A stretch of 64,000 nucleotides of DNA, taken from positions 28,042 to 92,041 of the forward strand of contig CAZOOF010000003.1 in the NCBI GenBank assembly GCA_964581365.1. Direction: 5' to 3'. The notes beneath the pieces are model-generated. The model saw nothing but the letters and a program-made list of their open reading frames with translations. It ran no database searches and had not been told where the DNA came from. The first letter of the stretch is position 1; each line of letters opens with the position of its first letter. Positions 1 to 64,000 of this stretch are shown one piece after another. Origin of the DNA: an uncultured Chromatiales bacterium (GTDB lineage: Bacteria > Pseudomonadota > Gammaproteobacteria > SZUA-140). Made by a program: the position numbers and the translations under genes.

Positions 1-373
1 GCAGATCCCGTTGCAGCAGCTCCAGAGCGAGGCGTTCCTGGTGCGCGAGGAGGGCTCCGGTACGCGCTCGCTCATGGAGCGGGTATTCGCCGAGAAGAAT
101 CTGGCGCCCGCCACGCCCATAGAAATGAGCAGTACCGAGGCGATAAAGCAGGGGGTCGAGGCCGGTCTCGGCCTGGCGCTGCTGTCGGTCCACACCCTGG
201 AGATGGAGCTTGCTCTTGAACGCCTGGTGGTGCTGGATGTGGAGGGCTTCCCGGTGCTGCGCGAATGGTACGTCGTGCACCGGGCCGGGAAGCGGCTGTC
301 GGCGCTGGCTCAGGCTTTTCGCGACTTCATTCTGAGCGAGACCCGGGGCGTCGTCGAAGTGCCTCAGGTGTGA
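1..373 (+). CDS. LysR-family regulator (CbbR/CmpR-like), C-terminal part; 5' end lies outside the window
   Basis: Substrate-binding domain motifs REEGSGTR, SSTEAIKQGVEAGLG and WYVVHRAGKRLS, typical of CbbR-like LTTRs. Confidence 0.85.
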   Translation, partial: QIPLQQLQSEAFLVREEGSGTRSLMERVFAEKNLAPATPIEMSSTEAIKQGVEAGLGLALLSVHTLEMELALERLVVLDVEGFPVLREWYVVHRAGKRLSALAQAFRDFILSETRGVVEVPQV

Positions 374-376
374 GTT

Positions 377-1459
377 CTATGCGGCCCTCGCTTGCCCGCG
401 CTCGTACCAGCCGCGGGAGCGATTGACCACGCGGACCACCAGCAGCATGACCGGCACTTCGATGAGCACACCGACCACGGTGGCGAGCGCCGCGCCGGAA
501 TGAATGCCGAACAGACTAATGGCGGCAGCAACGGCAAGCTCGAAGAAGTTGGAGGCGCCGATCAGCGCCGAGGGGCAGGCAATGCTGTGCTTCTCACCGA
601 GCCGGCGGTTAAGCCAGTAGGCCAGACCCGAATTGAACAACACCTGGACCAGAATCGGCACCGCCAGCATGGCAATGACCAGCGGCTGCTGCAGGATGGC
701 CTGTCCCTGGAAGGCGAACAGCAGCACCAGCGTCAGCAGCAGCGCCGCCATAGACAGCGGACCGATGCGCTCCAGTGCGCGATCGAACGCCGCCTGTCCG
801 CGGCGCAGCAGTGAGCGACGCCATAATTGGGCAATGACGACGGGAATCACGATATAGAGTGCGACCGACGTCAGAAGCGTGTCCCAGGGCACGGCGATCG
901 ACGAGAGCCCGAGCAGCAGACCAACCATGGGCGCGAAGGCGAACAACATGATGGTGTCGTTCAAGGCAACCTGGGTCAGCGTGAACATCGGATCGCCGCC
1001 CGTCAGCCGGCTCCATACGAATACCATGGCAGTGCAGGGCGCTGCAGCAAGCAGAATCAGCCCGGCGATGTAGCTGTCGAGTTGATCCGCCGGTAGTGCG
1101 TCGGAGAAGAGTTGGCGGACGAACAGCCAGGCGAGCAAGGCCATGGAGAATGGCTTGACCGCCCAATTGACGAACAGTGTCACACTGATTCCGCGCCAAT
1201 GGCCCCCGACCTGGCTCAAGGCGCCGAAATCGACCTTGAGCAGCATCGGGATGATCATGATCCATATCAGCGCGCCGATCGGCAGGTTGACTCGTGCGAG
1301 TTCCATGCGGCTGATTGCCTGGAACAGTAGCGGGAAGAGTTCGCCAAGCGCGATGCCCGCGACAATGCACAAAAGCACCCACACGGTCAGGTAGCGCTCG
1401 AATGCACCCATGGAGCCCGCCGGAGGCGCGGCGACAACGGCTTGGTTCTGCCCCGTCAC
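377..1459 (-). CDS. acr3: Acr3-family arsenite efflux permease
   Basis: FERYLTVWV, APCTAMVFVWS, GASNFFELAVA and GVLIEVP motifs; about 10 TM segments. Confidence 0.95.
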   Translation of the reverse strand: MTGQNQAVVAAPPAGSMGAFERYLTVWVLLCIVAGIALGELFPLLFQAISRMELARVNLPIGALIWIMIIPMLLKVDFGALSQVGGHWRGISVTLFVNWAVKPFSMALLAWLFVRQLFSDALPADQLDSYIAGLILLAAAPCTAMVFVWSRLTGGDPMFTLTQVALNDTIMLFAFAPMVGLLLGLSSIAVPWDTLLTSVALYIVIPVVIAQLWRRSLLRRGQAAFDRALERIGPLSMAALLLTLVLLFAFQGQAILQQPLVIAMLAVPILVQVLFNSGLAYWLNRRLGEKHSIACPSALIGASNFFELAVAAAISLFGIHSGAALATVVGVLIEVPVMLLVVRVVNRSRGWYERGQARAA

Positions 1460-1468
1460 GAGCCCGTC

Positions 1469-1969
1469 TCACTTCAGGCCGATGTCGCGCAGCTCCTGCT
1501 GCAAGGACATGGAGTCGAGGTGGTGGAGGGGGAGCGACAGGAGCAGTTCGATGCGGCGCTTCAGGACCATGGCAGCGTCCCTGAAGGCCATGCGTCTTTC
1601 AAGCTCGCTGCCTTCGACGGCGGCGGGATCGGGCACGCCCCAATGGGCTGTGACGGGCTTGCCGGGCCAGACGGGACAGACTTCACCGGCGGCGTTGTCG
1701 CACACTGTGAAGATGAAATCGAGGGCCGGCGCGCCCGGCCGCGCGAATTCGTCCCAGTTCTTGCTGCGGTATCCGGTGGATGAAAAGCGCAGCTGTTCAA
1801 GTGTCGCCAATGCCAGTGGATGAACTTCGCCCTTGGGGTGGCTGCCGGCCGACCAGGCGCGGAAACGCGCCTTGCCCAGCTCGTTGAGAATGCCTTCGGC
1901 CAGAATGGAGCGTGCCGAGTTGCCTGTGCAGATGAACAGGGCGTTGTGGATTTTCCCTCCGGTCGTCAT
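1469..1969 (-). CDS. arsC: Arsenate reductase, LMW-PTP/thioredoxin type
   Basis: P-loop CTGNSARS, TVCDNAAGEVCPVWPG and HWGVPDP. Confidence 0.93.
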   Translation of the reverse strand: MTTGGKIHNALFICTGNSARSILAEGILNELGKARFRAWSAGSHPKGEVHPLALATLEQLRFSSTGYRSKNWDEFARPGAPALDFIFTVCDNAAGEVCPVWPGKPVTAHWGVPDPAAVEGSELERRMAFRDAAMVLKRRIELLLSLPLHHLDSMSLQQELRDIGLK

Positions 1970-1981
1970 GAACGCCTCGCA

Positions 1982-2461
1982 TCAGCAGCAGGAAGAGCGC
2001 TTCGCTGCGACCCCATCGGGTGGCTGCTTGCGGGTGTCGGTCGGTGCGCAGCAGGCGGTCGCGCTCGTCGCGCGCTCTTCGACTTCGTGGAAGACGGGGA
2101 TGTTTCGCAGGGAATGAAAGTGTTCCCAGGCAATACCCTGCGGATCGGTGACCCAGTGCTTCTCGCTGCGCGCATAGCAGCAGCTCGTCTCTCCTTCGTC
2201 GAGCAGGGTGGCCATGTCGGCCGCCTGCGCCTGAGCTTTCAGTGCGGCAAGCTCGACAGGCGAGTCGGCCTGAACACCCAGATGGTCGATGCCGGGGGCG
2301 CCGCCGCGGCTGGAGATGGCGAAGTTGATCGGTGGGTCATCGAGCATCCACTTCGCGTAGTCGGATTCAACGCGCGTGGGCTTGGCTGCAAACAGCCGCG
2401 AATAGAAGTCGATGCTGCTGTTCAGGTTGTTGACGTTCAGGTGGACATGGAAGCGTTTCAT
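1982..2461 (-). CDS. arsI: ArsI/CadI-family VOC protein (putative C-As lyase)
   Basis: MKRFHVHLNV start, vicinal CCYA, WVTDPQGIAWEHF; start placed at ATG 2461. Confidence 0.8.
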   Translation of the reverse strand: MKRFHVHLNVNNLNSSIDFYSRLFAAKPTRVESDYAKWMLDDPPINFAISSRGGAPGIDHLGVQADSPVELAALKAQAQAADMATLLDEGETSCCYARSEKHWVTDPQGIAWEHFHSLRNIPVFHEVEERATSATACCAPTDTRKQPPDGVAAKRSSCC

Positions 2462-2471
2462 CGGCTTTCCT

Positions 2472-2798
2472 TCAATGGGATGTGCAGGTATCGACATTGG
2501 TGACTTCGCAGGCGCCTCCCTGGCAGCAGTGCTCGGTGAGGTAGCCGAGCAGGCCGTTCATCCGTGTAAAGTCGGCGCGGTAGATCAAATTGCGACCCTG
2601 CGGCTCGATCGTGACGAGACCGGCATGGGCGAGTTCTTTCAGGTGAAACGACAAGGTATTACGCGCCACTTCCAGTTCGTTGGCGAGGACGCTGGGTGTC
2701 AGCCCTGCCGGGCCGGCCACAACGAGGGCGCGAAAGACGCGCAGGCGCTGTGTGTGAGCCAAGGCATTGAGTGCGGTGAGGGCCTGGTCTTCTTCCAT
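2472..2798 (-). CDS. arsR: ArsR/SmtB repressor with C-terminal As(III)-binding cysteines
   Basis: ALAHTQRLRVFRAL, HTH NTLSFHLKELAHAGLV, C-terminal HCCQGGAC. Confidence 0.92.
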   Translation of the reverse strand: MEEDQALTALNALAHTQRLRVFRALVVAGPAGLTPSVLANELEVARNTLSFHLKELAHAGLVTIEPQGRNLIYRADFTRMNGLLGYLTEHCCQGGACEVTNVDTCTSH

Positions 2799-2834
2799 GG
2801 TTCGACAATACAACAAACATCGAATAATTGGCAA
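2799..2834 (-). promoter_or_regulatory. Putative sigma70 promoter for arsR overlapped by an inverted-repeat operator
   Basis: Minus strand TTGCCA(2834-2829)-18 nt-TATTGT(2810-2805), 6 nt before the ATG; inverted repeat TTCGA(2801-2805)/TCGAA(2820-2824). Confidence 0.55.
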
Positions 2835-3104
2835 CACCCTTGCCAGGAGGGTACATCAGGCGGAGTCTCTGGATGGGCAGGGGTCACGCCACGCGCGGGC
2901 TGCGGAAGCTCATCAGCATCTGCGCAAGGCTAGCGGGTCCAGAAGCAGCGTCGGTTCTGCGTCTGACGATTGCGTCGTGGAACAACGTTCGGTCCGTCGC
3001 GCATATAGTCTGGCGCTGGATGCGATGCAAGCGCTAACGGCCAACGCAAGAAATCAATACGGCAGCAATATGTTGCGTCGGGAGTCCGGGAGCCGGAGAC
3101 TGAA

Positions 3105-3178
3105 TGGAGCGGGTGATGGGAATCGAACCCACGTCATCAGCTTGGGAAGCTGAGGTTCTACCATTGAACTACACCCGC
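3105..3178 (-). tRNA. tRNA-Gly (CCC), 74 nt, CCA encoded
   Basis: Reverse complement gcgggtgtagttcaatggtagaacctcagcttcccaagctgatgacgtgggttcgattcccatcacccgctcca folds as a cloverleaf with anticodon CCC. Confidence 0.97.
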
Positions 3179-3276
3179 GTTGGCGTTGCATTTGACCGCA
3201 TCGCCCCGCTGCGGTCAAGCGCCGGGTATATGGTAAGATTCCAGCCTTGCTGGAAGTGATTTTTTGGAGATTTGCC

Positions 3277-3477
3277 ATGGAGATCTACATCAACGGCGAG
3301 GTGCGGCAGGTCGCGCCGGGGATATCGGTTGCGCAGTTGCTGGCCAGTCTCGACTGCGCGGGGCGTCGCGTGGCGGTGGAGGTCAATCGTGACATCGTTC
3401 CCCGCAGCGGCTATGAGACCCGTGTGGTAAATCCCGGAGACCAGATCGAAATCGTTCACGCCATTGGTGGCGGCTGA
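3277..3477 (+). CDS. thiS: Sulfur carrier protein ThiS
   Basis: 66 aa, [14 protein letters not shown]-terminal IGGG; RBS GGAGA. Confidence 0.95.
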
Positions 3478-4295
3478 TGAGCTCAACGCAAAGCAAGACT
3501 CCGTCCGCGGTCGAGGATGATGCGCTGGTCATTGCCGGCGTTCGCTACCAATCCCGCCTGCTGGTCGGCACGGGCAAATACCGCGATCTGGAAGAGACGC
3601 GGCTCGCAACCGAGGCGAGCGGCGCGCAGATCGTCACTGTTGCCATACGCCGCAGCAATATCGGTCAGCGTGCGGACGAACCCAATCTGCTCGATGTGCT
3701 GCCGCCGGATCGTTACACCATCCTGCCCAACACGGCGATGTGCTATACGGCGGAAGACGCGGTGCGCACCTGCCGGCTGGCGCGCGAGCTGCTGGACGGA
3801 CACGATCTGGTCAAGCTCGAAGTCCTGGCCGATGAAAAGACGCTTTATCCGGATCTGGTGCAGACCTACGAGGCCGCGGAGCAATTGGTTGCCGAGGGCT
3901 TCAAGGTCATGGTCTACACCAATGACGATCCCATTGCGGCTCGCCGGCTGGAAGAAATCGGCTGCGTGGCGGTGATGCCGCTTGCCGCGCCGATCGGATC
4001 CGGTCTCGGCATACGCAATCCGTACAACATCCTGACCATCGTCGAGAACGCCAAGGTGCCGATCCTGGTCGATGCCGGGGTGGGCACCGCATCCGATGCG
4101 GCGATTGCCATGGAGCTCGGTTGTGACGGCGTGCTGATGAATACCGCCATTGCCGGAGCCCGGGATCCGGTACTGATGGCTTCAGCGATGAAGAAGGCGG
4201 TCGAAGCGGGTCGTGAGGCCTATCGTGCCGGTCGCATCCCGCGCAAGCGCTTTGCCAGCGCTTCCTCGCCGGTCGACGGTCTTTTCTTCGCTTGA
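3477..4295 (+). CDS. thiG: Thiazole synthase
   Basis: [45 protein letters not shown]. Confidence 0.97.
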
Positions 4296-4990
4296 TCCCG
4301 GACGTGACCGACGCTACGCAGCGCCGCGTGGTGCGCAGTTTCGTGCGCCGCGAAGGGCGCATGACCGAAGGTCAGCGGCGCGCGCTGGAGCACCATTGGC
4401 AGCGCTACGGTGTGGAGCAGGGGCGCGATGCGCTGGATCTGGATGCCTTGTTCGGGCGCTCGGCGCTCAGGCGACTCGAGATCGGCTTTGGCATGGGCGA
4501 GTCCCTGCTCGCGATGGCCGGTGCCGCTCCTGAAATCGATTTCCTGGGAATCGAGGTCTATCGTCCGGGTGTCGGACACCTGCTGCGTGAGCTCGCGGCC
4601 CGGAATATTGGCAATGTCCGGGTCATCTCCGCCGATGCGGTCGAAGTGCTGCGAGACATGATCCCGCCTGCCGCGCTCGATGCCATCTATATATTCTTCC
4701 CCGATCCCTGGCCCAAGAAGCGCCACCACAAGCGGCGGCTCATGAATCCCTCTTTCGCATCACTGGCGGTCAGCCGGCTGAGTACTGGCGGCCTGCTGCA
4801 TATGGCGACGGACTGGGAGGATTACGCTCATCAGGCGCTGGAAGTGCTGGAGACCGTTCCGGAGCTGCGCAACACCGCCGGGCCGCGCCAGTTTGCGCCA
4901 CGGCCGGAGTGGCGCACTGCCACCCGTTTCGAGCGCCGCGGCGAACGCCTGGGTCACGGCGTCTGGGATCTGATTTTCGAGAAGATCTGA
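4292..4990 (+). CDS. trmB: tRNA (guanine-N7)-methyltransferase
   Basis: [38 protein letters not shown]. Confidence 0.96.
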
Positions 4991-4997
4991 AACCGGA

Positions 4998-5834
4998 TCA
5001 GGGATCGAGAAAGGCGAGGATAGCGTCCAGCCCTGAGTGGTTGATCACCACGTTGGCCTCGGCCTGGGTTGCGGGTTTTGCATGATAGGCGACACCCAGC
5101 CCGGACAGGCGCAGCATGGGCAGATCGTTGGCGCCGTCACCGACCGCGATCGCACACTTCGGTTCGATACCGAGCTCACCACACAGCCGGGTCAGGAAAT
5201 CCGCCTTGGCCTGCGCACCGACGATGTCGCCGCGCACCGTGCCGAGCAACTTGCCATCGGCGATTTCCAGCTCGTTGGCCAAGGTGTAATCCAGGTTCAG
5301 CCGCCGGCCCAGCCGCTCGGTGAAGAACGTGAAGCCGCCGGATACCAGGGCGGTCTTGATGCCGCGCCGATGCAGTCCGGCGATGAGCTCCTCGGCGCCT
5401 TCATTGAGCTGCAGGCGCTCCTCATATACCCGTTCGAGAACTGATGAATCCAGCCCCTTCAGCAGTGCCAGGCGGCGGCGCAGAGAAGTTGGAAAGTCGA
5501 TTTCGCCGCGCATCGCTGCCTCGGTAATCGCGGCGACCTGTTCCCGTACGCCGGCGAACGATCCGAGCTCGTCGGCGCACTCGATGTTGATCAGGGTCGA
5601 GTCCATGTCGGTCAGGAACAGACGGATCGCGCCCGGATCGAATCCCTCCGGCACCGGGTTGATATCGAAGGGAAAGCGCTCGCGCAGCGAGTGCAGCGCC
5701 GCTGGAGCAAGTGACTCATCGGTAATGATGCGCAGATGACCTTGCCTTGTTTCCACGCGACCGCCGGTGATCTCGGCGGCATGCCGCGCGCCGGTGTCGT
5801 CGAGTTTCGGGCCCTGCAGGATGAGCGTTGTCAT
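4998..5834 (-). CDS. serB: Phosphoserine phosphatase
   Basis: HAD motifs DMDSTLINIECADE, VSGGF, VGDGANDLPM. Confidence 0.93.
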   Translation of the reverse strand: MTTLILQGPKLDDTGARHAAEITGGRVETRQGHLRIITDESLAPAALHSLRERFPFDINPVPEGFDPGAIRLFLTDMDSTLINIECADELGSFAGVREQVAAITEAAMRGEIDFPTSLRRRLALLKGLDSSVLERVYEERLQLNEGAEELIAGLHRRGIKTALVSGGFTFFTERLGRRLNLDYTLANELEIADGKLLGTVRGDIVGAQAKADFLTRLCGELGIEPKCAIAVGDGANDLPMLRLSGLGVAYHAKPATQAEANVVINHSGLDAILAFLDP

Positions 5835-5887
5835 TGCCGAGAATCCGGGGTCAAAAATGAACGCCGATCATAGCGTTTTTCCGTGCT

Positions 5888-7099
5888 TCACGCGAGATCG
5901 GTCCGGGCGGTCACGAATAGCATCAGCAGCTCGTTGAGGTATCGCCTCCCTCTGTCGGTCGGCCATACCCGCAGATGATCGCGCTCGATCAGCCCCAGGG
6001 CTTCGGCGCGTGCAAGCTCCTTTTCGACCAGTATCAGAGGAATGCCGGCGTGCTCCTCGAACACACGGCGATGAAAGCCGGCATTGAGGCGCAGCGCGTT
6101 CATCATGAATTCCAGACCGAGATCAGCGGTATCGAGTCGGCGCTGTTCGGCGATGCGCGCCGCGCCTTCTCTGGCCATGTAGTCGCGCGGGCTGCGCCGG
6201 CGCGAGCTGCGTTCGACCGACTGCGCGGAAACGACGGTGATCTTGGCGTGGGCACCGGCGCCGATGCCGAGGTAATCACCGAACAGCCAGTAATTCAGGT
6301 TGTGTTCGCATCGATGTCCGGGTCTGGCCCAGGCCGATACTTCGTACTGTTCATGACCGGCGGCGGCGAACAGCTCCCGGCACTGCTGCTGCATATCCCA
6401 CAGGGCGTCGTCGTCGGGGGTGGCCGGCGGGGCGTGATGGAATGCGGTGTTCGGTTCTATGGTGAGCTGATAGTGCGATACGTGCGGAGCGCCGAGAGCG
6501 AGCGCCTCGCGCAGATCGGCCTGCGCGCCGGCGACCGACTGCCCGGGGAGTCCGTACATCAGATCGATGTTCCAGTTGTCGAAGCCGGCAGCGATGGCGC
6601 CTTCCGCTGCGCTCTTGGCGGCGGCAGCGTCGTGGATGCGGCCGATGCGGAGCAGCATTTCATTGTCCAGGCTCTGCACGCCGATGGAGAGGCGGTTTAT
6701 GCCGGCGGCCTTGAGCTCGGCCAGCTTTGCCTGATCCACCGTGCCCGGATTGGCTTCCAGTGTGATTTCAGCGCCGGGATGCAGAGGAACCCGGGCGCGG
6801 ACCTCGGAAAGCAGGCGGTCCACAGATTCCGGCCGCAGCAGGCTCGGAGTGCCGCCGCCGATGAATACAGTTTCTACCGGGCGGCCCCACACCAGCGGCA
6901 GATCGTGTTCGAGGTCGGCGATGAGCGCGGCGATGTACTCGGATTCAGGAATATCTCCCCGCGGCTCATGCGAGTTGAAGTCGCAGTAGGGGCACTTGCG
7001 CGTACACCAGGGAACGTGGATATAAAGCGCCAGCGGCGGCGCCGCCTGGAAACGGGGGGGCTGCGCCAGGGCCGGAGACAGGCGAACCGTACCGCTCAT
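5888..7099 (-). CDS. hemW: Radical SAM heme chaperone HemW
   Basis: [37 protein letters not shown]. Confidence 0.93.
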
Positions 7100-7718
7100 G
7101 ACGGATGCGGTGAGCCCAGCGCCTGCAGAAGGCTCCTCAGCGCCTGGCCGCGATGGCTCAGCCGGTTCTTGGTGTCCGGCGTGAGTTCTGCAGCCGAGCA
7201 GTCATGGTCGGGAACGAGAAACACCGGATCATAGCCGAAGCCGCCACTGCCCCGCGGCTCGGTCAGAATGCTGCCCTCCCAGGTCCCCTGGCAGATGAGC
7301 GGGGTCGGATCCGCGGCATGGCGCAGGTACACGATGACGCAGCGGAAGCGTGCCGTGCGCTCGCCTTCAGGAACGCCGGCGAGCGCTGTCAGCAGCTTGC
7401 GTACATTGGGACCATTGTCTCCGCCGGGGCCCGCATAGCGGGCGGAATGAATTCCAGGAGCGCCGTTCAGCGCATCGACTTCGAGGCCGGAATCGTCGGC
7501 GAGGGCGGGCAATCCCGTGTGCCGGGAGGCGTTGCGCGCCTTGATGATCGCGTTTTCGATGAAGGTGAGCCCGTTTTCCTCGGCTTCCGGGACGCCGAAG
7601 CCGCTCTGTGAGCAGATGACGATTCCGCTTCCGGCGAGGAGATCGGCAAACTCGCGCAGCTTGCCCTGATTGCCGCTGGCCAGAACGATACGGCGTTCCG
7701 GAGCGGACGGGTGTGTGC

Positions 7719-7722
<4 letters not shown>
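7096..7722 (-). CDS. rdgB: dITP/XTP pyrophosphatase
   Basis: [29 protein letters not shown]. Confidence 0.96.
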
Positions 7723-8447
<725 letters not shown>

Positions 8448-8536
8448 CAGGTAGGTTCCGTTGTATATCTGGGGTCTGATTCTGTGGGAGAATTAGTATA
8501 CCCTATCGAACCCGCATGACCGGAGGATTCTTCCGC

Positions 8537-10116
<1,580 letters not shown>

Positions 10117-10153
10117 TGACCGGATCATCAACATACAGAATTTCCGGAGAGCC

Positions 10154-10480
10154 ATGGCACGCGTCACTGTAGAAGATTGTCTGGAAAAGGTGCCCAACCG
10201 ATTCGACCTCGTGCTGATTGCCGCCAAACGGGCGCGGCAGCTGAGTCTCGGCAAGGAGCCGACGGTGCCTTGGGACAACGACAAGCCGACGGTGGTGGCG
10301 TTGCGCGAGATCGCCATCGGCGCCATCGACAGCTCGGTGCTGGACGAAGTCGGCCCTGAAGAGCAGCGGGATGCCGCCCTCGACGAGCAGGGGTTGCGCG
10401 AACGGCTGCGGCAGGAGCTGCAGCAGGAACTGCAGGATTTTCGTCCGGAGTCGCCTGAATCCGAGCAGGAGCAGGATTAA
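10154..10480 (+). CDS. rpoZ: RNA polymerase omega subunit
   Basis: [35 protein letters not shown]. Confidence 0.97.
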
Positions 10481-10505
10481 GGCCGCCTCGTGACCGGACC
10501 CTGCC

Positions 10506-12737
10506 TTGAAACGCTCCGAGCAGATCTTTCATGTCGAGCAGCCTGAAGTTTCGGATCCCGATCTGCTGCTCGAGGATCTGTGCTCGGAGCTCGAGACCTA
10601 TCTCGATCCCGCACAGATAAGCGAGGTCCGGCGCGCTCACCAGTTCAGCGCCCGGGCCCATGAGGGCCAGCAGCGGCTCTCGGGCGAACCCTACATCAGT
10701 CATCCTCTCGCTGTCGCCCGCATCCTGGCCGGGATGCGCATGAATACCGAATGTATCGTGGCGGCGCTGCTCCATGATGTCATCGAGGACACGCCCACCG
10801 CGCGAGAGCAGATCGCCGAGCAATTCGGCGAGGATGTCGCCCATCTCGTCGATGGCGTCAGCAAGCTGACCCAGATCCAGTTCGAGAGTCGCCGCGAAGC
10901 CCAGGCCGAGAACTTCCGCAAGATGCTTCTGGCGATGGTCCAGGACATCCGCGTCATCATCATCAAGCTGGCTGATCGCTTGCATAACATGCGCACCATC
11001 GGCGCCTGTGCTCCGGAGAAGCGGCGGCGCATTGCCCACGAGACCCTGGAGATCTACGCGCCGATTGCCAACCGGCTGGGCATGAATGTGATACGGACCG
11101 AGCTGCAGGAGCTCGGCTTCGCGGTCTACTACCCCATGCGCTATCGGGTGCTCGCCGAGTCGGTCCGCAAGGCGCGCGGCAATCGCCGCGAGATCGTCAG
11201 CAAGATCAAGGCGGCGCTCGAAGAACGCTTGAGTCATGACGGCTTGCCGTGCCGGGTAATCGGACGTGAGAAGAGCCTGTACAGCATCTACCTGAAGATG
11301 CGGCACAAGCGCCTGAGCTTCGCTGAAGTGTTCGACGTCTATGCCTTTCGCATCATCGTGGACAGCGTCGATGCCTGTTACCGCGCCCTCGGCGCTGTGC
11401 ACAATCTCTACAAACCCGTTCCCGGCAAGTTCAAGGACTACATCGCCATTCCCAAGGCGAACGGCTACCAGTCCTTGCATACCGTGCTGTTCGGGCCATT
11501 CGGGGTGCACATCGAGGTGCAGATGCGCTCGGAAGACATGGAGAAGGTCGCCGAGGCCGGCGTGGCCGCGCATTGGCTGTACAAGCTGGGCGATGGCGGT
11601 ACTGCCAGCGGCACCGAAAAGCGGGTGCGCGAATGGATGAGCGGTCTGCTCGAAATGCAGAAGAGCGCGGGCAACTCGCTGGAGTTCCTGGAGAACGTGA
11701 AGATCGATCTGTTCCCGGACGAGGTCTATGTCTTCACTCCACGTGGCCGTATTCTCGCCCTGCCCCGTGGCGCCACACCGGTCGATTTCGCCTATGCCGT
11801 GCACACCGATCTCGGTAATACCTGCGTCGCTGCCAAGATCGAGCGCCGTCTCGCGCCGCTCTCCACTACGCTGCAGAACGGGCAGACGGTGGAGGTCATT
11901 GCCTCACCCGGTGCCCGGCCCAATCCGGCATGGCTCAACTGGGTCGTCACCGGCAAGGCCCGCGCCAATATTCGCAGCTTCCTGAAGAATCTGAAGCGCG
12001 AGGAGTCGGTGGAACTGGGGCGTCGCCTGTTCGAGCGCTCGCTGCGTAACGTCACCGGCCGCGGACCGGAGGAAATCACGCCCCGGGACATGAATCGGCT
12101 GCTCGCCGATTTCAAGTGCGAGCGAGCGGAGCAGCTCTACGAGGATATCGGCCTCGGCAACCGCCTGGCGCCGCTGGTCGTGCGCCGACTGCTGGAACTG
12201 ACCAGTGCCAGCGGGCGGCGCGGCAATCGCGCGATCAAGCAGGTGTTTTCCCGCTACATGCCGTCCTGGCTCGGAGGGTCGAAAAACGGGCCCGCGCCTC
12301 TGTCCATCAAGGGGACCGAAGGCATGGTCGTCACCTTCGCCAAGTGCTGTTACCCCTTGCCGGGCGATGCGATCCAGGGCTTCGTGACTTCCGGCCGCGG
12401 CATCGTCGTCCATGCCGAGTCGTGCAAGAACGTCAAGGAGTTCCGTAATCAGCCCGAGCGATGGATCGACGTGCAGTGGGAGCGCGACATCGAGGGCGAG
12501 TTCCCGGTGGAGATCCGGGTCGATGCGCTGAATCGCCGGGGCGTGCTCGCGACCATCGCTGCAGTTATCGCCGACATGGGCGTCAACATCAACAACGTGT
12601 CGATCGAAGAACACGATGGCAAGTACAGTTCGATATACTTCGTGATCGCTGTCAACAACCGGGTGCATCTCGCGCGGGTCATGCGTCGCATCCGCACCAT
12701 CGAGCATGTGGTCAAGATAGTCCGCAAAAAAGCCTGA
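10506..12737 (+). CDS. spoT: Bifunctional (p)ppGpp synthetase/hydrolase SpoT
   Basis: HD motif [35 protein letters not shown] and ACT domains. Confidence 0.97.
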
Positions 12738-12760
12738 GCGCAGAAGAAGAGGACGGGGAC

Positions 12761-13159
12761 TTGGAAAGACAGATCATCAGTACCGCAGCCGCGCCGGCGG
12801 CCATAGGTACCTATTCGCAGGCGGTCCGGGTCGGGGATACCGTGTATCTCTCCGGACAGATCCCGCTCGATCCGGCGACCATGCAAATGGTCGAGGGGGA
12901 CTTCGCGGCGGCGGCGACCCAGGTTTTCGACAATTTGAAGGCGGTGGCGGAAGCGGCCGGCGGCTCGCTCGCTGACGTGGTCAAACTGAATGTGTTTCTG
13001 GTCGATCTCGGCACATTCGCTATCGTCAATGAGGTCATGGAGCGCTTTTTCTCCGCGCCTTTTCCCGCCCGCGCGGTGGTCCAGGTGGCAGCGCTGCCGC
13101 GCGGCGCCGCTATCGAAGCCGACGCGATCATGCAGCTGGGCGGCGCCGGCCGGCGCTGA
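12761..13159 (+). CDS. ridA: RidA-family enamine/imine deaminase
   Basis: [35 protein letters not shown]; TTG start. Confidence 0.92.
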
Positions 13160-13163
13160 ATCA

Positions 13164-15299
13164 TTGGCTGTTGCGTCCGGCTCCCGACGACGGGCCTCGA
13201 CAGTGCGCATCGCGCCGTCATCACCGGTGACGGCGCTCAGGGGAGTGGCTGCGCAGACAGCTGCGCGGCTGTCCCGCCTGGACGTACACACGGTGCTCGA
13301 TCTGCTGCTGCACCTGCCGAGTTCCTACCAGGATCGCAGCCGGATCGCCGCCATCGGCAGCCTGCGCGTGGGCGATGTGACCGGGGTGCGAGGCGAGGTT
13401 CTGCTGGTCCAGATGCGCCCGGGGCGGCGCGCGGTGCTTTCCGCCCGCATCAGCGACGGCACTGGTATGCTCCAGCTGCGCTTCTTCAATCCCCATGCGC
13501 GGCTGCGGGAACTGCTGGTGCGCGGTGCCCGCATTTATTGTTACGGTGAAGTCCGGGATGCGGCCGGAATGGCGGAGATGGTCCACCCGGAATGCCGCGT
13601 GGATAATGACGCTGCTCCCGAGGGCGAGGCCGCCCTGGTTCCTGTGTATCCTGCTACGGCGGGACTTCATCAGGCGACGCTGCGCACCATCGTCGCTCGT
13701 GGACTGCAGGCGCTAGAGGTCGAGGCAGCAGCCGCCGACGATGCCTTCAGCGAACTGCTCCCCGATGATCTTTTGCTTCGCCATGGGCTTCCCCCATTGC
13801 GCGAAGCGCTGCTCTGCATCCATCGACCATCGCTCGACGCCGATGTGGCGACGCTGCTCGATGGTCGCCACCCGGCCCGCCGCCGTCTGTCACTGGAGGA
13901 ACTGATCGCTCATCAGCTCAGCATGCGGAGCCTGCGCGAACGTCGCGGCGCGCAGCGCGCGCCGGTGATCGGCGCCAGCGAAGGCGGGCTGCGGGACACA
14001 TTCCTGGAGGGCTTGCCCTTCCGTCTGACCTCGGCGCAGCGCCGGGTCATCGAGGAGATCGATGGTGATCTGACGCTGCCCCATCCCATGCAGCGTCTGC
14101 TGCAGGGAGATGTCGGGTCGGGCAAGACAGCGGTCGCAGCGGCTGCGGCGCTGGCCGCGGTGGAGTCGGACTACCAGGCCGTGGTGATGGCTCCGACCGA
14201 GCTGCTGGCCGAGCAGCACTACCGCACACTGCAGCAGTGGTTCGCTCCGCTAGGCATCGAGCTGCGCTGGCTGGGCGGCGGAATGCGTGCGCGGGACCGG
14301 CAGGCGGCACTCTCCGATCTCGCCGCGGGAGCTGCTCAGGTGATCGTGGGGACGCACGCTCTGTTCCAGGAGGATGTCGTTTTCGCCAGGCTCGGCCTGG
14401 TCGTGATCGACGAGCAGCATCGCTTCGGCGTGCACCAGCGGCTGGCCTTGCGCGAGAAGGGCCGCACCGGTGAGCGGTATCCGCATCAGCTGATCATGAC
14501 AGCGACGCCCATCCCTCGCACACTGATGATGACTGCGTATGCAGATCTGGACTGCTCGGTCATCGATGAACTGCCGCCGGGCCGCCAACCGGTCACCCCC
14601 TTGGTACTGCCCGACACGAGACGCGTGTATTTGCTGGTGCGGGTGCGGGAGGCTGGCCGCCCGGGGGGGCTGGCCTACTGGGTCTGCACGCTCATCGAGG
14701 AATCCGAAGCGCTGCAGTGCCAGGCCGCAACCGAAACGGCGGCGACGCTGAAGGAGGCGCTCTCCGGACTGAGCGTCGGTCTGGTGCATGGCAGACTCAA
14801 GCCTGCCGAGAAAGAGGCGGTGATGGTAGCCTTCAAAAGAGGAGAGATCGATCTGCTCGTTGCCACCACGGTCATAGAGGTCGGGGTCGATGTGCCGAAT
14901 GCAAGCCTGATGATAGTGGAGAACGCTGAGCGGTTAGGTCTGGCGCAACTCCACCAGCTGCGGGGCAGGGTGGGGCGAGGGAGCGCAAAAAGCGCCTGTG
15001 TCTTGATGTATCATAGCCCCTTGTCCGAGCGGGGGCGCGCACGCCTCGCCGTGCTTCGCGACACTTCCGACGGGTTCGCCATCGCGGCGCGTGATCTGGA
15101 GTTGCGCGGGCCGGGTGAATTGCTCGGCGTGCGGCAGGCGGGCGAAATGCGCTTGAAGGCGGCGGACCTGCAGCGCGACGGCGATCTGGTTCCGCTGGCG
15201 GCGGAAGCCGCCGAGCGCTTGCTGCGCGAAGATCCGCGTCGCTCCGCTGCGCTGGTCCGGCGCTGGCTGGAGAATCGGCCACAGTACGGAGCGGTATAG
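13164..15299 (+). CDS. recG: ATP-dependent DNA helicase RecG (start codon uncertain)
   Basis: LQGDVGSGKT, IDEQHRFGV, MTATPIPRT, QLHQLRGRVGRG. Confidence 0.96.
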   Translation: MAVASGSRRRASTVRIAPSSPVTALRGVAAQTAARLSRLDVHTVLDLLLHLPSSYQDRSRIAAIGSLRVGDVTGVRGEVLLVQMRPGRRAVLSARISDGTGMLQLRFFNPHARLRELLVRGARIYCYGEVRDAAGMAEMVHPECRVDNDAAPEGEAALVPVYPATAGLHQATLRTIVARGLQALEVEAAAADDAFSELLPDDLLLRHGLPPLREALLCIHRPSLDADVATLLDGRHPARRRLSLEELIAHQLSMRSLRERRGAQRAPVIGASEGGLRDTFLEGLPFRLTSAQRRVIEEIDGDLTLPHPMQRLLQGDVGSGKTAVAAAAALAAVESDYQAVVMAPTELLAEQHYRTLQQWFAPLGIELRWLGGGMRARDRQAALSDLAAGAAQVIVGTHALFQEDVVFARLGLVVIDEQHRFGVHQRLALREKGRTGERYPHQLIMTATPIPRTLMMTAYADLDCSVIDELPPGRQPVTPLVLPDTRRVYLLVRVREAGRPGGLAYWVCTLIEESEALQCQAATETAATLKEALSGLSVGLVHGRLKPAEKEAVMVAFKRGEIDLLVATTVIEVGVDVPNASLMIVENAERLGLAQLHQLRGRVGRGSAKSACVLMYHSPLSERGRARLAVLRDTSDGFAIAARDLELRGPGELLGVRQAGEMRLKAADLQRDGDLVPLAAEAAERLLREDPRRSAALVRRWLENRPQYGAV

Positions 15300-15470
15300 C
15301 TGTCAGCGGGGACAAATCCTGGAAGCCGCGTTCCGGTGCAGGCGCAGTCCGCCTGTGTGCGCCACGGGTCTCGGTCTGACCCGTCGCGTCCGGCCAGGCA
15401 CCCCGTCTTCAACTGCCAGGAAGGAATGCGCCGCGCGCCGGTGCCGATTACAGGCGAACTGACGACATCG

Positions 15471-16046
15471 ATGTTGAATCAAGGCAGGGAACCACGCTGG
15501 CGGCCGATCAGGCGCGCCGGCCGCAGCTTGCCCCCCGGACTCGCCTGCTGGCTGACCGCTACTGAGTCGCTGACCCAGCGTCTGCAGCGTCTGTGCGGAG
15601 AGGATTTCGCCCTCGATCTTCTTGGCCAGTCCTGGTGCCGGCCGCTCCCCGGAGAGCGCGTCGCGCTCGGGATGCAGCGGCGTGCCTGGGCCCTGGTGCG
15701 GCAGGTATATCTGAGCTGCGGGACGCGTCCGCTGGTCTATGCACGTACCGTGATCCCGCGCACTACCTTGCGGGGAAGTCGCCGGCGCTATGCCCGGCTG
15801 GGTGAGCGGCCGCTGGGGGAGGTGCTGTTCGCTACGGCGGACGTCGAGCGCAGCCCGCTGGAGGTGGCGATGCTCATGCCTGGCGACTTTCTGCATGACG
15901 CCGCGACCAGCGGCCTTGGAGCCAGAGGCACGGGTCGCGTGCTCTGGGCCAGGCGTTCGGTGCTCAGGGTCAACGGTCATCCGCTGCTGGTCAGCGAGAT
16001 CTTCCTGCCCGCCATCGGCACCATAGGCCGGAAGACCGGTTCATGA
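15471..16046 (+). CDS. ubiC: Chorismate pyruvate-lyase
   Basis: [47 protein letters not shown]. Confidence 0.9.
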
Positions 16047-16924
16047 GGATCGATGGCATGAGACTGCGTGAGCGCGCCGGCGTCTATGCCCGGTTGATGC
16101 GTCTCGATCGGCCGATCGGCGCCTGGCTGCTGCTGTGGCCGGCGCTATGGGCTCTGTGGCTGGCGGGGGAGGGGAGTCCGGATCCTTGGAACGTGGTGGT
16201 CTTCGTCGGTGGCGTGATCCTGATGCGCTCGGCGGGATGCGTCATCAATGACTATGCCGATCGCGGGATCGACGGTCATGTGCATCGGACCCGGTATCGG
16301 CCTTTCGCGCAGGGCGAGGTTTCCACCCGCGAGGCTCTCGGGTTGTTCCTGATTCTTTGCCTTCTGGCCTTTGGTCTGGTGCTCACCCTGGACTGGTTCA
16401 CCATTGCGCTGTCGCTGGTTGCGCTGTTCCTCGCCGCAACCTATCCCTTCATGAAGCGCTATACCCACCTGCCGCAGGTATATCTGGGCATGGCCTTCGG
16501 CTGGGCGGTGCCCATGGCTTTCGCCGCCGAGACCGGCGCCGTTGCGCAGGGTGGATGGCTGCTATACGTCGCTGCGGTGTTGTGGACCACGATTTACGAC
16601 ACCATGTACGCCATGGTGGATCGCGAGGATGATCTGCGCATAGGCGTCAAATCGACCGCCATCCTGTTCGGAGACGGCGATCGTGTGATCATTGGCGTAC
16701 TGCAGGTGCTCCTGTTCATCGTTCTGCTGGTGGTCGGCAGCCGCTTCGAGCTCGACTGGGGTTACTATCATGCCGGCCTCATCGTCGCCGCCATCCTGGC
16801 GCTGTGGCAGCAGTATCTGATTCGAAACCGTGATCCGGATGCGTGTTTTCGCGCGTTTCTCAACAACAACTGGTTCGGGATGGCGATCTTCATCGGTTTG
16901 CTGCTGCATTACCTGGACTCATGA
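16043..16924 (+). CDS. ubiA: 4-hydroxybenzoate polyprenyltransferase
   Basis: [36 protein letters not shown]. Confidence 0.97.
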
Positions 16925-17053
16925 CAGCGATCCGGGCAGCGTTGCCATGCCCGGGGTAATGGGTTCAAATATGCGCAGGCTCGCGGCCGCGCCAGCGGTC
17001 GCCGGGCGGATGCCCGTTTTATCGGCGGGTATGTTCCAGCGGGCGGAGAATCG

Positions 17054-18067
17054 ATGACATCCAGCGTACCCACAGACTCGGTTGCGGCCGGGGCTTCCGA
17101 GGCTGAGCGTTTCAAGCGGCTTGGCCAGGCGGTCATTGATACCGAGGCTGCCGCCGTGCTGGCTTTGCGTGAACGTATCGGTGATGCCTTCGTTGCCGCA
17201 TGCCGGCACATGCTCGCCTGCAGTGGTCGTATCGTCGTGCTCGGTATGGGCAAGTCGGGGCATATCGGCGGCAAGATTGCCGCCACCCTCGCCAGCACCG
17301 GCAGTCCCGCCTTCTTCGTCCATCCCGGGGAAGCGAGTCATGGAGACCTGGGCATGATCACGCCGGGCGATGTCGTGCTGGCCATTTCCAATTCTGGCGA
17401 AACCGAGGAGTTGCTGACCATCCTGCCGATAATCAGGCGGCTCGGTGTGCCACTCATCACGCTTACCGGCAAGCCGGCATCCACGCTGGCGCGCGCTGCC
17501 GATGTCAACATCGATGTCAGCGTTTCCCAGGAGGCCTGTCCACTGGGACTCGCGCCAACCTCGAGTACGACTGCCACGCTGGTGATGGGCGATGCGCTGG
17601 CGGTGTCGCTGCTCGAAGCAAGAGGATTCACTGCCGACGATTTCGCCCGTTCCCATCCGGGCGGACGTCTGGGGCGCCGGCTGCTGCTGCTGATTCGTGA
17701 CATCATGCATACTGGAGATGCGGTGCCGCGGGTGACGGCTGACATCGTGCTCAGTGAGGCGCTGGTCGAAATGACGCGCAAGGGGCTGGGTATGACAGCG
17801 GTGGTGGATGCGGACGGGCGCCTGTGCGGTATTTTCACCGACGGTGATCTGCGACGCATCCTCGATCGCCGCATCGATGTCCATGCCACCACGGTCGGTA
17901 CCGTGATGACCGCCAGCCCGCGCAGCGTCGAGCCCGACATGCTGGCCGTCGAAGCGCTCGAGTTGCTGGAGCAGCATAGAATCAGCCAGCTTCCGGTTGT
18001 CGATGGTGACGGTCGCCTGGTCGGCGCCTTCAATATGCATGACCTGCTGCGGGCAGGTGTGGTCTAG
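17054..18067 (+). CDS. kdsD: Arabinose-5-phosphate isomerase (SIS plus CBS domains)
   Basis: GMGKSGHIG, HPGEASHGDLG, CPLGLAPTSST, HPGG. Confidence 0.96.
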   Translation: MTSSVPTDSVAAGASEAERFKRLGQAVIDTEAAAVLALRERIGDAFVAACRHMLACSGRIVVLGMGKSGHIGGKIAATLASTGSPAFFVHPGEASHGDLGMITPGDVVLAISNSGETEELLTILPIIRRLGVPLITLTGKPASTLARAADVNIDVSVSQEACPLGLAPTSSTTATLVMGDALAVSLLEARGFTADDFARSHPGGRLGRRLLLLIRDIMHTGDAVPRVTADIVLSEALVEMTRKGLGMTAVVDADGRLCGIFTDGDLRRILDRRIDVHATTVGTVMTASPRSVEPDMLAVEALELLEQHRISQLPVVDGDGRLVGAFNMHDLLRAGVV

Positions 18068-18076
18068 GAGCAATCT

Positions 18077-18610
18077 GTGCAGGATTTCATCGAGAAGGCG
18101 CGGCAGATCCGGCTGGTGGTATTCGATGTCGATGGCGTGCTCACCGACGGCGGGCTGTTCATCGACTGCGATGGCCGCGAGCACAAGGTGTTCAATTCCC
18201 GCGATGGCCATGGCATGAGGATGCTGCAGGAAAGCGGGGTCATCATCGGGGTCATCACTGGCCGCAGTTCCGAGTCGGTGGCCCACCGCATGGCGGGGCT
18301 CGGCATCAGTCATGTCTTCCAGGGACAGAGCGACAAGCTGCCCGCATTCCGGCAGCTGCTCGACACGGTCGGCATATCCGCAGAGCACGTGGCATGTGTG
18401 GGCGACGATGTGGTGGACCTGCCGATGATGCGGCGCGCCGGTCTGGCCATCGCCGTCAACGATGCCCATGAGCTGGTCAAGGAGCATGCGCACTGGATCA
18501 CGGCCAATCGCGGTGGTCACGGCGCAGCCCGGGATGTGTGCGAGCTGATCATGAAGGCGCAAGGGACCTTGCCGGCGCTCTGGGAGCGTTATTTGTCGCT
18601 CGACGGCTGA
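18077..18610 (+). CDS. kdsC: KDO-8-phosphate phosphatase
   Basis: FDVDGVLTDG, RDGHG, VGDDVVDLP, GGHGAARD. Confidence 0.96.
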   Translation: MQDFIEKARQIRLVVFDVDGVLTDGGLFIDCDGREHKVFNSRDGHGMRMLQESGVIIGVITGRSSESVAHRMAGLGISHVFQGQSDKLPAFRQLLDTVGISAEHVACVGDDVVDLPMMRRAGLAIAVNDAHELVKEHAHWITANRGGHGAARDVCELIMKAQGTLPALWERYLSLDG

Positions 18611-18616
18611 GCAGGC

Positions 18617-19165
18617 ATGGAGCGAGCGCTGCTCATCGTACTGCTGGTGATGGCGGTGGCCAGCGCCTGGTGGTGGTCTCGCGATATCGATGAGCCCGAT
18701 GCGAGGTTCACCTCGGGCGAAGTGCCCGACTACAGCATGGCCGATTTCCAGCTCACCGAACTGAATCCGGCCGGACGCCCCAGCCACACCCTGGCTGCTG
18801 AAACCCTGTATCATTACCCGGAGCGTGCGGAATCGATACTCGCGGCGCCGGTACTTCATTTCTTTGAGGCAGATCGCCCGGCCTGGGAGATTTCCGCGCG
18901 GCATGGAACGGTGTCCGACATCGAGCGCTCGGTACGGCTCGAGGGTGAGGTGCACGTCCGCTACTCAGCCGCGGATCCCGGCCGTGATTTCGAAATCAGA
19001 ACCGAAGAGCTTTACGTTTGGCCCGATGATCGTCGGGCGGAGACGGAGGCGGCAGTGCGCATCATCCAGCAGTCTGGGATCACCGATTCGATAGGTATGC
19101 AGGCCGATCTGGAACAGCGCTGGATGCGTTTGCTCTCCCGTGTGCGAGGCCATTATGACCCTTAG
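18617..19165 (+). CDS. lptC: LPS export protein LptC
   Basis: N-terminal TM, PDYSM, beta-jellyroll pattern; position in kdsD-kdsC-lptCAB operon. Confidence 0.88.
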   Translation: MERALLIVLLVMAVASAWWWSRDIDEPDARFTSGEVPDYSMADFQLTELNPAGRPSHTLAAETLYHYPERAESILAAPVLHFFEADRPAWEISARHGTVSDIERSVRLEGEVHVRYSAADPGRDFEIRTEELYVWPDDRRAETEAAVRIIQQSGITDSIGMQADLEQRWMRLLSRVRGHYDP

Positions 19166-19691
19166 CCTGATGGCAAGAACCTGTGCGTTGCTGCTGCTGG
19201 CGGGTGCCGCGGCGCATGCGCTTGCCCTGCCGACCGATCGCGATCAACCGATAGAAATCGAAGCGGATAGCGCCGAGCGTGATGACGCCAGAGGCGTCAG
19301 CGTTTACCAGGGCAATGTCGTCTATACCCAGGGGACCATCCGTCTCGAAGCGGACGAAGTGCGGATATTCGAGGATGGAACCCGGCGTGTGGTTCGAGTG
19401 GAGGCCGAAGGATCGCCGGTGCGCTTCAAGCAGCGTATCGAGGGGCATGATGAGGACATGCGGGCGCAGGCCCGGCGCATGGATTACTTCGTTGAGCCGG
19501 AGCGGCTCGTGCTGCAGATCGACGCGCATGTCTGGCGCCTTGATACCGAGCTCTCCGCTGAAGTGATCAATTATGATCCGGTGCGCGACGTGGTGAATGC
19601 CGAGCGCGGAGCGGCTGACAGCGGCCGCGTCCGCATCATCATCCAGCCGCGCGAAGGCGACGACACGCCGGCTGCAGCTTCGGGCGACTGA
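19155..19691 (+). CDS. lptA: LPS transport periplasmic protein LptA
   Basis: Signal peptide, ALPTDRDQPIEIEAD, YQGNVVYTQG, RVRIIIQP. Confidence 0.92.
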   Translation: MTLSLMARTCALLLLAGAAAHALALPTDRDQPIEIEADSAERDDARGVSVYQGNVVYTQGTIRLEADEVRIFEDGTRRVVRVEAEGSPVRFKQRIEGHDEDMRAQARRMDYFVEPERLVLQIDAHVWRLDTELSAEVINYDPVRDVVNAERGAADSGRVRIIIQPREGDDTPAAASGD

Positions 19692-19697
19692 GCATAC

Positions 19698-20423
19698 ATG
19701 GCCCTGCTCGACGTCGAACAGATCTCCAAGCGTTATCGCCGTCGCGATGTCGTGCGCGGCGTGTCGATGCATGTTGCCGGCGGCGAAGTCGTCGGTCTGC
19801 TCGGTCCCAATGGCGCCGGCAAGACGACGTGCTTCTATATGATCGTCGGTCTGGTGCCATGCGGCGGAGGAACGATCCGTCTGGACGGGCGTGATGTCAC
19901 TTCGATGCCAATGCACGCGCGGGCGCGGCTCGGTATCGGCTACCTGCCGCAGGAAGCATCAGTGTTCCGCAAGTTGTCGGTGGCCGATAACCTCAGGGCG
20001 GTACTGCAGACCCGCCGTGATCTCGATCGGGCGGCTCAGGAGCGCCGGGTCGATGAGCTGCTCGAGGAGTTTCACATCGAACACCTGCGTGATTCCGCCG
20101 GGATGAGTCTTTCCGGCGGAGAGAGGCGTCGGGTCGAAATAGCGCGCACACTCGCCATGCAGCCTCAATTCGTGCTTCTCGACGAGCCCTTCGCCGGCGT
20201 GGATCCCATGTCGGTCCTCGATATTCAGAGGATAATCAAGTATCTTCGTGAAAAGGGTATAGGCATCCTGATTACGGATCACAACGTAAGGGAAACGCTG
20301 GGTATCTGTGAGCGGGCCTATATCATGAGTGACGGTGCGATCCTGGCTGAGGGACGGCCGGAGGAGCTGCTGGCGAACGAGCGTGTCCGGGAGGTCTATC
20401 TCGGCAGCAGTTTCCACCTGTGA
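19698..20423 (+). CDS. lptB: LPS export ABC ATPase LptB
   Basis: [32 protein letters not shown]. Confidence 0.97.
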
Positions 20424-20498
20424 CGCGCCGGCCCGCCCAAGCGGCGGCGGGACTTATGCATTAGAATTGGAGTCGATGGCGCTGGTTGTCGGCGCCCT

Positions 20499-22052
20499 AT
20501 GGTACTCATGAAGCAAACCCTGCAAATTCGCCTGGGCCAGCATCTGGCCATGACCCCGCAACTGCAACAGGCGATTCGCCTGCTGCAGCTGTCCGCGCTC
20601 GATCTGAGTGAGGAGATCCAGCAGGCGCTCGAATCCAATCCCATGCTCGAGCTGGCGGACGAGGGAGCGGATGGCGGTGGCGATGACTTCGGTACGGATG
20701 GGGCTGATGGAACGCCCGAGTCCGAGGCTGCCGACGCCCAGGGCGAAGGCGGCAGAGCGGACGACATGGCCGGTTCCTATGAGGAGGGGCTGGAGGCGGC
20801 CGCTATCTCGGGCGAGGCTATCGAAGGTCCCGAACTCACCGATATCAGTGATGACCTGCCGGTCGACAGTGTGTGGGAGGATATTTACGACAGCGCCGTA
20901 TCCTCGCGAGCGGCGGCCACCGACGCTGATGGCCGCGAATATGAAAGCCAGGACTCCGCGGCGCAGACTCTGCACGATCATCTGATCTGGCAGATGCATA
21001 TGACCAATTTCAGCGACCGTGACCGTGAGATCGCGCTCGCCATCATCGATGGAATCGACGATCGCGGCTATCTCACCGTGGATCTGGAGGACATTCGCGA
21101 GGGGTTCGGTACGCAGTTCGACGACCTGGATATCGCCGAGATCGAGGCGGTGCTGCGCCAGGTGCAGAACTTCGATCCGGTTGGCGTCGGCGCCCGTGAT
21201 TTGCGTGAGTGCATTCTCATCCAGTTGAATTGCATGCCCGAGGGCACTCCCTGGCTGGAGCAGGCCAGGCAACTGGTGGGTGAGTATCTGCAGTTGTTCG
21301 CCGACCGAGAATACAGTCAGATCATGCGGCGGATGAAGTGTACGCAGGAAGATCTGCAGCAGATGCTGCTGCTGGTCCAGTCTGTGAACCCGCATCCGGG
21401 TTTGCAGATTGCCGATCAGAACACTGAGTATGTGGTTCCCGATGTCATCGTTACCCGCGACAAGAGCTCCTGGCGCGTAGAGCTCAATCCCGAGGCTGTG
21501 CCCAGGGTCAGGATCAACGCCGGTTATGCCGGCCTGGTGCGTAGGGCCGATAGCAGCAACGACAACACCTATATGCGTAATCAGCTCCAGGAAGCGCGCT
21601 GGTTCGTGAAGAGCCTGCAAAGCCGCAATGAAACGCTGCTCAAGGTCGCCACCTGTATCGTGGAGCGTCAGCGCGGGTTCCTGGAGCACGGTGAGGAGGC
21701 GATGAAGGCGCTGGTTCTGCATGACATCGCCACAGCTGTCGGCATGCACGAGTCGACCATCTCCCGTGTGACGACGCAAAAGTATATGCATACGCCGCGC
21801 GGCATCTATGAGCTGAAGTATTTCTTTTCCAGCCACGTCAGTACCGACAGTGGCGGGGAGTGCTCCGCGACCGCGATCCGCGCGCTGATTAGAAAGATGG
21901 TGGCTGCCGAAGATCGCAGCAAACCCCTCAGCGACAGCAGGATCGCCGAGCTGCTGAAGGAGCGCGGAATCAACGTTGCGCGGCGGACGATTGCGAAGTA
22001 TCGTGAGGCGCTTTCCATACCTTCCTCCAGCGAGCGCAAGCGCCTGGTGTGA
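20499..22052 (+). CDS. rpoN: RNA polymerase sigma-54 factor
   Basis: [23 protein letters not shown], RpoN box [10 protein letters not shown]. Confidence 0.98.
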
Positions 22053-22146
22053 AGAATGAAGCACGGGTGGATGCGCGGGGCGGCCGCTGTCGATGGCCGA
22101 TTCGCATCCGATACCGGCCAGAACTGGACGGAATGTCGATCAGGAC

Positions 22147-22617
22147 ATGAATCAACTGGTAGACCTGCTGGCTCCGGAGCGGGTGTTGTATCGCCCATCC
22201 GTTGGCAGCAAGAAGCGGGCGCTGGAAATCCTCAGCGAACTCATGGCAACCGAGTCCGGGCCGGTAAGCGCAAACGAGGCGCTGACCAGCCTCATCGAGC
22301 GTGAGCGTCTCGGCAGTACCGGACTAGGACACGGCGCCGCCATACCTCACGGGCGACTGAGCGGGCTCGATCACGCCATTTGCGCGTTCCTGAGGCTCGG
22401 GGAAGGTGTGGACTTCGATGCGGTGGACGAACAGCCGGTCGATATGATTTGCGGGCTGCTGGTGCCGGCGCAATCGACCAGCGAGCACCTCAACATTCTG
22501 GCACTGCTGGCGGAGATGTTCAGCGATGCACAGTTGCGTCAGCGTATCAAGGATGCGCGGACCGACGGCGAGATCTACGATCTGCTGGTTGGCTGGCAGC
22601 GCGGCGGTGGAGACTAG
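22147..22617 (+). CDS. ptsN: PTS EIIA(Ntr)
   Basis: SKKRALE, RERLGSTGLGHGAAIPHGR. Confidence 0.93.
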   Translation: MNQLVDLLAPERVLYRPSVGSKKRALEILSELMATESGPVSANEALTSLIERERLGSTGLGHGAAIPHGRLSGLDHAICAFLRLGEGVDFDAVDEQPVDMICGLLVPAQSTSEHLNILALLAEMFSDAQLRQRIKDARTDGEIYDLLVGWQRGGGD

Positions 22618-22630
22618 GTCGACAGCACCA

Positions 22631-23596
22631 ATGCGAAACGGCATCACACCCACGGCAGTCTTCGAGGAGCATCAGCAGCGACTCGGGCTGGACTGGGTGG
22701 CTGGCAGCGCGGGCGGAGCGCGGGAAATCCCCGCCGGGCCCGCCGACGATGTGATATCACGCGGCTATCCCCTGGTCGGCTGGATCGGCTACCTGAACCT
22801 GGTCAGTCCTCATCGGATTCAGGTCCTCGGTGCGCGTGAACTGGAATATCTCGCATCGCTCGACGACAGGGAGCGTGCCCGCGTGCTGGCGCGTCTGCTC
22901 GAGACCCGGCCGGGGTTCATCGTGGTTTCGGACGGTCTGCCGGCTCCCCAGGATCTGGCCGCAATGGCCGATGCCGCGGCCATTCCATTGTTCCGGTCTT
23001 CCGTTCCCGGCTACGAGCTCATCTCGCAGTTGCGCCATCATCTCGCCGATGCGCTGGCCGAGCGGATCACCATTCACGGGGTATTCCTTGCTGTGATGGG
23101 CATAGGCGTGCTGCTGACGGGTGAGAGCGGAATCGGAAAGAGCGAGGTCGCGCTCGAGCTCATAAGCCGCGGCCATCGTCTGATCGCCGATGATTCGCCC
23201 GAGTTCCGTCGCGTGGCGCCTGATGTGATCACCGGCTATTGCGGGTTGGCTGAGCTGTCCGGCTTTCTCGAGGTGCGGGGGCTGGGGGTGCTGGACATCC
23301 GCGCGATGTTCGGCGATACCGCAATCAAGCCCGACAAGGCGCTGCGCCTGATAGTGGAGCTGAAACGGTTGAGCGGCCAGGAGCTGAATGCGCTCGATCG
23401 CCTCGAGGGCAGCCGTCAGGAGCGAAGCATTCTCGGAGTTTCGATCCCCCAGATCACCATTCCGGTCATTCCCGGCCGCAATCTCGCCGTGCTGGTGGAG
23501 GCGGCCATCAGCAACCAGATGCTGCTGATGAAGGGTTACGACGCTGCCCGTTCGTTTATCGAGCGGCATCAGCGCATCATCCTGGGCAACGCATGA
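22631..23596 (+). CDS. hprK: HPr kinase/phosphorylase
   Basis: GESGIGKSEVALELISRGHRLIADD, LEVRGLGVLDI, PGRNLAVLVE. Confidence 0.95.
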   Translation: MRNGITPTAVFEEHQQRLGLDWVAGSAGGAREIPAGPADDVISRGYPLVGWIGYLNLVSPHRIQVLGARELEYLASLDDRERARVLARLLETRPGFIVVSDGLPAPQDLAAMADAAAIPLFRSSVPGYELISQLRHHLADALAERITIHGVFLAVMGIGVLLTGESGIGKSEVALELISRGHRLIADDSPEFRRVAPDVITGYCGLAELSGFLEVRGLGVLDIRAMFGDTAIKPDKALRLIVELKRLSGQELNALDRLEGSRQERSILGVSIPQITIPVIPGRNLAVLVEAAISNQMLLMKGYDAARSFIERHQRIILGNA

Positions 23597-24456
23597 TGAA
23601 GATGCTCATCATCAGTGGGCTGTCGGGCTCGGGCAAGAGCGTGGCGCTGCAGGCCCTGGAAGATCTCAACTACTACTGCATAGACAATCTTCCGCTCGGT
23701 CTGCTAGCTTCATTCGTCGAGCAGGTCATCGACCCCCAGGCGGCACGCCGCATCGACCGGGTCGCGGTCGGCATCGACGCCCGTAATCTGCTGCAGGACC
23801 TCGGCCGTTTCGGCGACATTCTGCGCGAGATCCGCGAGCGCGGCGTGAATTGCGACGTCATCTTCCTCACCGCCACTGACGAGGTGCTCATCAAGCGGTT
23901 CAGTGAGACCCGGCGCAAGCACCCGCTCACTCGCCCCAACGTTTCTCTGACCGAGGCGATCGCCGAGGAGCGGGAGCTGCTGGCGGCGATCTCCGCCAGC
24001 GCCGATCTCCAGATCGATACCAGCTCGTTCAATGTGCACCAGTTGCGATCGCTGATCGGGGAGCGCGTTGCCGAGCGGCGCGGGTCCAGCCTGTCGATCC
24101 TCTTCGAATCCTTCGGATTCAAGTATGGCATTCCGACCGATGCCGACTATGTCTTCGACGTGCGGTGTCTGCCCAATCCGCATTGGGATCCGCAGCTGCG
24201 GCTTTACCGCGGCACCGATCAGGCGGTCATCGATTTTCTCGATCAGCAGCCGGATGCGGTGCGGATGTACGAAGACATTCGTGATTTTCTGGAGCGCTGG
24301 ATTCCCAGCTTCGAGGCGGAGAATCGGAATTACATGTGCATTGCCATCGGTTGCACCGGCGGCCAGCATCGTTCGGTCTATCTGGCGGAAGCGCTGGCGA
24401 GACATTTTCGCGCATCCCGCGAGAGCGTGATGGTACGCCACCGGGAGCTGCGATGA
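23593..24456 (+). CDS. rapZ: RNase adapter RapZ
   Basis: GLSGSGKS, RFSETRRKHPL, SFGFKYG, GCTGGQHRSV. Confidence 0.96.
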   Translation: MMKMLIISGLSGSGKSVALQALEDLNYYCIDNLPLGLLASFVEQVIDPQAARRIDRVAVGIDARNLLQDLGRFGDILREIRERGVNCDVIFLTATDEVLIKRFSETRRKHPLTRPNVSLTEAIAEERELLAAISASADLQIDTSSFNVHQLRSLIGERVAERRGSSLSILFESFGFKYGIPTDADYVFDVRCLPNPHWDPQLRLYRGTDQAVIDFLDQQPDAVRMYEDIRDFLERWIPSFEAENRNYMCIAIGCTGGQHRSVYLAEALARHFRASRESVMVRHRELR

Positions 24457-24863
24457 GCGTTGGATTGTGTCTGGTCACGCATGATCGCATTGGCGAATCC
24501 ATGCTGGCGACCGCCAGATCCATGCTTGGCACCTGTCCGTTACCCGCGGCAACGGTGGCGGTGACCTCGGCCTGTGACTCCGCGCGTGCCGAAGGCATTC
24601 TGCGCGAAGCGCGCGAGGTGGTGCGGCGGCTCGATCAGGGCGATGGGGTCATCGTGCTGACGGATATGTACGGATCCACTCCCGCCAACATCGCCGCCGC
24701 GCTCGGCGAGCTCGAGGGGCACGATGTGATCGTGATCACCGGCATCAATCTGCCGATGCTGGTGCGCATCCTCAATTACCCCGGGCTGGCGCTGGAACAG
24801 CTGGTGGAAAAGGCCCTCAGCGGTGGTCGCGAAGGGATTTTTCGCGGTACCGGAGAAGCGTGA
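24453..24863 (+). CDS. PTS EIIA, mannose/fructose family
   Basis: LVTHDRIG, LTDMYGSTPANIA, GINLPML. Confidence 0.9.
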   Translation: MSVGLCLVTHDRIGESMLATARSMLGTCPLPAATVAVTSACDSARAEGILREAREVVRRLDQGDGVIVLTDMYGSTPANIAAALGELEGHDVIVITGINLPMLVRILNYPGLALEQLVEKALSGGREGIFRGTGEA

Positions 24864-25132
24864 TGGTGCGTTGCGAAACCGAGATCGTGAACCGGCTGGG
24901 ACTGCATGCCCGTGCTGCAGCGCGCCTGGTGACTCTTGCTTCGCAGTTCAAGTGCGAGGTTTTCGTTCAGCGCGGCGAGAAGCGGGTCAACGGCAAGAGC
25001 ATCATGGGCGTGATGATGCTCGCGGCCGGTCAGGGCACCACGATCGAGATCATTGCCGAAGGCGAGGATGAAGAGCGTGCCGTCGAAAAGATCGTCGATC
25101 TGATCAGGCACCGTTTCGGCGAGGAGAGTTGA
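24863..25132 (+). CDS. ptsH: Phosphocarrier HPr/NPr
   Basis: GLHARAA (His15 motif) and GKSIMG (Ser46 motif). Confidence 0.93.
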   Translation: MVRCETEIVNRLGLHARAAARLVTLASQFKCEVFVQRGEKRVNGKSIMGVMMLAAGQGTTIEIIAEGEDEERAVEKIVDLIRHRFGEES

Positions 25133-25180
25133 CCACGTCGTAGCGGCCTCGCCTCCCGTCCATCGGGGAGTGCAGCAGGC

Positions 25181-26911
25181 ATGATGACATTGAGCGGCAT
25201 CAGCGTATCCCGGGGTATCGCCATCGGCGAAGCGGCGGTGCTCAGACGCGAGCAGCTCGACATCAGCGAGTACGTCATTCCCTCCCCCCTGGTCGAAGAG
25301 GAAGTCGCCCGGTTTCGTGCGGCCCTGTCACGAGCGCGCCGGCAGCTGCGCGCAATCCGCGATGAAATCCCGCCCGAGGCGCCGCCCGAAGTTGTTGCGC
25401 TGGTCGATACTCACCTGGTCATGTTCGATGACCAGATGCTGCGCGATGGGCCCATCGAAATCATTCGTAACAGGCGCTGCAATGCCGAGTGGGCGCTGAA
25501 GGTCCAAAGGGATCTGCTCGTGCAGGTCTTCGAGCAGATGGACGATCCCTATCTTCGCGCGCGCAAGGATGACATCGACCATGTGGTCAACCGCATTCAG
25601 CAGAACCTGCAGGGGCAGGATTCATTTCCCGATCAGATGCTCGACCATCGGGTGCGCGGTGCCATCGTCGTCGCCGATGATCTCTCTCCCGCCGAAATCA
25701 TGCTCATGCAGAAGCAGGGTGTCGGTGCTTTCATCACCGAGTTCGGGGGCGCCAATTCGCATACGGCCATTCTCGCCCGCAGTCTCGGCGTGCCGGCAGT
25801 GGTTGGGGTGCATCACGCCCGGAACTACATCCGGCATGCGGACCGGCTCATCATCGAAGGCCGTCTCGGCGTGGTGGTCGTCGCACCCGACCGCGGCGAA
25901 CTGCGCTGGTTCCGTGCTAGGCAGCTGAGCGAGCGGCGGGCGCGGGCAGAGCTGGGAAAGCTGCGGCGGCGGCCGGTCGTGACGCGGGATGGCGAGTCGA
26001 TCACGCTGATGGCCAATGCTGAGGTGCTGGAGGATGTCAGCGCCGCGCGCGAAGCAGGCGCCGCCGGGATCGGTCTGTTTCGGACCGAGATGCTGTTCCT
26101 TGGCCGCAAAGAGCTGCCGGATGAGGCAGAGCAGTATGAGACCTACGTTCGCATCGTCAGGGCTATGCAGGGGGCGCCGGTCACCATTCGCACGCTGGAT
26201 CTCGGCATGGATAAATGGGTGGGCGAGGAGCGTCCCAGCGCTGCCGAGGGGACCAATCCGGCCATGGGGCTGCGCGCCATCCGCTGGTGTCTCAAGGATC
26301 CGGCAATGTTTTCGGTGCAGTTGCGGGCGATTCTGCGCGCTTCGGCCCACGGCAGGGTCCGCCTCATGTTTCCGATGCTATCGGACGAGCGCGAACTGCT
26401 GCAGGCGTTGGCTCTGCTGGATTCGGTAAAGGCGGAGCTTCGCACGGCCGGTGAGCCGTTCGACGAACGTCTGGAGGTGGGGGCGATGATCGAGGTGCCC
26501 GCTGCCGCGCTTTCGGTCAACCGCTTCGCGCGGCACGTGGATTTTCTGTCCATTGGCACCAATGATCTCATCCAGTACACGCTGGCAGTGGATCGGCTGG
26601 ATGAGGAAGTGAACTATCTCTATGATCCCCTGCATCCTGCTGTGCTCAAGCTGATCCAGATGACCATCAGTGGCGGCCGGCGCGCCGGGATCAGCGTTTC
26701 CATGTGCGGAGAGATGGCGGGAGAACCCGCCTACACGCGCTTGCTGCTCGGAATGGGGTTGCGGGAATTCAGCGCCGCGCCGAGCACGCTGCTCGAGGTC
26801 AAGCGGATCATCGTCGATGCCGAGTGGGCGCGGCTGCGTCATCAGGTGCGGCGGCTGCTTCGTAAGGGACGACCCGGCGGGCTCGAAGAGGCGTTGGAAC
26901 GGTTGAGTTGA
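25181..26911 (+). CDS. ptsI: PEP-protein phosphotransferase, enzyme I
   Basis: SHTAILARSLG, GIGLFRTE, NPAMGLRAIR, SIGTNDLIQY. Confidence 0.96.
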   Translation: MMTLSGISVSRGIAIGEAAVLRREQLDISEYVIPSPLVEEEVARFRAALSRARRQLRAIRDEIPPEAPPEVVALVDTHLVMFDDQMLRDGPIEIIRNRRCNAEWALKVQRDLLVQVFEQMDDPYLRARKDDIDHVVNRIQQNLQGQDSFPDQMLDHRVRGAIVVADDLSPAEIMLMQKQGVGAFITEFGGANSHTAILARSLGVPAVVGVHHARNYIRHADRLIIEGRLGVVVVAPDRGELRWFRARQLSERRARAELGKLRRRPVVTRDGESITLMANAEVLEDVSAAREAGAAGIGLFRTEMLFLGRKELPDEAEQYETYVRIVRAMQGAPVTIRTLDLGMDKWVGEERPSAAEGTNPAMGLRAIRWCLKDPAMFSVQLRAILRASAHGRVRLMFPMLSDERELLQALALLDSVKAELRTAGEPFDERLEVGAMIEVPAAALSVNRFARHVDFLSIGTNDLIQYTLAVDRLDEEVNYLYDPLHPAVLKLIQMTISGGRRAGISVSMCGEMAGEPAYTRLLLGMGLREFSAAPSTLLEVKRIIVDAEWARLRHQVRRLLRKGRPGGLEEALERLS

Positions 26912-26952
26912 GCGCGCGATCCGAAAGGGGAGGATTGTGTCGGCTGCCGTGC

Positions 26953-26961
26953 TGCTATAAT
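26953..26961 (+). promoter_or_regulatory. Extended -10 promoter element (TGcTATAAT) for the Gld-like ABC operon
   Basis: Perfect TG-n-TATAAT ending 5 nt before GTG 26967. Confidence 0.6.
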
Positions 26962-26966
26962 GCGCC

Positions 26967-27923
26967 GTGATGAGCACCGACAGCCTGATTCGTGTCGAGC
27001 ATCTGTATCGCCATTACGGACCGCTGTGCGCTGTCGAGGATATCAGCTTCGAGGTCCACCGCGGCGAGGTGCTCGGCTTTCTCGGCCCCAATGGCGCCGG
27101 CAAATCCACTACCATGCAGATCATCAGCGGCAATCTCGCGCCGAGTGCGGGCCGCGTGCTGGTCAACGGTGTCGACATCCTGGATCAGCCGCGTCGCGCC
27201 AAGGCCGGGCTCGGCTATCTTCCCGATCAGCCGCCACTCTATCGTGAGATGACGGTCGACGAGTACCTGTGGTACTGCGCCCGCATCAGGCGGATTCCTC
27301 GCGGCGATAGTCGTTCCGCGATCGAGCGGGTCAAGGAGCGCTGTGGCCTGGGTGTGGTGGGCGCCCGCGTCATCGGCAATCTGTCGAAGGGTTACCAGCA
27401 GCGCGTGGGTATTGCCCAGGCGATCGTGCACGCGCCGGCCGTCGTCATCCTCGATGAGCCGACGGTGGGCCTCGATCCGATCCAGATCCGCGAGATCCGC
27501 GCCCTCATCCGTGAACTGGGCAGCGATCATGCGATCATCCTGTCGACCCACATACTCCCGGAGGTACAGGCGGTATGCGATCGCGTGCAGGTCATCCATC
27601 GCGGGCGCCTGGTATTCGATGATTCCATCGAGGGTTTGCAGCGGCATATGGTCATGTCATGGCTGACCATCGGTATGCGCAATGCGCCTGAGGCGTCGAC
27701 GCTTCAGGCCATGCCCGATGTCGTTCAGGTGGAGGATCTGGGTGAGGGGCGTATGCGTCTGCAGTATCGTCCGGAGGCGGCTGATTTTTCGGAACGCCTG
27801 GTGGCGAGGGCTGTAGCCGAGGGGTGGCGCCTGCACGAAATCACGCATGAGCGCCGCAGTCTGGAAGAGATCTTCGTCGAGCTCACCCGCACCGAAGAAG
27901 TGAGCGAGGATGCTCCGGCATGA
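26967..27923 (+). CDS. ABC-2 ATPase, GldA-like
   Basis: [33 protein letters not shown]. Confidence 0.9.
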
Positions 27924-28660
27924 CCGTCCTGGCTATTGCCGGCCGCGAGCTGCGCTCGCTGTTTCTGTCGCCGCTGGCCTGGACGCTGCTGGCGGTGGTG
28001 CAGCTGATCCTGGGTTACATGTTCGTTACCCAGATCGATTTCTTTCTGCAGCTGCAGCCGCGGCTGCCCGGCATACCCGATGCGCCGGGCGTCACTGAGA
28101 TCGTCGTTGCGCCGATGTTCGGCAATGCCGCGCTGGTACTGCTCCTCATTGTGCCGCTACTGACCATGCGCCTGCTGGCGGATGAGTTGCGCAACCGCAC
28201 CCTGCCGCTGCTGTTCTCGGCGCCCGTGTCCATGACTGAGATAGTGCTGGGCAAGTATCTGGGCGTGGCCGGCTTCATCGCCGTCCTGCTGGGGCTGATC
28301 GCGCTGATGCCGCTGTCGCTGCTGTCCGGCGGCGAGCTGGATTTCGGCACCCTGTGCGCCGGGCTGCTGGGGTTGTTTCTGCTGCTGGCCGCATTCGCGG
28401 CGATCGGACTGTTCATGTCCGCATTGACCGGGCAGCCGGCAGTGGCTGCGATCGCCACCTTTGGCGCCCTGCTCATGCTGTGGATCGTCGACTGGAGTGG
28501 CGATGGCGGTGTGCTTGCCTGGCTGTCCATGGTGCGCCACTACGAGCCCCTGCTGCGCGGCGTCTTCAGGAGTTCCGACATCGCTTATTATCTGCTCGTC
28601 ATAGTGACGTTCCTCATTCTCACCATCCGGCGCCTGGACTCCTGGCGCCTCCAGCACTGA
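27920..28660 (+). CDS. ABC-2 permease, GldF-like
   Basis: RELRSLFLSPLAW, PLLTMRL, IVLGKY; about 6 TM segments. Confidence 0.88.
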   Translation: MTVLAIAGRELRSLFLSPLAWTLLAVVQLILGYMFVTQIDFFLQLQPRLPGIPDAPGVTEIVVAPMFGNAALVLLLIVPLLTMRLLADELRNRTLPLLFSAPVSMTEIVLGKYLGVAGFIAVLLGLIALMPLSLLSGGELDFGTLCAGLLGLFLLLAAFAAIGLFMSALTGQPAVAAIATFGALLMLWIVDWSGDGGVLAWLSMVRHYEPLLRGVFRSSDIAYYLLVIVTFLILTIRRLDSWRLQH

Positions 28661-28664
28661 CGCC

Positions 28665-30050
28665 ATGCAGGTAACCAGACGCAGCAGACGATTGATGCGC
28701 TTGCAGGACATCATTTTTGTCCTGCTCCTGCTCGCGATTGCCGGTCTGCTCGGCTGGCTGAGCACCCGCTATGTGTTCGAGGCTGACTGGACCGCTGCCG
28801 GGCGCAACACGCTGTCACCGGCGAGCATGGCCCTGCTGCAGGAAATGCCGGGCGAAGTTACGGTAACCGCCTTCGCGCGGGAGACGGCGCCGCTGCTGCG
28901 CAAGCGGATCACCAATCTCGTGGATCGTTACCGACGCTACAAGCCGGACGTCACGCTGGTGTTCGTCGATCCCGATCGAGAACCTCAGCGCGCGCGCGAG
29001 TTGGATGTCGTCATGGATGGTGAGCTGGTGCTCGAGTATCGGGGGCGGACCGAGCATCTGCGTGATCCGGATCCGGGCGAAAGCGGCCTGACCAATGCCT
29101 TGCAACGGGTAGCGCGCAGCGGAGAACGCCGCTTGCTGTTCGTCACCGGGCACGGCGAACGCGATCCCATGGGTGGCGCCGGACATGATCTGTCGGGCTG
29201 GGTGCGGTATCTGAGCGCGCGCGGAATTCGCGCCGAGACGGTCAATCTGCTGGAGGAAGGTGCGCTGCCGTTGACCGAGTCCGCCGTGGTGCTGGCCTCG
29301 CCCGAAGTATCGCTGCTGCCGGCGGAGCTCGCTCGGCTCATCAGTTTCGTGAGAGACGGTGGAAACCTGCTGTGGCTGGCCGATCCGGGCGCGCCCGCCG
29401 GCCTCGAGCCACTGGCGACGGAGTTGGAGATCGTCTTCGAGCCGGGTGTGGTGATGGATCCGACCGTGGCGCAGGTCGGTATGATGCTGTTCCAAACCGA
29501 CGATCCGCGCGTGGCGCTGGTCGCGCGCTATCCTGCCCATGCCATTACCCGGGACTTCGATCTGAATACGTTGTTCCCCGTGGCTGGAGCGATCACGGTG
29601 GATGAGGATGCGGGCGGCTGGCGGTTGACGGCCCTGCTGCGCACGCTGTCGAATACCTGGTTGGAGCGCGGGCAGGTGAGCGGAACCATCACCATGGACG
29701 ATGAGGACATACCCGGTCCGCTGGTGCTCGGCGTCGCCCTGAGCAGGACGCTGGAGGGCGACGATGAAAAGTCCGCACGCGAGCAGCGGGTGGTGGCGAT
29801 CGCAGATGGCGATTTCCTGGGCAATGCTTTTCTCGGGGGCGGCGGCAATCTGCAACTGGGACTGAACATCGCCGACTGGCTGATCGGCGATGATCGGTTC
29901 ATCGATATCCCGGCGCGTACCGCGCCCGATGCATCGCTCGACCTGTCCCGGTTTGCGACCGTCGCGATCGGCCTGGGATTCCCGCTCATCCTGCCCTTAC
30001 TGCTCGCCGCCACTGGAGCGTGGGTGTGGTTGCGGCGCCGCCGACGCTGA
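28665..30050 (+). CDS. GldG-like ABC auxiliary protein (GIFT-type domain)
   Basis: DWTAAGRNTLS, FVTGHGER, VVAIADGDFLGN; N- and C-terminal TMs. Confidence 0.85.
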   Translation: MQVTRRSRRLMRLQDIIFVLLLLAIAGLLGWLSTRYVFEADWTAAGRNTLSPASMALLQEMPGEVTVTAFARETAPLLRKRITNLVDRYRRYKPDVTLVFVDPDREPQRARELDVVMDGELVLEYRGRTEHLRDPDPGESGLTNALQRVARSGERRLLFVTGHGERDPMGGAGHDLSGWVRYLSARGIRAETVNLLEEGALPLTESAVVLASPEVSLLPAELARLISFVRDGGNLLWLADPGAPAGLEPLATELEIVFEPGVVMDPTVAQVGMMLFQTDDPRVALVARYPAHAITRDFDLNTLFPVAGAITVDEDAGGWRLTALLRTLSNTWLERGQVSGTITMDDEDIPGPLVLGVALSRTLEGDDEKSAREQRVVAIADGDFLGNAFLGGGGNLQLGLNIADWLIGDDRFIDIPARTAPDASLDLSRFATVAIGLGFPLILPLLLAATGAWVWLRRRRR

Positions 30051-30060
30051 GGAGCGACCA

Positions 30061-30897
30061 TTGAACCGCAGGCTGCTGACGAACCTCGGTCTGTTGCTGT
30101 TGGTCGGGATCCTCGGGCTGATTGCGTGGCTGCAGCCTGGCCTGGAGGACGGCAAGGTGGAGCCGCTGTCCACCATCGACCCCGGCTCCGTTTCGCGTCT
30201 CGCAGTGAAGCGTCCTGGTTACGATGCGATCGTCCTCGAAAAGGAGGGTGGAGTCTGGATGATGCGCGAGCCGATCCGCATTCATGCCAGCGAGGCCAGG
30301 ATCGAGGCCCTGTTGGCGGTTCTCAACGAGCCGGTGCATGCCAGCTTTGCCGTCGCCGAAGTCGACCCGGCCGGCTTTGGATTGGACGCTCCTCGAGTAC
30401 AGCTTCAGATCGACGGTTCTGAGTTTGCTTTTGGCGACACCGATCCGATCGCGCATCGGCGTTATGTCCGGATCCAGGATCGCATCGCACTCATCGACGA
30501 CGAGCATTACGTCTGGCTGCACGGCGGGGCCCATGATTTCGTGTCCCGACAGCTCCTGCCGCCGGGGGCCGAGCTGGCCATGCTCGAATTACCCGAAGCG
30601 ATACTGCGGCGGAACGACGATGCTTCCGCATGGGAGGTTTCTCCCACCGATGCGATGCTTGCCGAAGAGGCCGCGGCGATCGCTCGTGAATGGCTGCAAG
30701 CGTATGGGCTCGCGGTCGAAGCCCGGAGCCCGCTGGTCGATGAGGGCGCAAAGCGGATACGCCTGCGTCTGGGCGATGGCCGCGAGCTGGAATTCGCTGT
30801 GAGCGATGATAGTGATCCCTTGTTCATGCGCGCGGATGTGGGGCTGGCGTGGCGGATGAGTGCGGCCCAGGCGGCGCGACTGCTCGGCGATTCCTAG
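30061..30897 (+). CDS. DUF4340-like periplasmic protein
   Basis: N-terminal TM, W-x-M-x-x-P and FGLDAP patterns; usual fourth gene of GldAFG-like operons; TTG start. Confidence 0.75.
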
Positions 30898-30898
30898 C

Positions 30899-31714
30899 AT
30901 GCCTGAACTGCCAGAGGTCGAAACCAGCCGGCGCGGCATCGCCCCCCACATCGAAGGGCGGCGTGTCACGTTCGTGGATGTGCGTCAGCGGCAGTTACGG
31001 TTTCCGGTGACCGACGGACTCGAGCGCCTCCTGCCCGGGCAGCGTGTGGACAGCGTCGAACGCAGGGGAAAGTATCTTGTGCTGCGATGTACCGGCGGAG
31101 CTGTGATCCTGCACCTGGGAATGTCAGGCAGTCTGCGGATCATAGAGCATCCGGGTCCTCCGCCGGGCGCGCACGATCATGTGGATATCGGCTTCGAGGA
31201 TGGGGCGATGTTGAGGCTGCGCGATCCGCGGCGCTTCGGATCGCTGGTGTGGACGAGCGAAGATCCTCTGGCGCACCCGTTGCTGCGTCACCTCGGGCCT
31301 GAGCCGCTCGCGCAAGGATTCGACGGCACCTGGCTGTATGCGCAGTCCAGAGGACGTCGCGCGGCGGTGAAGACCTTCATCATGGATTCGAAAATCGTTG
31401 TCGGGGTAGGGAATATATATGCCAGCGAGGCCTTGCACGGCTGCGGCATTGACCCCCGGCGTGCAGCCGGCCGCATCTCGGCCGCCCGTTACCAGGCGCT
31501 CGCCTGTGCGATCCAGGATGTTCTGCGAGCCGCGATTCGCAGCGGCGGCACCACTCTGCGCGATTTCCGTGGCGGCGACGGCCAGCCCGGCTATTTCTCC
31601 ACTCGCCTTGCGGTATATGGCCGGGAGGGAGAGGCATGTGGTTGCGGCGGAGTCATTCGCTGCTTTCGTCAGGCCCAGCGGTCCACCTATTTCTGCCCGG
31701 CCTGTCAGCACTGA
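30899..31714 (+). CDS. mutM: Formamidopyrimidine-DNA glycosylase
   Basis: [25 protein letters not shown]-terminal zinc finger. Confidence 0.98.
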
Positions 31715-31777
31715 TGTGATCCAGTTATTGCCGGCCGTGTGTTTGCGCTAGGATAGGTGAAACGACGGGGAGGTGTG

Positions 31778-32260
31778 ATGGCAAAAAGCAGTCTGCTGGC
31801 GGTGCGCGTCAGCCATTTCAGGGCATTGTTCGACTGGACGATCAAGATCGTTTTCAGCGTTATGATCGTATTCCTGACGCTCAGTATCATCATCGGGACC
31901 GGGCGCATGTTCATGACGGTGAACAATCTGCTCGCCGAGGGCGATCTTTCCAGGGACTTTCTGCGCATCATCTCCGATGTGCTCACCCTGTTCATCCTCA
32001 TCGAACTGTCGCGCTCGCTGGTCGAATATTTCAGCACTTCACGCCTGCGCATGACCTTCATCGTCGATGCCGCCATCGTATTCGTGCTGCGAGAAGTGAT
32101 GATCCAGCTGTTCGAGCACAAGATTACGCCGACGGAAATCTATGCGACCAGCGCCCTGCTGCTGGTCATGACCGTGCTGCGCATCGGATCCGTGATCGTC
32201 TATCAGCGCGGACTGGCTTTGGGAGAAAAGCCCCTAGGGGATGGAAAGAGCGAAGACTGA
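31778..32260 (+). CDS. PsiE-family membrane protein
   Basis: 4 TM, LFILIELSRS and AIVFVLREV motifs; RBS GGGGAGGT. Confidence 0.8.
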   Translation: MAKSSLLAVRVSHFRALFDWTIKIVFSVMIVFLTLSIIIGTGRMFMTVNNLLAEGDLSRDFLRIISDVLTLFILIELSRSLVEYFSTSRLRMTFIVDAAIVFVLREVMIQLFEHKITPTEIYATSALLLVMTVLRIGSVIVYQRGLALGEKPLGDGKSED

Positions 32261-32269
32261 GAGGTAAAA

Positions 32270-32301
32270 GGCAGGGACGTGTCCCGCTCGTCGTCCCTGC
32301 C
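32270..32301. terminator. Hairpin between convergent genes
   Basis: GGCAGGGACG(32270-32279)/CGTCCCTGCC(32292-32301); no U-tract. Confidence 0.45.
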
Positions 32302-32321
32302 CGGTTCGTCATCTCGAGCGG

Positions 32322-33740
32322 TTACGGTGCATCTCTGAAGTGTACCGCCACGCCCGCCTCTTCCAGCAGAATCGTTTCAGTGATCCCGGTCAGCTCGGCG
32401 AGCTGCGCCGCCAGGGTTTCGTTGCGCTCATCCCTGGGGTCGAACAGCAGGTAATCGACATTGGCGATGTTTTGCAGCAGCGTTTCGTGGTCAGGGAAGG
32501 GCGGCGGCAGTGGCAGAGTGTGCCTGCGGGTTGCGAGCATGGTCTTGCCCGGCCATTGACTCATCGTCATGGTCGCCTCTTCCCGGCCTGCGTCTTCCAT
32601 CTCCACGCTGAACGCCAGCAGCAGCGCATCGACGGGCGGCAGCTGATTCTGTGAGATCGCATAGTGGTGTGCCTTGCCCACCTGCATGAAGATGATCGAG
32701 GCGATGAAGACCACGACGAAAACGAGCCCGCGCTGACCGGCGAATCCACCCAGTCCCATGCCGCGATTGAAGGCGATCAGGCGCGGGACCCCGAGATAGA
32801 GGGTCATGGCCATGGCCAGCAGAGCCCAGGCTCCGTCGGCGGCGGGCAGCCCGAAAATCAGCGCCAGCAGCAGCATGCGCGTCATCATGTCTTCCGCGGC
32901 CATGCGTCGCCCCGCGATTCCAGCTCCGAGGATCGCGATGGCGAACAGAATCGCCAGCAGCCAGGCGAGGGCGGTACCGGGAGCATCCCGCCCGAGAATC
33001 GCCTGGTACAGAGAGACGAACGGCTGATCCAGCCACTGGAGCGCCGGCCAGCCGAGGCGCAAAATCAGAATGAGCGCCACCGCTACCGCGACGCCGATGT
33101 ACACATGCCGCTGTTGACGGGCATCGAGCGGACGGCTGCGCCATTCCCAGAGGAGCGCCGCCGGATAGGCGAGGGCGGCGGGATGAATGCTGACGGCGAT
33201 CATGATCCACAGCAGCTGGGCAAAAAACCAGCCGCCGAGCGGGCGCTGCACGCTGCGGTATTTCCGGTCGATCCAGAGACCGACGCCGAAGGCGAGCAGC
33301 AGGTAGGGGCCTGCGCCGAGCGCATCGATCTCGAACAGGGTGGCGGGGGCGATCAGCAGCAGGCCGCTGGCGATGAGGGCGCTCTCGCTATCGAAGTTCC
33401 GCCGCGCCCAGCGGTAGAGCATGGTCACTGCCGCCGCCATGATCAGCAGGGCGTGGACCTTGGCGGCGAACATGCTGCCTGGCCAGTAGGCGCCCAGCGG
33501 CGCAAGCAGTATCGCGCGCAGATCCGGCAAGCCAAGCAGGACGACGGTACTGATGATGCGTTCGCCTACCGACCAGACGAGCAGGAGGGCTCGCGCACCA
33601 GCTTCGTCGACGCCGAACTCATCGACGCGCACGAGCCCCAGTCCGAGTATGGCGGCGCCCCAGGCCGCAAGCACCAGAACTCCCCAGTAGTCCTCTTTCG
33701 CCCTGGTCAGGACGTGCCTTCCACGATCGCGTAAATTCAT
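32322..33740 (-). CDS. Polytopic membrane protein resembling GT-C (ArnT/PMT-like) glycosyltransferases
   Basis: 472 aa, more than 10 hydrophobic segments, acidic DE pair after TM1, soluble C-terminal domain. Confidence 0.55.
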   Translation of the reverse strand: MNLRDRGRHVLTRAKEDYWGVLVLAAWGAAILGLGLVRVDEFGVDEAGARALLLVWSVGERIISTVVLLGLPDLRAILLAPLGAYWPGSMFAAKVHALLIMAAAVTMLYRWARRNFDSESALIASGLLLIAPATLFEIDALGAGPYLLLAFGVGLWIDRKYRSVQRPLGGWFFAQLLWIMIAVSIHPAALAYPAALLWEWRSRPLDARQQRHVYIGVAVAVALILILRLGWPALQWLDQPFVSLYQAILGRDAPGTALAWLLAILFAIAILGAGIAGRRMAAEDMMTRMLLLALIFGLPAADGAWALLAMAMTLYLGVPRLIAFNRGMGLGGFAGQRGLVFVVVFIASIIFMQVGKAHHYAISQNQLPPVDALLLAFSVEMEDAGREEATMTMSQWPGKTMLATRRHTLPLPPPFPDHETLLQNIANVDYLLFDPRDERNETLAAQLAELTGITETILLEEAGVAVHFRDAP

Positions 33741-33930
33741 TGTCTCGCCTCTGTGAAACGGGCTGGATTCTAGCGCGTGCGCTGCGACAGGTCACCCGCA
33801 TCGTGTGTCGCTCGGACTTGCATCGTCCCATGTCGCATGATATACAGACCGCTGAGAATAAGAACCGGCGCCGTACCGCGAGCCCGGGTATTTCACGGTC
33901 ATTCGGAAAATACGGAATGGGGGGGTAGCA

Positions 33931-34023
33931 ATGCTGTCGACAGGACAAGTCCTTATCATGTACGCCGTTTGGTTCCCGCTTGCCTTCGCTCTTGCAGCCT
34001 ACTTGGTCAAGAAGAACTCCTGA
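33931..34023 (+). CDS. 30-aa single-TM microprotein MLSTGQVLIMYAVWFPLAFALAAYLVKKNS (not in ORF track)
   Basis: Translated by hand; G-rich RBS 33919-33925; one hydrophobic helix followed by KK. Confidence 0.6.
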   Translation: MLSTGQVLIMYAVWFPLAFALAAYLVKKNS

Positions 34024-34106
34024 CTGAACTGCCGTCTCGTTCGCGGTCATCCCGATGATTTACGGTGGACCCAGCGCGAGGCCCCGTCGCTCAGGCGACA
34101 GGAAGA

Positions 34107-34135
34107 TTGACGGCCTTTAATCACCTACGTATCAT
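34107..34135 (+). promoter_or_regulatory. Sigma70 promoter for cytochrome c4
   Basis: TTGACG(34107-34112)-17 nt-TATCAT(34130-34135). Confidence 0.65.
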
Positions 34136-34187
34136 GTGCCATTTGGCGCTGGGCGTACATAATAATGGTTATATTGAGAGGGATCCA

Positions 34188-34958
34188 ATGCGACGCTTAA
34201 CGACCCTGGCTTCGATCCTCACCGGTGCACTGCTCATCGCGGCGATGCCTCAGGCACATGCCGCCAAGTCGGCAGTGACTGCCAGCCTTTCGAATGGCGA
34301 AGCCATCTTCACCCAGGGCAAGGGCAATGCCCCCGCCTGCAGTTCCTGTCACGGTGCCGATGCCATGGGTATCGATGCCATGGAAACGCCCCGCCTGGCC
34401 GGGCAGGTCGCCGAGTTCCTGGTCAAGCAGCTCGAGGACTTCGCTACCGATCGCCGCATGGGTCTGGGCGCCGGCGTGGTAATGAACGTGTTCGCCAAGG
34501 AGCTGTCTGCCGAAGACCGGCGTGACGTCGCGGCGTACCTGTCGATGCAGGGTCGTGATCGCGCGACTTCCGCGACCGGTGCTTCCAATCTCGCAGAGCT
34601 GAAAGAGATGGGCATGGCCGTCGGTGAGCCGCATCTGGGACTGCGTCTGGTCAACTACGGCGCGCCGGAGCGGGACATTCCCGCCTGCCGTTCCTGCCAC
34701 GACTTCAACGGTCGCGGCGTGGAGCCGATCTACCCGATGCTCAGCGAGCAGAAGTACGTTTACCTGGTCAACCAGCTGAAGTACTGGCGTGATGGTTCGC
34801 GCAACAATGATCCGCGCGAGCAGATGCAGAAGGTTGCCCGCAACATGACGGACGAGGACATCATCAACGCGGCTGCATATCTGACCGGAGCGTCTCCGTA
34901 TCCGGCGGGCAGCATCCGCATCCCCGAGCGTCATGTGAGCTTCAAGATCGTCAAGTAA
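34188..34958 (+). CDS. Diheme cytochrome c4-type periplasmic protein
   Basis: Signal peptide, CSSCH and CRSCH, PRLAGQ...LVKQLEDF, Met ligand candidates VMNVF and QMQKV. Confidence 0.92.
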   Translation: MRRLTTLASILTGALLIAAMPQAHAAKSAVTASLSNGEAIFTQGKGNAPACSSCHGADAMGIDAMETPRLAGQVAEFLVKQLEDFATDRRMGLGAGVVMNVFAKELSAEDRRDVAAYLSMQGRDRATSATGASNLAELKEMGMAVGEPHLGLRLVNYGAPERDIPACRSCHDFNGRGVEPIYPMLSEQKYVYLVNQLKYWRDGSRNNDPREQMQKVARNMTDEDIINAAAYLTGASPYPAGSIRIPERHVSFKIVK

Positions 34959-34970
34959 TCCGCGCCAACC

Positions 34971-34998
34971 CGCATCCCGGCACCGGAGCCGGGATGCG
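34971..34998. repeat. Perfect 11-bp-stem inverted repeat
   Basis: CGCATCCCGGC-accgga-GCCGGGATGCG. Confidence 0.8.
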
Positions 34999-35014
34999 GA
35001 GCAGATCAGAGACG

Positions 35015-35045
35015 AAAAAAAGGGCGGGAACATCCGCCCTTTTTT
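35015..35045. terminator. Bidirectional intrinsic terminator
   Basis: A7-GGGCGG...CCGCCC-T6. Confidence 0.85.
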
Positions 35046-35100
35046 ATTATGAATCATGCGCTTATTTGCATGTTAGCGCCAAGTGCGAGATAATCCGGGC

Positions 35101-35697
35101 ATGTCTGGACGACAGTCGCTCAAGCAGGGAGAGAAGATTCTTTTCGGCATCGCGATCGTGTTTATCGCCTTTGCCGTGATCGCTTACCTGGCTCTTGAAG
35201 CCTATCGCTTGAGTGTCGGAGGGCAGGTCTTCGAGGCCACCACGCACTTCACTCTGTCCGAAGAAGGGCATCGCGGTTCGGAAATCTTCCGTGCGAACCG
35301 CTGTACCTCATGTCATCGCGCGATGCGCAACGGCACCAATATGGGTCTTTCCCTCGACGGGATCGGTTCCCGCCGTACTCAGCAGTGGATCTACGATTTT
35401 CTCCGCGACCCTGAGGCCACTTACGGTGCGCCGACTTTCGATCATGGCTATCCGCCGAAGGAGGCTGCCTACGTTTCGACGCTTCCGCCGGACGATCTGC
35501 GCCTGATCGCTACCTTCCTGTCCGAATTGCGCTCGGATCAGGGTTCATCGTCCGCGCCGATGCCGCCGTCAGGTGATTCCGCTTTCATCGACAACATGCT
35601 CAGGCTGTTTGCTCCGGGCAGCTGGGACGAGAAGTACGGCGATGTCCGTCAACGCCAGCCGGCGCCGGATGAGGCCCGGGAGCCAGCCGAACAGTAG
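35101..35697 (+). CDS. Membrane-anchored monoheme cytochrome c (NorC/CcoO-like fold)
   Basis: N-terminal TM, CTSCH, LDGIGSRRTQQWIYDFLRDP. Confidence 0.85.
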   Translation: MSGRQSLKQGEKILFGIAIVFIAFAVIAYLALEAYRLSVGGQVFEATTHFTLSEEGHRGSEIFRANRCTSCHRAMRNGTNMGLSLDGIGSRRTQQWIYDFLRDPEATYGAPTFDHGYPPKEAAYVSTLPPDDLRLIATFLSELRSDQGSSSAPMPPSGDSAFIDNMLRLFAPGSWDEKYGDVRQRQPAPDEAREPAEQ

Positions 35698-35795
35698 TTT
35701 TTCCCTTTGTCTTTGACCGAAAGACCGTTCCCGATCGAAGCGTCCCCGCAGCCAGATCTGCCGCGCGCGCTTGAGACCGGATGGCAGGAGAGGAT

Positions 35796-36335
35796 ATGAG
35801 CGACCACAATGCGCCCTGGGCGAAAGATGTCGAGTACACCCGCTATACGGTGATGTTCGTTTATGCCTGCATCATCTACGCCATCATCGGATTCTCATGG
35901 GGAGCGCTGATGGGCGGGATTCAGGAGTTCAGGCACTTCGTCGATCATCGGATGCATGGTCAGTTGATCGTGCGCGCCCACACCCACGTCAATCTGCTGG
36001 GCTGGGTGGAAATGGCGATCTTCGGAGCGGTCTACTATTTCATTCCTCGCCTGGTGCGCAGGCCCATCCATAGCATGACCTTGGTGAAGGTTCACTTCTG
36101 GATGCATAACGTCGGACTGGTGGGCATGGTGGTCCTTTTCACCATCGCCGGCGTGATCGGCGGTATGGCGAGCGTGGAGATGAGCCCGGAAGAGGTCGAG
36201 CCGATGGTCAGTCCGCTGCTGGCCACCATGGGTATCTTCGGAACCCTCGTCCTGTTGGCCAACATCATCTGGGGCTATAATATTTTCCGCACCTGTGCAG
36301 GATGGTCGAAAGGCAAGGAGTGGCAGGAACGATGA
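35796..36335 (+). CDS. Stand-alone 4-TM heme-copper oxidase repeat protein (HCOH-type) no. 1
   Basis: RAHTHVNLLGW...YYFIPRLVRRPIHS...VHFW matches helices IX-XII of the CcoN in this window (VAHAHLALLGF...FHFW). Confidence 0.8.
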   Translation: MSDHNAPWAKDVEYTRYTVMFVYACIIYAIIGFSWGALMGGIQEFRHFVDHRMHGQLIVRAHTHVNLLGWVEMAIFGAVYYFIPRLVRRPIHSMTLVKVHFWMHNVGLVGMVVLFTIAGVIGGMASVEMSPEEVEPMVSPLLATMGIFGTLVLLANIIWGYNIFRTCAGWSKGKEWQER

Positions 36336-36844
36336 ACAGGCACTACCGGACGGCTGTTGCGCTTCTCTTCACCACACTGCTCCTCGCTGGTTGTGAGATG
36401 CAGGGCGGCGTCAACGTCGGTTCAATGGCGCCTTCGATTACCACCAAGACCCTCGCGGACGTTGGCGGGGACTTCAGCCTCATCACGACCTACCGCTATC
36501 CCGACGAGCGCATGTACCAGTACTCCCTGGACGATGCGCTGAAATCCGGCAAGACCATCGTGCTGGAGTTCGCGACCCCGGGGCATTGCACGGTCTGCGA
36601 CAAGCAACTGCAAATGCTCAAGGGGCTGATGGATAAGTACGAATCCGAAGTGCTGTTCCTGCATATGGATCAGTACCGCAATCCGGAAGCTTTCACCGCC
36701 TTCAAGGTCATGGGTGATCCCTGGACCTTCGTCATCGACGGAAACAGCGTAGTGCAGTTCAAGCGTGCCGGCAGGGTCCTGTACGATGAACTCGATGCCA
36801 CGCTGGTGCGGGTGCTCCGGCAGCAGCAGACCGGGATGAGCTAA
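36332..36844 (+). CDS. Thioredoxin-fold lipoprotein
   Basis: Lipobox LAGC, CTVC motif, DPWTFVID cis-Pro region. Confidence 0.75.
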   Translation: MNRHYRTAVALLFTTLLLAGCEMQGGVNVGSMAPSITTKTLADVGGDFSLITTYRYPDERMYQYSLDDALKSGKTIVLEFATPGHCTVCDKQLQMLKGLMDKYESEVLFLHMDQYRNPEAFTAFKVMGDPWTFVIDGNSVVQFKRAGRVLYDELDATLVRVLRQQQTGMS

Positions 36845-37303
36845 GTGGCCGCAGCGGTATCGTATCGCCTGTCCCAGGACAGGAAAGGCATGTGGTGGGA
36901 TCTTCTTCTGTACATCCCGACCGTAGTGTTTCTGTTCGCCACTGGCCTCAAGCTATGGTTCAGCAGCAGCTACCAGAACTGGTCTTATTTGCTGTTTTTC
37001 ATGGCGTTTTTCTTCCTGTTCGCGGGGGCGAGCAGGGTGCTGTCGGGACGGCTCATGCTGTTCGGCTCCTCGCCGGTAGCCATCTCCTGCGACCGCGAAC
37101 AGATCAGCCTCGAACTGCGCAACGGCAACCGTGTCGATCTCGTCAAGGATGTGCGCTTTTTCTCCGACTACGCCGGCAAGTCCTTCGGACTCACCGGCAT
37201 GGACCTGTCGGGACGGCGCCGTCAGTTCGTTTTTCATCGGGGCCAGTTTCCCGATGCCGAGGCCTACCGAAACCTGCTTGATCGCCTTGCGGTATTCAAG
37301 TGA
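36845..37303 (+). CDS. Hypothetical 2-TM protein with soluble C-terminal domain
   Basis: GTG directly follows the upstream stop; two hydrophobic segments. Confidence 0.7.
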   Translation: MAAAVSYRLSQDRKGMWWDLLLYIPTVVFLFATGLKLWFSSSYQNWSYLLFFMAFFFLFAGASRVLSGRLMLFGSSPVAISCDREQISLELRNGNRVDLVKDVRFFSDYAGKSFGLTGMDLSGRRRQFVFHRGQFPDAEAYRNLLDRLAVFK

Positions 37304-37328
37304 GCGGAGTCGGGCGGAAGGGGTGATT

Positions 37329-37523
37329 TCAGCGTGACCTGCGGCGGCGGACGACGTCTGCGGCCATGGCGCCGATGACACCGGCGCCGATGAGACAGGC
37401 TCCAGTGATGACCCAGCGTTCGGTTTGCGGGCTCACGAGTCCCCCGATCAGCATGTGGATCGAGAAGCCCAGGATGAACAGGGACGATACTGCCACGATA
37501 GCGTAGAAAATAATCTCTTTCAT
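37329..37523 (-). CDS. 64-aa 2-TM membrane protein
   Basis: MKEIIFYAIVAV...RRRRSR; two TMs and a basic tail. Confidence 0.7.
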   Translation of the reverse strand: MKEIIFYAIVAVSSLFILGFSIHMLIGGLVSPQTERWVITGACLIGAGVIGAMAADVVRRRRSR

Positions 37524-37883
37524 GAATTCCCGGCGCTTTGCAAACAGCCTTTTGAACAAGGCGAAAACGCTAACACAGACAACGGCGAAAATGCCAATGG
37601 ATCTGCTCTCAAACACTTGCAGACACAGGATGGGGTTGCTATCCTCTGCTGTGCGAAAATATCGGGCGCAGACTGTTATAAATGGCGTCCGCTCGAGCGA
37701 AACTCGGGTATATGGGGCTTGACGGGCCAACAGCCGTATGCAAGCATCCGTTCCCATATAAAAAACAGGGTTGTCCGGGCCGCAGCTCCCCGCTGCGGAC
37801 AGGCCGACCGGCAGCCAGCGCACGACACAACAACAACTATGGCGTGCGGTGATCGGATCTAGAGTCCAGCGGAGGGGTTGTTA

Positions 37884-38159
37884 ATGAATAAACTTGGCTT
37901 CAGCAAAACCTTCTGGGTAGCCCTCATCGGTGGCGGTGTCACTGGCATGGGTAACGGTAGCGTATTCGGCGCCGCGCTCATGTGTGCGCTGGGACGCGGC
38001 TACTTCGAGGACTGGGGTGGCATGGGTATGGATGCCTACAATGCCGTTACGTTCCAGGGATTCGTGAACTGGTGCATGATCATCTTCGGTGTGGCGTTCA
38101 CGATCATCGTCATGATCGCTCTGCGGCGTCACGGCGAGCTGGAAAAGGCAACGAACTGA
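37884..38159 (+). CDS. Gly-rich 2-TM protein, first gene of the oxidase operon
   Basis: RBS GGAGGGG; high-expression-type codons (ttc, atc, ggt, aac). Confidence 0.75.
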   Translation: MNKLGFSKTFWVALIGGGVTGMGNGSVFGAALMCALGRGYFEDWGGMGMDAYNAVTFQGFVNWCMIIFGVAFTIIVMIALRRHGELEKATN

Positions 38160-38212
38160 TCACAGCGTTCGCTTCTGCACCAACGTCATTCAGTCCGGGG
38201 AGGCACCACACA

Positions 38213-38308
38213 ATGTTGGCAACGTTTGCTACGATTGGCTGTATCCTGCTCGCGTTTTCGAGCATGTGGTTTGCTTGGTATCTTCTGATGCCGGGCGATC
38301 ATACCTGA
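38213..38308 (+). CDS. 31-aa single-TM microprotein MLATFATIGCILLAFSSMWFAWYLLMPGDHT
   Basis: RBS GGGGAGG 38197-38203; lies directly upstream of ccoN. Confidence 0.7.
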   Translation: MLATFATIGCILLAFSSMWFAWYLLMPGDHT

Positions 38309-38387
38309 GCATCGGTCCGCCGGCGCCGGCGAGCACGTAAATGCTGTCAGGGAACATGAAAATAGCGCTTTTAGGGGGGTAAGTCCG

Positions 38388-39794
38388 ATGTTCAAGTATC
38401 TGCTGGCCAAAAACGAGGAGATCCCGCGCGGTACAGCGGCGGTCTACTTCGGTGTTTCTTCCATCATCTGGTTCGTGATCGGGACCGGCCTCGGCTCCTT
38501 CAACGCCGCCAAGCTCGCGTTCCCCGACTTCGTCACCGGCTCGGAGCTGTTCTCCTTCGGTCACATGCGCCAGGTCCACGTGATGGCCGTCATCTTCGGC
38601 TGGATCTCGATGGCTTTCGCCATGGCCATGATGTACATCACGCCGGCACTGGGAAATACCAAGCTCTGGTCTGAGAAGCTGGGCGTCTGGAACTGCTTCA
38701 TCTGGAACTTCGGTCTTTCTCTCGGCCTGACCGTGCTGTGGGCCGGAATGAGCTCTGGCCGTGAGTACTCGGACTTCCCGTGGTTCATCGACCTGGTGAT
38801 TCTGTTCGGCATCGTTCTGCCGCTCGGCATCAACGTGTGGATGACCATCATCAAGCGCCGCACCCAGGGTATCTACACCACCAACTGGTTCTTTGCCGCC
38901 GGCTGCTTCATGCTGTTCATCGTGCTTCTGGTCGGTAACCTGCCGGAGTACTTCCAGCTCACGGGTCTGACCGAGGCCTATCTGACCTGGTGGTTCGCGC
39001 ACAACGTGCTTGGACTGTGGATCACCCCGATCGCTGCGGCCATCGCGTACTACACCGTGCCGAAGATCACCGGTAATCCGCTGTACTCGCACCGCATCGG
39101 CCACCTGCACTTCTGGTCCGTGGTGGTGTTCTACTCCACGCCCGCTGCGCATCACCTGATGTCGGCGCCGCTGCCGGAGTGGCTGAAGTCCTTCGCATCG
39201 GTGGAGGGCGTGCTCATTCTGGTGCCGGCCATTGCGTTCGTGTCCAACCTGCTGCTGACCATGACCGGCAAGTGGCGGTACTTCGTCGACAACGTCGAGA
39301 TCAAGTTCACGATTACCGGCGTGCTGATGGCGATCCCGCTGAACATGCAGGGCGGATTCCAGCAGACCCGTGCCATCAACTGGTACATCCATGGTACCGG
39401 CTGGATCGTGGCGCACGCACACCTGGCACTGCTCGGCTTCTCGACCTTCCTCGAGGCTGCCGCCGTGTACTATGGTCTGCAGACGATCCTGCGTCGCAAG
39501 CTCTACTCGCTGGCGCTGGCTAACTTCCACTTCTGGTTCCTGCTGATCGGTTTCACGATCTACTGGATCTCCATGACGATTGCGGGCCTGATCCAGGGTG
39601 CCGGCAAGATCTATGAAGTGCCCTACATCGACGTCGTGATCGCGGAGCATCCGTACATGATCGCCCGTTGGGTTGGCGGCACCATGGTGTTTACCGGAAA
39701 CCTTGTCTGGCTCTACAACATGTGGATGACTGCGCGTGAAGGCACTGTGATCCCCGCGGGCCGTCTGCCGCACGAGATCGCCTACGAGCGCTAG
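38388..39794 (+). CDS. ccoN: C-family (cbb3-type) heme-copper oxidase subunit I, divergent
   Basis: H64, WWFAH205N, Y249-x5-H255H256, H343-x-H345 and REY motifs; 12 TM. Confidence 0.92.
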   Translation: MFKYLLAKNEEIPRGTAAVYFGVSSIIWFVIGTGLGSFNAAKLAFPDFVTGSELFSFGHMRQVHVMAVIFGWISMAFAMAMMYITPALGNTKLWSEKLGVWNCFIWNFGLSLGLTVLWAGMSSGREYSDFPWFIDLVILFGIVLPLGINVWMTIIKRRTQGIYTTNWFFAAGCFMLFIVLLVGNLPEYFQLTGLTEAYLTWWFAHNVLGLWITPIAAAIAYYTVPKITGNPLYSHRIGHLHFWSVVVFYSTPAAHHLMSAPLPEWLKSFASVEGVLILVPAIAFVSNLLLTMTGKWRYFVDNVEIKFTITGVLMAIPLNMQGGFQQTRAINWYIHGTGWIVAHAHLALLGFSTFLEAAAVYYGLQTILRRKLYSLALANFHFWFLLIGFTIYWISMTIAGLIQGAGKIYEVPYIDVVIAEHPYMIARWVGGTMVFTGNLVWLYNMWMTAREGTVIPAGRLPHEIAYER

Positions 39795-39840
39795 GAGACA
39801 AGTCCGCAATTATAAAAGGTTATGAGGGGAGGAATCAGAC

Positions 39841-40791
39841 GTGGCATTCCGTGAATATAAAATAGGTGCGCGACTGTTCGGTGTTGCGCTCGGCGGATCG
39901 ATGATGATCACCATCTACATGCCGAGCCTGGACATCGTTCAGGTGGCGTCGACCGAGATGGGCCTGCGCAAGGGTCTCATGTACGGCCGAGTCGGCGGGT
40001 TCTCGGTCGAAGATCCGTTCCTGCAGGGGGCGGGCAAGCCGGTTACCGTGGTCCTGCGTAAGGATCCGCGGAATGGTGAGCCCATCGATGAGACGTACGC
40101 CTACGTCTACGAAGCGGGCATTCCGTTCACCAGTTCCATCCGTCACCCGCGCATCATGGGTGAAGGCGTGGAGGACCTGAGTCTGCAGCAGGGTCGTATC
40201 GGCGAAGCTGATCAGAATCGGGGCGCTGTGTTCCTGGTGGTCGAAGGCCGCTGGAACGGTGAGCCGACGCACTACATCGAGAACGCGACGGCTACCCGCA
40301 ATTGGACGCCCGAGCTCATCCGCAACGCGGTTAGCGATCAGGACATGCACTATGTCGGCTCCGGCAAGATCATGTTCGTGCGTGAAGGCTGCTGGTGGTG
40401 TCATACGCTCCTCCCGGAGCAGACGCAGGACTGGCAGGCGTTCGGCGCTCCGCCGCGGCTGGGTGACTTCAACAGTGAGTCGCCGACTGCGTTCGGATCC
40501 GACCGCAAGGCGCCCGATCTGCTGCATGTTGCCTCGCGCAACTCCTCACGCGAGTGGATGGTGATGCACTTCTTTAATCCGCGTCTCGTTCAGCCGCACT
40601 CGATCATGCCCCGCTACGACTATCTGTGGGGTGAGGTTGATGCGGATGGCAACCGGATCGATTACAAGAAGTGGCGTGCCGAGTACAGCGAGTACGCCTC
40701 CGGCAAGCGGATCTATCCGCCGGAAGTGCCGGAGCCTGCCGCTGATAGCGACGCCCGCTATCTGATCGACTTCGTGCTGAGCCTCAAATAA
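39841..40791 (+). CDS. ccoO: cbb3-type subunit II with N-terminal periplasmic insertion
   Basis: REGCWWCH, GSDRKAPDL, HFFNPRLVQPHSIMPRY. Confidence 0.88.
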   Translation: MAFREYKIGARLFGVALGGSMMITIYMPSLDIVQVASTEMGLRKGLMYGRVGGFSVEDPFLQGAGKPVTVVLRKDPRNGEPIDETYAYVYEAGIPFTSSIRHPRIMGEGVEDLSLQQGRIGEADQNRGAVFLVVEGRWNGEPTHYIENATATRNWTPELIRNAVSDQDMHYVGSGKIMFVREGCWWCHTLLPEQTQDWQAFGAPPRLGDFNSESPTAFGSDRKAPDLLHVASRNSSREWMVMHFFNPRLVQPHSIMPRYDYLWGEVDADGNRIDYKKWRAEYSEYASGKRIYPPEVPEPAADSDARYLIDFVLSLK

Positions 40792-40807
40792 GAGAGGGGG
40801 GTAAGAC

Positions 40808-41443
40808 ATGGCCTGGAAATTCGATAACCCGCTCTATAGTCTGACCGATGAGGAGCAGAACGAGAAGGCGAAGGAGCTGTGGGAAAAGGAAGCCCTCGGT
40901 GGAATCACCGAGGACAACAACCGCCTGCCGCGTCCGGTGGTCTGGTTGCTTGCGCTTACCATCGTGAGCGCGTTCCTGATGACGTTCCCTCTCTGGGGGC
41001 AGCGTCCGTCGGCGGCAATCTATGAGGACTACGTCGCGCTGATGGATTCGCCTGAGATTCAGGCGATTCAGCAGGAACAGGGCGATGACGCTGCCATGGC
41101 TGCGATGGTCAAGAAGGTGCGCGACCAGGGCTCGACCTACCAGGGGCTGCTGGATCGTCATCCGCTGTCCATGAATGAGCTGCGTCTCATTCGGGATGAC
41201 ATCATCGAGCTGCAGAACACCCGGGTCGACCTGGAAGAGTACTCGGTTGTGGGTGACCAGGTTCTGCTGGCGAACTTTGAAGGCAACTGGAAGCCGGATG
41301 GGACTCGCGAGCGCAAGCAGCCGTGGTGGGACAAGGGGTACACGATCGACCTGTTTTACGTGACGTACTTCTGTCTGGCGGTGTTGATCGCGGTGAAGCG
41401 TCTGCCGAACTATCGTTGGCAGCCGACGCATCACGGTCACTGA
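40808..41443 (+). CDS. Heme-less CcoP-like subunit
   Basis: GGITEDNNRLPRP resembles the CcoP N-terminal motif; 2 TM; no CxxCH. Confidence 0.7.
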   Translation: MAWKFDNPLYSLTDEEQNEKAKELWEKEALGGITEDNNRLPRPVVWLLALTIVSAFLMTFPLWGQRPSAAIYEDYVALMDSPEIQAIQQEQGDDAAMAAMVKKVRDQGSTYQGLLDRHPLSMNELRLIRDDIIELQNTRVDLEEYSVVGDQVLLANFEGNWKPDGTRERKQPWWDKGYTIDLFYVTYFCLAVLIAVKRLPNYRWQPTHHGH

Positions 41444-41461
41444 TAATCTAGGAGAGAAACC

Positions 41462-41593
41462 ATGATCGATGTCGACAATCCACCGCTCATAGTCCTGATC
41501 CCGATTATCATCGTGTTCGTGGCGCCGTTCATTTACAGCTTCTTCGTCGACAAGTACGACAAAGCTACGCCGCCGCTGCGAGACGACGAGTAA
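41462..41593 (+). CDS. 43-aa single-TM microprotein (CcoQ-like position) MIDVDNPPLIVLIPIIIVFVAPFIYSFFVDKYDKATPPLRDDE
   Basis: RBS AGGAGA 41450-41455; not in ORF track; followed by hairpin and terminator. Confidence 0.75.
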   Translation: MIDVDNPPLIVLIPIIIVFVAPFIYSFFVDKYDKATPPLRDDE

Positions 41594-41602
41594 TTGGCGA
41601 TA

Positions 41603-41632
41603 GTGATGCGGGATCTAACGATCCCGCATCAC
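41603..41632. repeat. Perfect 13-bp-stem inverted repeat
   Basis: GTGATGCGGGATC-taac-GATCCCGCATCAC. Confidence 0.85.
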
Positions 41633-41657
41633 ATTGAGCAGCAGGATGTGAAAGAAT

Positions 41658-41693
41658 AAACGATGCCGTTCGCGAGGGCGGCATCGTTTTTTT
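41658..41693 (+). terminator. Intrinsic terminator of the oxidase core operon
   Basis: AAACGATGCCG...CGGCATCGTTT followed by further Ts. Confidence 0.85.
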
Positions 41694-41729
41694 ACGCGCA
41701 GAGAGCGCTCATACAAGATCATTGCCGAT

Positions 41730-42059
41730 ATGACCCCGACAGATATGTATGAAGAGATTGTTTTTGCACTGATGCGGGCCAGCGAGCTGCTTTTGCCGGT
41801 ACTGCAGCAGAGCAGCGGGCCATCGAGCTACTGGAGCATCGAGGGCATGCAGGGCTATCGCTTCAGCGTCGGCATTTTCGTGTTCATGTTGGCCGGGGTG
41901 ATCGTGTTTGGCGCCATCGTTTACCACTTCTTCATGCACGCCGGACCACGCTCTGGTATCAAGCGGGGCGAGAAGATACTGTTCGCGTGGATCGTCGCCG
42001 GAATGTTTGTGGCGGTAGCTATCGGTGCAGTACAATTGTTGTATGGCCGACTTTTCTAG
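41730..42059 (+). CDS. Hypothetical 2-TM protein
   Basis: Two hydrophobic helices linked by HFFMH...KRGEKIL. Confidence 0.7.
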   Translation: MTPTDMYEEIVFALMRASELLLPVLQQSSGPSSYWSIEGMQGYRFSVGIFVFMLAGVIVFGAIVYHFFMHAGPRSGIKRGEKILFAWIVAGMFVAVAIGAVQLLYGRLF

Positions 42060-42071
42060 CAGGAGGCTGTC

Positions 42072-42353
42072 ATGAACTTTCTGCAATCGTTGCCGGATGG
42101 TTGGACCATCTACGTATGGCTGGTTGCTGGGGCGGCCATCATCTTTGCGGCGATTTACGGTTTGCGCTGGGCGCACCGTAATGAGCAGTTCGACGAGGAC
42201 ATCAAGTATCTGGTGTTCGACGAGAACGACAAGGAGAAGATGAGTCCCGAGGAGTACGCGAAGAGCCGCGAAGTGCTCGAGAAGCAGGTCAAGCGCCGGG
42301 AAGAAATCCGGCGGGAACGAGCGCAGCAAGCGGGCAGGCATGAGGACCGGTGA
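42072..42353 (+). CDS. ccoS: cbb3 oxidase maturation protein CcoS/FixS
   Basis: TM followed by WAHRNEQFDED...LVFDE; RBS AGGAGG. Confidence 0.75.
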   Translation: MNFLQSLPDGWTIYVWLVAGAAIIFAAIYGLRWAHRNEQFDEDIKYLVFDENDKEKMSPEEYAKSREVLEKQVKRREEIRRERAQQAGRHEDR

Positions 42354-42828
42354 AAAAGGGATCCTGCTTGTAATCGCAGTACTGGTAGTCGGCGGGGCGC
42401 TGTGGAGTTTCCAGCGTCAGAGCGAAGCCCCGCCGGAAGACCGCGAGATTCCATTCTACAGCACCGCGTCGGCTGAGCTGCGCCAGGCGGCCGGGGCGAT
42501 CTATCGGCGCGAGAACTGCAAGAGCTGCCACACTCTGTGGACAGTGCGTGATATCATGCAGTCGGTACCGGCGCCAGCGCTGGATGGTATCGGTTCTCTG
42601 CACGACGAACAGTGGTTTTTCGAGTATTTTTCCGCAGGCAACCCACAGCTGATACTGCCTTCACGTCTGAAGGCTGAGTATCAGATGCCATCCTACGCCC
42701 ACCTGCCGGATGACGAGCGGCGCACGCTGGCTGCCTACATGGCGAGCCTTAAAGTCAAAGACTGGTATCTCGACGAGGCCAGAAAGGCAAGGTGCCGCAA
42801 GCTGACAGGGGAGGAGGAATGCCCATGA
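42340..42828 (+). CDS. Membrane-anchored monoheme cytochrome c (NorC/CcoO-like)
   Basis: TM, CKSCH, APALDGIGS...W, MPSY Met ligand. Confidence 0.87.
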   Translation: MRTGEKGILLVIAVLVVGGALWSFQRQSEAPPEDREIPFYSTASAELRQAAGAIYRRENCKSCHTLWTVRDIMQSVPAPALDGIGSLHDEQWFFEYFSAGNPQLILPSRLKAEYQMPSYAHLPDDERRTLAAYMASLKVKDWYLDEARKARCRKLTGEEECP

Positions 42829-43298
42829 GTCCGCAGACCAGACGCAACATCCTGGGAACCATTGCCGTACTTGCCGGCTGTGCCGTGGTCTACGTTGGCG
42901 ACTGGCTGGTCGGCGTGGATCTGGAGTTGTGGTGGGGACTGGCCACCTTTACTCCGATCTGGATGGTCGCAATGTTTGTAGTGCCGCTGATCTCCGGTCT
43001 GGTGTGCGCGATGATCTTCGGTCTGGGCGGAAAGTGGCTGTGTTATTTCCCTCCGCTTATCGTCCGTACCATCAATTACTTTGCCTACGTCTATGAGTTC
43101 AAGGTGCCGCCGCCTGGCGCCGAGCTGCTGTTCTTTCCCTACTGGATCATGTTCGTCATCTTGGTCGTGGAAGCGGCGGCGTTCGGGGGCGTGTTTGGAG
43201 AGATCGTCGTCAAGAAGACGTATGGTCGTCTGCCGCGGGAAATGGTGTACCGCAAGGCAGGTGATCAGTCGGCCGGTTCCGGAGGTCAGGGTGGATGA
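42825..43298 (+). CDS. Hypothetical 4-TM protein (start 42819 or 42825)
   Basis: Hydrophobic; overlapping stop/start junctions with both neighbours. Confidence 0.7.
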   Translation: MSPQTRRNILGTIAVLAGCAVVYVGDWLVGVDLELWWGLATFTPIWMVAMFVVPLISGLVCAMIFGLGGKWLCYFPPLIVRTINYFAYVYEFKVPPPGAELLFFPYWIMFVILVVEAAAFGGVFGEIVVKKTYGRLPREMVYRKAGDQSAGSGGQGG

Positions 43299-44356
43299 CC
43301 TCGACTCGTGCCTTGCCGCGTATAGATGAGGCCATCCGGCGGCGCCGCAAGCGCTACCTGACGGCGACGATTATCACCTGTATTGCTCTTGCCATGGTCG
43401 GTGGGAGCCTGCACATCGTGCAGCTCGGAGCCAAGCGCATGGAGGAGATGCGGGGCAAGGCGAGCTACGATGTCAGTGAGATGCGCTCGCGGATTCGGGC
43501 TGCTGGCGAGGAACTTCATCGTCACCGCCTCCACGAGGAAAGACAGACATTCGTCGAGTCCTATTCGGTGGAGGAGGCCGAGGCACTGCTCACGCCGGAG
43601 CAGTGGGCCGAGCTGGAGACGATGGTGACGATTCCCGCTGGGCCCTTCATCATCGGTACTAACCGGCCACGCAGCGCCGTGCAGGATCAGCCTGAACACC
43701 GGATAAATCTCCCTGCCTTCCGCATCGACACGTATCCGGTAACGAATGCGCAGTATGCCCGCTTTGTCGCGGCCACCGGGCATCGCCCGCCGCTGAACTG
43801 GGATCAGGGCCGGATTCGCCCGGGTACCGAGCTGCATCCGGTCACCATGGTTTCCTGGTATGACGCTAACGCGTATGCCAGCTGGGCCGGGAAGCGTCTG
43901 CCGACGGAAGCTGAGTGGGAAAAGGCCGCGCGAGGACCGGATGGCAAGCGCTGGCCATGGGGTGATCTCATGGATGCATCGCGCCTCAATACCTATTACA
44001 ACGTGGGCCGGACCACCGAGGTGACGCGTTACGTCTCCGGCGCCAGCGAGTACGGTGTCATGGACCTTGCCGGCAACGTCAGTGAGTGGACGAATGACAA
44101 CTTTCGCCCCTATCCCGGCAGCGATGCGCCGCCGGAGGTGTTCGAGGCGAAGATTGCGGTGGCCACAACGCCGCTGGATGAGGCAATGCAAGTTGTGGAT
44201 TTGGTCCCGGTGGACGGCAGCTACAAGGTGCTGCGCGGGGGTTCGTGGAAGAGCGACCCGTTCTCGACCGCTGCCTACCATCGGAATTATTCATGGCCGC
44301 ACTACGCTTCCGACTTCTTCGGGTTCCGGACGGCGGCAGATATCGTTACGGAATGA
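43295..44356 (+). CDS. Membrane-anchored FGE-sulfatase (NirV/pFGE-like) domain protein
   Basis: YPVTNAQY, RLPTEAEWEKAARG, DLAGNVSEW, RGGSW, GFR. Confidence 0.9.
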   Translation: MTSTRALPRIDEAIRRRRKRYLTATIITCIALAMVGGSLHIVQLGAKRMEEMRGKASYDVSEMRSRIRAAGEELHRHRLHEERQTFVESYSVEEAEALLTPEQWAELETMVTIPAGPFIIGTNRPRSAVQDQPEHRINLPAFRIDTYPVTNAQYARFVAATGHRPPLNWDQGRIRPGTELHPVTMVSWYDANAYASWAGKRLPTEAEWEKAARGPDGKRWPWGDLMDASRLNTYYNVGRTTEVTRYVSGASEYGVMDLAGNVSEWTNDNFRPYPGSDAPPEVFEAKIAVATTPLDEAMQVVDLVPVDGSYKVLRGGSWKSDPFSTAAYHRNYSWPHYASDFFGFRTAADIVTE

Positions 44357-44601
44357 TGAACGCTACGACTCTACGCAAGCTCTGGCTGTACTGTACGCTG
44401 GCCTTGCTGCCGCTGATGCCGGGGACCTCCCTTGCGTTCGACAGTTACAGGTACCTGCATGTCACCATCGACACGATCTGGTACATATTCGTGTTCCTGC
44501 TGCTCATTCTGCTGGTTCCATTCATCCTCATGGCAATCCTTTACTGGTGGACTCTGCGCCAGCGCAAGCTGGACAGCGAGCACTCCGAACCGAAACCCTG
44601 A
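44353..44601 (+). CDS. Small protein with signal peptide and one TM
   Basis: MMNATT...SLA/FDSYRY then a 25-aa hydrophobic helix; ATGA overlap. Confidence 0.65.
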   Translation: MMNATTLRKLWLYCTLALLPLMPGTSLAFDSYRYLHVTIDTIWYIFVFLLLILLVPFILMAILYWWTLRQRKLDSEHSEPKP

Positions 44602-44617
44602 TCAGGGGCAGCACCAC

Positions 44618-44995
44618 GTGCACGCACGCTTTCACACCGCTGTCTGCGCCTTTCTGATGCTGCTGGTGGCAGCGCTGATGCTGGCGCCGGCCGGCGCCCG
44701 GGCGGCGGCGGCCGAACAGGGCACATCTTCCGATACCCAGGTGATTCAGGCATTTTCCGAGGCAATGCGTGAGAGTGCGCAACGCGCCGAAATCACCGAG
44801 CAGCGCAAACACGCCATTCTGTTTCTGATGGGCGTCGTGCTGCTGGTCTGCATGCTTGGCACCGCTGGCCTGGGTGTGGCTATGGCAATCTTTGGCAAGA
44901 AGGTGTTTGTGGCGCACACGATCTTTGCCGGACTCAGCGTTACTCTCGCCCTGGCGCATGCCGTGGTCGCAGTCGTCTGGTTCTGGCCGTTCTGA
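44618..44995 (+). CDS. Small membrane protein with H-x13-H helix
   Basis: GTG start, signal peptide, 2 TM, HTIFAGLSVTLALAH. Confidence 0.7.
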   Translation: MHARFHTAVCAFLMLLVAALMLAPAGARAAAAEQGTSSDTQVIQAFSEAMRESAQRAEITEQRKHAILFLMGVVLLVCMLGTAGLGVAMAIFGKKVFVAHTIFAGLSVTLALAHAVVAVVWFWPF

Positions 44996-45063
44996 CCATC
45001 GCTCTGGCGACCCCGGGATCGCCCGCAAATGACGCGATCATCCACCGATCAGGCGGCTCTTCG

Positions 45064-47688
45064 ATGAGCCGCCGTTTCCTTTATCTGCTTTACGCCTGTT
45101 CGGGAGCGACCAGCCTCGCCTTCGAGGTGTTGTGGGCGCGCATGCTTTCCCTGCAGTTCGGCGTCAGTATCTTCGGTGTCGTGGTGACCATCGCCGCCTT
45201 CATGGCCGGTCTGGGCCTCGGCTCGCTGTTCGGTCTGCGGCTGGGGCGGACCAGCCGCAGACCTCTGGTCGCTTTTGCCTGTCTGGAGGGGGGCATTGCC
45301 ATCTATGCGCTGGCATTGCCGTCGCTGCTGTCGGGTGCCGAATCTTTCCTGTTGCAAGTGGCTGCCGGGGCGCCACTACAGACCTGGTATCTGTTTCAGT
45401 CCGTCGCGCTGCTGGCGCTGATTCTGCTGCCGGCTGTGGCGATGGGCGCGGGCTTCCCCCTGGTGCTCAAGGCGCTCGGCGCGCGCCCGCATGTCCTCGG
45501 CACCCTGTATGGTGTCAACGCATTCGGTGCCGCTCTGGGCGCTTTGCTGCCCCTGTGGCTGCTGCCCCGGTTTGGTTGGATGGCGGCAGTCGAAGCGGTA
45601 GCTGTGCTCGGTCTGCTGGTGGGTACATTCGCTGGCGCGCTCGCCTGGCGCGGCGAGTTTCGTGTGATTCCCGAACCGGGGATGAGGGCGGTCGATCGGC
45701 AGCGGCCAGCTCTGGTCTCACTGGTGGCCTACGCGGTCATTGGCGCCGCTGCCATCATGCTCGAGGTGGCCTGGACCCGCCTGTACGGGATGGTTCTGCT
45801 GCGCACCGAGTATGTGATGGCGGTGATTCTCGCCGTCTATCTCCTCGGTATCGGCGGCGGCAGTCTGCTTGCGCGCTGGCTGCGAGATTCGCGCTGGCTG
45901 GCCGTGTTCCCTCTGGCGGCCGCATTGCTGGCTTTACCCAGCCTGTGGCTCTTGCCGGCGATCTCGACCTGGTCGCAGGGTCAGGATTTCGGTTCTCTAT
46001 GGACGGCGCTGCTGGCTGAAGGGCTGGTGTTGGCGGCAGTGACTTTGCCTGTGACACTGCTGCTTGGCGCCTGGCTGCCGCTGCTCGCCCGGCGCTACGG
46101 CGACGAGGGATCATTCGGCCCGCTGTTCTACGGCGTGAACTCGGTCGGTTCGGCGCTGGGGGGCCTGCTCGCCGGTTTCGTGTTGATTCCATTGCTCGGG
46201 ACACCGGCAACCCTGGTGGCGGCGGCGCTCGCGCTTTTCGTTGCCGGTTGCGTCTGGGCTCCGTCCCCTCGTATCTGGCTGGCCTTCCCCCTGCTGCTCG
46301 TCGCGTTCTGGCCGGTGACGGATTTCCCTCCGGTTGCCAGGCTGGTGCCCGGGATGCACGCCGCCAGTGAGGACCTGTACCGCTATGAGGACGCGATGGC
46401 GATCACGCACGTGATCGAGCAGGCCGATGGGCAGCGTCTGCTGCTGAGCGATCTGCAGCGTATGGATGCCTCCAGCGAGCAGGCTGCGGTCGAACTGCAG
46501 AAGAACCAGGCGCGACTGCCGCTGATGCTGCATCCCCGTGCGGAATCGATCCTGTTTCTGGGGCTGGGGACGGGTATATCGGCTGCCGGCGCGCTCGAGT
46601 TTCCGGAGCTGCAGAAGCGCGCTGCGGTCGAGCTTTCGCTCGGTTCGATTCGCGCCGCGCGGGACTGGTTCGCTCCGGTCAATGAGGGGGTCATCGGACA
46701 GATGACCGTGGTGCGCGATGATGCCCGCCGTTATCTCATGGCGGATGAGGCTCAATGGGATGTCATCGTCGGTGACGTGTTTCATCCCGATCTGGTCGGA
46801 CGCAGCGCGCTGCTGTCCGTTCAGCAGTTCGAGCGTGCACGCTCACGTCTGGCACCGCAGGGCATTTTCGTGCAATGGCTGGCTCTGAACCAGTTCGACC
46901 ACGATTCCCTGCAGGTGGTGCTGCGCAGTTTTTCCCGGGTGTTCCCGGACGGCGTGATGTTCATGGACGGGTTTCGCATCGCGATGGTCGGCGGCCTGGG
47001 GGGAAGGGACCCGGTTCGCTGGATGGATTCGCTCCGCGCCCGCGACGAGGCTCTGGAGGCTGGCGAAGGAATCTGGACCTGGCTCGGGCGCTATTGGGGC
47101 ACGATTCCGCCGGATGACGGCGGACCGGTGCAGGATGAGTGGCGTCCCCATATCGAGTTCCGTCTGCCACAAGCGCGCTATGGCGGTGGCCTGGGACTCG
47201 ATCAGTTGCTCGATTGGTTGCTGCGCATCCGTCCTGAGTCGTCGCGCGCCGCCAGCGAGCTTGGCGTGACGCCCGCCGACCGCGAACGTTTCGAGGCCTG
47301 CTATACAGCCTCGGATCTGGCACTGAAAGCCTGGCTTGCGGGACTGAGGGGCGATGTGCCCCAGTCGCGGCGTCTGCTGCGCTTTGCCTGGGAAGCGAAC
47401 CCGGAGGATCGCTGGACAGGTTTCTCGCTGGCGGACAATATTCTTGCGGAACTGCAGGAATCACCGCGGGGGCTGGAGGACAGGCGTCGCGTACTGGAGG
47501 CCGTGCTTTCCATCAGGCCGGATCATGCCGATACCCTGCGCGCGCTGTGGCATCTCGACGCCGCCCTGGGGCGCCATGAGAGCGCTGCGGCCTGGTTCGA
47601 GCGCCTTGCCGAAGTCAGTCCGCTCGATCGCGAGGTGACGGCAGCGCGGGCTGCTGAGCACGGTGCGGCAACGCCGCCTCCAAAGTGA
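45064..47688 (+). CDS. Fused polytopic membrane domain plus spermidine-synthase-like SAM-binding domain
   Basis: Duplicated TM motifs (EVLWAR/EVAWTR; YGVNAFG/YGVNSVG), LFLGLGTGI, DARRYL, DVIVGDVFHP. Confidence 0.85.
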   Translation: MSRRFLYLLYACSGATSLAFEVLWARMLSLQFGVSIFGVVVTIAAFMAGLGLGSLFGLRLGRTSRRPLVAFACLEGGIAIYALALPSLLSGAESFLLQVAAGAPLQTWYLFQSVALLALILLPAVAMGAGFPLVLKALGARPHVLGTLYGVNAFGAALGALLPLWLLPRFGWMAAVEAVAVLGLLVGTFAGALAWRGEFRVIPEPGMRAVDRQRPALVSLVAYAVIGAAAIMLEVAWTRLYGMVLLRTEYVMAVILAVYLLGIGGGSLLARWLRDSRWLAVFPLAAALLALPSLWLLPAISTWSQGQDFGSLWTALLAEGLVLAAVTLPVTLLLGAWLPLLARRYGDEGSFGPLFYGVNSVGSALGGLLAGFVLIPLLGTPATLVAAALALFVAGCVWAPSPRIWLAFPLLLVAFWPVTDFPPVARLVPGMHAASEDLYRYEDAMAITHVIEQADGQRLLLSDLQRMDASSEQAAVELQKNQARLPLMLHPRAESILFLGLGTGISAAGALEFPELQKRAAVELSLGSIRAARDWFAPVNEGVIGQMTVVRDDARRYLMADEAQWDVIVGDVFHPDLVGRSALLSVQQFERARSRLAPQGIFVQWLALNQFDHDSLQVVLRSFSRVFPDGVMFMDGFRIAMVGGLGGRDPVRWMDSLRARDEALEAGEGIWTWLGRYWGTIPPDDGGPVQDEWRPHIEFRLPQARYGGGLGLDQLLDWLLRIRPESSRAASELGVTPADRERFEACYTASDLALKAWLAGLRGDVPQSRRLLRFAWEANPEDRWTGFSLADNILAELQESPRGLEDRRRVLEAVLSIRPDHADTLRALWHLDAALGRHESAAAWFERLAEVSPLDREVTAARAAEHGAATPPPK

Positions 47689-47720
47689 AAAATAGCCTGC
47701 TACATGCTAGAATTCGCAAT

Positions 47721-49049
47721 ATGTACCACTCCAAGGCACTGTCCAGTATCCCGGTCGTAGTGACCGCGGACGCAAGGGCCGGACGGAGATTGCGCGGAAG
47801 GCGTCGTGCGGTACAGCTCGGCACCCTCCTGCTCGCGATGCTCATTCCGCTGTCCGGTCTATTCCGTATCGATCCGGTGGCTGGCGCCTTCGTGGTGCTC
47901 GACCGTCAGATCTGGTTCGCCGATTTCTACATCGTCGTCGGCCTGTGGATGGCTGTTTCCAGTGTGCTGGTCCTGACCTATTCCTTGGTGGGAACCGCAT
48001 TCTGCGGCTGGTCCTGCCCGCAGAATACGCTGGCGGAGTGGGCCAACCGCATGACGACACGGCTGCTGGGGAAGCGTGCCCAAATCAATCTCGACGGGGA
48101 ACCGATCAAGGTTTCCGCGGGCAAGGACAAGGCGCTCAACTGGGTGATTCTCGGCAGCCTGTTCCTGCTCGCCGCGATGGTGATCGCCATCATTCCGATG
48201 CTGTATTTCTACACGCCCGAGCTGATCTGGCGCTTCATCACTTTCCAGCACGACGCCCGACTGGCTGATTCCCTGCACTGGATCTACATGATCTTCGTGC
48301 TGGTGATGTTCGTGAACATCGCCTTCGTGCGCCATTTCTGGTGCCGCTTCATGTGTGTGTACCGGGTCTGGCAGCATACCTTCAAGACGCGCGAAACGCT
48401 GCATATCGCCCATGACAAGAGTCAGCCCGACGAGTGCGCGCGCTGCAACTTCTGTGAAACCTCGTGTTTCATCGGCATCGATCCGCGTGAAACGGTGGTC
48501 TATGATGCCTGTATCAATTGCGGCGATTGCATTACCGCGTGCAGTTCGATTCGCGGTGCGCGCAAGACCGGCAACAGCCTGCTGCGATTCGAATTCGGGG
48601 AGCGCAGCGAAGAGGCGGACAGACAGCAGGATCGCGGCCGCCACAGTAACGTCGGTTCCGTGATGAAGCGCGCTCCCTGGGCGACGGCGCTGACCGTCTT
48701 TGGTCTGGTTCTGTTCGCCTGGGGCATCATCACCTATGATCCCGTCCATCACACGGTTTACCGTGCCGAGTCGGTGCAGGGCGGGCAGATCAACGATTAT
48801 CGCGTCAACGTCGCGAACAAGCTCTATCGGCCCATGAGTCTGACCGTGAGCTTGGAGGGCCTGCCGGACGGGGCGTATCGACTGGCGTCTGGCGTGGTTG
48901 ATTTTACCGAAGCCGGTCGGCAGGACGTCCGTCTGGAAATCGCCAATTCCCTGTCCCCCGGACTGTATCCGTTCCTGGTGCATGTCGATTCCGAGGACGG
49001 CAAGCGGCGCACGTTCCGCGTCCATCATTTGGTCCAGGAGGGTGCATGA
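47721..49049 (+). CDS. ccoG: CcoG/FixG-like 4Fe-4S membrane protein
   Basis: CGWSCPQ, WCRFMC, CARCNFCETSC, CINCGDCITAC; C-terminal Ig-like domain. Confidence 0.82.
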   Translation: MYHSKALSSIPVVVTADARAGRRLRGRRRAVQLGTLLLAMLIPLSGLFRIDPVAGAFVVLDRQIWFADFYIVVGLWMAVSSVLVLTYSLVGTAFCGWSCPQNTLAEWANRMTTRLLGKRAQINLDGEPIKVSAGKDKALNWVILGSLFLLAAMVIAIIPMLYFYTPELIWRFITFQHDARLADSLHWIYMIFVLVMFVNIAFVRHFWCRFMCVYRVWQHTFKTRETLHIAHDKSQPDECARCNFCETSCFIGIDPRETVVYDACINCGDCITACSSIRGARKTGNSLLRFEFGERSEEADRQQDRGRHSNVGSVMKRAPWATALTVFGLVLFAWGIITYDPVHHTVYRAESVQGGQINDYRVNVANKLYRPMSLTVSLEGLPDGAYRLASGVVDFTEAGRQDVRLEIANSLSPGLYPFLVHVDSEDGKRRTFRVHHLVQEGA

Positions 49050-49507
49050 GTTCGGACAAGTCTACGCAGGAAGCAAAGGGCAAGGATACGCGCCCGCTGG
49101 ATCCGGTAGAGTCAGAGTGGGGTCAAGTCTCGCCGGACCATTACGGTTATGCCTCCGAGGAGGAGCGGCTGGCGAAGCGCGGCCTCGAGGACTGGGAGCT
49201 GGTCGATCGGATCTCCGAGTCACAACGCGGTGTGCCGGTGTGGTTCATTGCGGTGATCATCATGGTGCTGCTGGTTGCCATCGGTCTCAGTTTCCCGTTC
49301 TGGGGAGACCGGCCGGGCTACGAGCGCGAATGGATCAACTGGGGTTTTGGTGCCGCAATCGTCTATCTGCTGATCTTCGGCACTTTCGTCTATTTCATGG
49401 TGCAGCTGTACGGTTCGCGCTGGGCAGGGCGCCTGGACTCCGACCCAGACAAGAGCGACGAAAAGAACGCGACGTCCGAAAGGAAGGATGCCGGCGACGC
49501 TCCATGA
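49046..49507 (+). CDS. 2-TM paralogue of the heme-less CcoP-like subunit
   Basis: ISESQRGVP..TM..LSFPFWGDRP versus ITEDNNRLP..TM..MTFPLWGQRP in 40808-41443. Confidence 0.7.
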   Translation: MSSDKSTQEAKGKDTRPLDPVESEWGQVSPDHYGYASEEERLAKRGLEDWELVDRISESQRGVPVWFIAVIIMVLLVAIGLSFPFWGDRPGYEREWINWGFGAAIVYLLIFGTFVYFMVQLYGSRWAGRLDSDPDKSDEKNATSERKDAGDAP

Positions 49508-49824
49508 TCCGTGCTGTCGTAGTCGCTGCTCTGCTGCTGTTGATGGCAGGATGCTCGGGAGATTCCGCTCCCACATCCTCCGCGCCCGCGGCTTCGTCCG
49601 CAGACAAGTCCTCGCGTAATATAAACCGGACCTATCTGCATTATTGCAGTGGCTGCCACGGTGCGCCGCGTCCGGGTCAACACACAGCGCGGGAATGGCC
49701 CAGCATCGTCGCTCGCATGCAGCAGCGTCGGATCAGCGCCCGGCTCGGTCCGATTCCGCCGCAGGAACTGCGCGAGATTCTCGATTATCTCCAGGAGAAT
49801 TCGGCGGGCGGTCCGCTGCAATGA
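49504..49824 (+). CDS. Small monoheme cytochrome c lipoprotein
   Basis: Lipobox MAGC, Ser-rich linker, CSGCH, WPSIVARM. Confidence 0.85.
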   Translation: MIRAVVVAALLLLMAGCSGDSAPTSSAPAASSADKSSRNINRTYLHYCSGCHGAPRPGQHTAREWPSIVARMQQRRISARLGPIPPQELREILDYLQENSAGGPLQ

Positions 49825-50219
49825 GAGGCGATATGTTCAGAGTTCTGGTTTTCCTCGTCTCCGGCCTGATGCTGCTCACCGCCTGTACGGACGGGAAGGA
49901 GCATGCCCAGCTGGAACCGCAGCACTGGGAAGATATGGTCGTCGCCGTGGAGTTCCGTCCCGTGCCCTTGCGTCCCGGCATGACTGAATTCATGGTGATT
50001 GCGACCCGAGTCGACCGCACCAGGGCGGACGACATGATCGTCGCCCTGCGCAGCGATCCGGGCGCTTCATGGCAGCAGGCGATCCAGGATGGCAAGACGG
50101 GCGTCTATCGCCGGGCAGTACCGCTGCGTGAGGGCGAGCAGATTCTGTATGTCGAGCTCCGGCGCGGTCTGGAGCGGAAGGTGCTCGAGTATCCGGTGCG
50201 GGTAGGCCCAAGTCGCTAG
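49821..50219 (+). CDS. Lipoprotein, possibly FixH/YtkA-like
   Basis: Lipobox LTAC; beta-strand pattern ending G-x-Y...L-x-x-G. Confidence 0.6.
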   Translation: MRGDMFRVLVFLVSGLMLLTACTDGKEHAQLEPQHWEDMVVAVEFRPVPLRPGMTEFMVIATRVDRTRADDMIVALRSDPGASWQQAIQDGKTGVYRRAVPLREGEQILYVELRRGLERKVLEYPVRVGPSR

Positions 50220-50231
50220 ACTTCGGCCGGT

Positions 50232-50756
50232 TCAGGCCTCATTGCCGGAAGGTCGCCGGCGCTTTGCCAGCGTCCTGCTCTGCCGCCAATGGCGAAGGAG
50301 CAGAATCTTTTCTCCCCCCCGCGCTTCGGCGCAGCGCGAACAGGTCAGATGACCGAGCAGGAGCTCGCGAGGCATCTTGCCGGCATCGAGCAGACGACTC
50401 TGGATATCTCGCACTACCGGCCGCAGGCTGCCAAGGTTTCCCTGATGGAGCCAGGCGTAAACCTGATAGGGGCGGGGGAGCCAGCCGACCAGGTGCGAAG
50501 GTGACTGGGTATTCTCCAGCAGGCGAATGAGGGTGCCGCGGAACATTCCGGTACGCACCAAGGCCAGCCCCGGCCATTTCTCCTTCAGTCCGAGGCGATC
50601 GATGTTGGCCTGTTGCCGATGCAACTGCGCGTCATACCCGATCGGCATGTGCAGGAGCATCGGAACCTGTACCCGATGGACACAATGTCCACCGAGATCA
50701 ACGTCCTGCGCATGCCAATCAGGCCAGGTCGACGGGCATCCGCATTCCAGGATCAT
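50232..50756 (-). CDS. Conserved hypothetical protein with CxC and CxxC motifs
   Basis: ECGCP at the N-terminus and TCSRC near the C-terminus; ATGA overlap with the upstream gene. Confidence 0.7.
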   Translation of the reverse strand: MILECGCPSTWPDWHAQDVDLGGHCVHRVQVPMLLHMPIGYDAQLHRQQANIDRLGLKEKWPGLALVRTGMFRGTLIRLLENTQSPSHLVGWLPRPYQVYAWLHQGNLGSLRPVVRDIQSRLLDAGKMPRELLLGHLTCSRCAEARGGEKILLLRHWRQSRTLAKRRRPSGNEA

Positions 50757-51271
50757 GCCTTTCGCGAGTAAACCGTTCGCGCCGTCATGAATACGTTGGC
50801 GAAGAAGATCCAGAAGCCCATACCCATTGCCGTCGAGATGGTGGCGATCAGGGGGCGATAGTAGCGGTGAATCTCGTAGATGGCATCCGTCTCACCCTGC
50901 AGCAGCAGGCGGCCTTCAGTGATGCCGAAAATCATGAGCGTGGAATAAAAACCGGCCACGCCGAGCGCGGTCCACCAGAACGAGTGATCCACCAGCCGCA
51001 TGGACCAGATCGGACGCTTGGAGATGGTGGCAAACAGGTAGTAGGTGACCGCCATGCACAAGAGTACTACCCCGCCCACCACATTGATATGGGCATGGGC
51101 GAGTGGGTCGATCATGTGTCCGGGACCACCGTACGGGCTGCCGATCGAATCCAGCCACGCCCGCACTGGCGGGATTACCTGGATGACGCCATGAACCGTG
51201 CCGATGAAGAAGAATGTGGCCGAACCTACTAGAAATTTCAGTAGCTTACGCAGATCCTGTTCTGCTGACAT
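50753..51271 (-). CDS. Stand-alone 4-TM heme-copper oxidase repeat protein (HCOH-type) no. 2
   Basis: LAHAHINVVGG...YYLFATISKRPIWS...HSFWW. Confidence 0.8.
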   Translation of the reverse strand: MSAEQDLRKLLKFLVGSATFFFIGTVHGVIQVIPPVRAWLDSIGSPYGGPGHMIDPLAHAHINVVGGVVLLCMAVTYYLFATISKRPIWSMRLVDHSFWWTALGVAGFYSTLMIFGITEGRLLLQGETDAIYEIHRYYRPLIATISTAMGMGFWIFFANVFMTARTVYSRKA

Positions 51272-51318
51272 ATCCTGCCCCGATGGCGCTGGCACAAGGC
51301 GCGCGGGTTGTCTGGCTG

Positions 51319-51351
51319 AAAAAAAACCCGGCGTGCGGCCGGGCTTTTATT
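51319..51351 (-). terminator. Intrinsic terminator
   Basis: Minus strand GCCCGGC-loop-GCCGGG followed by T8. Confidence 0.8.
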
Positions 51352-51366
51352 GATACGGCGCCGCAA

Positions 51367-51474
51367 TTACTTCTTGCGGTTGATGCTCTCCAAGGCGCGC
51401 TCGCTGATGTAACCGCCCAAGAACACGCTGAGACCAAAGAAGATAATGATCGGCACCAGAATTTCCGGCCACAT
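51367..51474 (-). CDS. 35-aa single-TM microprotein MWPEILVPIIIFFGLSVFLGGYISERALESINRKK
   Basis: RBS GGGGAGGG 8 nt upstream, own terminator; not in ORF track. Confidence 0.75.
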   Translation of the reverse strand: MWPEILVPIIIFFGLSVFLGGYISERALESINRKK

Positions 51475-51603
51475 GAGTCAAGCCCTCCCCATAGGGTTGA
51501 TTAGCATATTGCTTGCGGGCAGTTTAGCGGATCACTCCGACTGAGGCAAGCCACGGTTTCCCCTGCATGATTGCCCCGGATTGCGGGGCGGCAGCACCCC
51601 GAT

Positions 51604-53604
51604 TCAGGCCCGCTTGCGTGCCGCGCTATCTGCGGACGGCCGCGGCGCGCAGGCCAGCAGACCGCTGTGGAATTTCTCCAGGGCCGCCTTGCGCTCGACC
51701 AGAGCTGCCTGGCCGGTCTGGAGCTCGCGCAGCTGAGTTTCGAGGTTGTCCTTGGATTCCCGGATGCGGCTGAGCGTCTTCATGTGGCGCTCCGTGCTGT
51801 TGCGCATTTCCTGAATCTGTCCAACCAGAGGGTTGACCAGTTCCTTGAGCCAGGCGTCAGCCTCCCTGTTGGCCTCGACAAAGATGTTGCGGGCATGAGC
51901 CACCAGCGAGATGAAGAACTTCTTAACCACGAAGCTCTGCTCGGTCATGGTGGTGCTCGGGCTGTTGCGGAACTCCTCTGCTCTCAGATACAGGAGGTCC
52001 AGTTCCTCGGTGTACTTTCGTGTCGGGAACATGCGCGGTTCGGCGATGCGCAGACCGTAATCGTCATGAAAGCGCTTGTAGATCGACTGCACCAGCTTGA
52101 AGGTCTCTTCGGACTGGCGCACGGTGATCTGCATGGCGTCGCGCATGCTGTCGAAGAAGACCGAAATGCCGTTCTTCATGCCCGCGGTGGTCCAACTGCC
52201 GGCCATGTCCTCGCGTGTCCGTTCGATGATCTTGTCGATGGCGCCCAAATCCATGGTGGCAAACATGCTCTTGGCCTGCAGCGCCAGCTTCTTGCGACTG
52301 AGCTGGAAGGCCTTCACGCTCTCATAGTAGAGGTTCTTCTTCTCCTTGGCCTTGATCAGCAGCTGCTGAACGATGTCCTCGTTGTTCCCTTTGACCGAGT
52401 CGATCTCATTGATCTGGGCGTTCAGGTTCTCGATCTGGCTGTCGAGCGGAACCCGGATTTCTTCCACTGAGCGCTCGAACAGGCCCACGAGGTTATCCCA
52501 GATGACCTGCTGGCGATGCGGCAGGATATCGTCCCCGAGCAGGGATTCGAGCGCGGGCAGGTTGCTGCGCTGCAGCAGTTCCTGGTTGCCGCGGATCTTG
52601 GCGAGCAAGGCCTTCTGGGCGGAAATCGGGAACACGTTGGCGGCATCGATCTCCAGCAGGCGGGCGCTGCTCTGGCACTGCTCACGGATGGTGGCTTCCA
52701 CCTCTTCCGGGCGTTTCATCTCGTCCCAGAGCGTGTCGATCTTGTTGAGCACCGCCACCAGACCCTTCTGCTTTTTGGTGCGGAAGGCGGTGATGTAGTT
52801 CTGCCACATATCCAGATCGCTGCGCGTCACGCCGGTGTCCGCGGAGAGAATGAACAGCACCGCCTGGGCGCTCGGAAGCATGTTGATCGTCAGCTCCGGC
52901 TCGGAACCAAGCGCATTCAGACCCGGCGTGTCCAGAATGACCAGTCCCTGGGTCAGCAAAGGGTGGGGGAAGCTGATCATGGCATGGCGCCAGACCGGGA
53001 TTTCTACGGTGTCCGGCTTGGCCGCATCGCTGCCCGCGTTGGCAATCTCTTCCACATAGAGTCCGAGCTGCTCGGCCTCCTGGACCGTCACCCGCTTCGT
53101 GCGTACCACCTCCTGGCAGGTTTCCACGATCTGGTCGGGCGAGGACATGTCCAGCGGGAGATGGGTCCAGTAACTGGATTCCGCCTTCAGCTCGGACAGG
53201 CTGAGTTCGCTCAGCCGCGTCTCGATCGGCAGTAGCCGGAGATAGGCTTCGCCTGCTTCGCGGTCGTAGAACAGCTCGGTCGGACACATCGTGGTGCGAC
53301 CGGCGTCGGATGGCAACAGGCGTCGACCCAGATCGGCGAAGAAAATGGCGTTGATCAGCTCGGTTTTGCCGCGCGAGAACTCCGCGACAAAGGCGATGTT
53401 GATCTGGTCGGTCTGCAACGCATTGAGCGCGTCGTAGATCCGCAGTTCGATTTCAGGACTGCCGAGCTGATTGCTGTTCAGCCATTCCTGAAAGTCCCGC
53501 ATCATTCCGGTCAGTTCCGCCTTCCAGGTGGAGAAGGCCTGCATCTGATCTCGGAAGCGATCCTGTTCCGGGGCGTGTTTCAGCCCGATTGCTTTGCTGG
53601 ACAT
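51604..53604 (-). CDS. Bacterial dynamin-like GTPase
   Basis: AEFSRGKT (G1 variant), TTMCPTE, DTPG, NKID; helical C-terminal region. Confidence 0.87.
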   Translation of the reverse strand: MSSKAIGLKHAPEQDRFRDQMQAFSTWKAELTGMMRDFQEWLNSNQLGSPEIELRIYDALNALQTDQINIAFVAEFSRGKTELINAIFFADLGRRLLPSDAGRTTMCPTELFYDREAGEAYLRLLPIETRLSELSLSELKAESSYWTHLPLDMSSPDQIVETCQEVVRTKRVTVQEAEQLGLYVEEIANAGSDAAKPDTVEIPVWRHAMISFPHPLLTQGLVILDTPGLNALGSEPELTINMLPSAQAVLFILSADTGVTRSDLDMWQNYITAFRTKKQKGLVAVLNKIDTLWDEMKRPEEVEATIREQCQSSARLLEIDAANVFPISAQKALLAKIRGNQELLQRSNLPALESLLGDDILPHRQQVIWDNLVGLFERSVEEIRVPLDSQIENLNAQINEIDSVKGNNEDIVQQLLIKAKEKKNLYYESVKAFQLSRKKLALQAKSMFATMDLGAIDKIIERTREDMAGSWTTAGMKNGISVFFDSMRDAMQITVRQSEETFKLVQSIYKRFHDDYGLRIAEPRMFPTRKYTEELDLLYLRAEEFRNSPSTTMTEQSFVVKKFFISLVAHARNIFVEANREADAWLKELVNPLVGQIQEMRNSTERHMKTLSRIRESKDNLETQLRELQTGQAALVERKAALEKFHSGLLACAPRPSADSAARKRA

Positions 53605-53785
53605 GGGTTGGCCGGACCTGCAGTTATTATGCGTTACCCTGGGTTATCGGAATGTTGCCGATTTGTATGAGTTTTTCCTGTGATCCAGTGCCGTTTTGCA
53701 GCATCCGCCCGTGACTGGCAACGGATGTCGCGCGCACTGTCGGGGAATGCTGCCGCTGCTGAGGCTGCAGCGAAGACCGGTTGCC

Positions 53786-53810
53786 CCTCGCGTCCTTATC
53801 GGACGCGAGG
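53786..53810. terminator. Hairpin downstream of yggT
   Basis: CCTCGCGTCC-ttatc-GGACGCGAGG. Confidence 0.5.
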
Positions 53811-53845
53811 CATGCCAGGTTGAGGGGGGATACGAAAAAGGAGGT

Positions 53846-54424
53846 TCAGGCCAGACCCAGCCCGAGGTCGCGCAGCGGAGCCACGACCAGCATCTTGGTC
53901 ATCTGAATCAGCAGCAGAATCACCAGCGGGGAGAAGTCGATGCCGCCCGTATTCGGCAGCATGCGCCGGATCGGACGCAGCACGGGTTCGTTCAGGCTGT
54001 GTAGCAGCGACACCAGCGGGTTGTAGGCACCGGGATTGATCCAGCTCAGTACCACCTGGATGAGGATGGAGATCAGGAACACATTGAGGGCGAGGGCGAA
54101 CAGCTCGCTGATCGAGATCACCAGCAATCCGGGCACGGCCATGGTCAGGCCTCCCGTCATCTGGATCAGCCAGAAGGCGAGCATCTGGAGCGCCAGCATG
54201 AGAATGATCGACGCGAGGTCGATACCCCACAATCCCGGAATGACCCGCCGTAGCGGACGCAGGGGCGGATTGGTCGCTTTCACCAGGAACTGGCACACCG
54301 GATTGTAGAAGTCCGCGCGAACCCATTGCAGCAGGAAGCGCAGCATGATCATCAGTATGTAGATGGAGAACACCGTGTCCAGCAAATAGGCGGCGGCGTT
54401 GGAAACATAGGGGTTGCCGGTCAT
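53846..54424 (-). CDS. yggT: YggT-family membrane protein
   Basis: RADFYNPVCQ, PLRPLRRVIP, GGIDFSP. Confidence 0.93.
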   Translation of the reverse strand: MTGNPYVSNAAAYLLDTVFSIYILMIMLRFLLQWVRADFYNPVCQFLVKATNPPLRPLRRVIPGLWGIDLASIILMLALQMLAFWLIQMTGGLTMAVPGLLVISISELFALALNVFLISILIQVVLSWINPGAYNPLVSLLHSLNEPVLRPIRRMLPNTGGIDFSPLVILLLIQMTKMLVVAPLRDLGLGLA

Positions 54425-55251
54425 GCGGATCCTTTGTCGAGAAGGTTGGACAATTCGATGGCGCGGTCCCGGGCAGCCTGCAGGGCGCGGCCGAGGAGAT
54501 TCCCAAGATCGCCGTCGTGGAGCACCTGAAGCGCGCGTTCGGTGGTTCCGCCCGGCGAGGTGACCTGCTCCCGCAGCTCACCAGGGCTGTGAAGAGGGCT
54601 CTCCAGCGCCATCTTGGCAGCCCCGAATGCGGTTTGTATGGTCAGCAGGCGGGCGATCCCCGGCTCCAGTCCCAGCCGGCACGCTTCCTCCTCCAGTAGT
54701 TCCATGAACAGGAAGAAATAGGCCGGACCGCTCCCGGAGAGGGCGGTTACCACATCCATCAGCGTTTCATCTTCGATCCACTGGGTCAGTCCGACCGCGC
54801 GCATGATCGATTCCGCCGTTTCGCGATGTCCGGCTCCGGCGGAGAGGATGGCGTAAAGCGCCGTAGCGCCGCTCTGCACCAGGGCGGGTGTGTTGGGCAT
54901 CGCGCGCACGATCGGCACGTCGCCGAACCAGGCCGAGAGTGTCGTCGTCCGGATGCCCGCAGCCACCGATATGACCAGTTGTTCGCCGGTCAGAGCCGGA
55001 GCCAGTTCCCGGGCGACCTGTTCGACCACTTGGGGCTTGACCGCGATGACGATGACAGCGGCGCCCGCGACCGCCTCCGTATTGGAAGCGCAGGTGCGGA
55101 TGCCGAAGCGCTCGCCGAGCTGGCGTCGCTTTTCAGCGTCCGCATCCGCTACCGACAGCAGCGTCCGCGAATATCCGTCGGCGATCAGGCCGCCGATCAG
55201 GCTGCCGGCCATGTTGCCGCCGCCAATGAAGGCTATGGAGAGATCGTTCAT
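54421..55251 (-). CDS. proC: Pyrroline-5-carboxylate reductase
   Basis: FIGGGNMA, RAMPNTP, SGSGPAY, VTSPGGTT. Confidence 0.97.
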   Translation of the reverse strand: MNDLSIAFIGGGNMAGSLIGGLIADGYSRTLLSVADADAEKRRQLGERFGIRTCASNTEAVAGAAVIVIAVKPQVVEQVARELAPALTGEQLVISVAAGIRTTTLSAWFGDVPIVRAMPNTPALVQSGATALYAILSAGAGHRETAESIMRAVGLTQWIEDETLMDVVTALSGSGPAYFFLFMELLEEEACRLGLEPGIARLLTIQTAFGAAKMALESPLHSPGELREQVTSPGGTTERALQVLHDGDLGNLLGRALQAARDRAIELSNLLDKGSA

Positions 55252-55314
55252 CTGTCCTCGTTCCGACGCTCGGAGTTCTGCAGCAGTCTACCCCAACCGG
55301 ATCGTCGGCGCCCG

Positions 55315-56010
55315 TTACCCGGAGGCGGCCGGCCGGGCGCCAAAGAGTCCGCTGCCGACGCGCACCAGGGTGGCGCCCTCGGCGATTGCTGCCTCGAAGT
55401 CACTGCTCATGCCCATGGATAATGTATCGAGCCCGGGCCATTGCTCCTGCAGTTCGAGCAGCAATTCGCGCAGCCGGCGGAACGACGAGCGGGATTCCTG
55501 CATGCCAGCTGCCGGCGCCGGTATCGTCATCAGGCCGCGCAGGCGCAGGCGTGGCAGTCCGATGATTTCTCCGATCAGTGCCGATGCCTCTTCCGGACGA
55601 ACACCGGATTTGCTCGCTTCACCACTGATATTAATCTGCACGCAGATCTGCAGCGGTGGCAGTTCCGGCGGTCGCTGTTCGCTCAGACGCGCAGCGATGC
55701 GCGCGCGGTCGATGCCGTGGACCCAGGAGAAGTGGGTGGCGATTCCGCGTGTCTTGTTCGATTGGACGGGGCCGATGAAATGCCACTCCAGACCGAGCTT
55801 CTGGAGTGCCGCGATCTTCGTCAGCGCCTCTCCGAGATAGCTCTCTCCGAAGCATCTCTGTCCTGCCTCCGCCAGCGCCCGGATGGCATCCGGCGCAAAG
55901 GTTTTGCTGACGGCCACCAGCCCGACCGACCCGCCGGGGCGGCCGCTGAGCCGTTCGGCTTCCCGAATGCGGGCCAGCACGGTTGTGAGCCGTTCAGCGG
56001 GACTGCTCAC
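55315..56010 (-). CDS. yggS: PLP homeostasis protein
   Basis: LVAVSKT, WHFIGPVQSNK, LSMGMS, VRVGS. Confidence 0.96.
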   Translation of the reverse strand: MSSPAERLTTVLARIREAERLSGRPGGSVGLVAVSKTFAPDAIRALAEAGQRCFGESYLGEALTKIAALQKLGLEWHFIGPVQSNKTRGIATHFSWVHGIDRARIAARLSEQRPPELPPLQICVQINISGEASKSGVRPEEASALIGEIIGLPRLRLRGLMTIPAPAAGMQESRSSFRRLRELLLELQEQWPGLDTLSMGMSSDFEAAIAEGATLVRVGSGLFGARPAASG

Positions 56011-56135
56011 GACTGTTCGTCCACGGGCGCCTCAAGATGGAGGGCGCGGTGCCGCTAGTTGTCTGGGATTCAACTTTCATGGAAGGCGTTCACGAATCCT
56101 GCGCCAGTTTGCCACAAGACTTCGAGGACAAGTAG

Positions 56136-57173
56136 ATGGATATCGCGGAACTGCTCGCGTTCAGCGTCAAGAACAAGGCTTCCGACCTGCATCTTTCGGC
56201 CGATCTGCCGCCGATGATCCGCGTCGACGGCGACGTGCGCCGCATCAATGTGCCGCCGCTCGACAACAAGACGGTGCAGTCGATGCTATACGACATAATG
56301 AGCGACAAGCAGAGAAAGGATTTCGAGGAGTTCCTCGAGACCGACTTTTCATTCGAGATCCCGGGTCTGGCCCGTTTCCGCGTCAACGTCTTCAATCACA
56401 ATCGGGGTGTCGGCGGCGTGTTCCGCACCATTCCCTCTACCATCCTGTCGCTCGAGGAGCTCGGCGCGCCATCCATATTCAAGCGCATTTCCGAGTATCC
56501 CCGCGGGATCGTACTGGTTACCGGTCCAACCGGTTCGGGTAAATCGACCACCCTGGCGGCCATGCTGGATTACAAGAACAACAACGAATTCGGTCACATC
56601 CTCACCATCGAGGATCCGATCGAGTTCGTTCATCAGAGTAAGAAGTGTCTGGTCAATCAGCGCGAGATCGGGCGCGATTCGCTGGGTTTCGCCGAGGCGC
56701 TCCGTTCGGCCCTGCGTGAGGATCCGGACATCATCCTGGTTGGTGAAATGCGTGATCCCGAAACCATCGGTCTTGCGCTCACGGCAGCCGAAACCGGCCA
56801 CATGGTGTTCGGCACCCTGCATACCAGTTCGGCGGCCAAGACCATCGACCGAATCATCGACGTGTTCCCGGCCGCGGAGAAGGAAATGGTTCGTTCGATG
56901 CTTTCGGAGTCGCTGCGGGCGGTTATTTCGCAGACGCTGCTCAAGAAAGTTGGCGGCGGCCGGGTCGCTGCCCATGAGATCATGATCGGCACCCCCGCGA
57001 TCCGAAACCTGATCCGCGAAAATAAGGTGCCGCAGATGTATTCGGCGATCCAGACCGGCCAGTCCGTCGGTATGCAGACACTCGATCAGTGTCTCCAGGA
57101 ACTGGTGCGCAAGGGCGTGGTGACCAAGCAGGATGCCATGGCCAAGGCCATGAACCGCGAGAGCTTCGCCTAG
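56136..57173 (+). CDS. pilT: Type IV pilus retraction ATPase
   Basis: ASDLHLS, GPTGSGKSTT, ALREDPD, AIRNLIRE. Confidence 0.97.
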   Translation: MDIAELLAFSVKNKASDLHLSADLPPMIRVDGDVRRINVPPLDNKTVQSMLYDIMSDKQRKDFEEFLETDFSFEIPGLARFRVNVFNHNRGVGGVFRTIPSTILSLEELGAPSIFKRISEYPRGIVLVTGPTGSGKSTTLAAMLDYKNNNEFGHILTIEDPIEFVHQSKKCLVNQREIGRDSLGFAEALRSALREDPDIILVGEMRDPETIGLALTAAETGHMVFGTLHTSSAAKTIDRIIDVFPAAEKEMVRSMLSESLRAVISQTLLKKVGGGRVAAHEIMIGTPAIRNLIRENKVPQMYSAIQTGQSVGMQTLDQCLQELVRKGVVTKQDAMAKAMNRESFA

Positions 57174-57246
57174 GCATCGCTTGCGGTCGCGCCGAAGGGC
57201 GGCACGGGATGCGCCGGGGCGATGGCGCGAGCCGCGCCACCGGGGC

Positions 57247-58005
57247 TCAATCCGGCAGGAAGACCCGCCCCGCGCCGGGGATCATCCGGATCGGATGCTG
57301 ATACAGGCGGCTCAGGCTGCCCGCAGTCAGGATTTCGTCCACCGTGCCGTGATCGCATGCTCCATCGCCGTGGAGCAGCAGCGCGTGGTCACAGAATCTG
57401 GCTGCCAGGTTGACGTCATGCAGGACTATGGCCGCAGCATGTCCGGGTTCCCGCGCTCGCCGGCGAATCAGCTCCATGATGGCAATCTGGTGTCTCAGGT
57501 CGAGATGATTATTCGGCTCGTCCAGCAGATAGATGGCTGGTGACTGGGCCAGCACCGTCGCCAGCCCCAGGCGCTGAGCCTCACCTCCCGACAGCGTGGT
57601 GATCGTGCGGGTTTCCATGCTGGCCAGGTCGACTTCCGCCAGCGCAGCCTGAGTCATGGCGATGTCATCCTCGCTTTCCCAGTTCCAGCGATCCAGCCAC
57701 GGGTGCCTGCCCGTCAGGGCGGTTTCGAGCACCGTTCCCGGAAATGCGTGCGCGCGGCTCTGGAAGAGCACACCGATGCGACGTGCCCGCTCACGATGTG
57801 GCCAGTCATCGAGTGGTCTGCCGCCGAGCAGGACCTCGCCCTCATCCGGCGGATGCAGGCCGGCCAGGGATTTGAGCAGCGTAGTCTTGCCGACGCCATT
57901 GCGGCCCAGAATCGCCCAGACGGAACCTTCGTCGATCATCAGATCGAGCGCGCGACAGACCTGGCTCCCGGCAATGCTCACGGAGAGCTTGCGTGTTTCC
58001 AGCAT
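57247..58005 (-). CDS. ABC ATPase, cobalamin/iron-chelate uptake type
   Basis: GRNGVGKTT, LSGGEAQR, LDEPNNHLDLRHQ, LHDVNLA. Confidence 0.88.
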   Translation of the reverse strand: MLETRKLSVSIAGSQVCRALDLMIDEGSVWAILGRNGVGKTTLLKSLAGLHPPDEGEVLLGGRPLDDWPHRERARRIGVLFQSRAHAFPGTVLETALTGRHPWLDRWNWESEDDIAMTQAALAEVDLASMETRTITTLSGGEAQRLGLATVLAQSPAIYLLDEPNNHLDLRHQIAIMELIRRRAREPGHAAAIVLHDVNLAARFCDHALLLHGDGACDHGTVDEILTAGSLSRLYQHPIRMIPGAGRVFLPD

Positions 58006-58994
58006 CAGGCGCTCCGCCGCAGTAGAAACAGGAATAGCGGCACTCCCAGCAAGGCCGTGATCACTCCGACCGGCAGTTGCAGCGGTGCCGCTGCGGTGCG
58101 CGCCAGCGTATCGGCAAGGGTCAGCATGGCGGCGCCGAGCAGGGCGGAGGCGGGGAGGAGAATGCGGTGGTCATGGGCGCCGGCAAGGCGGAGGATGTGA
58201 GGCGCGATCAGGCCGATGAAACCGATATTCCCCGCTACGGTGACAGCTACCGCGGTAAGCAGAGAGGACACCAGGTACAGCCGTAGCCGCAGCCCGGAGG
58301 TGGCCACCCCCAGGCTCCGCGCCTTGTGTTCGCCGTGCACGAGCACGTTGAGATCGCGGGCGGTGTAGAGACTGAATGCGAGTCCAAAGGCAAGCGTCAG
58401 CAGCGGAAAGCCGGGCGTGCTTGCCTGGCCGAGGTCACCCAGGAGCCAGAACATCATCCCGCGCAGGGTGGAGTCGGGACTGACGGCGAGAATGAAGCTG
58501 ATGGCGGCGCCCCAGCCGGCCGCGACTACGACGCCGGTCAGCAACAGGCGCGTAGCCGACCATTCGCCGGGGCCGCGCGCCAGGGCGAATACCAGCATCA
58601 TCGACAGCAGTGCGCCGCAGAAGGCGCTGCCTGAGAGCCAGTAACCGCTCAGGCCGGCCATCAGCGCACCCAAAGCCCCGACCGCCGCGCCGCCGGATAC
58701 CCCGAGTATGTACGGGTCAGCGAGTGGATTGCGCAGGAGCGCTTGCATCAGAGCGCCCGCGAGCGCCAGCAATCCGCCTGTGGCGCAGGCCGACAGGGCG
58801 CGCGGCAGGCGCAGATCCAGTACCAGATCCCTGGCGAAGGCGTCGGCGTCTCCGGTCATTACGCCGACAAGCTGATGCCAGCCAAGCTGGACACTGCCCA
58901 CGGCCAGCGCAAACGTCAGACTGGCCAGGACCAGGACGGTCAGCCCCGCCAGCAGCGGAACGCCCCGTCTCAGCGCAGGCTGACGATGGGCCAT
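58005..58994 (-). CDS. FecCD/BtuC-family permease
   Basis: LRLPRA, RNPLADPYILGVSGGA, IGFIGLIAPH. Confidence 0.92.
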   Translation of the reverse strand: MAHRQPALRRGVPLLAGLTVLVLASLTFALAVGSVQLGWHQLVGVMTGDADAFARDLVLDLRLPRALSACATGGLLALAGALMQALLRNPLADPYILGVSGGAAVGALGALMAGLSGYWLSGSAFCGALLSMMLVFALARGPGEWSATRLLLTGVVVAAGWGAAISFILAVSPDSTLRGMMFWLLGDLGQASTPGFPLLTLAFGLAFSLYTARDLNVLVHGEHKARSLGVATSGLRLRLYLVSSLLTAVAVTVAGNIGFIGLIAPHILRLAGAHDHRILLPASALLGAAMLTLADTLARTAAAPLQLPVGVITALLGVPLFLFLLRRSA

Positions 58995-59623
58995 CCGCGG
59001 TCTTTGGCGATGCGGGCGAGGGTCGGATCCGGGTCGACGGCTACCGGATGGGTCACCAGTTCAAGCAGTGGCAGGTCATTGTGGGAGTCGGAGTAGAACC
59101 AGCTCTCGGTCAGGTCACGCCCGCCGGCTTTCAGCCAGTCCCGCAGGCGCTGGACCTTACCTTCGCGGAAACTGGGGATGCCGATGATTTCTCCGGTGTA
59201 CCGCCCGTCCACGCGCTCGACTTCGCTGGCGAGCAGTTCGGTGATACCGAGCATATCGGCGATCGGACGGGTAATGAAGGAATTGGTGGCGGTGATGATG
59301 AGCAGTTCGTGTCCGCGCGCACGATGGCTCTCCACCAGCTCACGCGCGGCGGGCAATATGATCGGCTCGATCAGTTCCCGCAGGAAGCGATCGCGCAGCT
59401 GGTGCAGTTTTGCCGGTTCGTTTTCCGCGAGGGGGCGCAGCTGAAAGGCCAGCCACTCGCGGATATCCAGGCAGCCCTCCTTGTACTGGCGGAAGAAGCG
59501 CTCGTTCTCGCTCTCATAGTGCTCCCGGCCGACCACCCCTTCATCTACCAGGAACTTACCCCACAGGTAATCACTGTCCCCGGCCAGAAGGGTTTCATCC
59601 AGATCGAAAATCGCCAAGCTCAC
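58970..59623 (-). CDS. HAD-IB family hydrolase
   Basis: FDLDETLLAGDSD, TATNSF, YSDSHNDLPLL. Confidence 0.92.
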   Translation of the reverse strand: MSLAIFDLDETLLAGDSDYLWGKFLVDEGVVGREHYESENERFFRQYKEGCLDIREWLAFQLRPLAENEPAKLHQLRDRFLRELIEPIILPAARELVESHRARGHELLIITATNSFITRPIADMLGITELLASEVERVDGRYTGEIIGIPSFREGKVQRLRDWLKAGGRDLTESWFYSDSHNDLPLLELVTHPVAVDPDPTLARIAKDRGWPIVSLR

Positions 59624-59856
59624 GTCGCTTCTCCAAATCGGCTAACGTAGGCCATCGTCCGTACCGGCGCAAGCACCCGCAGCAGAACAGGTCGGGGAAG
59701 CGCCCGTTCATGCTGCCGGGATCCCGGTGGACCCGGTCGCTGGGAATGGCTGGAATCGGGCTGCGATGACGAATCGGGCGGCCGTAAGACGATTGCGGAT
59801 ACGAGGGAGATTGTGGGAGAATCGCCTGTATGCATATGCCGACGCAGGATTCCCAA

Positions 59857-60390
59857 GTGATTGATTTGGATGGCTACCGAGAAAATGTCGGTATCGTCCT
59901 CATCAACCGGGAGGGTCGCCTGCTATGGGCCCGGCGCATCGGCCAGAACGCCTGGCAGTTTCCCCAGGGAGGCATCTGTCGCAATGAAAGCCCGGAGCAG
60001 GCCATGTACCGGGAACTTCGCGAAGAGGTGGGGCTGGAGCCGGAAGACGTGGTAGTGCTCGCCCGGACCCGCGATTGGCTCCGCTACCAGCTTCCCAAAC
60101 ACCTGATACGGCGCCGCAGCCGGCCGGTATGCATCGGCCAGAAGCAGGTCTGGTACCTGCTCCACTTCGTTGCCGATGATCGTAAGGTCTGTCTGAACGC
60201 CAGCGACCAGCCGGAATTCGATCGCTGGCGCTGGGTCGACTACTGGGAGCCCGTTCGCCAGGTGGTGTCCTTCAAGCGCAAGGTTTATCGGAGTGCCCTA
60301 GAGGAATTCGCCGAGCTGGCCTTCATCGACGGCAAATTCAAACCGGCTCTGCTCGCTGGTTCGGCAGCCCGTCTTGGCCGCCGGGCCTAG
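59857..60390 (+). CDS. rppH: RNA pyrophosphohydrolase
   Basis: [15 protein letters not shown], Nudix box [18 protein letters not shown]. Confidence 0.96.
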
Positions 60391-60400
60391 CGCAGACGGG

Positions 60401-62671
60401 ATGCTCGCCACACTCAAGCGCATCGTTCAGGAGGTCAACGGGGCTGGCGACCTGGCCGAGGCGCTTCACATCATTGTCACCCGCGTAAAGCAGGCGATGC
60501 GGGTGGATGTCTGTTCGGTCTATCTGTTCGACACTGTCACCGACCAGTATGTGCTGATGGCAACCGACGGTTTTAATCCGGAGGCCGTTGGGACGGTACG
60601 ACTGGCTCGAGGCGAAGGTCTCGTCAGCGTGGTGGGCGAAACCGAAGAGGCGCTGAACCTCGACGATGCGCCGGCACATCCCCGTTACCACTTCGTCGCC
60701 GAAACCGGCGAAAGCTACTATCACGGCTTCCTTGGCGTCCCGATCATCCATCACCGCAGTGTGATGGGGGTCCTGGTGGTGCGGCAGGGGGATAAGCGCC
60801 GCTTCGACGAGGATGAGGTCGCTTTCCTGCTCACCGTCGCGGCTCAGCTTTCCGGCGCCATTGCGCTGGCGATGGTGAACGGAGGTATTCGTGGCCTCAA
60901 TCGCCAGGCCTCGGGCGACGATTCACATCCGATTCCGGGACTGGCGGGAGCGCCTGGGGTCGCTGCCGGGACTGCGCTGGTCATCTATCCGCCGACCGAC
61001 CTGGATGCGGTGCCCGATCGTCAGGCTACCGATATCGAAGCCGAGATCGCGTCGTTCCGGGCTGCGCTGGACGCAGCCCGAGCCGATATCGGCGCGCTCG
61101 AGGCGGTCATGGGCGAGTCCCTGACTGCCGAGGATCAGGCGCTGTTCCGCGCCTATTCGCTGATGCTGGCCAGTCCCGGTCTGGAGCGCGAAACCATCGA
61201 GCGCATCCGGGCCGGGAACTGGGCCGCGGGTGCGCTGCGCGCGACCATTCGCGAGCACACTCGCGTCTTCGAGGCAATGGAAGATCCCTACCTGCGCGAG
61301 CGGGCGGGCGATATCCGGGATATCGGTCTGCGCATCCTCGCCCGGCTGCAGCAGATTTCTCCGACACGCCCGCAGGCTTTTCCTCCGAACACCATTCTGG
61401 TCGGCGAGGAGCTGACGGTTTCTGCGCTGGCGGAGGTGCCGCTCGAGTGCCTGGCCGGCGTGGTCTCGGTGCGCGGCTCGACCTTCTCGCATGTGGCCAT
61501 TCTGGCCCGTTCTCTCGGCATCCCCGCGGTGCTGGGAGTGAGCGACCTGCCGGTCACGCATGTCGACGGGGCGGAAATCGTCGTGGACGGCTACCGCGGC
61601 TGGATCTACGTCAAGCCCTCCACTGCGGTGCGGGCAGAGTATGACCGCCTGATTCGCGAAGAAAAGCAGCTCGCTCGGGATCTGGAGGAATTGCGTGACC
61701 TGCCCGCCGTTACCGTCGACGGTGTACATGTGCCGCTGTATGCGAATGCCGGTCTGGTTTCGGATGTCGTGCCCTCGCTGCGCCAGGGAGCGGAAGGCAT
61801 CGGCCTTTATCGCACCGAGTTTCCCTTCATGATCCGCAACCAGTTCCCGGGCGAGGAAGAGCAGCGGCGCATCTACCGCCAGGTGCTGGAGGCATTCGCA
61901 CCCCGTCCCGTCACCATTCGTACTCTCGATGTCGGCGGCGACAAAATGCTGCCGTATTTCCCCATCCACGAGGAGAATCCGTTTCTCGGCTGGCGCGGCA
62001 TCCGGATTTCACTCGATCACCCCGAGCTGTTCCTGATCCAGCTGCGGGCTATCATGCGAGCCGATATCGGTTTGAACAACGCCCGGTTGCTGTTGCCGAT
62101 GATCAGCTCGGTGAGCGAAGTCGAGGCCGCGCTGCGGCTGTTGCGACGGGTGCATCAGGATCTGCTGGACGAGGAGCCCGAGGTGCGCCTGCCTCCGATC
62201 GGAGTCATGGTGGAGGTTCCCTCGGCGGTGTACATGATCGAGGCGCTGGCTGAGCGAGTGGATTATCTCTCCATCGGCAGCAATGACCTCACCCAGTACA
62301 TGCTGGCGGTCGACCGCAACAACTCGCGGGTTGCAGGCCTTTACGATGCGCTGCATCCGGCCGTGCTGCGAGCGCTTAAACAGGCGATCTCGGGCGCTCA
62401 GCGGTGCGGCCGTCCGATAGGGGTGTGTGGAGAGATGGCCGGAGATCCGGCGGCGGTGATTCTGCTGCTGGGTATGGGAGTGTCCAATCTCAGCGCCAGC
62501 GTTGCCAGCCTGCCGCGCATCAAGCGGGTGATCCGCAGTTTTACCGTGGCGCAGGCGCGTGACATCCTGAATCAGGCGCTCGCCATGAACGATGCCCAGG
62601 AAATTCGCGCCTACGTCGCTTCTGTGCTGGAAGTTGCGGGACTCGGCGGCTTGGTGCGCGTCGGTCAGTGA
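60401..62671 (+). CDS. ptsP: Enzyme I(Ntr), GAF-domain PEP phosphotransferase
   Basis: N-terminal GAF domain, SHVAILARS, GIGLYRTE, NPFLGWRG. Confidence 0.96.
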   Translation: MLATLKRIVQEVNGAGDLAEALHIIVTRVKQAMRVDVCSVYLFDTVTDQYVLMATDGFNPEAVGTVRLARGEGLVSVVGETEEALNLDDAPAHPRYHFVAETGESYYHGFLGVPIIHHRSVMGVLVVRQGDKRRFDEDEVAFLLTVAAQLSGAIALAMVNGGIRGLNRQASGDDSHPIPGLAGAPGVAAGTALVIYPPTDLDAVPDRQATDIEAEIASFRAALDAARADIGALEAVMGESLTAEDQALFRAYSLMLASPGLERETIERIRAGNWAAGALRATIREHTRVFEAMEDPYLRERAGDIRDIGLRILARLQQISPTRPQAFPPNTILVGEELTVSALAEVPLECLAGVVSVRGSTFSHVAILARSLGIPAVLGVSDLPVTHVDGAEIVVDGYRGWIYVKPSTAVRAEYDRLIREEKQLARDLEELRDLPAVTVDGVHVPLYANAGLVSDVVPSLRQGAEGIGLYRTEFPFMIRNQFPGEEEQRRIYRQVLEAFAPRPVTIRTLDVGGDKMLPYFPIHEENPFLGWRGIRISLDHPELFLIQLRAIMRADIGLNNARLLLPMISSVSEVEAALRLLRRVHQDLLDEEPEVRLPPIGVMVEVPSAVYMIEALAERVDYLSIGSNDLTQYMLAVDRNNSRVAGLYDALHPAVLRALKQAISGAQRCGRPIGVCGEMAGDPAAVILLLGMGVSNLSASVASLPRIKRVIRSFTVAQARDILNQALAMNDAQEIRAYVASVLEVAGLGGLVRVGQ

Positions 62672-63063
62672 CGGGGGCGCTCGCCAGCAACCGCAGGACG
62701 CCGTTCATCCCGCCGTCGTTCCTCACGCCCTTGATTCCGTTCGTTTGACCATTCCCGCGCCCGTTCCCGCGGGCCCTGCCATTCGAACTCGCCGCGCGGA
62801 CGGTCCAGAGACTCCTGGTCGGCGCGGTCTGCGGCTTCCCTGAATCGCGGGCCATTCTCTTCCTGCCAGCGCGCCGGAATCCGCTCGCGTGCAGCAGCGG
62901 AACTCTCGCGCGGCAGTTCGATCCGGTGGAGGCTGATGTCATCCAACCGCTCGTGGCGTTCGATGACCCGGATGGTGACATCGAGTTCGCCGACACCCCA
63001 GGCGCCAGTGCTGTACCAGGCGCAGAGGCCCAGAAGGATGGTGCCGCGGACGGACAGACGCAT
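62665..63063 (-). CDS. Secreted hypothetical protein with R/E-rich low-complexity tail
   Basis: Signal-peptide-like N-terminus; directly follows the anti-sigma gene. Confidence 0.55.
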   Translation of the reverse strand: MRLSVRGTILLGLCAWYSTGAWGVGELDVTIRVIERHERLDDISLHRIELPRESSAAARERIPARWQEENGPRFREAADRADQESLDRPRGEFEWQGPRERAREWSNERNQGREERRRDERRPAVAGERPRH

Positions 63064-63066
63064 TGC

Positions 63067-63840
63067 TTACATCACCGTCGATTCAGCGGCCGGGATGATC
63101 TGCGCCGGAGGGAAGGATTGCGGAAGGTAAGCATCGGTCACCTCCATGCGCAATGTCAGACTGCGGTGCCGCTCGGTGTCGGCAATGCGGGTAATCAGAT
63201 CGCCACCCACGCCGGCCTGGGCCGTGATGGGAAGGATGAGGAGATTCTGCCCTGGCTCCAGAGAGCCGCGCCAGCTGATCTCGCGCTGTCCGGGGTAGCC
63301 TGCGAGCTCCAGTCCTTCCGGCAGGTGCACGGTGAAGGTGGCCTCTTCGATGCGTCGCGGTGATTCGAGAGCGAGACTGATTTCCCGCTCTTCGTACAGG
63401 GGAAGAATGAGGGAGGGGATCTCTTCCCTGGAGGCGCTGACGGCATGAATTTCCGCCACCGGTGGCTGCGATTGTGGCGCACTCACCACGGATGTGGGTG
63501 CCATGGCGGGCTCGTTCATGGCCGGCTCATCCTGCAGGCCCGGCCCCAGGGCGAGGACCAGGCTCGCGGCGAGCGCGCCGCCGGCCATTGCGGTTCTGCG
63601 CCGCAGGCGTCGCCGGTGTTCCGTCTCGGCCGCGGCGGCAATGGCCCGGCTGAAGCGGCCCATGTCGGGTTGTGGGACTGGCAGTTCACGCAGGAGCCGT
63701 CTCAGTTCGCGGGTTTCTACCAGCGCCTCACTGCACCGGCGACAGCCGCGCAGATGCGTTTCCACGGCAGTGCGCTCGATCGGTGCCAGGTATCCGTCGA
63801 GGTGATCATCCAGGCGGCTCAGGATGGAAGGGCAGTTCAT
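63067..63840 (-). CDS. Zinc-binding anti-sigma factor (ZAS/zf-HC2), TM, periplasmic domain
   Basis: LDGYL...HLRGCRRC, TM AGGALAASLVLAL. Confidence 0.88.
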   Translation of the reverse strand: MNCPSILSRLDDHLDGYLAPIERTAVETHLRGCRRCSEALVETRELRRLLRELPVPQPDMGRFSRAIAAAAETEHRRRLRRRTAMAGGALAASLVLALGPGLQDEPAMNEPAMAPTSVVSAPQSQPPVAEIHAVSASREEIPSLILPLYEEREISLALESPRRIEEATFTVHLPEGLELAGYPGQREISWRGSLEPGQNLLILPITAQAGVGGDLITRIADTERHRSLTLRMEVTDAYLPQSFPPAQIIPAAESTVM

Positions 63841-63852
63841 GACACAACCCAC

Positions 63853-64000
63853 TCAGGCGCTATGAACATTATGACGAAGAGGCGATGCGGCAGGTTCCAT
63901 TTCATTCCTGCCATCGGCCTCCAGCAACTCGCGCAGCCGGGCCCGCGCCCGGTGCAGTCGCGACTTCAGTGTGCCTATGGGGCAGTCGATGATTTCCTGC
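63853..64000 (-). CDS. ECF sigma factor, C-terminal region 4 (5' part outside the window)
   Basis: Hand translation ...IIDCPIGTLKSRLHRARARLRELL. Confidence 0.88.
   Translation of the reverse strand, partial: QEIIDCPIGTLKSRLHRARARLRELLEADGRNEMEPAASPLRHNVHSA

Follow-up and report, generated by a model that had tools for sequence, protein, structure and literature searches.

Textbook cbb3 oxidases consist of CcoN, CcoO and CcoP, with the diheme CcoP subunit taking in the electrons, and the N-terminus of CcoP is thought to be part of the proton-entry site. The locus analysed here raises the question of what takes the place of CcoP in a bacterium in which a genome-wide profile scan finds no canonical CcoP. 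The DNA stems from an uncultured Chromatiales bacterium (SZUA-140; assembly GCA_964581365.1, contig CAZOOF010000003.1, positions 28,042-92,041), and the whole stretch of 64,000 nt is referred to as the window. Two of its genes, here called A and B, belong to a divergent cbb3-type oxidase cluster found in iron and electrode oxidisers (Table 1), and the heme-less arrangement that they represent is shared by at least 170 genomes, counted at species level, of iron, nitrite and electrode oxidisers. Of three COX1 matches genome-wide, CcoN from this cluster alone is a full-length subunit I of a heme-copper oxidase; it scores 220 bits against TIGR00780, under the cut-off of 583.

An identical gene block in identical order has been described from Ca. 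Tenderia electrophaga and from iron oxidisers of fresh water as the conserved “cbb3-1/cbb3-2” region of 26-30 genes (bioRxiv 10.1101/2022.05.06.490989). By the published gene order, A is the counterpart of ALP51731.1, which follows CcoO, and B that of ALP51740.1, which follows CcoG; neither gene has a name or a domain assigned there (10.1101/2022.05.06.490989). While the block itself is already published, the assignments of A and B appear to be new, as the CcoP_N homology, the paralogy and the coupling of B to the CcoG-like gene are absent from that preprint.

Table 1. Features of the oxidase cluster in window coordinates, with the evidence for each
Feature	Position	Strand	Evidence
Divergent CcoN	38388..39794	+	Pfam COX1 8.8e-77
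CcoO-like monoheme subunit, N-terminal extension	39841..40791	+	FixO 1.8e-16
A, 211 aa, two TM helices and ~100-aa periplasmic insert	40808..41443	+	ORF, family, FixP_N, synteny
A residues 22-68, homologous to FixP_N/CcoP_N and B	40871..41011	+	hhalign alignments
A residues 68-172, periplasmic insert missing from B	41009..41323	+	AF2, conservation
A residues 177-197, TM2, after W174-D-K-G177-Y178	41336..41398	+	hydropathy; AF2 helix 178-197
TM-anchored monoheme cytochrome c	42340..42828	+	Pfam Cytochrom_C 1.5e-7
CcoG-like membrane polyferredoxin	47685..49049	+	TIGR02745 1.4e-29, below cut-off
B, 153 aa, putative truncated A paralogue, TM hairpin and conserved cytoplasmic N-segment	49046..49507	+	ORF, family, synteny
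B residues 25-90	49118..49315	+	aligned to A 11-68, 92-94% probability
B residues 100-121, TM2, after W96-x-x-W99-G100	49343..49408	+	AF2 helix 99-123
Monoheme cytochrome c lipoprotein	49504..49824	+	start overlaps B stop
132-aa lipoprotein	49821..50219	+	in 78/80 B loci
Mini-HCO no. 2, four TM helices, HxH motif	50753..51295	-	COX1 positions 307-405, E 3.2e-9

Shared architecture of A and B

Both open reading frames, which a preliminary description had picked out as paralogues with a common arrangement of motifs and helices, proved to be real and to have that arrangement. In A, the elements I33-x-E35-x5-P41, a TM helix (~43-63), F60-PLWGQRP-67, W174-x2-G177-Y178 and a second TM helix (~177-197) follow one another, and their counterparts in B are I56-x-E58-x5-P64, a TM helix (~64-83), F83-PFWGDRP-90, W96-x3-G100 and a TM helix (~100-121); the spacing between Glu and Pro, given previously as four residues, is five in both proteins. 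Each family is strongly conserved and annotated only as “hypothetical”, with 1800 clusters for A and 828 for B, yet merely 51 B representatives at 50% identity. The N-terminal module of A (residues 22-68) includes W25, E28, I33-x-E35, N37, P41, TM1 and FPLWGQRP, and W25, E28, E35, N37, P41 and the core P61-L62-W63-G64-x-R66-P67 are invariant in 81/81 sequences. The matching part of B (residues 25-90) is made up of the cytoplasmic segment GYASxEERxAKRGLEDWELV, I56-x-E58, P64, TM1 and FPFWGDRP; its Glu58 position is acidic in just 74 of 81 sequences and has been lost in some divergent members, and the loop 84-99 shows a mean top-residue frequency of 0.85.

The relationship between the two proteins was apparent from a single BLASTP comparison (E 1e-6) and from hhalign with 81-sequence profiles (score 48.8, probability 92%, E 5.6e-7), for which reversed-profile controls reached scores of 14.7-16.4 (E 0.13-0.23). 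When residues 70-166 of A were removed in silico, 87 columns including both TM helices could be aligned (score 60.7, E 1.2e-9), with TM2 of B collinear with TM2 of A. When each family HMM was run against the six-frame ORFs of the genome, 30,064 in all (unfiltered hmmsearch --max), A and B retrieved each other as the top non-self match (E 0.0012 and 0.026; runners-up 5.1 and 0.21), a cross-detection that was not obtained with another HMMER profile search of the genome, while an exhaustive HMMER search with the B profile gave 51 representative clusters and no bridge to A or CcoP. On the strength of these alignments, A and B are probably paralogues that have the CcoP membrane-anchor module in common, both without heme c domains.

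The most obvious difference between the two is the periplasmic insert of A, put at about 110 aa in the preliminary description and found here to be about 100-110 aa long. Within it H118-P119, N156, F157, G159 and R169-x-Q171-P172 are kept in at least 97% of sequences, and the AF2 model of residues 71-170 is largely helical with two short strands (pLDDT ~72-89), with no Foldseek or PDB match for the insert. The complete models have pLDDT values of 69.7 (A) and 68.9 (B), and Foldseek searches with both returned nothing at E <= 0.001. The single Cys of A, C189, is kept in 71/81 sequences and H208 is invariant; B contains no Cys. A may bind heme or a metal non-covalently through H118, H208 or C189.

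A heme-less protein in the ccoP slot

Comparison of A with 17 canonical CcoP sequences by hhalign gave a score of 51.2 (91%, E 1e-6), against 22.5-23.2 (E 0.02-0.027) for reversed controls, in a register that pairs WD..L.E.NNPLP.WW with WE.E..GGI.EDNNRLP. The Pfam domain FixP_N (PF14715, gathering cut-off 24.9 bits) was found in 27/27 A members (best 1.5e-5); A of the window itself scored 21.6 bits by hmmscan and 24.8 bits in the genome scan, or 25.4 together with its neighbours. A has the same cytoplasmic W-(D/E)...(I/L)-x-E-x-N-N-x-L-P segment as CcoP/FixP (TIGR00782; PF14715; 3mk7 chain C), and in both a TM helix and, at the periplasmic face, a Pro-Gly turn come next. It also shares the position after ccoN-ccoO: the order ccoN-ccoO-A is seen in 73/73 loci, and in the window A starts 16 nt after the end of the CcoO-like gene. 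In mirror-tree comparisons, no pair co-varied more strongly than A and CcoO, which ranked first in one locus set (partial r 0.75) and shared first place in a second (0.47).

For B, the profile evidence is of another kind. The hhalign score against CcoP was 28.5, with reversed controls at 24.6-26.4; deep profiles restored the correct register but only at reversed-control score, and the addition of divergent B members made the alignment unstable and led to wrong registers. FixP_N gave weak matches in 5/26 B members (best E 0.038). The claim of a direct homology between B and CcoP_N was therefore dropped, and the link of B to CcoP, as judged from the profiles, is transitive through A only. The term “CcoP-like”, originally applied to both proteins, is supported for A and, for B, solely by way of A.

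Both proteins differ from CcoP/FixP in lacking heme c domains. As the preliminary description had stated for the two proteins of the window, CxxCH is absent, and this extends to the species-level homologues (0/81 for A and 0/81 for B, 0/162 altogether). The score against TIGR00782, a family defined by two CxxCH cytochrome c domains, neither of which is present here, was 15.5 bits with a cut-off of 179.95. A further differs by its unrelated ~100-aa periplasmic domain and a second, C-terminal TM helix, and B is a mere hairpin whose gene follows a ccoG-like gene. PDB profile searches with A and B returned no CcoP and no meaningful match. Neither protein matches the single-TM CcoQ/FixQ type (~50-70 aa) at E up to 1, both having two TM helices.

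The invariant E35 of A aligns with Glu49 of P. stutzeri CcoP (numbering checked on 3mk7_C), a residue to which Buschmann et al. 2010 and Ahn et al. 2014 are reported to ascribe the role of channel entrance. In the CcoN of the window, S240 and Y317, which we take to be proton-pathway residues of cbb3 CcoN, are replaced by G238 and A315 (alignment to 3mk7_A), so the Glu of A may not serve as it does in P. stutzeri.

The gene neighbourhood of B

Contrary to A, B is never adjacent to ccoNO and does not occupy the ccoP slot. Its gene lies directly 3' of a CcoG-like gene in 80/80 loci, and in the window, where this is the only CcoG-family gene of the genome, the genes for the CcoG-like protein, B, the cytochrome c lipoprotein and the 132-aa lipoprotein are each linked to the next by an ATGA overlap of stop and start. 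The cytochrome c lipoprotein gene is present in 56/80 B loci, with a homologue in L020. The 132-aa lipoprotein possibly has a YtkA/FixH-like fold; the YtkA signal is weak and comes from one homologue (E 0.083), and a Pfam scan of the lipoprotein did not detect FixH. Mirror-tree values for B and the CcoG-like protein were inconsistent (0.07 in one locus set, 0.40 in the other).

Mini-HCO no. 2, which is homologous to approximately TM9-12 of CcoN, is encoded by a gene that converges on the B module and is found within 6 kb 3' of B in 60/66 loci. Where the cluster is split, B keeps both the CcoG-like gene and mini-HCO no. 2 as neighbours.

CcoG is a copper-handling factor of the cupric-reductase family, and CcoH, encoded after ccoG in ccoGHIS, is an assembly factor that stays attached close to TM9 of CcoN and the TM helix of CcoP. 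Directly after a ccoG-type gene, the ccoH position is here taken by B and the lipoprotein that comes next, and B resembles CcoH/FixH (PF05751) in being a small membrane protein with a plausible CcoN contact. It differs from CcoH in having two TM helices, nearly no periplasmic domain and no FixH similarity (no Pfam match). A genome-wide search found no FixH/CcoH either, the top FixH score (E 0.26) lying at another place than B.

Possible roles of A and B

A CcoP-slot protein without heme, together with a short copy that is always found with CcoG, indicates that this oxidase is probably assembled and supplied with electrons differently from the textbook enzyme. The reading to which we give somewhat more credence than doubt is that A serves as the third, structural subunit in the place of CcoP, though without heme, and that B is a truncated paralogue partnered with the CcoG-like module. 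The cytoplasmic segment and TM1 of A would pack on CcoN at the site of CcoP_N, with Glu35 matching Glu49 of CcoP, and the novel periplasmic domain and TM2 would stand in for the two heme domains of CcoP. Electrons would then reach the CcoO heme from separately encoded cytochromes c. Such an outsourcing of electron entry, already proposed in the preliminary description, fits with the four separate c-type cytochrome genes of the cluster, among which the TM-anchored monoheme cytochrome c, encoded 3' of A in 72/73 loci, is a candidate for the outsourced heme. B, in turn, would represent A minus its periplasmic insert, in a separate, translationally coupled module beside mini-HCO no. 2, and would most likely be a small membrane protein that partners the CcoG-like protein. 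From the operon slot that is CcoH's in ccoGHIS, its CcoP_N-like hairpin could attach the CcoG-like module either to CcoN or to the mini unit that resembles CcoN.

Should A be a true subunit, the organism's sole terminal heme-copper oxidase would have retained the CcoP anchor with both hemes gone, and the structural and proton-entry role of CcoP_N would be separable from the role in electron entry. Electrons from iron oxidation would have to use other, cluster-encoded cytochromes. The cbb3-1/cbb3-2 region corresponds to the cbb3 clusters termed “distal” by Ducluzeau et al. 2008, and the “two-subunit distal cbb3” would then really be a three-subunit enzyme. Through B, a hairpin of CcoP_N type is linked with the CcoG cupric-reductase family and with the mini-oxidase units, and this offers a handle for tests of the assembly and use of those units.

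B could be either such a docking adaptor or a subunit of a mini-oxidase complex. For the short paralogue the preliminary description had named a placeholder during assembly and a P subunit of the mini complex; as B is found beside the CcoG-like gene and near mini-HCO no. 2, away from ccoNO, either may apply. We regard it as possible, if doubtful, that B is a stoichiometric “P-like” subunit of a separate complex with mini-HCO no. 2, the CcoG-like polyferredoxin and the two lipoproteins, which might serve as a small redox complex of oxidase origin or as a conduit for electrons across the membrane. In that case the contact of B with the mini unit would resemble that of CcoP_N with TM8/9 of CcoN. 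In solved supercomplexes the CcoP TM helix lies beside TMH8/9 of CcoN, and CcoH beside TMH9 (PMC7876108); TM9 is included in the stretch to which the mini units correspond. Besides the proximity of the two genes and the very strong conservation of the B loop, all 32 B-positive genomes of the order carry mini-HCO no. 2, and genome G077 encodes the module of CcoG-like protein, B, cytochrome c and lipoprotein together with a mini-HCO, with no A and no full HCO detected. However, G077 is only one MAG, its completeness unknown, and its mini-HCO is located away from the module, 22/66 loci of mini-HCO no. 2 have no B nearby, and the family of mini-HCO no. 2 is about twice as widespread (425 species matches vs 203 for B). 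The further step, in which B and the four putative partners named above make up an independent oxidase-derived redox complex whose hairpin binds a free TM9-12 unit in the manner of CcoP, seems to us unlikely. Were such a complex to exist, modular sub-oxidase assemblies would have a living example in it, and in iron and electrode oxidisers it might carry electrons across the membrane between cytochrome c on the periplasmic side and iron-sulfur clusters in the cytoplasm.

CcoP1 and CcoP2 exchange in pseudomonads, and B might by analogy be an alternative third subunit of the same CcoNO core, replacing A under some conditions. B is collinear with the membrane part of A including the cytoplasmic segment, A and B are both present in 30/36 genomes of the order (both are missing in three), and in one data set B and CcoN diverge in a correlated manner (partial r 0.47). 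Against this, the consistent translational coupling of B to the CcoG-like gene and never to ccoNO, its retention of that neighbour in split clusters, and the occurrence of a B-like gene in G077 make an exchange of isoforms quite improbable.

Finally, it is hardly credible that the resemblance between A, B and CcoP_N is convergent, produced by generic TM composition and a short motif in proteins of unrelated roles: although the aligned stretch is short and dominated by one TM helix, B scores against CcoP at control level and no CcoP was retrieved from the PDB, the reversed controls are far lower for both A-B and A-CcoP, the match extends to cytoplasmic residues outside the membrane and to a second TM helix, A and B are each other's top match genome-wide, and A is consistently located in the ccoP slot.

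A 626-aa open frame in a relative (genome G041), which had looked like a natural fusion of the CcoG-like protein with B, was rejected as a run of N joining two contigs. Divergent B-like genes located 3' of CcoG-like genes are found in other lineages, too.

Probable homology of proteins A and B to each other and to CcoP

The preliminary description had presented protein A (211 amino acids) and protein B (153 amino acids) as heme-less, CcoP-like paralogs sharing an FPxWGxRP motif. Both are real genes with ~1800 (A) and ~828 (B) cluster-level homologs, all labeled "hypothetical protein" and mostly from uncultured Gammaproteobacteria. The features described for the pair, namely a TM helix, FP(L/F)WG(Q/D)RP, W-x2/3-G and a second TM helix, are present, except that the spacing in the leading motif is I-x-E-x5-P and not x4. 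As described, A carries ~100-110 residues more than B in the periplasmic segment between the two helices, and CxxCH is missing from both proteins, as it is from all 81 + 81 species-level homologs drawn from GTDB genomes.

The resemblance of A to B showed in a direct BLASTP comparison (E 1e-6) and in scans of the whole six-frame ORF set of the genome (30,064 ORFs), where the HMM of each family picked out the other as best non-self match (E 0.0012 and 0.026; next-best ORFs E 5.1 and 0.21), and was borne out by profile-profile alignment (score 48.8, 92%, E 5.6e-7; reversed-profile controls 14.7-16.4). Removal of residues 70-166 of A in silico gave an alignment with B of 87 columns (score 60.7, E 1.2e-9) that reaches through the pre-TM2 motif and TM2 as well; because it then extends over both helices, the architecture of A corresponds to that of B plus a periplasmic insert. 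On these sequence comparisons, the A/B similarity is more than chance.

The proposed relationship to the CcoP N-terminal domain (CcoP_N, or FixP_N) held for A and could not be reproduced directly for B. Against a set of 17 canonical CcoP sequences, all taken from genomes within the same class, the A profile scored 51.2 (probability 91%, E 1e-6; reversed controls 22.5-23.2), in a register pairing W-D-x-x-L-x-E-x-N-N-P-L-P-x-W-W of CcoP with W-E-x-E-x-L-G-G-I-x-E-D-N-N-R-L-P of A; the TM helix comes next, and then the turn Y-P-G (CcoP) or F-P-L-W-G (A). Pfam FixP_N matches 27/27 sampled A members (best 1.5e-5), with the window's own A scoring 21.6 bits where the cut-off is 24.9. B aligns with canonical CcoP in the same register at a score (28.5) equal to its reversed controls (24.6-26.4), so that its CcoP_N ancestry rests on homology to A. 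Glu35 of A, which is invariant (81/81), stands opposite Glu49 of Pseudomonas stutzeri CcoP in the alignment (numbering verified on PDB 3mk7 chain C), and the equivalent Glu58 of B is acidic in 74/81. Glu49 has reportedly been proposed as the point where protons enter the single channel. Taken together, we regard the homologies as very probably real.

Gene cluster and its conservation

Both genes belong to a single large respiratory cluster that runs along the + strand at 34-51.3 kb of the window. A preprint on Ca. Tenderia electrophaga and iron oxidizers (bioRxiv 10.1101/2022.05.06.490989) describes the same block as a conserved region, cbb3-1/cbb3-2, in which the genes in the A and B positions are unnamed, and the iron-oxidizer literature treats it as "distal cbb3" (PMC8788666, PMC10734462). 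In the literature searched, no statement was found on CcoP_N homology, A-B paralogy or strict CcoG-B coupling.

Features of the respiratory cluster (window coordinates)
Feature	Position	Strand	Source
Diheme cytochrome c	34065-34958	+	Pfam/NCBIfam
Monoheme cytochrome c	35083-35697	+	Pfam/NCBIfam
"Mini" heme-copper-oxidase unit, four-helix	35781-36335	+	Pfam/NCBIfam
Thioredoxin-like lipoprotein	36302-36844	+	Pfam/NCBIfam
Divergent CcoN	38388-39794	+	Pfam/NCBIfam
CcoO-like monoheme subunit	39841-40791	+	Pfam/NCBIfam
Protein A	40808-41443	+	
FixS-like small protein, 93 aa	42072-42353	+	Weak FixS/CcoS match, Pfam E 0.0018
TM-anchored monoheme cytochrome c	42340-42828	+	Pfam/NCBIfam
Membrane protein, 168 aa	42792-43298		
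FGE-fold protein	43295-44356	+	Pfam/NCBIfam
Membrane-fused spermidine-synthase-like protein	45064-47688	+	Pfam/NCBIfam
CcoG-like polyferredoxin	47685-49049	+	Pfam/NCBIfam
Protein B	49046-49507	+	
Cytochrome c lipoprotein	49504-49824	+	Pfam/NCBIfam
Second lipoprotein	49821-50219	+	
Cys-rich protein	50232-50756	-	
Second mini unit (no. 2)	50753-51295	-	Pfam/NCBIfam

Four-base GTGA/ATGA start-stop overlaps chain five consecutive genes, from the spermidine-synthase-like gene through the CcoG-like gene and B to the two lipoproteins (47685-50219), which suggests that the entire operon tail is translationally coupled. A scan of the 2.17 Mb genome (94.6% complete) found this CcoN as the one full-length heme-copper oxidase subunit I, alongside the two mini units, which are homologous to ~TM9-12 of CcoN; it returned a single CcoG-family gene and neither a canonical CcoP nor a FixH/CcoH. 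The FixS-like protein probably serves this oxidase as its CcoS-type maturation factor. In the CcoO-like subunit ~170 residues separate the N-terminal TM helix from the FixO heme domain, a much longer stretch than canonical CcoO has there, and the FixO match is confined to residues 174-265.

Among 80 A-centered loci from Gammaproteobacteria, Gallionellaceae, Ferrovaceae and Zetaproteobacteria, 73 had enough upstream flank for gene order to be counted; ccoN-ccoO-A was found in all 73, and the FixS-like protein and the TM-anchored cytochrome each lay downstream of A in 72. Directly upstream of B stood a CcoG-like gene in 80/80 B-centered loci, the second lipoprotein followed in 78/80, and A was located ~8 kb upstream in 46/52. 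Split clusters are broken between the spermidine-synthase-like and CcoG-like genes, B remaining with the latter and with mini unit no. 2. Across 36 genomes of the window's order, A occurs in 31 and B in 32 (both in 30, neither in 3); the three mismatched genomes are 66-89% complete.

Structural context and proposed roles

AF2 models of A (69.7; periplasmic domain ~72-89) and B (68.9) are of moderate confidence and contain the predicted helices, and no structural relatives of either were found in the PDB. Across 81 species, A conserves H118-P119 in the periplasmic domain (81/81), Cys189 in TM2 (71/81) and H208 in the His-rich C-terminal tail (81/81); H118, Cys189 and H208 may serve as ligands of a metal or of a non-covalently bound cofactor. 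Compared with P. stutzeri CcoN (3mk7_A), the divergent CcoN keeps T215, Y223, H243 and the cross-link Y251, while S240 is replaced by Gly, Y317 by Ala and E323 by Gln, so that the lower proton path may differ from the model enzyme or be rewired. In the solved bc1-cbb3 supercomplex, TMH8/9 of CcoN adjoins the CcoP TM helix and TMH9 adjoins CcoH (PMC7876108).

In a mirror-tree analysis, a crude distance-matrix correlation on small samples from two locus sets, no pair co-varied more strongly than A-CcoO, which ranked first in one set (partial r 0.75) and shared first place in the other (0.47). B correlated with the CcoG-like protein at 0.07 and 0.40 and with CcoN at 0.47, a result we take as uninformative. 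The same crude matrices outlined two co-varying groups: CcoO, A, the FixS-like protein and mini unit no. 2; and monoheme cytochrome c162, the spermidine-synthase-like protein, a lipoprotein, FGE and the CcoG-like protein.

We suggest that A is likely a subunit at the CcoP site. It would then be a heme-less CcoP equivalent, the third subunit of this "distal"-type cbb3 oxidase, in which the anchor, and perhaps the proton-entry residue too, is retained, with electrons delivered by separate cytochromes encoded in the cluster. The main alternative would make B a structural component of a complex with mini unit no. 2, which lies within 6 kb of B in 60/66 B-centered loci and is present in 32/32 B-positive genomes of the order; 22/66 mini unit no. 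2 loci (L187-L266) have no B nearby. We consider it moderately likely that B and the CcoG-like protein act together. B is a truncated A paralog committed to the CcoG-like module, and in the role we favor it would partner the CcoG-like protein in the membrane or act as its docking adaptor, taking the operon position of the CcoH that is missing here. The combined reading, with A as heme-less third subunit and B as CcoG-like-module paralog, we place slightly on the probable side.

The CcoG-like/B module in other lineages

Divergent B-like proteins of other lineages are likewise encoded directly after CcoG-like genes, and in one lineage a four-gene module (CcoG-like, B, cytochrome c lipoprotein, lipoprotein) is preserved without oxidase genes in its vicinity. 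In the genome of that lineage, G077, canonical CcoG, CcoG-like, B-like, cytochrome c lipoprotein and lipoprotein genes stand in a row (L020-L022, L024). Neither A nor a full heme-copper oxidase was found there, a mini unit only, which as a single MAG constitutes weak evidence; this mini unit adjoins two large unknown proteins of 492 and 824 aa. At locus L019, the product of 10209-10706, a membrane protein of 165 aa encoded close to a divergent B-like gene, looks by eye like the window's 168-aa membrane protein; if this likeness is real, further cluster components accompany the module in other lineages. The 22 B-less mini unit no. 2 loci also have no CcoG-like gene nearby, the Cys-rich protein often still following the mini unit, and this mini family is about twice as widespread as B among species genomes (425 versus 203 pattern-confirmed matches).

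Follow-up and report, generated by a model that had tools for sequence, protein, structure and literature searches.

Spermidine synthases and their relatives offer the closest described comparisons for the gene analysed here. In SpeE, the acidic residue of the motif GGG(D/E)G holds the aminopropyl amine of dcSAM, and it repels the carboxylate of SAM and so keeps SAM out. The exchange D103I alone abolished SPDS activity and conferred methyltransferase activity, and plant putrescine N-methyltransferase (PMT), a soluble, cytosolic enzyme that has kept its putrescine site, arose from a SpeE fold that became a SAM-dependent methyltransferase when the GGGDG Asp was lost (PMC3725402). The fungal NHMT (Aspergillus nidulans AN4663) is a 7-TM-anchored, SpdS-fold N-terminal histidine methyltransferase of LPMOs. 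Its N-terminal 7-TM domain is needed for activity, its substrates are secreted copper enzymes, and it carries Ile at the acidic position of GGG(D/E)G (PMC10349129). In the plant Golgi, proteins of the MFS type have been put forward as SAM transporters (10.1101/2021.07.06.451061; PMC9946043). In bacteria, the NCBIfam entry NF037959, "fused MFS/spermidine synthase", is a named and uncharacterised family of more than 4,000 clusters at 50% identity. FGE-like domains are paired with SAM methyltransferases in ergothioneine and ovothiol biosynthesis (EgtB with EgtD; OvoA). Canonical cbb3 oxidases require CcoA, an MFS copper importer, and importers of this type conserve MxxxM and HxxxM in their helices 7 and 8. 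We know of no enzyme like the one described below in canonical cbb3 biogenesis, and to our knowledge SAM is not known in the bacterial periplasm.

The window, i.e. the whole stretch of 64,000 nucleotides that was analysed, contains at 45064..47688 on the forward strand an ORF with an ATG start codon. According to the ORF list and its translation it encodes a fused MFS-like/SpeE-like/TPR-like protein of 874 aa (P0001). P0001 falls into the "fused MFS/spermidine synthase" family. The NF037959 HMM matched residues 228-629 with 79.9 bits (E = 1.6e-22), above the cut-off of 40 bits, and the N-terminal repeat gave a second match to model positions 2-180. The AlphaFold2 (AF2) model of the full 874 aa (mean pLDDT 90.7, pTM 0.89) contains the architecture of the family, 13 helices followed by a SpeE fold. 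With other members P0001 shares a polytopic MFS-like domain, one extra helix, a PABS-fold domain and a TPR tail, the last of which is frequent in the family. It differs from them in belonging to one discrete orthogroup with its own invariant GD[LV]FHPD and a fixed place in an oxidase cluster. The boundary of the orthogroup was sharp (>540 bits within, ~270 bits for the next paralogues), and members were present in about 375 species. In the literature we found no paper describing the function of the gene.

The sequence-only reading had proposed a membrane-fused, spermidine-synthase-like protein with an internal duplication, and self-alignment by BLASTP bore this out: residues 10-187 and 222-395 are 32% identical (E = 3e-17). 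The motifs E-x-x-W-x-R and Y-G-x-N-x-x-G-x-x-x-G each occur in both halves of the membrane domain. MFS-like repeat 1 (aa 1-195; 45064..45648, forward strand) comprises the AF2 helices 2-32, 35-63, 67-100, 105-138, 144-170, and 172-195, and aligns to MFS-like repeat 2 (aa 217-398; 45712..46257, forward strand), which also has six helices in the AF2 model. The domain thus has the twelve helices in two homologous six-helix halves that characterize the MFS. Pfam MFS_1 gave no match on P0001 at E<0.01; a precomputed PF07690 match exists for the orthologues P0083, P0085, and P0117, and MFS_1 was found in 30 of 50 paralogues. Inside the membrane domain there are invariant Glu, Arg, and Asn residues. 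The conserved loop motifs, including the invariant R247-T248-E249-Y250 of repeat 2, sit on the predicted periplasmic side. After a turn of three residues, the AF2 model continues with a short thirteenth hydrophobic helix of 17 residues (aa 402-418; 46267..46317, forward strand). Among 64 orthologues the uncharged run of this helix was 17 residues long in the median, with a Kyte-Doolittle mean of 1.81. Single-repeat members of the family, and one paralogue in the target genome, have 6+1 helices.

Loops on the N-terminal side of the membrane carried 14.6 K+R, compared to 3.5 on the other side. In the orthogroup, Cys made up 0.03% of the catalytic part and 0.01% of the TPR part, compared to about 1% genome-wide. 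By such sequence rules, the charge bias, the 13 helices, and the near-total absence of Cys hint at a periplasmic location of the enzyme and TPR domains. In paralogues from the wider family, Cys amounted to 0.64%, and odd counts were common. As a family-wide topology marker, Cys depletion was therefore rejected: it holds for the target orthogroup and fails in the paralogues, so that the Cys argument is orthogroup-specific and weak. A search for compartment-diagnostic domain fusions in the 50 paralogues returned only MFS_1, Spermine_synth, TPR, and a few methyltransferase matches. Split-gene relatives were also discarded as topology evidence, the short sequences P0161-P0173 being contig-end fragments or chimeras and uninformative. 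The sequence-only reading had named a lipid, a quinone, a heme or an oxidase subunit as possible acceptors. A periplasmic enzyme domain, as predicted here, argues against the cytoplasmic-side targets quinone and haem b and in favor of an exported protein.

The SpeE (PABS)-fold domain (aa 436-680; 46369..47103, forward strand; Pfam, Foldseek) consists of N-terminal beta-hairpins and a Rossmann core, with the Pfam Spermine_synth match at residues 483-632. The best 50 Foldseek matches listed for the PDB were all aminopropyltransferases, with TM-scores of about 0.65 on the target. By sequence, the match to true SpeE had an E-value of about 1e-10, and that to the SpdS-fold methyltransferase METTL13 (human, 5wcj) was weak (E = 0.03); this greater closeness to SpeE speaks against a methyltransferase. 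P0001 has in common with canonical SpeE (1uir, 1jq3, 1iy9, 3o4f) the complete PABS fold, N-terminal beta domain included, as well as the Gly loop, the acidic residue that binds ribose, the DDA motif, and the first of the catalytic Asp residues. The adenosyl-binding residues are kept, with E523, D553, and D571 conserved. In a set of 64 orthologues at 50-87% identity, the invariant positions were G500, G502, T503, G504, E523, D553, D566, D571, F573, H574, P575, and D576, together with G570 in the D566-D576 loop.

Every one of the residues that define aminopropyl transfer to a diamine is replaced, which separates the membrane-fused target from canonical SpeE. The GLGTG that had been recognized as SAM-binding is the Gly-rich cofactor loop G500-L-G-T503-G504 (residues 500-504; 46561..46575, forward strand). 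Its T503 stands where GGG(D/E)G has Asp or Glu, and was aligned to E in 1uir and to D in 1iy9. The YHE of SpeE is aligned to L478-Q479-K480. In D566-V-I-V-G-D571-V-F-H574-P-D576 (46759..46791, forward strand), HMMER alignments to 1uir and 1iy9 place D571 on the first catalytic Asp and H574 on the second acidic residue of D-x-x-(D/E)-P, and hhalign to the genome's own SpeE gave the same placement. The His for Asp noticed earlier in DVIVGDVFHP (residues 566-575) is thus genuine, and D-x-x-D has become D-x-x-H. GD[LV]FHPD is fixed across the orthogroup, whereas the same positions vary in more distant paralogues.

P0001 scored far below the cut-offs of the SpeE equivalogs TIGR00417 (31.5 vs. 249.55) and PRK00811 (50 vs. 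260), and reached 67.3 against a cut-off of 472 with PRK03612. The genome encodes a canonical SpeE (GGGDCG, DVIIVDSTDP) as well as SpeD, both on contigs other than the target's. Its only SpeE-type and SpeD-type matches are on contigs C4 and C67, in agreement with the earlier statement that polyamine genes, here of these two types, are missing nearby. A canonical spermidine synthase is therefore ruled out by the residues, by the HMM cut-offs, and by the separate SpeE and SpeD: the defining acidic and Tyr residues have given way to an invariant, family-specific set. Methyl transfer and aminopropyl transfer had both been offered as activities. We favor the former over the latter because the Asp/Glu of GGG(D/E)G is Thr, at the position whose loss switches plant SPDS to the SAM-dependent PMT.

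The helical C-terminal tail reported previously was recovered as AF2 helices over residues 697-866 and corresponds to TPR-like repeats (47152..47661, forward strand; Pfam, AF2, profile comparison). Pfam TPR_19 matched P0001 at E = 1.3e-4, under the gathering score, and the orthologue profile matched designed TPR proteins at E = 3.6e-6.

Orthologues of P0001 form one orthogroup that co-occurs and is syntenic with the oxidase, above all with a membrane-anchored FGE-fold protein. The FGE-like gene was the most constant neighbor, present upstream within 2.5 kb at 73/73 loci. A cytochrome c gene was found upstream at 66/66 loci, the divergent CcoN upstream within 8.5 kb at 55/56, and a CcoG-like gene directly downstream at 63/70. 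When the loci were anchored on CcoN, all 60 genomes with enough flank carried a target orthologue. Fifty-four of these loci had the canonical arrangement, one had the operon inverted beside CcoN, one had the target gene about 15 kb off on the same contig, and four had it elsewhere in the genome. Within the order, the target gene was present in 33 of 36 genomes, and the remaining three also lacked the CcoN. The co-occurrence with this CcoN clade, which had been proposed as a check, was thereby found, and the gene said to be embedded in a respiratory operon is a fixed member of the oxidase cluster, not a chance neighbor. The gene cluster itself has already been noted in the literature (10.1101/2022.05.06.490989). 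The oxidase shows 84-99% amino-acid identity among iron-, sulfur-, nitrite-, and electrode-oxidizing bacteria, and its carriers include Gallionella, Sideroxydans, Ferrovum, Ca. Nitrotoga, and Ca. Tenderia.

In the window, the core of the divergent C-family oxidase, a CcoN-like protein (468 aa) and a FixO-like protein (316 aa), is encoded at 38388..40791 on the forward strand (Pfam/NCBIfam matches). Besides the CcoN-like protein, the genome encodes no full-length haem-copper oxidase subunit I. The cluster also contains genes for several c-type cytochromes. The membrane-anchored FGE-sulfatase-fold protein (353 aa; 43295..44356, forward strand; Pfam FGE-sulfatase, E = 3.4e-57) has a single Cys, placed in the membrane anchor. 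An FGE-like gene is also located directly upstream of NF037959-family paralogues in Nitrospinaceae. This pairing came to light in a genome scan for relatives of the paralogue P0180, which returned no close ones. Between the FGE-like gene and the target are two small genes with inferred start codons. One encodes an exported membrane protein of about 82 aa with a signal peptide and one TM (44353..44601, forward strand; translation). Its likely start overlaps the FGE-like stop, and loci L006-L009 have genes of 72-81 aa at this position. The other encodes a conserved protein of about 125 aa with a signal peptide and two TM (44618..44995, forward strand; translation, alignment), which ends on the conserved tail FVAH...AHAxVxxVWF(Y/F)PF. 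Both were considered as substrates by way of a conserved mature N-terminus (e.g. His) and were rejected in this role, as conservation is restricted to the C-terminal membrane part and does not include the N-termini.

Downstream of the target is a CcoG-like polyferredoxin (47685..49049, forward strand; TIGR02745 103 bits, below the cut-off; Pfam Fer4_5 and Fer4_18). Earlier, the target's stop had been located just upstream of ccoG; its TGA (47686-47688) in fact shares bases with the GTG at 47685, where the CcoG-like ORF could begin at the earliest, and the next ATG codons follow within 35 nt. As in the ccoGHIS/CcoA systems, the target is part of an accessory operon downstream of ccoNO, beside CcoG-like and CcoS-like genes, but it has no sequence relationship to CcoH, CcoI, CcoS or CcoA. 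Metatranscriptome contigs at 99-100% identity were found across the cluster, one of them over the junction of the target and the CcoG-like gene, at low depth and with possible DNA carry-over.

By analogy, the fungal NHMT would be the closest characterized counterpart of the target. In both proteins an N-terminal membrane domain precedes a SpdS-fold domain in which the acidic residue of GxG(D/E)G is exchanged for a non-acidic one, Ile in NHMT and Thr in the target; this combination marks NHMT-type proteins (PMC10349129). Both conserve the ribose-binding Glu and are mis-annotated as spermidine synthase, and the secreted copper enzymes that NHMT modifies have their parallel in the haem-copper oxidase cluster of the target. 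The target differs in its bacterial origin, its TPR tail, and its 13 helices (6+6+1) as opposed to 7. In comparison with plant PMT, its amine-site residues are also replaced.

Our preferred reading, to which we assign a probability of roughly 0.4, is that the target protein may be a dedicated accessory factor of a divergent, CcoP-less cbb3-type oxidase cluster and not an enzyme of polyamine biosynthesis. Like the fungal NHMT, it would be a SAM-dependent methyltransferase, with an exported component of the oxidase system as its substrate, and it may work together with the FGE-like protein. We infer that it would bind SAM rather than dcSAM. The 12-helix MFS-like domain and the 13th helix would set the catalytic and TPR domains on the periplasmic face, where the TPR repeats would recruit an exported substrate and the transfer itself would take place at the invariant D571/H574/D576 site. 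With its invariant intramembrane Glu/Arg pairs, the MFS-like domain may export SAM and return SAH, or supply the active site in some other way. Candidate substrates would be a cluster-encoded membrane or periplasmic protein, or a client of the FGE-like partner, and the target probably modifies one of the partner proteins of the oxidase. We hypothesize, in line with the sequence-only reading, that this would be new chemistry in oxidase maturation. A bolder version, which we regard as unlikely as it stands, is a transmembrane methylation machine: the MFS-like half would hand cytoplasmic SAM to a tethered periplasmic SpeE-fold methyltransferase, which, with the adjacent FGE-fold protein, would modify an exported component of the cbb3-type oxidase, e.g. 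by methylating a histidine or N-terminus close to a copper or haem site.

The preferred methyltransferase reading has to be weighed against explanations that place the enzyme elsewhere or give it no catalytic role. The SpeE-like enzyme could face the cytoplasm, with the 13th helix as a membrane-embedded linker, and make a small methylated or alkylated amine that the fused MFS domain exports for the oxidase system. SAM and dcSAM are found in the cytoplasm, the residues that bind the adenosyl group are intact, the soluble part of the paralogues contains unpaired cysteines, Pfam recognizes MFS_1 in the paralogue fraction given above, and fusion of an enzyme to an exporter follows a common logic. 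However, the conserved, fully hydrophobic 13th helix would be needless for such an enzyme because the MFS fold already ends in the cytoplasm, and the conserved loop motifs are on the opposite side. The soluble part of the target orthogroup is nearly without Cys, the TPR tail points to a protein partner and not to a small molecule, and the constant partners (the FGE-like protein and the two small signal-peptide proteins) are exported. We consider a cytoplasmic amine synthase unlikely, while taking it seriously. A non-catalytic assembly scaffold or chaperone is more doubtful. Its SpeE-like domain would be ligand-binding or structural, its TPR repeats would hold apo-cytochromes or oxidase subunits in the manner of CcmI/CycH, and its membrane domain would be an anchor. 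Such a role would suit the TPR-like tail, the several c-type cytochromes of the cluster, the lost SpeE catalytic residues, and the match of paralogues to the TPR_CcmH_CycH model. Nevertheless, neither the cofactor loop nor the ribose-binding Glu nor the D-x-F-H-P-D loop varies among the 64 orthologues, which is unexpected for a decayed site, and the invariant intramembrane Glu, Arg, and Asn imply more than an anchor.

A genuine aminopropyltransferase would take the aminopropyl group from dcSAM and place it on an atypical acceptor, for example an amine on a protein, the head group of a lipid or a long polyamine. This is improbable given that Thr replaces the aminopropyl-binding Asp/Glu in 64/64 orthologues, that the equivalent substitution kills SPDS activity (PMC3725402), that the amine-site Tyr and the second Asp are absent, and that the SpeE equivalog scores are far under their cut-offs, even though the best sequence matches and, among the matches listed, the fold matches are all aminopropyltransferases. 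The genome also encodes SpeD, and dcSAM is therefore available, and the first catalytic Asp (D571) is kept. The 6+6 MFS-like build with invariant polar intramembrane residues, the CcoA precedent in canonical cbb3 oxidases, and the adjoining CcoG-like gene would fit a protein that is primarily a transporter; it would import copper like CcoA, or carry another solute needed in oxidase biogenesis, and its SpeE/TPR part would serve as sensor or gate. The copper importer was rejected from the invariant columns of the 64 orthologues: no conserved MxxxM or HxxxM was seen in helices 7-8, no membrane His is conserved, and the only invariant Met residues are M47, M243, and M467. To a transporter in general we give little credence, as P0001 is without an MFS_1 match at the threshold used and the invariant cofactor-binding site would be left unexplained.

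These results identify an enzyme-like protein as an obligate part of the cluster that holds the genome's only full-length haem-copper oxidase. The protein offers an entry point to two questions, the role of the "fused MFS/spermidine synthase" family and the assembly of unusual oxidases. If the target is a periplasmic methyltransferase, the principle of the fungal NHMT would extend to bacteria, and SAM chemistry would take place outside the cytoplasm. If the transmembrane methylation machine is true, it would be the first example of a protein being modified with SAM in the bacterial periplasm, and it would add a new step to oxidase maturation.

The open reading frame at 45064-47688 (+) was called and translated as a protein of 874 aa. 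It belongs to NCBIfam NF037959, 'fused MFS/spermidine synthase' (79.9 bits vs. a cut-off of 40), and scored far under the cut-offs of all SpeE equivalog models. The Pfam model Spermine_synth matched aa 483-632 at 25.7 bits, barely above its gathering score, and TPR_19 gave a sub-threshold match at aa 809-864. An AlphaFold2 model with 64 orthologues as input was confident (pLDDT 90.7, pTM 0.89) and comprised two six-helix halves (aa 2-195 and 217-398), a 13th helix (aa 402-418), a beta-hairpin with a Rossmann domain (aa 436-680), and helical repeats (aa 697-866). The halves are homologous to each other (32% identity, E=3e-17); the internally duplicated membrane domain and the helical C-terminal tail proposed in the sequence-only reading are thus both borne out. 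In Foldseek comparisons with the PDB the best 50 matches listed were aminopropyltransferases throughout (TM-score about 0.65 on the target), and none of these 50 was a membrane-fused counterpart. The ATG start codon lies inside a G+C-rich hairpin at 45052-45073 (+) (GGCGGCTCTTCGATGAGCCGCC, 8 pairs), which could act as a brake on translation initiation.

Active-site residues were mapped by HMMER alignments to T. thermophilus and B. subtilis SpeE and by hhalign to the genome's own SpeE, and the mappings agree. GGG(D/E)G of SpeE corresponds to G500-L-G-T503-G, the acidic ribose ligand at the end of strand 2 to E523, DD(G/A) to D552-D553-A, the first catalytic Asp to D571, the second acidic residue of D-x-x-(D/E)-P to H574, and Y-H-E to L478-Q479-K480. 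The GLGTG fold and the His in DVIVGDVFHP that had been picked out earlier therefore hold their proposed places. Across the 64 orthologues (50-87% identity) G500, G502, T503, G504, E523, D553, D566, G570, D571, F573, H574, P575, and D576 are invariant. GD[LV]FHPD is fixed across the whole orthogroup, and paralogues further off differ at these positions (e.g. DLFVPW, DLFHPA). This invariance points to strong selection on the adenosyl-binding half of the site; the residues that define dcSAM use and diamine binding have given way to others that are just as conserved. The single substitution D103I in Datura SPDS kills aminopropyl transfer and gives rise to methyl transfer that depends on SAM (PMC3725402), and the fungal N-terminal histidine methyltransferase (NHMT), whose methyltransferase activity is proven despite its annotation as spermidine synthase, carries Ile at the Gly-loop acid position (PMC10349129). 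A canonical SpeE (motifs GGGDCG, DVIIVDSTDP) and SpeD are encoded on two other contigs of this genome (C4 and C67, respectively), in keeping with the earlier remark that polyamine genes are not nearby, and spermidine synthesis is therefore covered elsewhere. The far-below equivalog scores, the replaced dcSAM/diamine residues, and the separate SpeE and SpeD rule out the target as a canonical spermidine synthase.

Three contigs of different lineages share one gene order: CcoN-like (468 aa), FixO-like, haem-less FixP_N-like, small proteins, cytochrome c, membrane protein, FGE-like (43295-44356 (+) in the window), genes of about 75 and about 130 aa, target, and CcoG-like. As noticed earlier, the target ends close upstream of ccoG; its stop codon shares bases with the earliest codon at which the CcoG-like ORF could start. 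Neighbours were counted at 80 target-anchored loci, with loci of sufficient flank as denominators. An FGE-like gene lies within 2.5 kb upstream in 73/73, a cytochrome c gene upstream in 66/66, a CcoN-like gene within 8.5 kb upstream in 55/56, and a CcoG-like gene directly downstream in 63/70. A CcoN-anchored search found a relative in 358 genomes, near the approximately 375 species genomes with a target orthologue. At 54 of 60 CcoN loci with enough downstream sequence the target occupies its canonical place; the other six still carry an orthologue, once in an accessory operon inverted beside CcoN, four times elsewhere in the genome, and once about 15 kb off on the same contig. In the window's order 33/36 genomes have the target gene, and the remaining 3 also lack the CcoN-like gene. 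The respiratory setting seen in the sequence is confirmed, and the target co-occurs with this CcoN clade, a check that the sequence-only reading had proposed. We consider the target an oxidase-cluster accessory factor, not a spermidine synthase, with a probability of roughly 0.85.

The CcoN-like protein is the sole full-length haem-copper oxidase subunit I of this genome, which also encodes one cytochrome bd oxidase. Median identity is far higher for CcoN (85%) than for the target (52%). The CcoN-like protein (38388-39794 (+)) retains 84-99% amino acid identity across Gamma- and Betaproteobacterial lineages vs. 46-67% for accessory genes, a gap that indicates either that the core is under extreme constraint or that it has recently spread by horizontal transfer. 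Published work (10.1101/2022.05.06.490989) notes the cluster as a conserved ~26-gene region of Ca. Tenderia and of iron oxidisers from freshwater, and offers 'a sort of alternative complex IV' as a suggestion for what it is; that account makes no mention of the target gene. Low-depth compost metatranscriptome contigs of 99-100% identity are spread over the cluster, and one bridges the target/CcoG-like junction. The target is a real, strongly conserved, and expressed feature, its expression being read from these low-depth RNA contigs.

Several small or haem-less proteins accompany it. Directly upstream, a conserved protein of ~125 aa (44618-44995 (+)) has a signal peptide, two TM helices, and a short helix in the periplasm that is acidic. 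Two of its His are near-invariant (FVAH...AHA), and its C-terminal end is VWF(Y/F)PF; it could supply a pair of ligands to a metal or haem, or be bound by the TPR repeats. A 93-aa protein (42072-42353 (+)), CcoS/FixS-like by eye, has one TM helix followed by RNEQFDEDIKYLVFDEND, and a 43-aa single-TM mini-protein (41462-41593 (+)) is encoded between the genes for the haem-less FixP_N-like protein and cytochrome c. Two haem-less proteins (40808-41443 and 49046-49507 (+)), which follow FixO and the CcoG-like gene, respectively, have a FixP_N-like membrane anchor in common, FP(L/F)WG(Q/D)RP, and both are kept in most loci.

A search of 1.84 billion representative proteins returned 18,911 matches at E<=1e-3 and 4,179 at E<=1e-30. 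A sharp gap separates full-length orthologues (540-875 bits) from paralogues (about 270 bits or less) of the same architecture (MFS_1, Spermine_synth, TPR). Most carriers are uncultured Gammaproteobacteria, former Betaproteobacteria counted in, and include Chromatiales, Ectothiorhodospiraceae, Gallionella, Sideroxydans, and Ca. Nitrotoga. This genome also encodes a 526-aa single-repeat paralogue (contig C52:13001-14581; motifs GLGGG and DLIILDVYQAE). About 3 kb upstream of it lies a free-standing six-helix half-MFS gene (C52:9407-10018), and taken together the two genes would resemble the target in its 12+1-helix layout. Further single-repeat bacterial members sit in PspA-linked operons (PMC11237479).

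Lys+Arg averages 14.6 in the N-terminal-side loops vs. 3.5 on the opposite side over the 64 orthologues, which predicts a cytoplasmic N-terminus and a cytoplasmic end for helix 12, as in MFS proteins. The 13th helix follows a three-residue turn, is hydrophobic throughout (uncharged run of median 17 residues, mean hydropathy 1.81), and would lead the chain to the outer side. Among the loops, the motifs R247-T-E-Y, F32-G-x-S, P168..G171-W172, and P376..G379 are invariant and all fall on the predicted periplasmic side, and the predicted cytoplasmic loops are variable. Cys makes up 0.03% of the catalytic part and 0.01% of the TPR part (zero Cys in 58/64 and 63/64 orthologues, respectively) vs. about 1% in long ORFs of the genome. 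The constant neighbours, namely the FGE-like protein, which has its only Cys in the membrane anchor, and two small signal-peptide proteins, are exported or outside-anchored. Against a periplasmic placement, paralogues of the wider family lack the Cys depletion, and SAM is not known to occur in the periplasm. On balance the catalytic and TPR parts probably lie on the periplasmic side.

The best-supported reading of the full mechanism is a tentative one, at rather less than even odds: the target would be a SAM-dependent methyltransferase anchored and probably fed by its MFS-like domain, and its TPR repeats would recruit an exported partner on which it acts. E-x-x-W-x-R (helices 1 and 7), Y-G-x-N (helices 5 and 11), E75, and T327/T331 are conserved within the membrane, and the membrane domain is therefore more than an anchor. 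Fungal NHMT, a membrane-anchored SpdS-fold enzyme, methylates secreted copper enzymes and requires its membrane domain (PMC10349129); single-repeat bacterial family members share this arrangement, with 6+1 helices. For the plant Golgi, SAM transporters of the MFS family have been proposed (10.1101/2021.07.06.451061; PMC9946043).

The tightest partner of the target is the FGE-fold protein. Six Nitrospinaceae genomes have a TM-anchored FGE-like gene immediately upstream of a paralogous MFS/SpeE/TPR gene (L177:7071-10856; likewise L178, L179, L181, L182, and L195; motifs GQGSGV and ISEPSNPW), with no oxidase genes within 8 kb of the pair in any of the six. At a further locus (L092) a secretin gene separates a family member from an FGE-domain gene two genes upstream of it. 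These pairs suggest that FGE-like and SpeE-like proteins belong together as a module that exists independently of the oxidase and was recruited into the oxidase cluster. NF037959 is an already named family; what is new is the oxidase-specific orthogroup and its non-canonical active site.

Follow-up and report, generated by a model that had tools for sequence, protein, structure and literature searches.

Two overlapping genes in a 64,000-nucleotide stretch of DNA from an uncultured Chromatiales bacterium (hereafter the window) likely encode an oxidase-dedicated complex, made up of unit2, a stand-alone heme-copper-oxidase (HCO) repeat unit and the counterpart of helices 9–12 of the oxidase subunit CcoN, and CysP, a soluble protein with four invariant cysteines (Table 1). 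We tentatively regard the pair as a two-protein membrane module of an extended cbb3 oxidase system that, with a probability somewhat below even, supplies or maintains a cofactor (heme b); the mechanism by which heme would be supplied is a guess, and a rather doubtful one. The system is carried by uncultured Gammaproteobacteria and by Zetaproteobacteria, and its parts include CcoN/CcoO-like subunits, a CcoG-like polyferredoxin, an FGE-like protein, a membrane SpeE-like protein, a further single repeat unit (unit1) and several cytochromes c.

Table 1 Features of the unit2/CysP locus, with positions counted along the window
Feature	Position	Strand	Description
g49644	49644-50219	+	Lipoprotein; last gene of the convergent oxidase operon
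CysP	50232-50756	-	174-aa soluble cytoplasmic protein
ATGA stop/start overlap	50753-50756	-	unit2 TGA and CysP ATG
unit2	50753-51271	-	172 aa, four TM segments; ORF counted from ATG
GAAAGG Shine-Dalgarno-like run	50758-50763	-	1-6 nt upstream of the CysP ATG
GC-rich hairpin and T-run	51319-51345	-	Between the microprotein gene and unit2
35-aa single-TM microprotein ORF	51367-51474	-	Upstream of unit2

The ATGA overlap at the junction is, judged from its sequence, of translational-coupling geometry. Across genomes, 79 of 80 loci have unit2 immediately upstream of CysP. With a single exception among 77 loci, no more than 62 nt separate the two genes, and an overlap (classes -4, -1, -8 and -11) is kept in 52 of these 77. 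All features described in the first-pass annotation (histidine motifs, cysteine motifs, overlap and convergence) are present in the sequence. Profile score and conservation place them well beyond chance, and the analysis supports a real, conserved and translationally coupled pair tied to the oxidase locus. The unit2 frame is also open from a GTG at 51295. The pair converges with the plus-strand operon, with the CysP stop (50232) 12 nt from that of g49644 (50219), and a g49644 homologue adjoins CysP in the same convergent arrangement in 64 of 80 loci, at the CcoG-like end of the cluster. Within the window, neither the oxidase operon nor any cytochrome gene is transcribed together with unit2. 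The hairpin upstream of unit2 looks like an intrinsic terminator; its stem was detected on the plus strand too, and a hairpin and T-run of differing sequence are kept in seven loci (L001, L002, L003, L007, L008, L027 and L065). In at least 16 of 80 loci, tblastn found the microprotein in the corresponding position, and in Gammaproteobacteria it may be a third member of the locus.

Natural fusions of unit2 to CysP were not found: a profile search of the whole library returned no protein near 350 aa in length, and candidate fusions in five genomes, where long frames are open, were rejected because these proved to be overlapping frames. As a proxy for the complex, the read-through chain of a Zetaproteobacterial locus in which the two genes are in frame (L050) was folded with paired and unpaired alignment rows. 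Both halves were well folded around a disordered linker, and the pTM of 0.58 would be expected for two folded domains without a confident interface.

Inheritance of the pair followed that of the oxidase system. Among 400 Gammaproteobacteria genomes sampled class-wide, 28 have the cluster-type CcoG-like gene together with unit1 and unit2. CysP was present in 27 of these 28 (Fisher p = 4e-41) and in none of the other 372; in the one system genome lacking CysP, a contig end cuts the unit2 gene. Orthologues of unit2 living apart from the oxidase system, a case for which the first-pass annotation had allowed, were thus not seen. CysP was present in 31 of the 36 genomes of the order, and all 10 genomes checked in which the pair is located elsewhere still have the cluster-type CcoG-like gene. 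In one genome (G093) CysP has been relocated into the CcoG-like operon and unit2 stands alone, which implies that CysP is tied to the system and is not a chance neighbour. The two single units, which are very deep paralogues, occurred together in 28 of 28 genomes, a pattern compatible with a putative unit1/unit2 hetero-oligomer. Sister single-unit systems have one unit only and no CysP, and in their operons CcoN is immediately preceded by the unit gene, which itself overlaps a gene for cytochrome c.

Several comparisons place unit2 among HCO subunits. It passed the Pfam COX1 gathering score (36.6 bits against 34.8, E = 3.2e-9) over profile positions 307–405 of 436, it matched positions 304–411 of the ccoN profile TIGR00780 (40.7 bits against an equivalog cut-off of 583.15), and its own profile matched residues 337–415 of 3mk7_A. 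The structural model of unit2 superposed on the CcoN chains 9g6b_A and 3mk7_A with an rmsd of 3.9 Å over about 180 columns. Hydropathy and charge distribution indicate four TM segments with both termini inside, and an HxH motif lies on the second helix, such that an independent gene with the four TM helices of HCO helices 9–12 groups with the single-unit HCO homologues; with only these four helices and the helix-10 His pair alone, unit2 falls outside CcoN/cbb3 subunit I. Its histidines lie in the motifs TVHG (H27), PGHM (H52), AHAH (H59/H61), DHSF (H96) and EIHR (H135), with H52, D55, H59 and H61 on the periplasmic side. The HxH pair is intact in 79 of 79 orthologues, and H27, H52, H96 and H135 are each 95–96% conserved in the same set, such that the lack of conserved histidines, named in the first-pass annotation as a refuting case, was not seen. 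The periplasmic loop is nearly invariant, with low AF2 confidence there, and among the proteins encoded at the locus unit2 shows the strongest conservation (58% identity to Mariprofundus, compared with 47–57% for its neighbours). On the preferred reading given below, unit2 is probably oligomeric and heme-binding.

The histidines that had been read as extra, metal-handling residues turned out to be mostly inherited CcoN features. In P. stutzeri CcoN, the residues aligned with H52, H59 and H61 are H337, H345 and H347; H135 is close to the His of an 'AEHP' loop in the window CcoN; and H96 sits one position off the His of an HFW motif in both the window CcoN and unit1, making it a shifted, lineage-restricted version of an inherited residue (the CcoN counterpart is not known to be a heme ligand). 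Only H27 is peculiar to the lineage coupled to CysP, and 3 of the 79 orthologues have Gln in its place. On the cytoplasmic face, R92 and H96 are conserved in CysP-coupled units and absent from the CysP-less sister units. There is no cytoplasmic-side His pair in unit2, H96 being alone on that side. Transmembrane electron transfer from a rubredoxin-like CysP to a periplasmic heme was considered and rejected as the main reading because the candidate heme ligands are all near the periplasmic side and a cytoplasmic His pair is missing.

CysP carries its cysteines in two motifs, ECGCP (C5 and C7) and TCSRC (C139 and C142), and all four are invariant in 81 of 81 orthologues. It has neither a signal peptide nor a hydrophobic segment. 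The AF2 model (pLDDT 90, pTM 0.84) places both motifs in confidently modelled regions and has the secondary structure E-H-E-E/E-H-E-E, that is, the tandem beta-alpha-beta-beta (SHS2) repeats of the GyrI-like/SOUL fold (Foldseek probability 1.0 to many GyrI-like chains, TM up to 0.63). Foldseek matched 6wl5_A (E = 2e-4, TM 0.62), and CTR107, SAV2435, lin2189, SOUL and p22HBP were also retrieved; the SOUL/HEBP heme binders were weaker matches (TM 0.45–0.5) than the drug-binding GyrI-like domains. A search of PDB sequences with the CysP profile gave no significant match. In Pfam and NCBIfam scans, PF20603 was the sole family to match CysP; HMA/CopZ, Cox11, Sco and PCuAC gave no match. The window CysP scored 19.2 bits against PF20603 (E = 1.2e-3, residues 7–57), below the gathering cut-off of 27 bits, and 24 of 24 orthologues matched the family (best E = 3.1e-10); the CysP profile also retrieved about 85 clusters of 155–165-aa proteins with the same four cysteines. 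CysP is accordingly classed here, from profile matches, as a divergent PF20603 member. The whole family is marked by this four-cysteine pattern, in unrelated contexts too, and four look-ups of wider PF20603 gene contexts found no recurring partner. Because the pattern is common to the family in contexts unrelated to copper, the Cys4 site would more plausibly be a structural Zn/Fe knuckle than a site dedicated to metal trafficking, and the earlier proposal of metal handling by the pair loses ground. The same spread of PF20603 across unrelated contexts implies that the generic function of the family is not oxidase-specific.

For the module as a whole, our preferred reading is the following. CysP would bind unit2 in a 1:1 ratio on the cytoplasmic loops where R92 and H96 lie, and unit2 would oligomerize, either as a homotrimer or with unit1, holding a b-type heme between the HxH helices near the periplasmic side. 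In CysP, the four cysteines may bind Zn or Fe as a structural knuckle, stapling the N-terminus to the last beta-hairpin, and the pocket may hold a planar ligand, most plausibly heme. In that case the pair could serve both the unit and the oxidase by supplying, inserting or maintaining their heme b, through a hand-off from cytoplasm to membrane, with a logic analogous to that of Surf1 for heme a. Given that the conserved histidines are near the periplasmic side and CysP is cytoplasmic, any such hand-off must cross much of the bilayer. A more specific version, in which CysP is a Cys4-stapled, SOUL-like heme carrier that docks on a trimeric unit2 'loading bay' from which heme passes laterally to CcoN or unit1, is improbable.

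Other explanations were weighed against heme supply or maintenance. One of them, which we consider unlikely, is that unit2 is a permanent auxiliary redox subunit, namely a small b-type cytochrome in a putative homotrimer or a heterotrimer with unit1, and that CysP is a structural or regulatory cytoplasmic cap and not a chaperone. The strong conservation of unit2, resembling that of a catalytic subunit and including the nearly invariant periplasmic loop, is more in keeping with a subunit that permanently bears a cofactor than with a chaperone acting transiently. The strict co-occurrence of the two units and the gene order of the sister operons (cytochrome c overlap, then CcoN), which resembles CcoO-to-CcoN, point the same way, and the loop, invariant yet modelled by AF2 with low confidence, suggests that the model is missing a cofactor or partner. 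However, an auxiliary subunit leaves the ligand-binding fold of CysP without a role, and the separate transcription of unit2 from the oxidase operon and cytochrome genes argues against it. Copper handling has a markedly lower probability: CysP would bind Cu(I) via CxC and CxxC, perhaps receiving it from the CcoG-like reductase, and the His/Met-rich periplasmic loop of unit2 would pass or hold Cu for CuB assembly. CxC and CxxC motifs are known in Cu(I) proteins, CcoG is a cupric reductase in cbb3 biogenesis, and CysP co-occurs strictly with the CcoG-like gene and shares its operon in G093. Set against this are the family-wide Cys4 pattern in contexts unrelated to copper, the correspondence of the unit2 histidines to heme ligands of CcoN and not to CuB ligands, and the failure of the Pfam and NCBIfam scans to find similarity to HMA, Cox11 or PCuAC; moreover, a new route is unneeded because this genome has an ordinary Cu P1B-ATPase and Sco/SenC elsewhere.

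A sensory or regulatory role is very unlikely. It would have CysP bind a planar molecule (quinone-like, heme-derived or xenobiotic) or sense redox state by its cysteines, modulating unit2 or the oxidase, or else have unit2 sense periplasmic O2 or NO via heme and signal to CysP. GyrI-like domains are typically the effector-binding modules of BmrR, EcmrR, Rob and BrlR, and the three-unit relatives (NnrS) were reportedly linked to NO stress by Pei et al. in 2014; yet neither protein of the pair has a DNA-binding or signalling domain, and no conserved regulator gene was found beside the pair. We give hardly any credence to the last alternative, that CysP is an enzyme like the GyrI-like cyclopropane hydrolase lin2189, simply anchored to the membrane by unit2. 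The Pfam name of PF20603 ('bacterial hydrolase') and the fold similarity to lin2189 (5x5m and 5x5r) speak for an enzyme, but that name is a putative label, the lin2189 matches are weaker than those to binding-only GyrI-like proteins, and a substrate logic joining a hydrolase to an oxidase cluster is absent. We know of no experiment on a hydrolase activity of PF20603, 'Bact_hydrolase' being the database's own name.

The pairing of CysP with a stand-alone oxidase unit appears to be new, while the unit type itself has been known by computation since 2014. Our literature searches found no paper mentioning PF20603, only ccoNO(P) named for Zetaproteobacteria, and no treatment of stand-alone units apart from reference to Pei et al. 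2014 (Protein Sci 23:1220; PMC4243994). Were heme to be supplied or held by the pair, a gap in cbb3 biogenesis would be closed and a role for one third of an oxidase in the living cell revealed; if the docking of a heme carrier on a unit2 'loading bay' were true, cbb3 oxidases would have their first dedicated chaperone system for heme b, and the single-unit oxidase homologues would gain a function. To our knowledge, no heme b insertion factor for cbb3 biogenesis has been described, and we know of no stand-alone oxidase repeat unit with an experimentally tested function. PF20603 is also marked out as a family of probable metal-stapled ligand-binding proteins. The system offers an experimental handle, in that CysP is soluble and easily expressed, its genetic link to one oxidase system is strict, and carriers have been cultured (Mariprofundus). 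In Mariprofundus ferrooxydans PV-1 the orthologues occupy positions 7501–8498 of locus L049.

Among known systems, the closest to unit2 are the single-evolutionary-unit HCO homologues. Stand-alone four-TM units, most like helices 9–12 of HCO/NOR subunit I, were reportedly described computationally by Pei, Li, Kinch and Grishin in 2014 (Protein Sci), who are said to have noted two conserved histidines and proposed homo- or heterotrimers that rebuild the 12-helix fold. unit2 resembles these in being an independent four-TM gene covering helices 9–12 with two conserved histidines, but differs in its translational coupling to a cytoplasmic PF20603 Cys4 protein and in its strict co-inheritance with an extended cbb3 system rather than with denitrification genes. 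CcoN (PF00115 and TIGR00780; 3mk7, 9g6b and 8smr), which contains the repeat three times, shares with unit2 the fold and sequence of helices 9–12, the equivalence of H59 and H61 to the heme b3 ligand H345 and the heme b ligand H347, that of H52 and D55 to H337 and D340, and an S-x-(R)-L motif in the cytoplasmic loop. Whereas cbb3 subunit I has 12 TM helices and six His ligands (for heme b, heme b3 and CuB), unit2 is one third of the length, lacks the CuB ligands, the helix-2 His and the cross-linked Tyr, and has an insertion of 8–10 residues (SIGSPYGGPG) in its periplasmic loop.

CysP belongs to the same length class as other PF20603 ('Bact_hydrolase') proteins and shares their N-terminal CxCP and C-terminal TCPxC motifs. 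The oxidase-linked branch is nevertheless tight and separate (about four full-length clusters at 50% identity), has additional invariant residues (W14, H27, H36-M37-P38 and E59-W61-P62) and is the only one seen adjoining a membrane unit. With GyrI-like and SOUL/HEBP proteins (6wl5, 5kax, 5kat, 5x5m, 4b0y and 2gov), CysP has in common the duplicated beta-alpha-beta-beta fold and a central ligand groove, with a TM of 0.62 to the C-terminal domain of EcmrR; it differs from them in showing 8–17% identity and no detectable sequence similarity, in adding a putative Cys4 knuckle and in lacking a DNA-binding domain. Surf1/Shy1 is the heme a insertion factor of aa3 oxidases, and CcoG, CcoH, CcoI and CcoS are cbb3 assembly factors. 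To these, unit2 and CysP have no homology in Pfam and NCBIfam scans, and the likeness is an analogy of role only, that of an oxidase-dedicated accessory encoded with its enzyme.

Unit2, a stand-alone four-transmembrane (TM) repeat unit of the heme-copper-oxidase (HCO) type that corresponds to CcoN helices 9-12, and CysP, the four-cysteine soluble protein encoded directly 3' of it, lie opposite an extended cbb3-type gene set (the oxidase system). The motifs listed in the first-pass annotation were all found (TVHG, PGHM, AHAH, DHSF and EIHR in unit2; ECGCP and TCSRC in CysP), and the stop/start overlap that it described is an ATGA tetranucleotide, with a GAAAGG run preceding the CysP ATG. Also as described there, the pair converges on the plus-strand oxidase operon. 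The stop codons are 12 nt apart. Because this gap, between the lipoprotein gene and CysP, is without a hairpin, the two transcripts probably overlap; tight convergent spacing of these genes (~15-50 nt) is repeated in many related loci. Upstream, a microprotein ORF (found in the corresponding position of at least 16 of the 80 loci) is separated from unit2 by a hairpin with a T-run, whose stem is kept with differing sequence in seven related loci, so that the pair would have to be transcribed from a promoter within the ~50 nt left over or by read-through of the terminator. The order proC-YggT-dynamin-like-unit2-CysP is retained in several Gammaproteobacterial loci (L001, L003, L007, L008, L017).

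Coordinates of the gene pair and its surroundings (window positions) and of two simpler oxidase operons (positions in the genome and contig named)
Feature	Positions	Strand	Remarks
unit2	50753-51271	minus	172-aa ORF
CysP	50232-50756	minus	174-aa ORF
ATGA tetranucleotide	50753-50756	minus	common to unit2 TGA stop and CysP ATG
Lipoprotein gene/CysP convergence	50219-50232		12-nt gap
Microprotein ORF	51367-51474	minus	35 aa, single TM, MWPEILVPIIIFFGLSVFLGGYISERALESINRKK; ~100 nt upstream of unit2
GC hairpin and T-run	about 51319-51345	minus	downstream of microprotein ORF, before unit2
Dynamin-like GTPase gene	51604-53604	minus	666 aa; upstream of microprotein and pair; then YggT, proC
Simpler oxidase operon, L100 (G090:C157)	3400-6700		
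Simpler oxidase operon, L101 (G197:C4)	5700-11600		

We assessed the linkage of the pair in 80 loci from uncultured Gammaproteobacteria and Zetaproteobacteria, including Mariprofundus ferrooxydans PV-1 (one genome per species). Unit2 lies directly upstream of CysP in 79 of these, and the remaining locus ends at a contig edge. The geometry of translational coupling recurs, in that stop and start overlap in 52 of 77 loci (by 4, 1, 8 or 11 nt) and the gap is at most 62 nt in all loci but one. In 64 of the 80 loci the pair adjoins and converges on the tail of the oxidase cluster (lipoprotein, FixP_N-like protein, CcoG-like polyferredoxin, membrane SpeE-like protein, FGE-like protein); where it sits among housekeeping genes, all ten genomes checked have the cluster-type CcoG-like gene elsewhere. 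CysP is present in 31 of 36 genomes from the order to which the window belongs. Co-inheritance with the oxidase system was strict: among 400 evenly drawn Gammaproteobacteria genomes, CysP occurred in 27, and the cluster-type CcoG-like gene, a unit2 orthologue and an orthologue of unit1 (the other single HCO unit of the oxidase locus) in 28 each, the carriers being the same genomes (CysP versus CcoG-like, Fisher's exact test, p = 4e-41). In the sole system genome without CysP, the unit2 gene is truncated at a contig end. The source genome itself encodes a single complete oxidase subunit I, the two units and a single CysP.

Two genomes (G090 and G197) encode a unit 40% identical to unit2, placed as the sister clade of unit2 by a tree whose long branches call for caution. 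The gene for this unit overlaps one for a cytochrome c and is directly followed by genes for a 72-aa TM protein and a related CcoN (55%-59% identical); the operon further encodes a short CcoO-like protein (173 aa), a FixP_N-like protein, two membrane cytochromes c and a thioredoxin-like lipoprotein. CysP, CcoG-like, FGE-like, SpeE-like and unit1 genes are all absent from these operons, and neither CysP, the CcoG-like gene nor unit1 was found in the oxidase systems of the two genomes. The unit2 lineage thus belongs with the oxidase itself, CysP having arrived with the enlarged system. Cytoplasmic-loop residues R92 and H96, conserved in CysP-coupled units, are T/L and V in these sister units, making them candidate docking residues. 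In a third genome (G093; L102, L103) the pair is split: unit2 stands alone between an antiporter-like and a LysR-type gene, and CysP, with a 20-aa N-terminal extension, is the last gene of the CcoG-like operon, in the same orientation, again tying it to the system. Unit1 clusters with the third repeat of CcoN, far from unit2 (again with long branches), so the two units are ancient paralogues.

Unit2 scores above the Pfam COX1 gathering threshold, though only across profile positions 307-405 of 436, and it matches TIGR00780 (ccoN) over positions 304-411 with 40.7 bits (cut-off 583). A profile of 24 orthologues matches solved CcoN chains most strongly at residues 337-415 of 3mk7_A, and less strongly within their first and second thirds, a pattern in which the known threefold repeat of CcoN is visible. 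The membrane half of the predicted model superposes on CcoN (9g6b_A, 3mk7_A, 8smr_E) over ~180 columns (rmsd ~3.9 A, 20%-23% identity). Four TM helices with cytoplasmic N- and C-termini are predicted from hydropathy and the positive-inside rule, in agreement with CcoN helices 9-12. By profile alignment to 3mk7_A, unit2 H52, D55, H59 and H61 equal Pseudomonas stutzeri CcoN H337, D340, H345 and H347, the last two of which are the heme b3 and heme b ligands, respectively, in the 3mk7 structure. Among 79 orthologues H59 and H61 are invariant, H27, H52 and H96 are each present in 96% (alternatives Gln; Arg; Leu or Tyr) and H135 in 95% (Asp or Gln). The histidines called extra in the first-pass annotation are mostly not additions when aligned with CcoN, unit1 and the sister units: H52 is common to all of these, H96 is one position off the histidine in the HFW motif of the window CcoN and unit1, and H135 lies near that of the CcoN "AEHP" loop. 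Only H27 is specific to the CysP-coupled lineage (Gln in CcoN and sister units, Met in unit1). The periplasmic loop RAWLDSIGSPYGGPGHMIDPLAHAH is near-invariant from Gamma- to Zetaproteobacteria and is modelled by AlphaFold with pLDDT below 50, which suggests that it needs a cofactor or partner.

CysP has neither a hydrophobic segment nor a signal peptide and is therefore cytoplasmic. Its predicted fold (24 homologues; pLDDT 90, pTM 0.84) comprises two beta-alpha-beta-beta repeats, which Foldseek places among GyrI-like ligand-binding domains (EcmrR-C, CTR107, SAV2435, BmrR-C, CtaZ, BrlR-C), with matches also to the GyrI-like hydrolase lin2189 and, more weakly, to SOUL/p22HBP heme binders; a sequence-level search of solved structures gave no match. 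The window protein scores 19.2 bits against PF20603, under the cut-off of 27; the family is matched by each of 24 orthologues. Only 107 clusters were retrieved by a profile search across 1.84 billion representatives, ~4 of the full-length oxidase-linked type and ~85 of relatives of 155-165 aa. As these relatives retain the CxC...CPxC cysteines in unrelated neighbourhoods, the four cysteines are a family hallmark, most simply read as a structural knuckle, with Zn or Fe, that would join the N-terminal end to the final hairpin. The oxidase-linked branch has its own (near-)invariant residues (W14, H27, H36, M37, P38, Q48, E59, W61, P62, Q119). Some distant family members (among P0199, P0248, P0255, P0260 and P0283) have long low-complexity tails, namely a K/E-rich C-terminus of ~140 aa in one and P/Q/A-rich N-termini of 30-155 aa in others, and two are directly preceded by a Der-type GTPase gene.

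We favor the reading that unit2 and CysP form an oxidase-dedicated accessory module for heme b supply or maintenance. Unit2 would bind heme and oligomerize, CysP would dock 1:1 at its cytoplasmic face and hold a structural metal, and the CysP pocket may take a planar ligand, possibly heme. The read-through unit2-CysP chain of a Zetaproteobacterial locus (L050), folded as an interface probe and proxy for the complex, gave a pTM of 0.58. Nearly as likely, and favored by the strong conservation of unit2, is that unit2 is a permanent small b-cytochrome subunit with CysP as its cytoplasmic cap. A copper route through the pair is less likely, because PF20603 proteins in general carry the Cys4 pattern, the histidines conserved in unit2 are heme ligands in CcoN rather than CuB ligands, and a normal Cu P1B-ATPase and a Sco homologue are encoded in the genome. 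Transmembrane electron transfer is unlikely, unit2 being without a cytoplasmic-side heme site.

Our literature search found nothing on PF20603 or on a unit-plus-PF20603 pair, and in papers on Zetaproteobacteria the locus figures simply as ccoNO(P). Pei, Li, Kinch and Grishin reportedly described free four-helix oxidase units by computation in 2014, along with a resemblance of the HCO unit to the MAPEG trimer; in line with this, Foldseek weakly matched the unit2 part of the model to the MAPEG protein human leukotriene C4 synthase (rank 35). The membrane unit is therefore of a known type, and the novelty lies in its obligate cytoplasmic partner and sharply defined genomic association.
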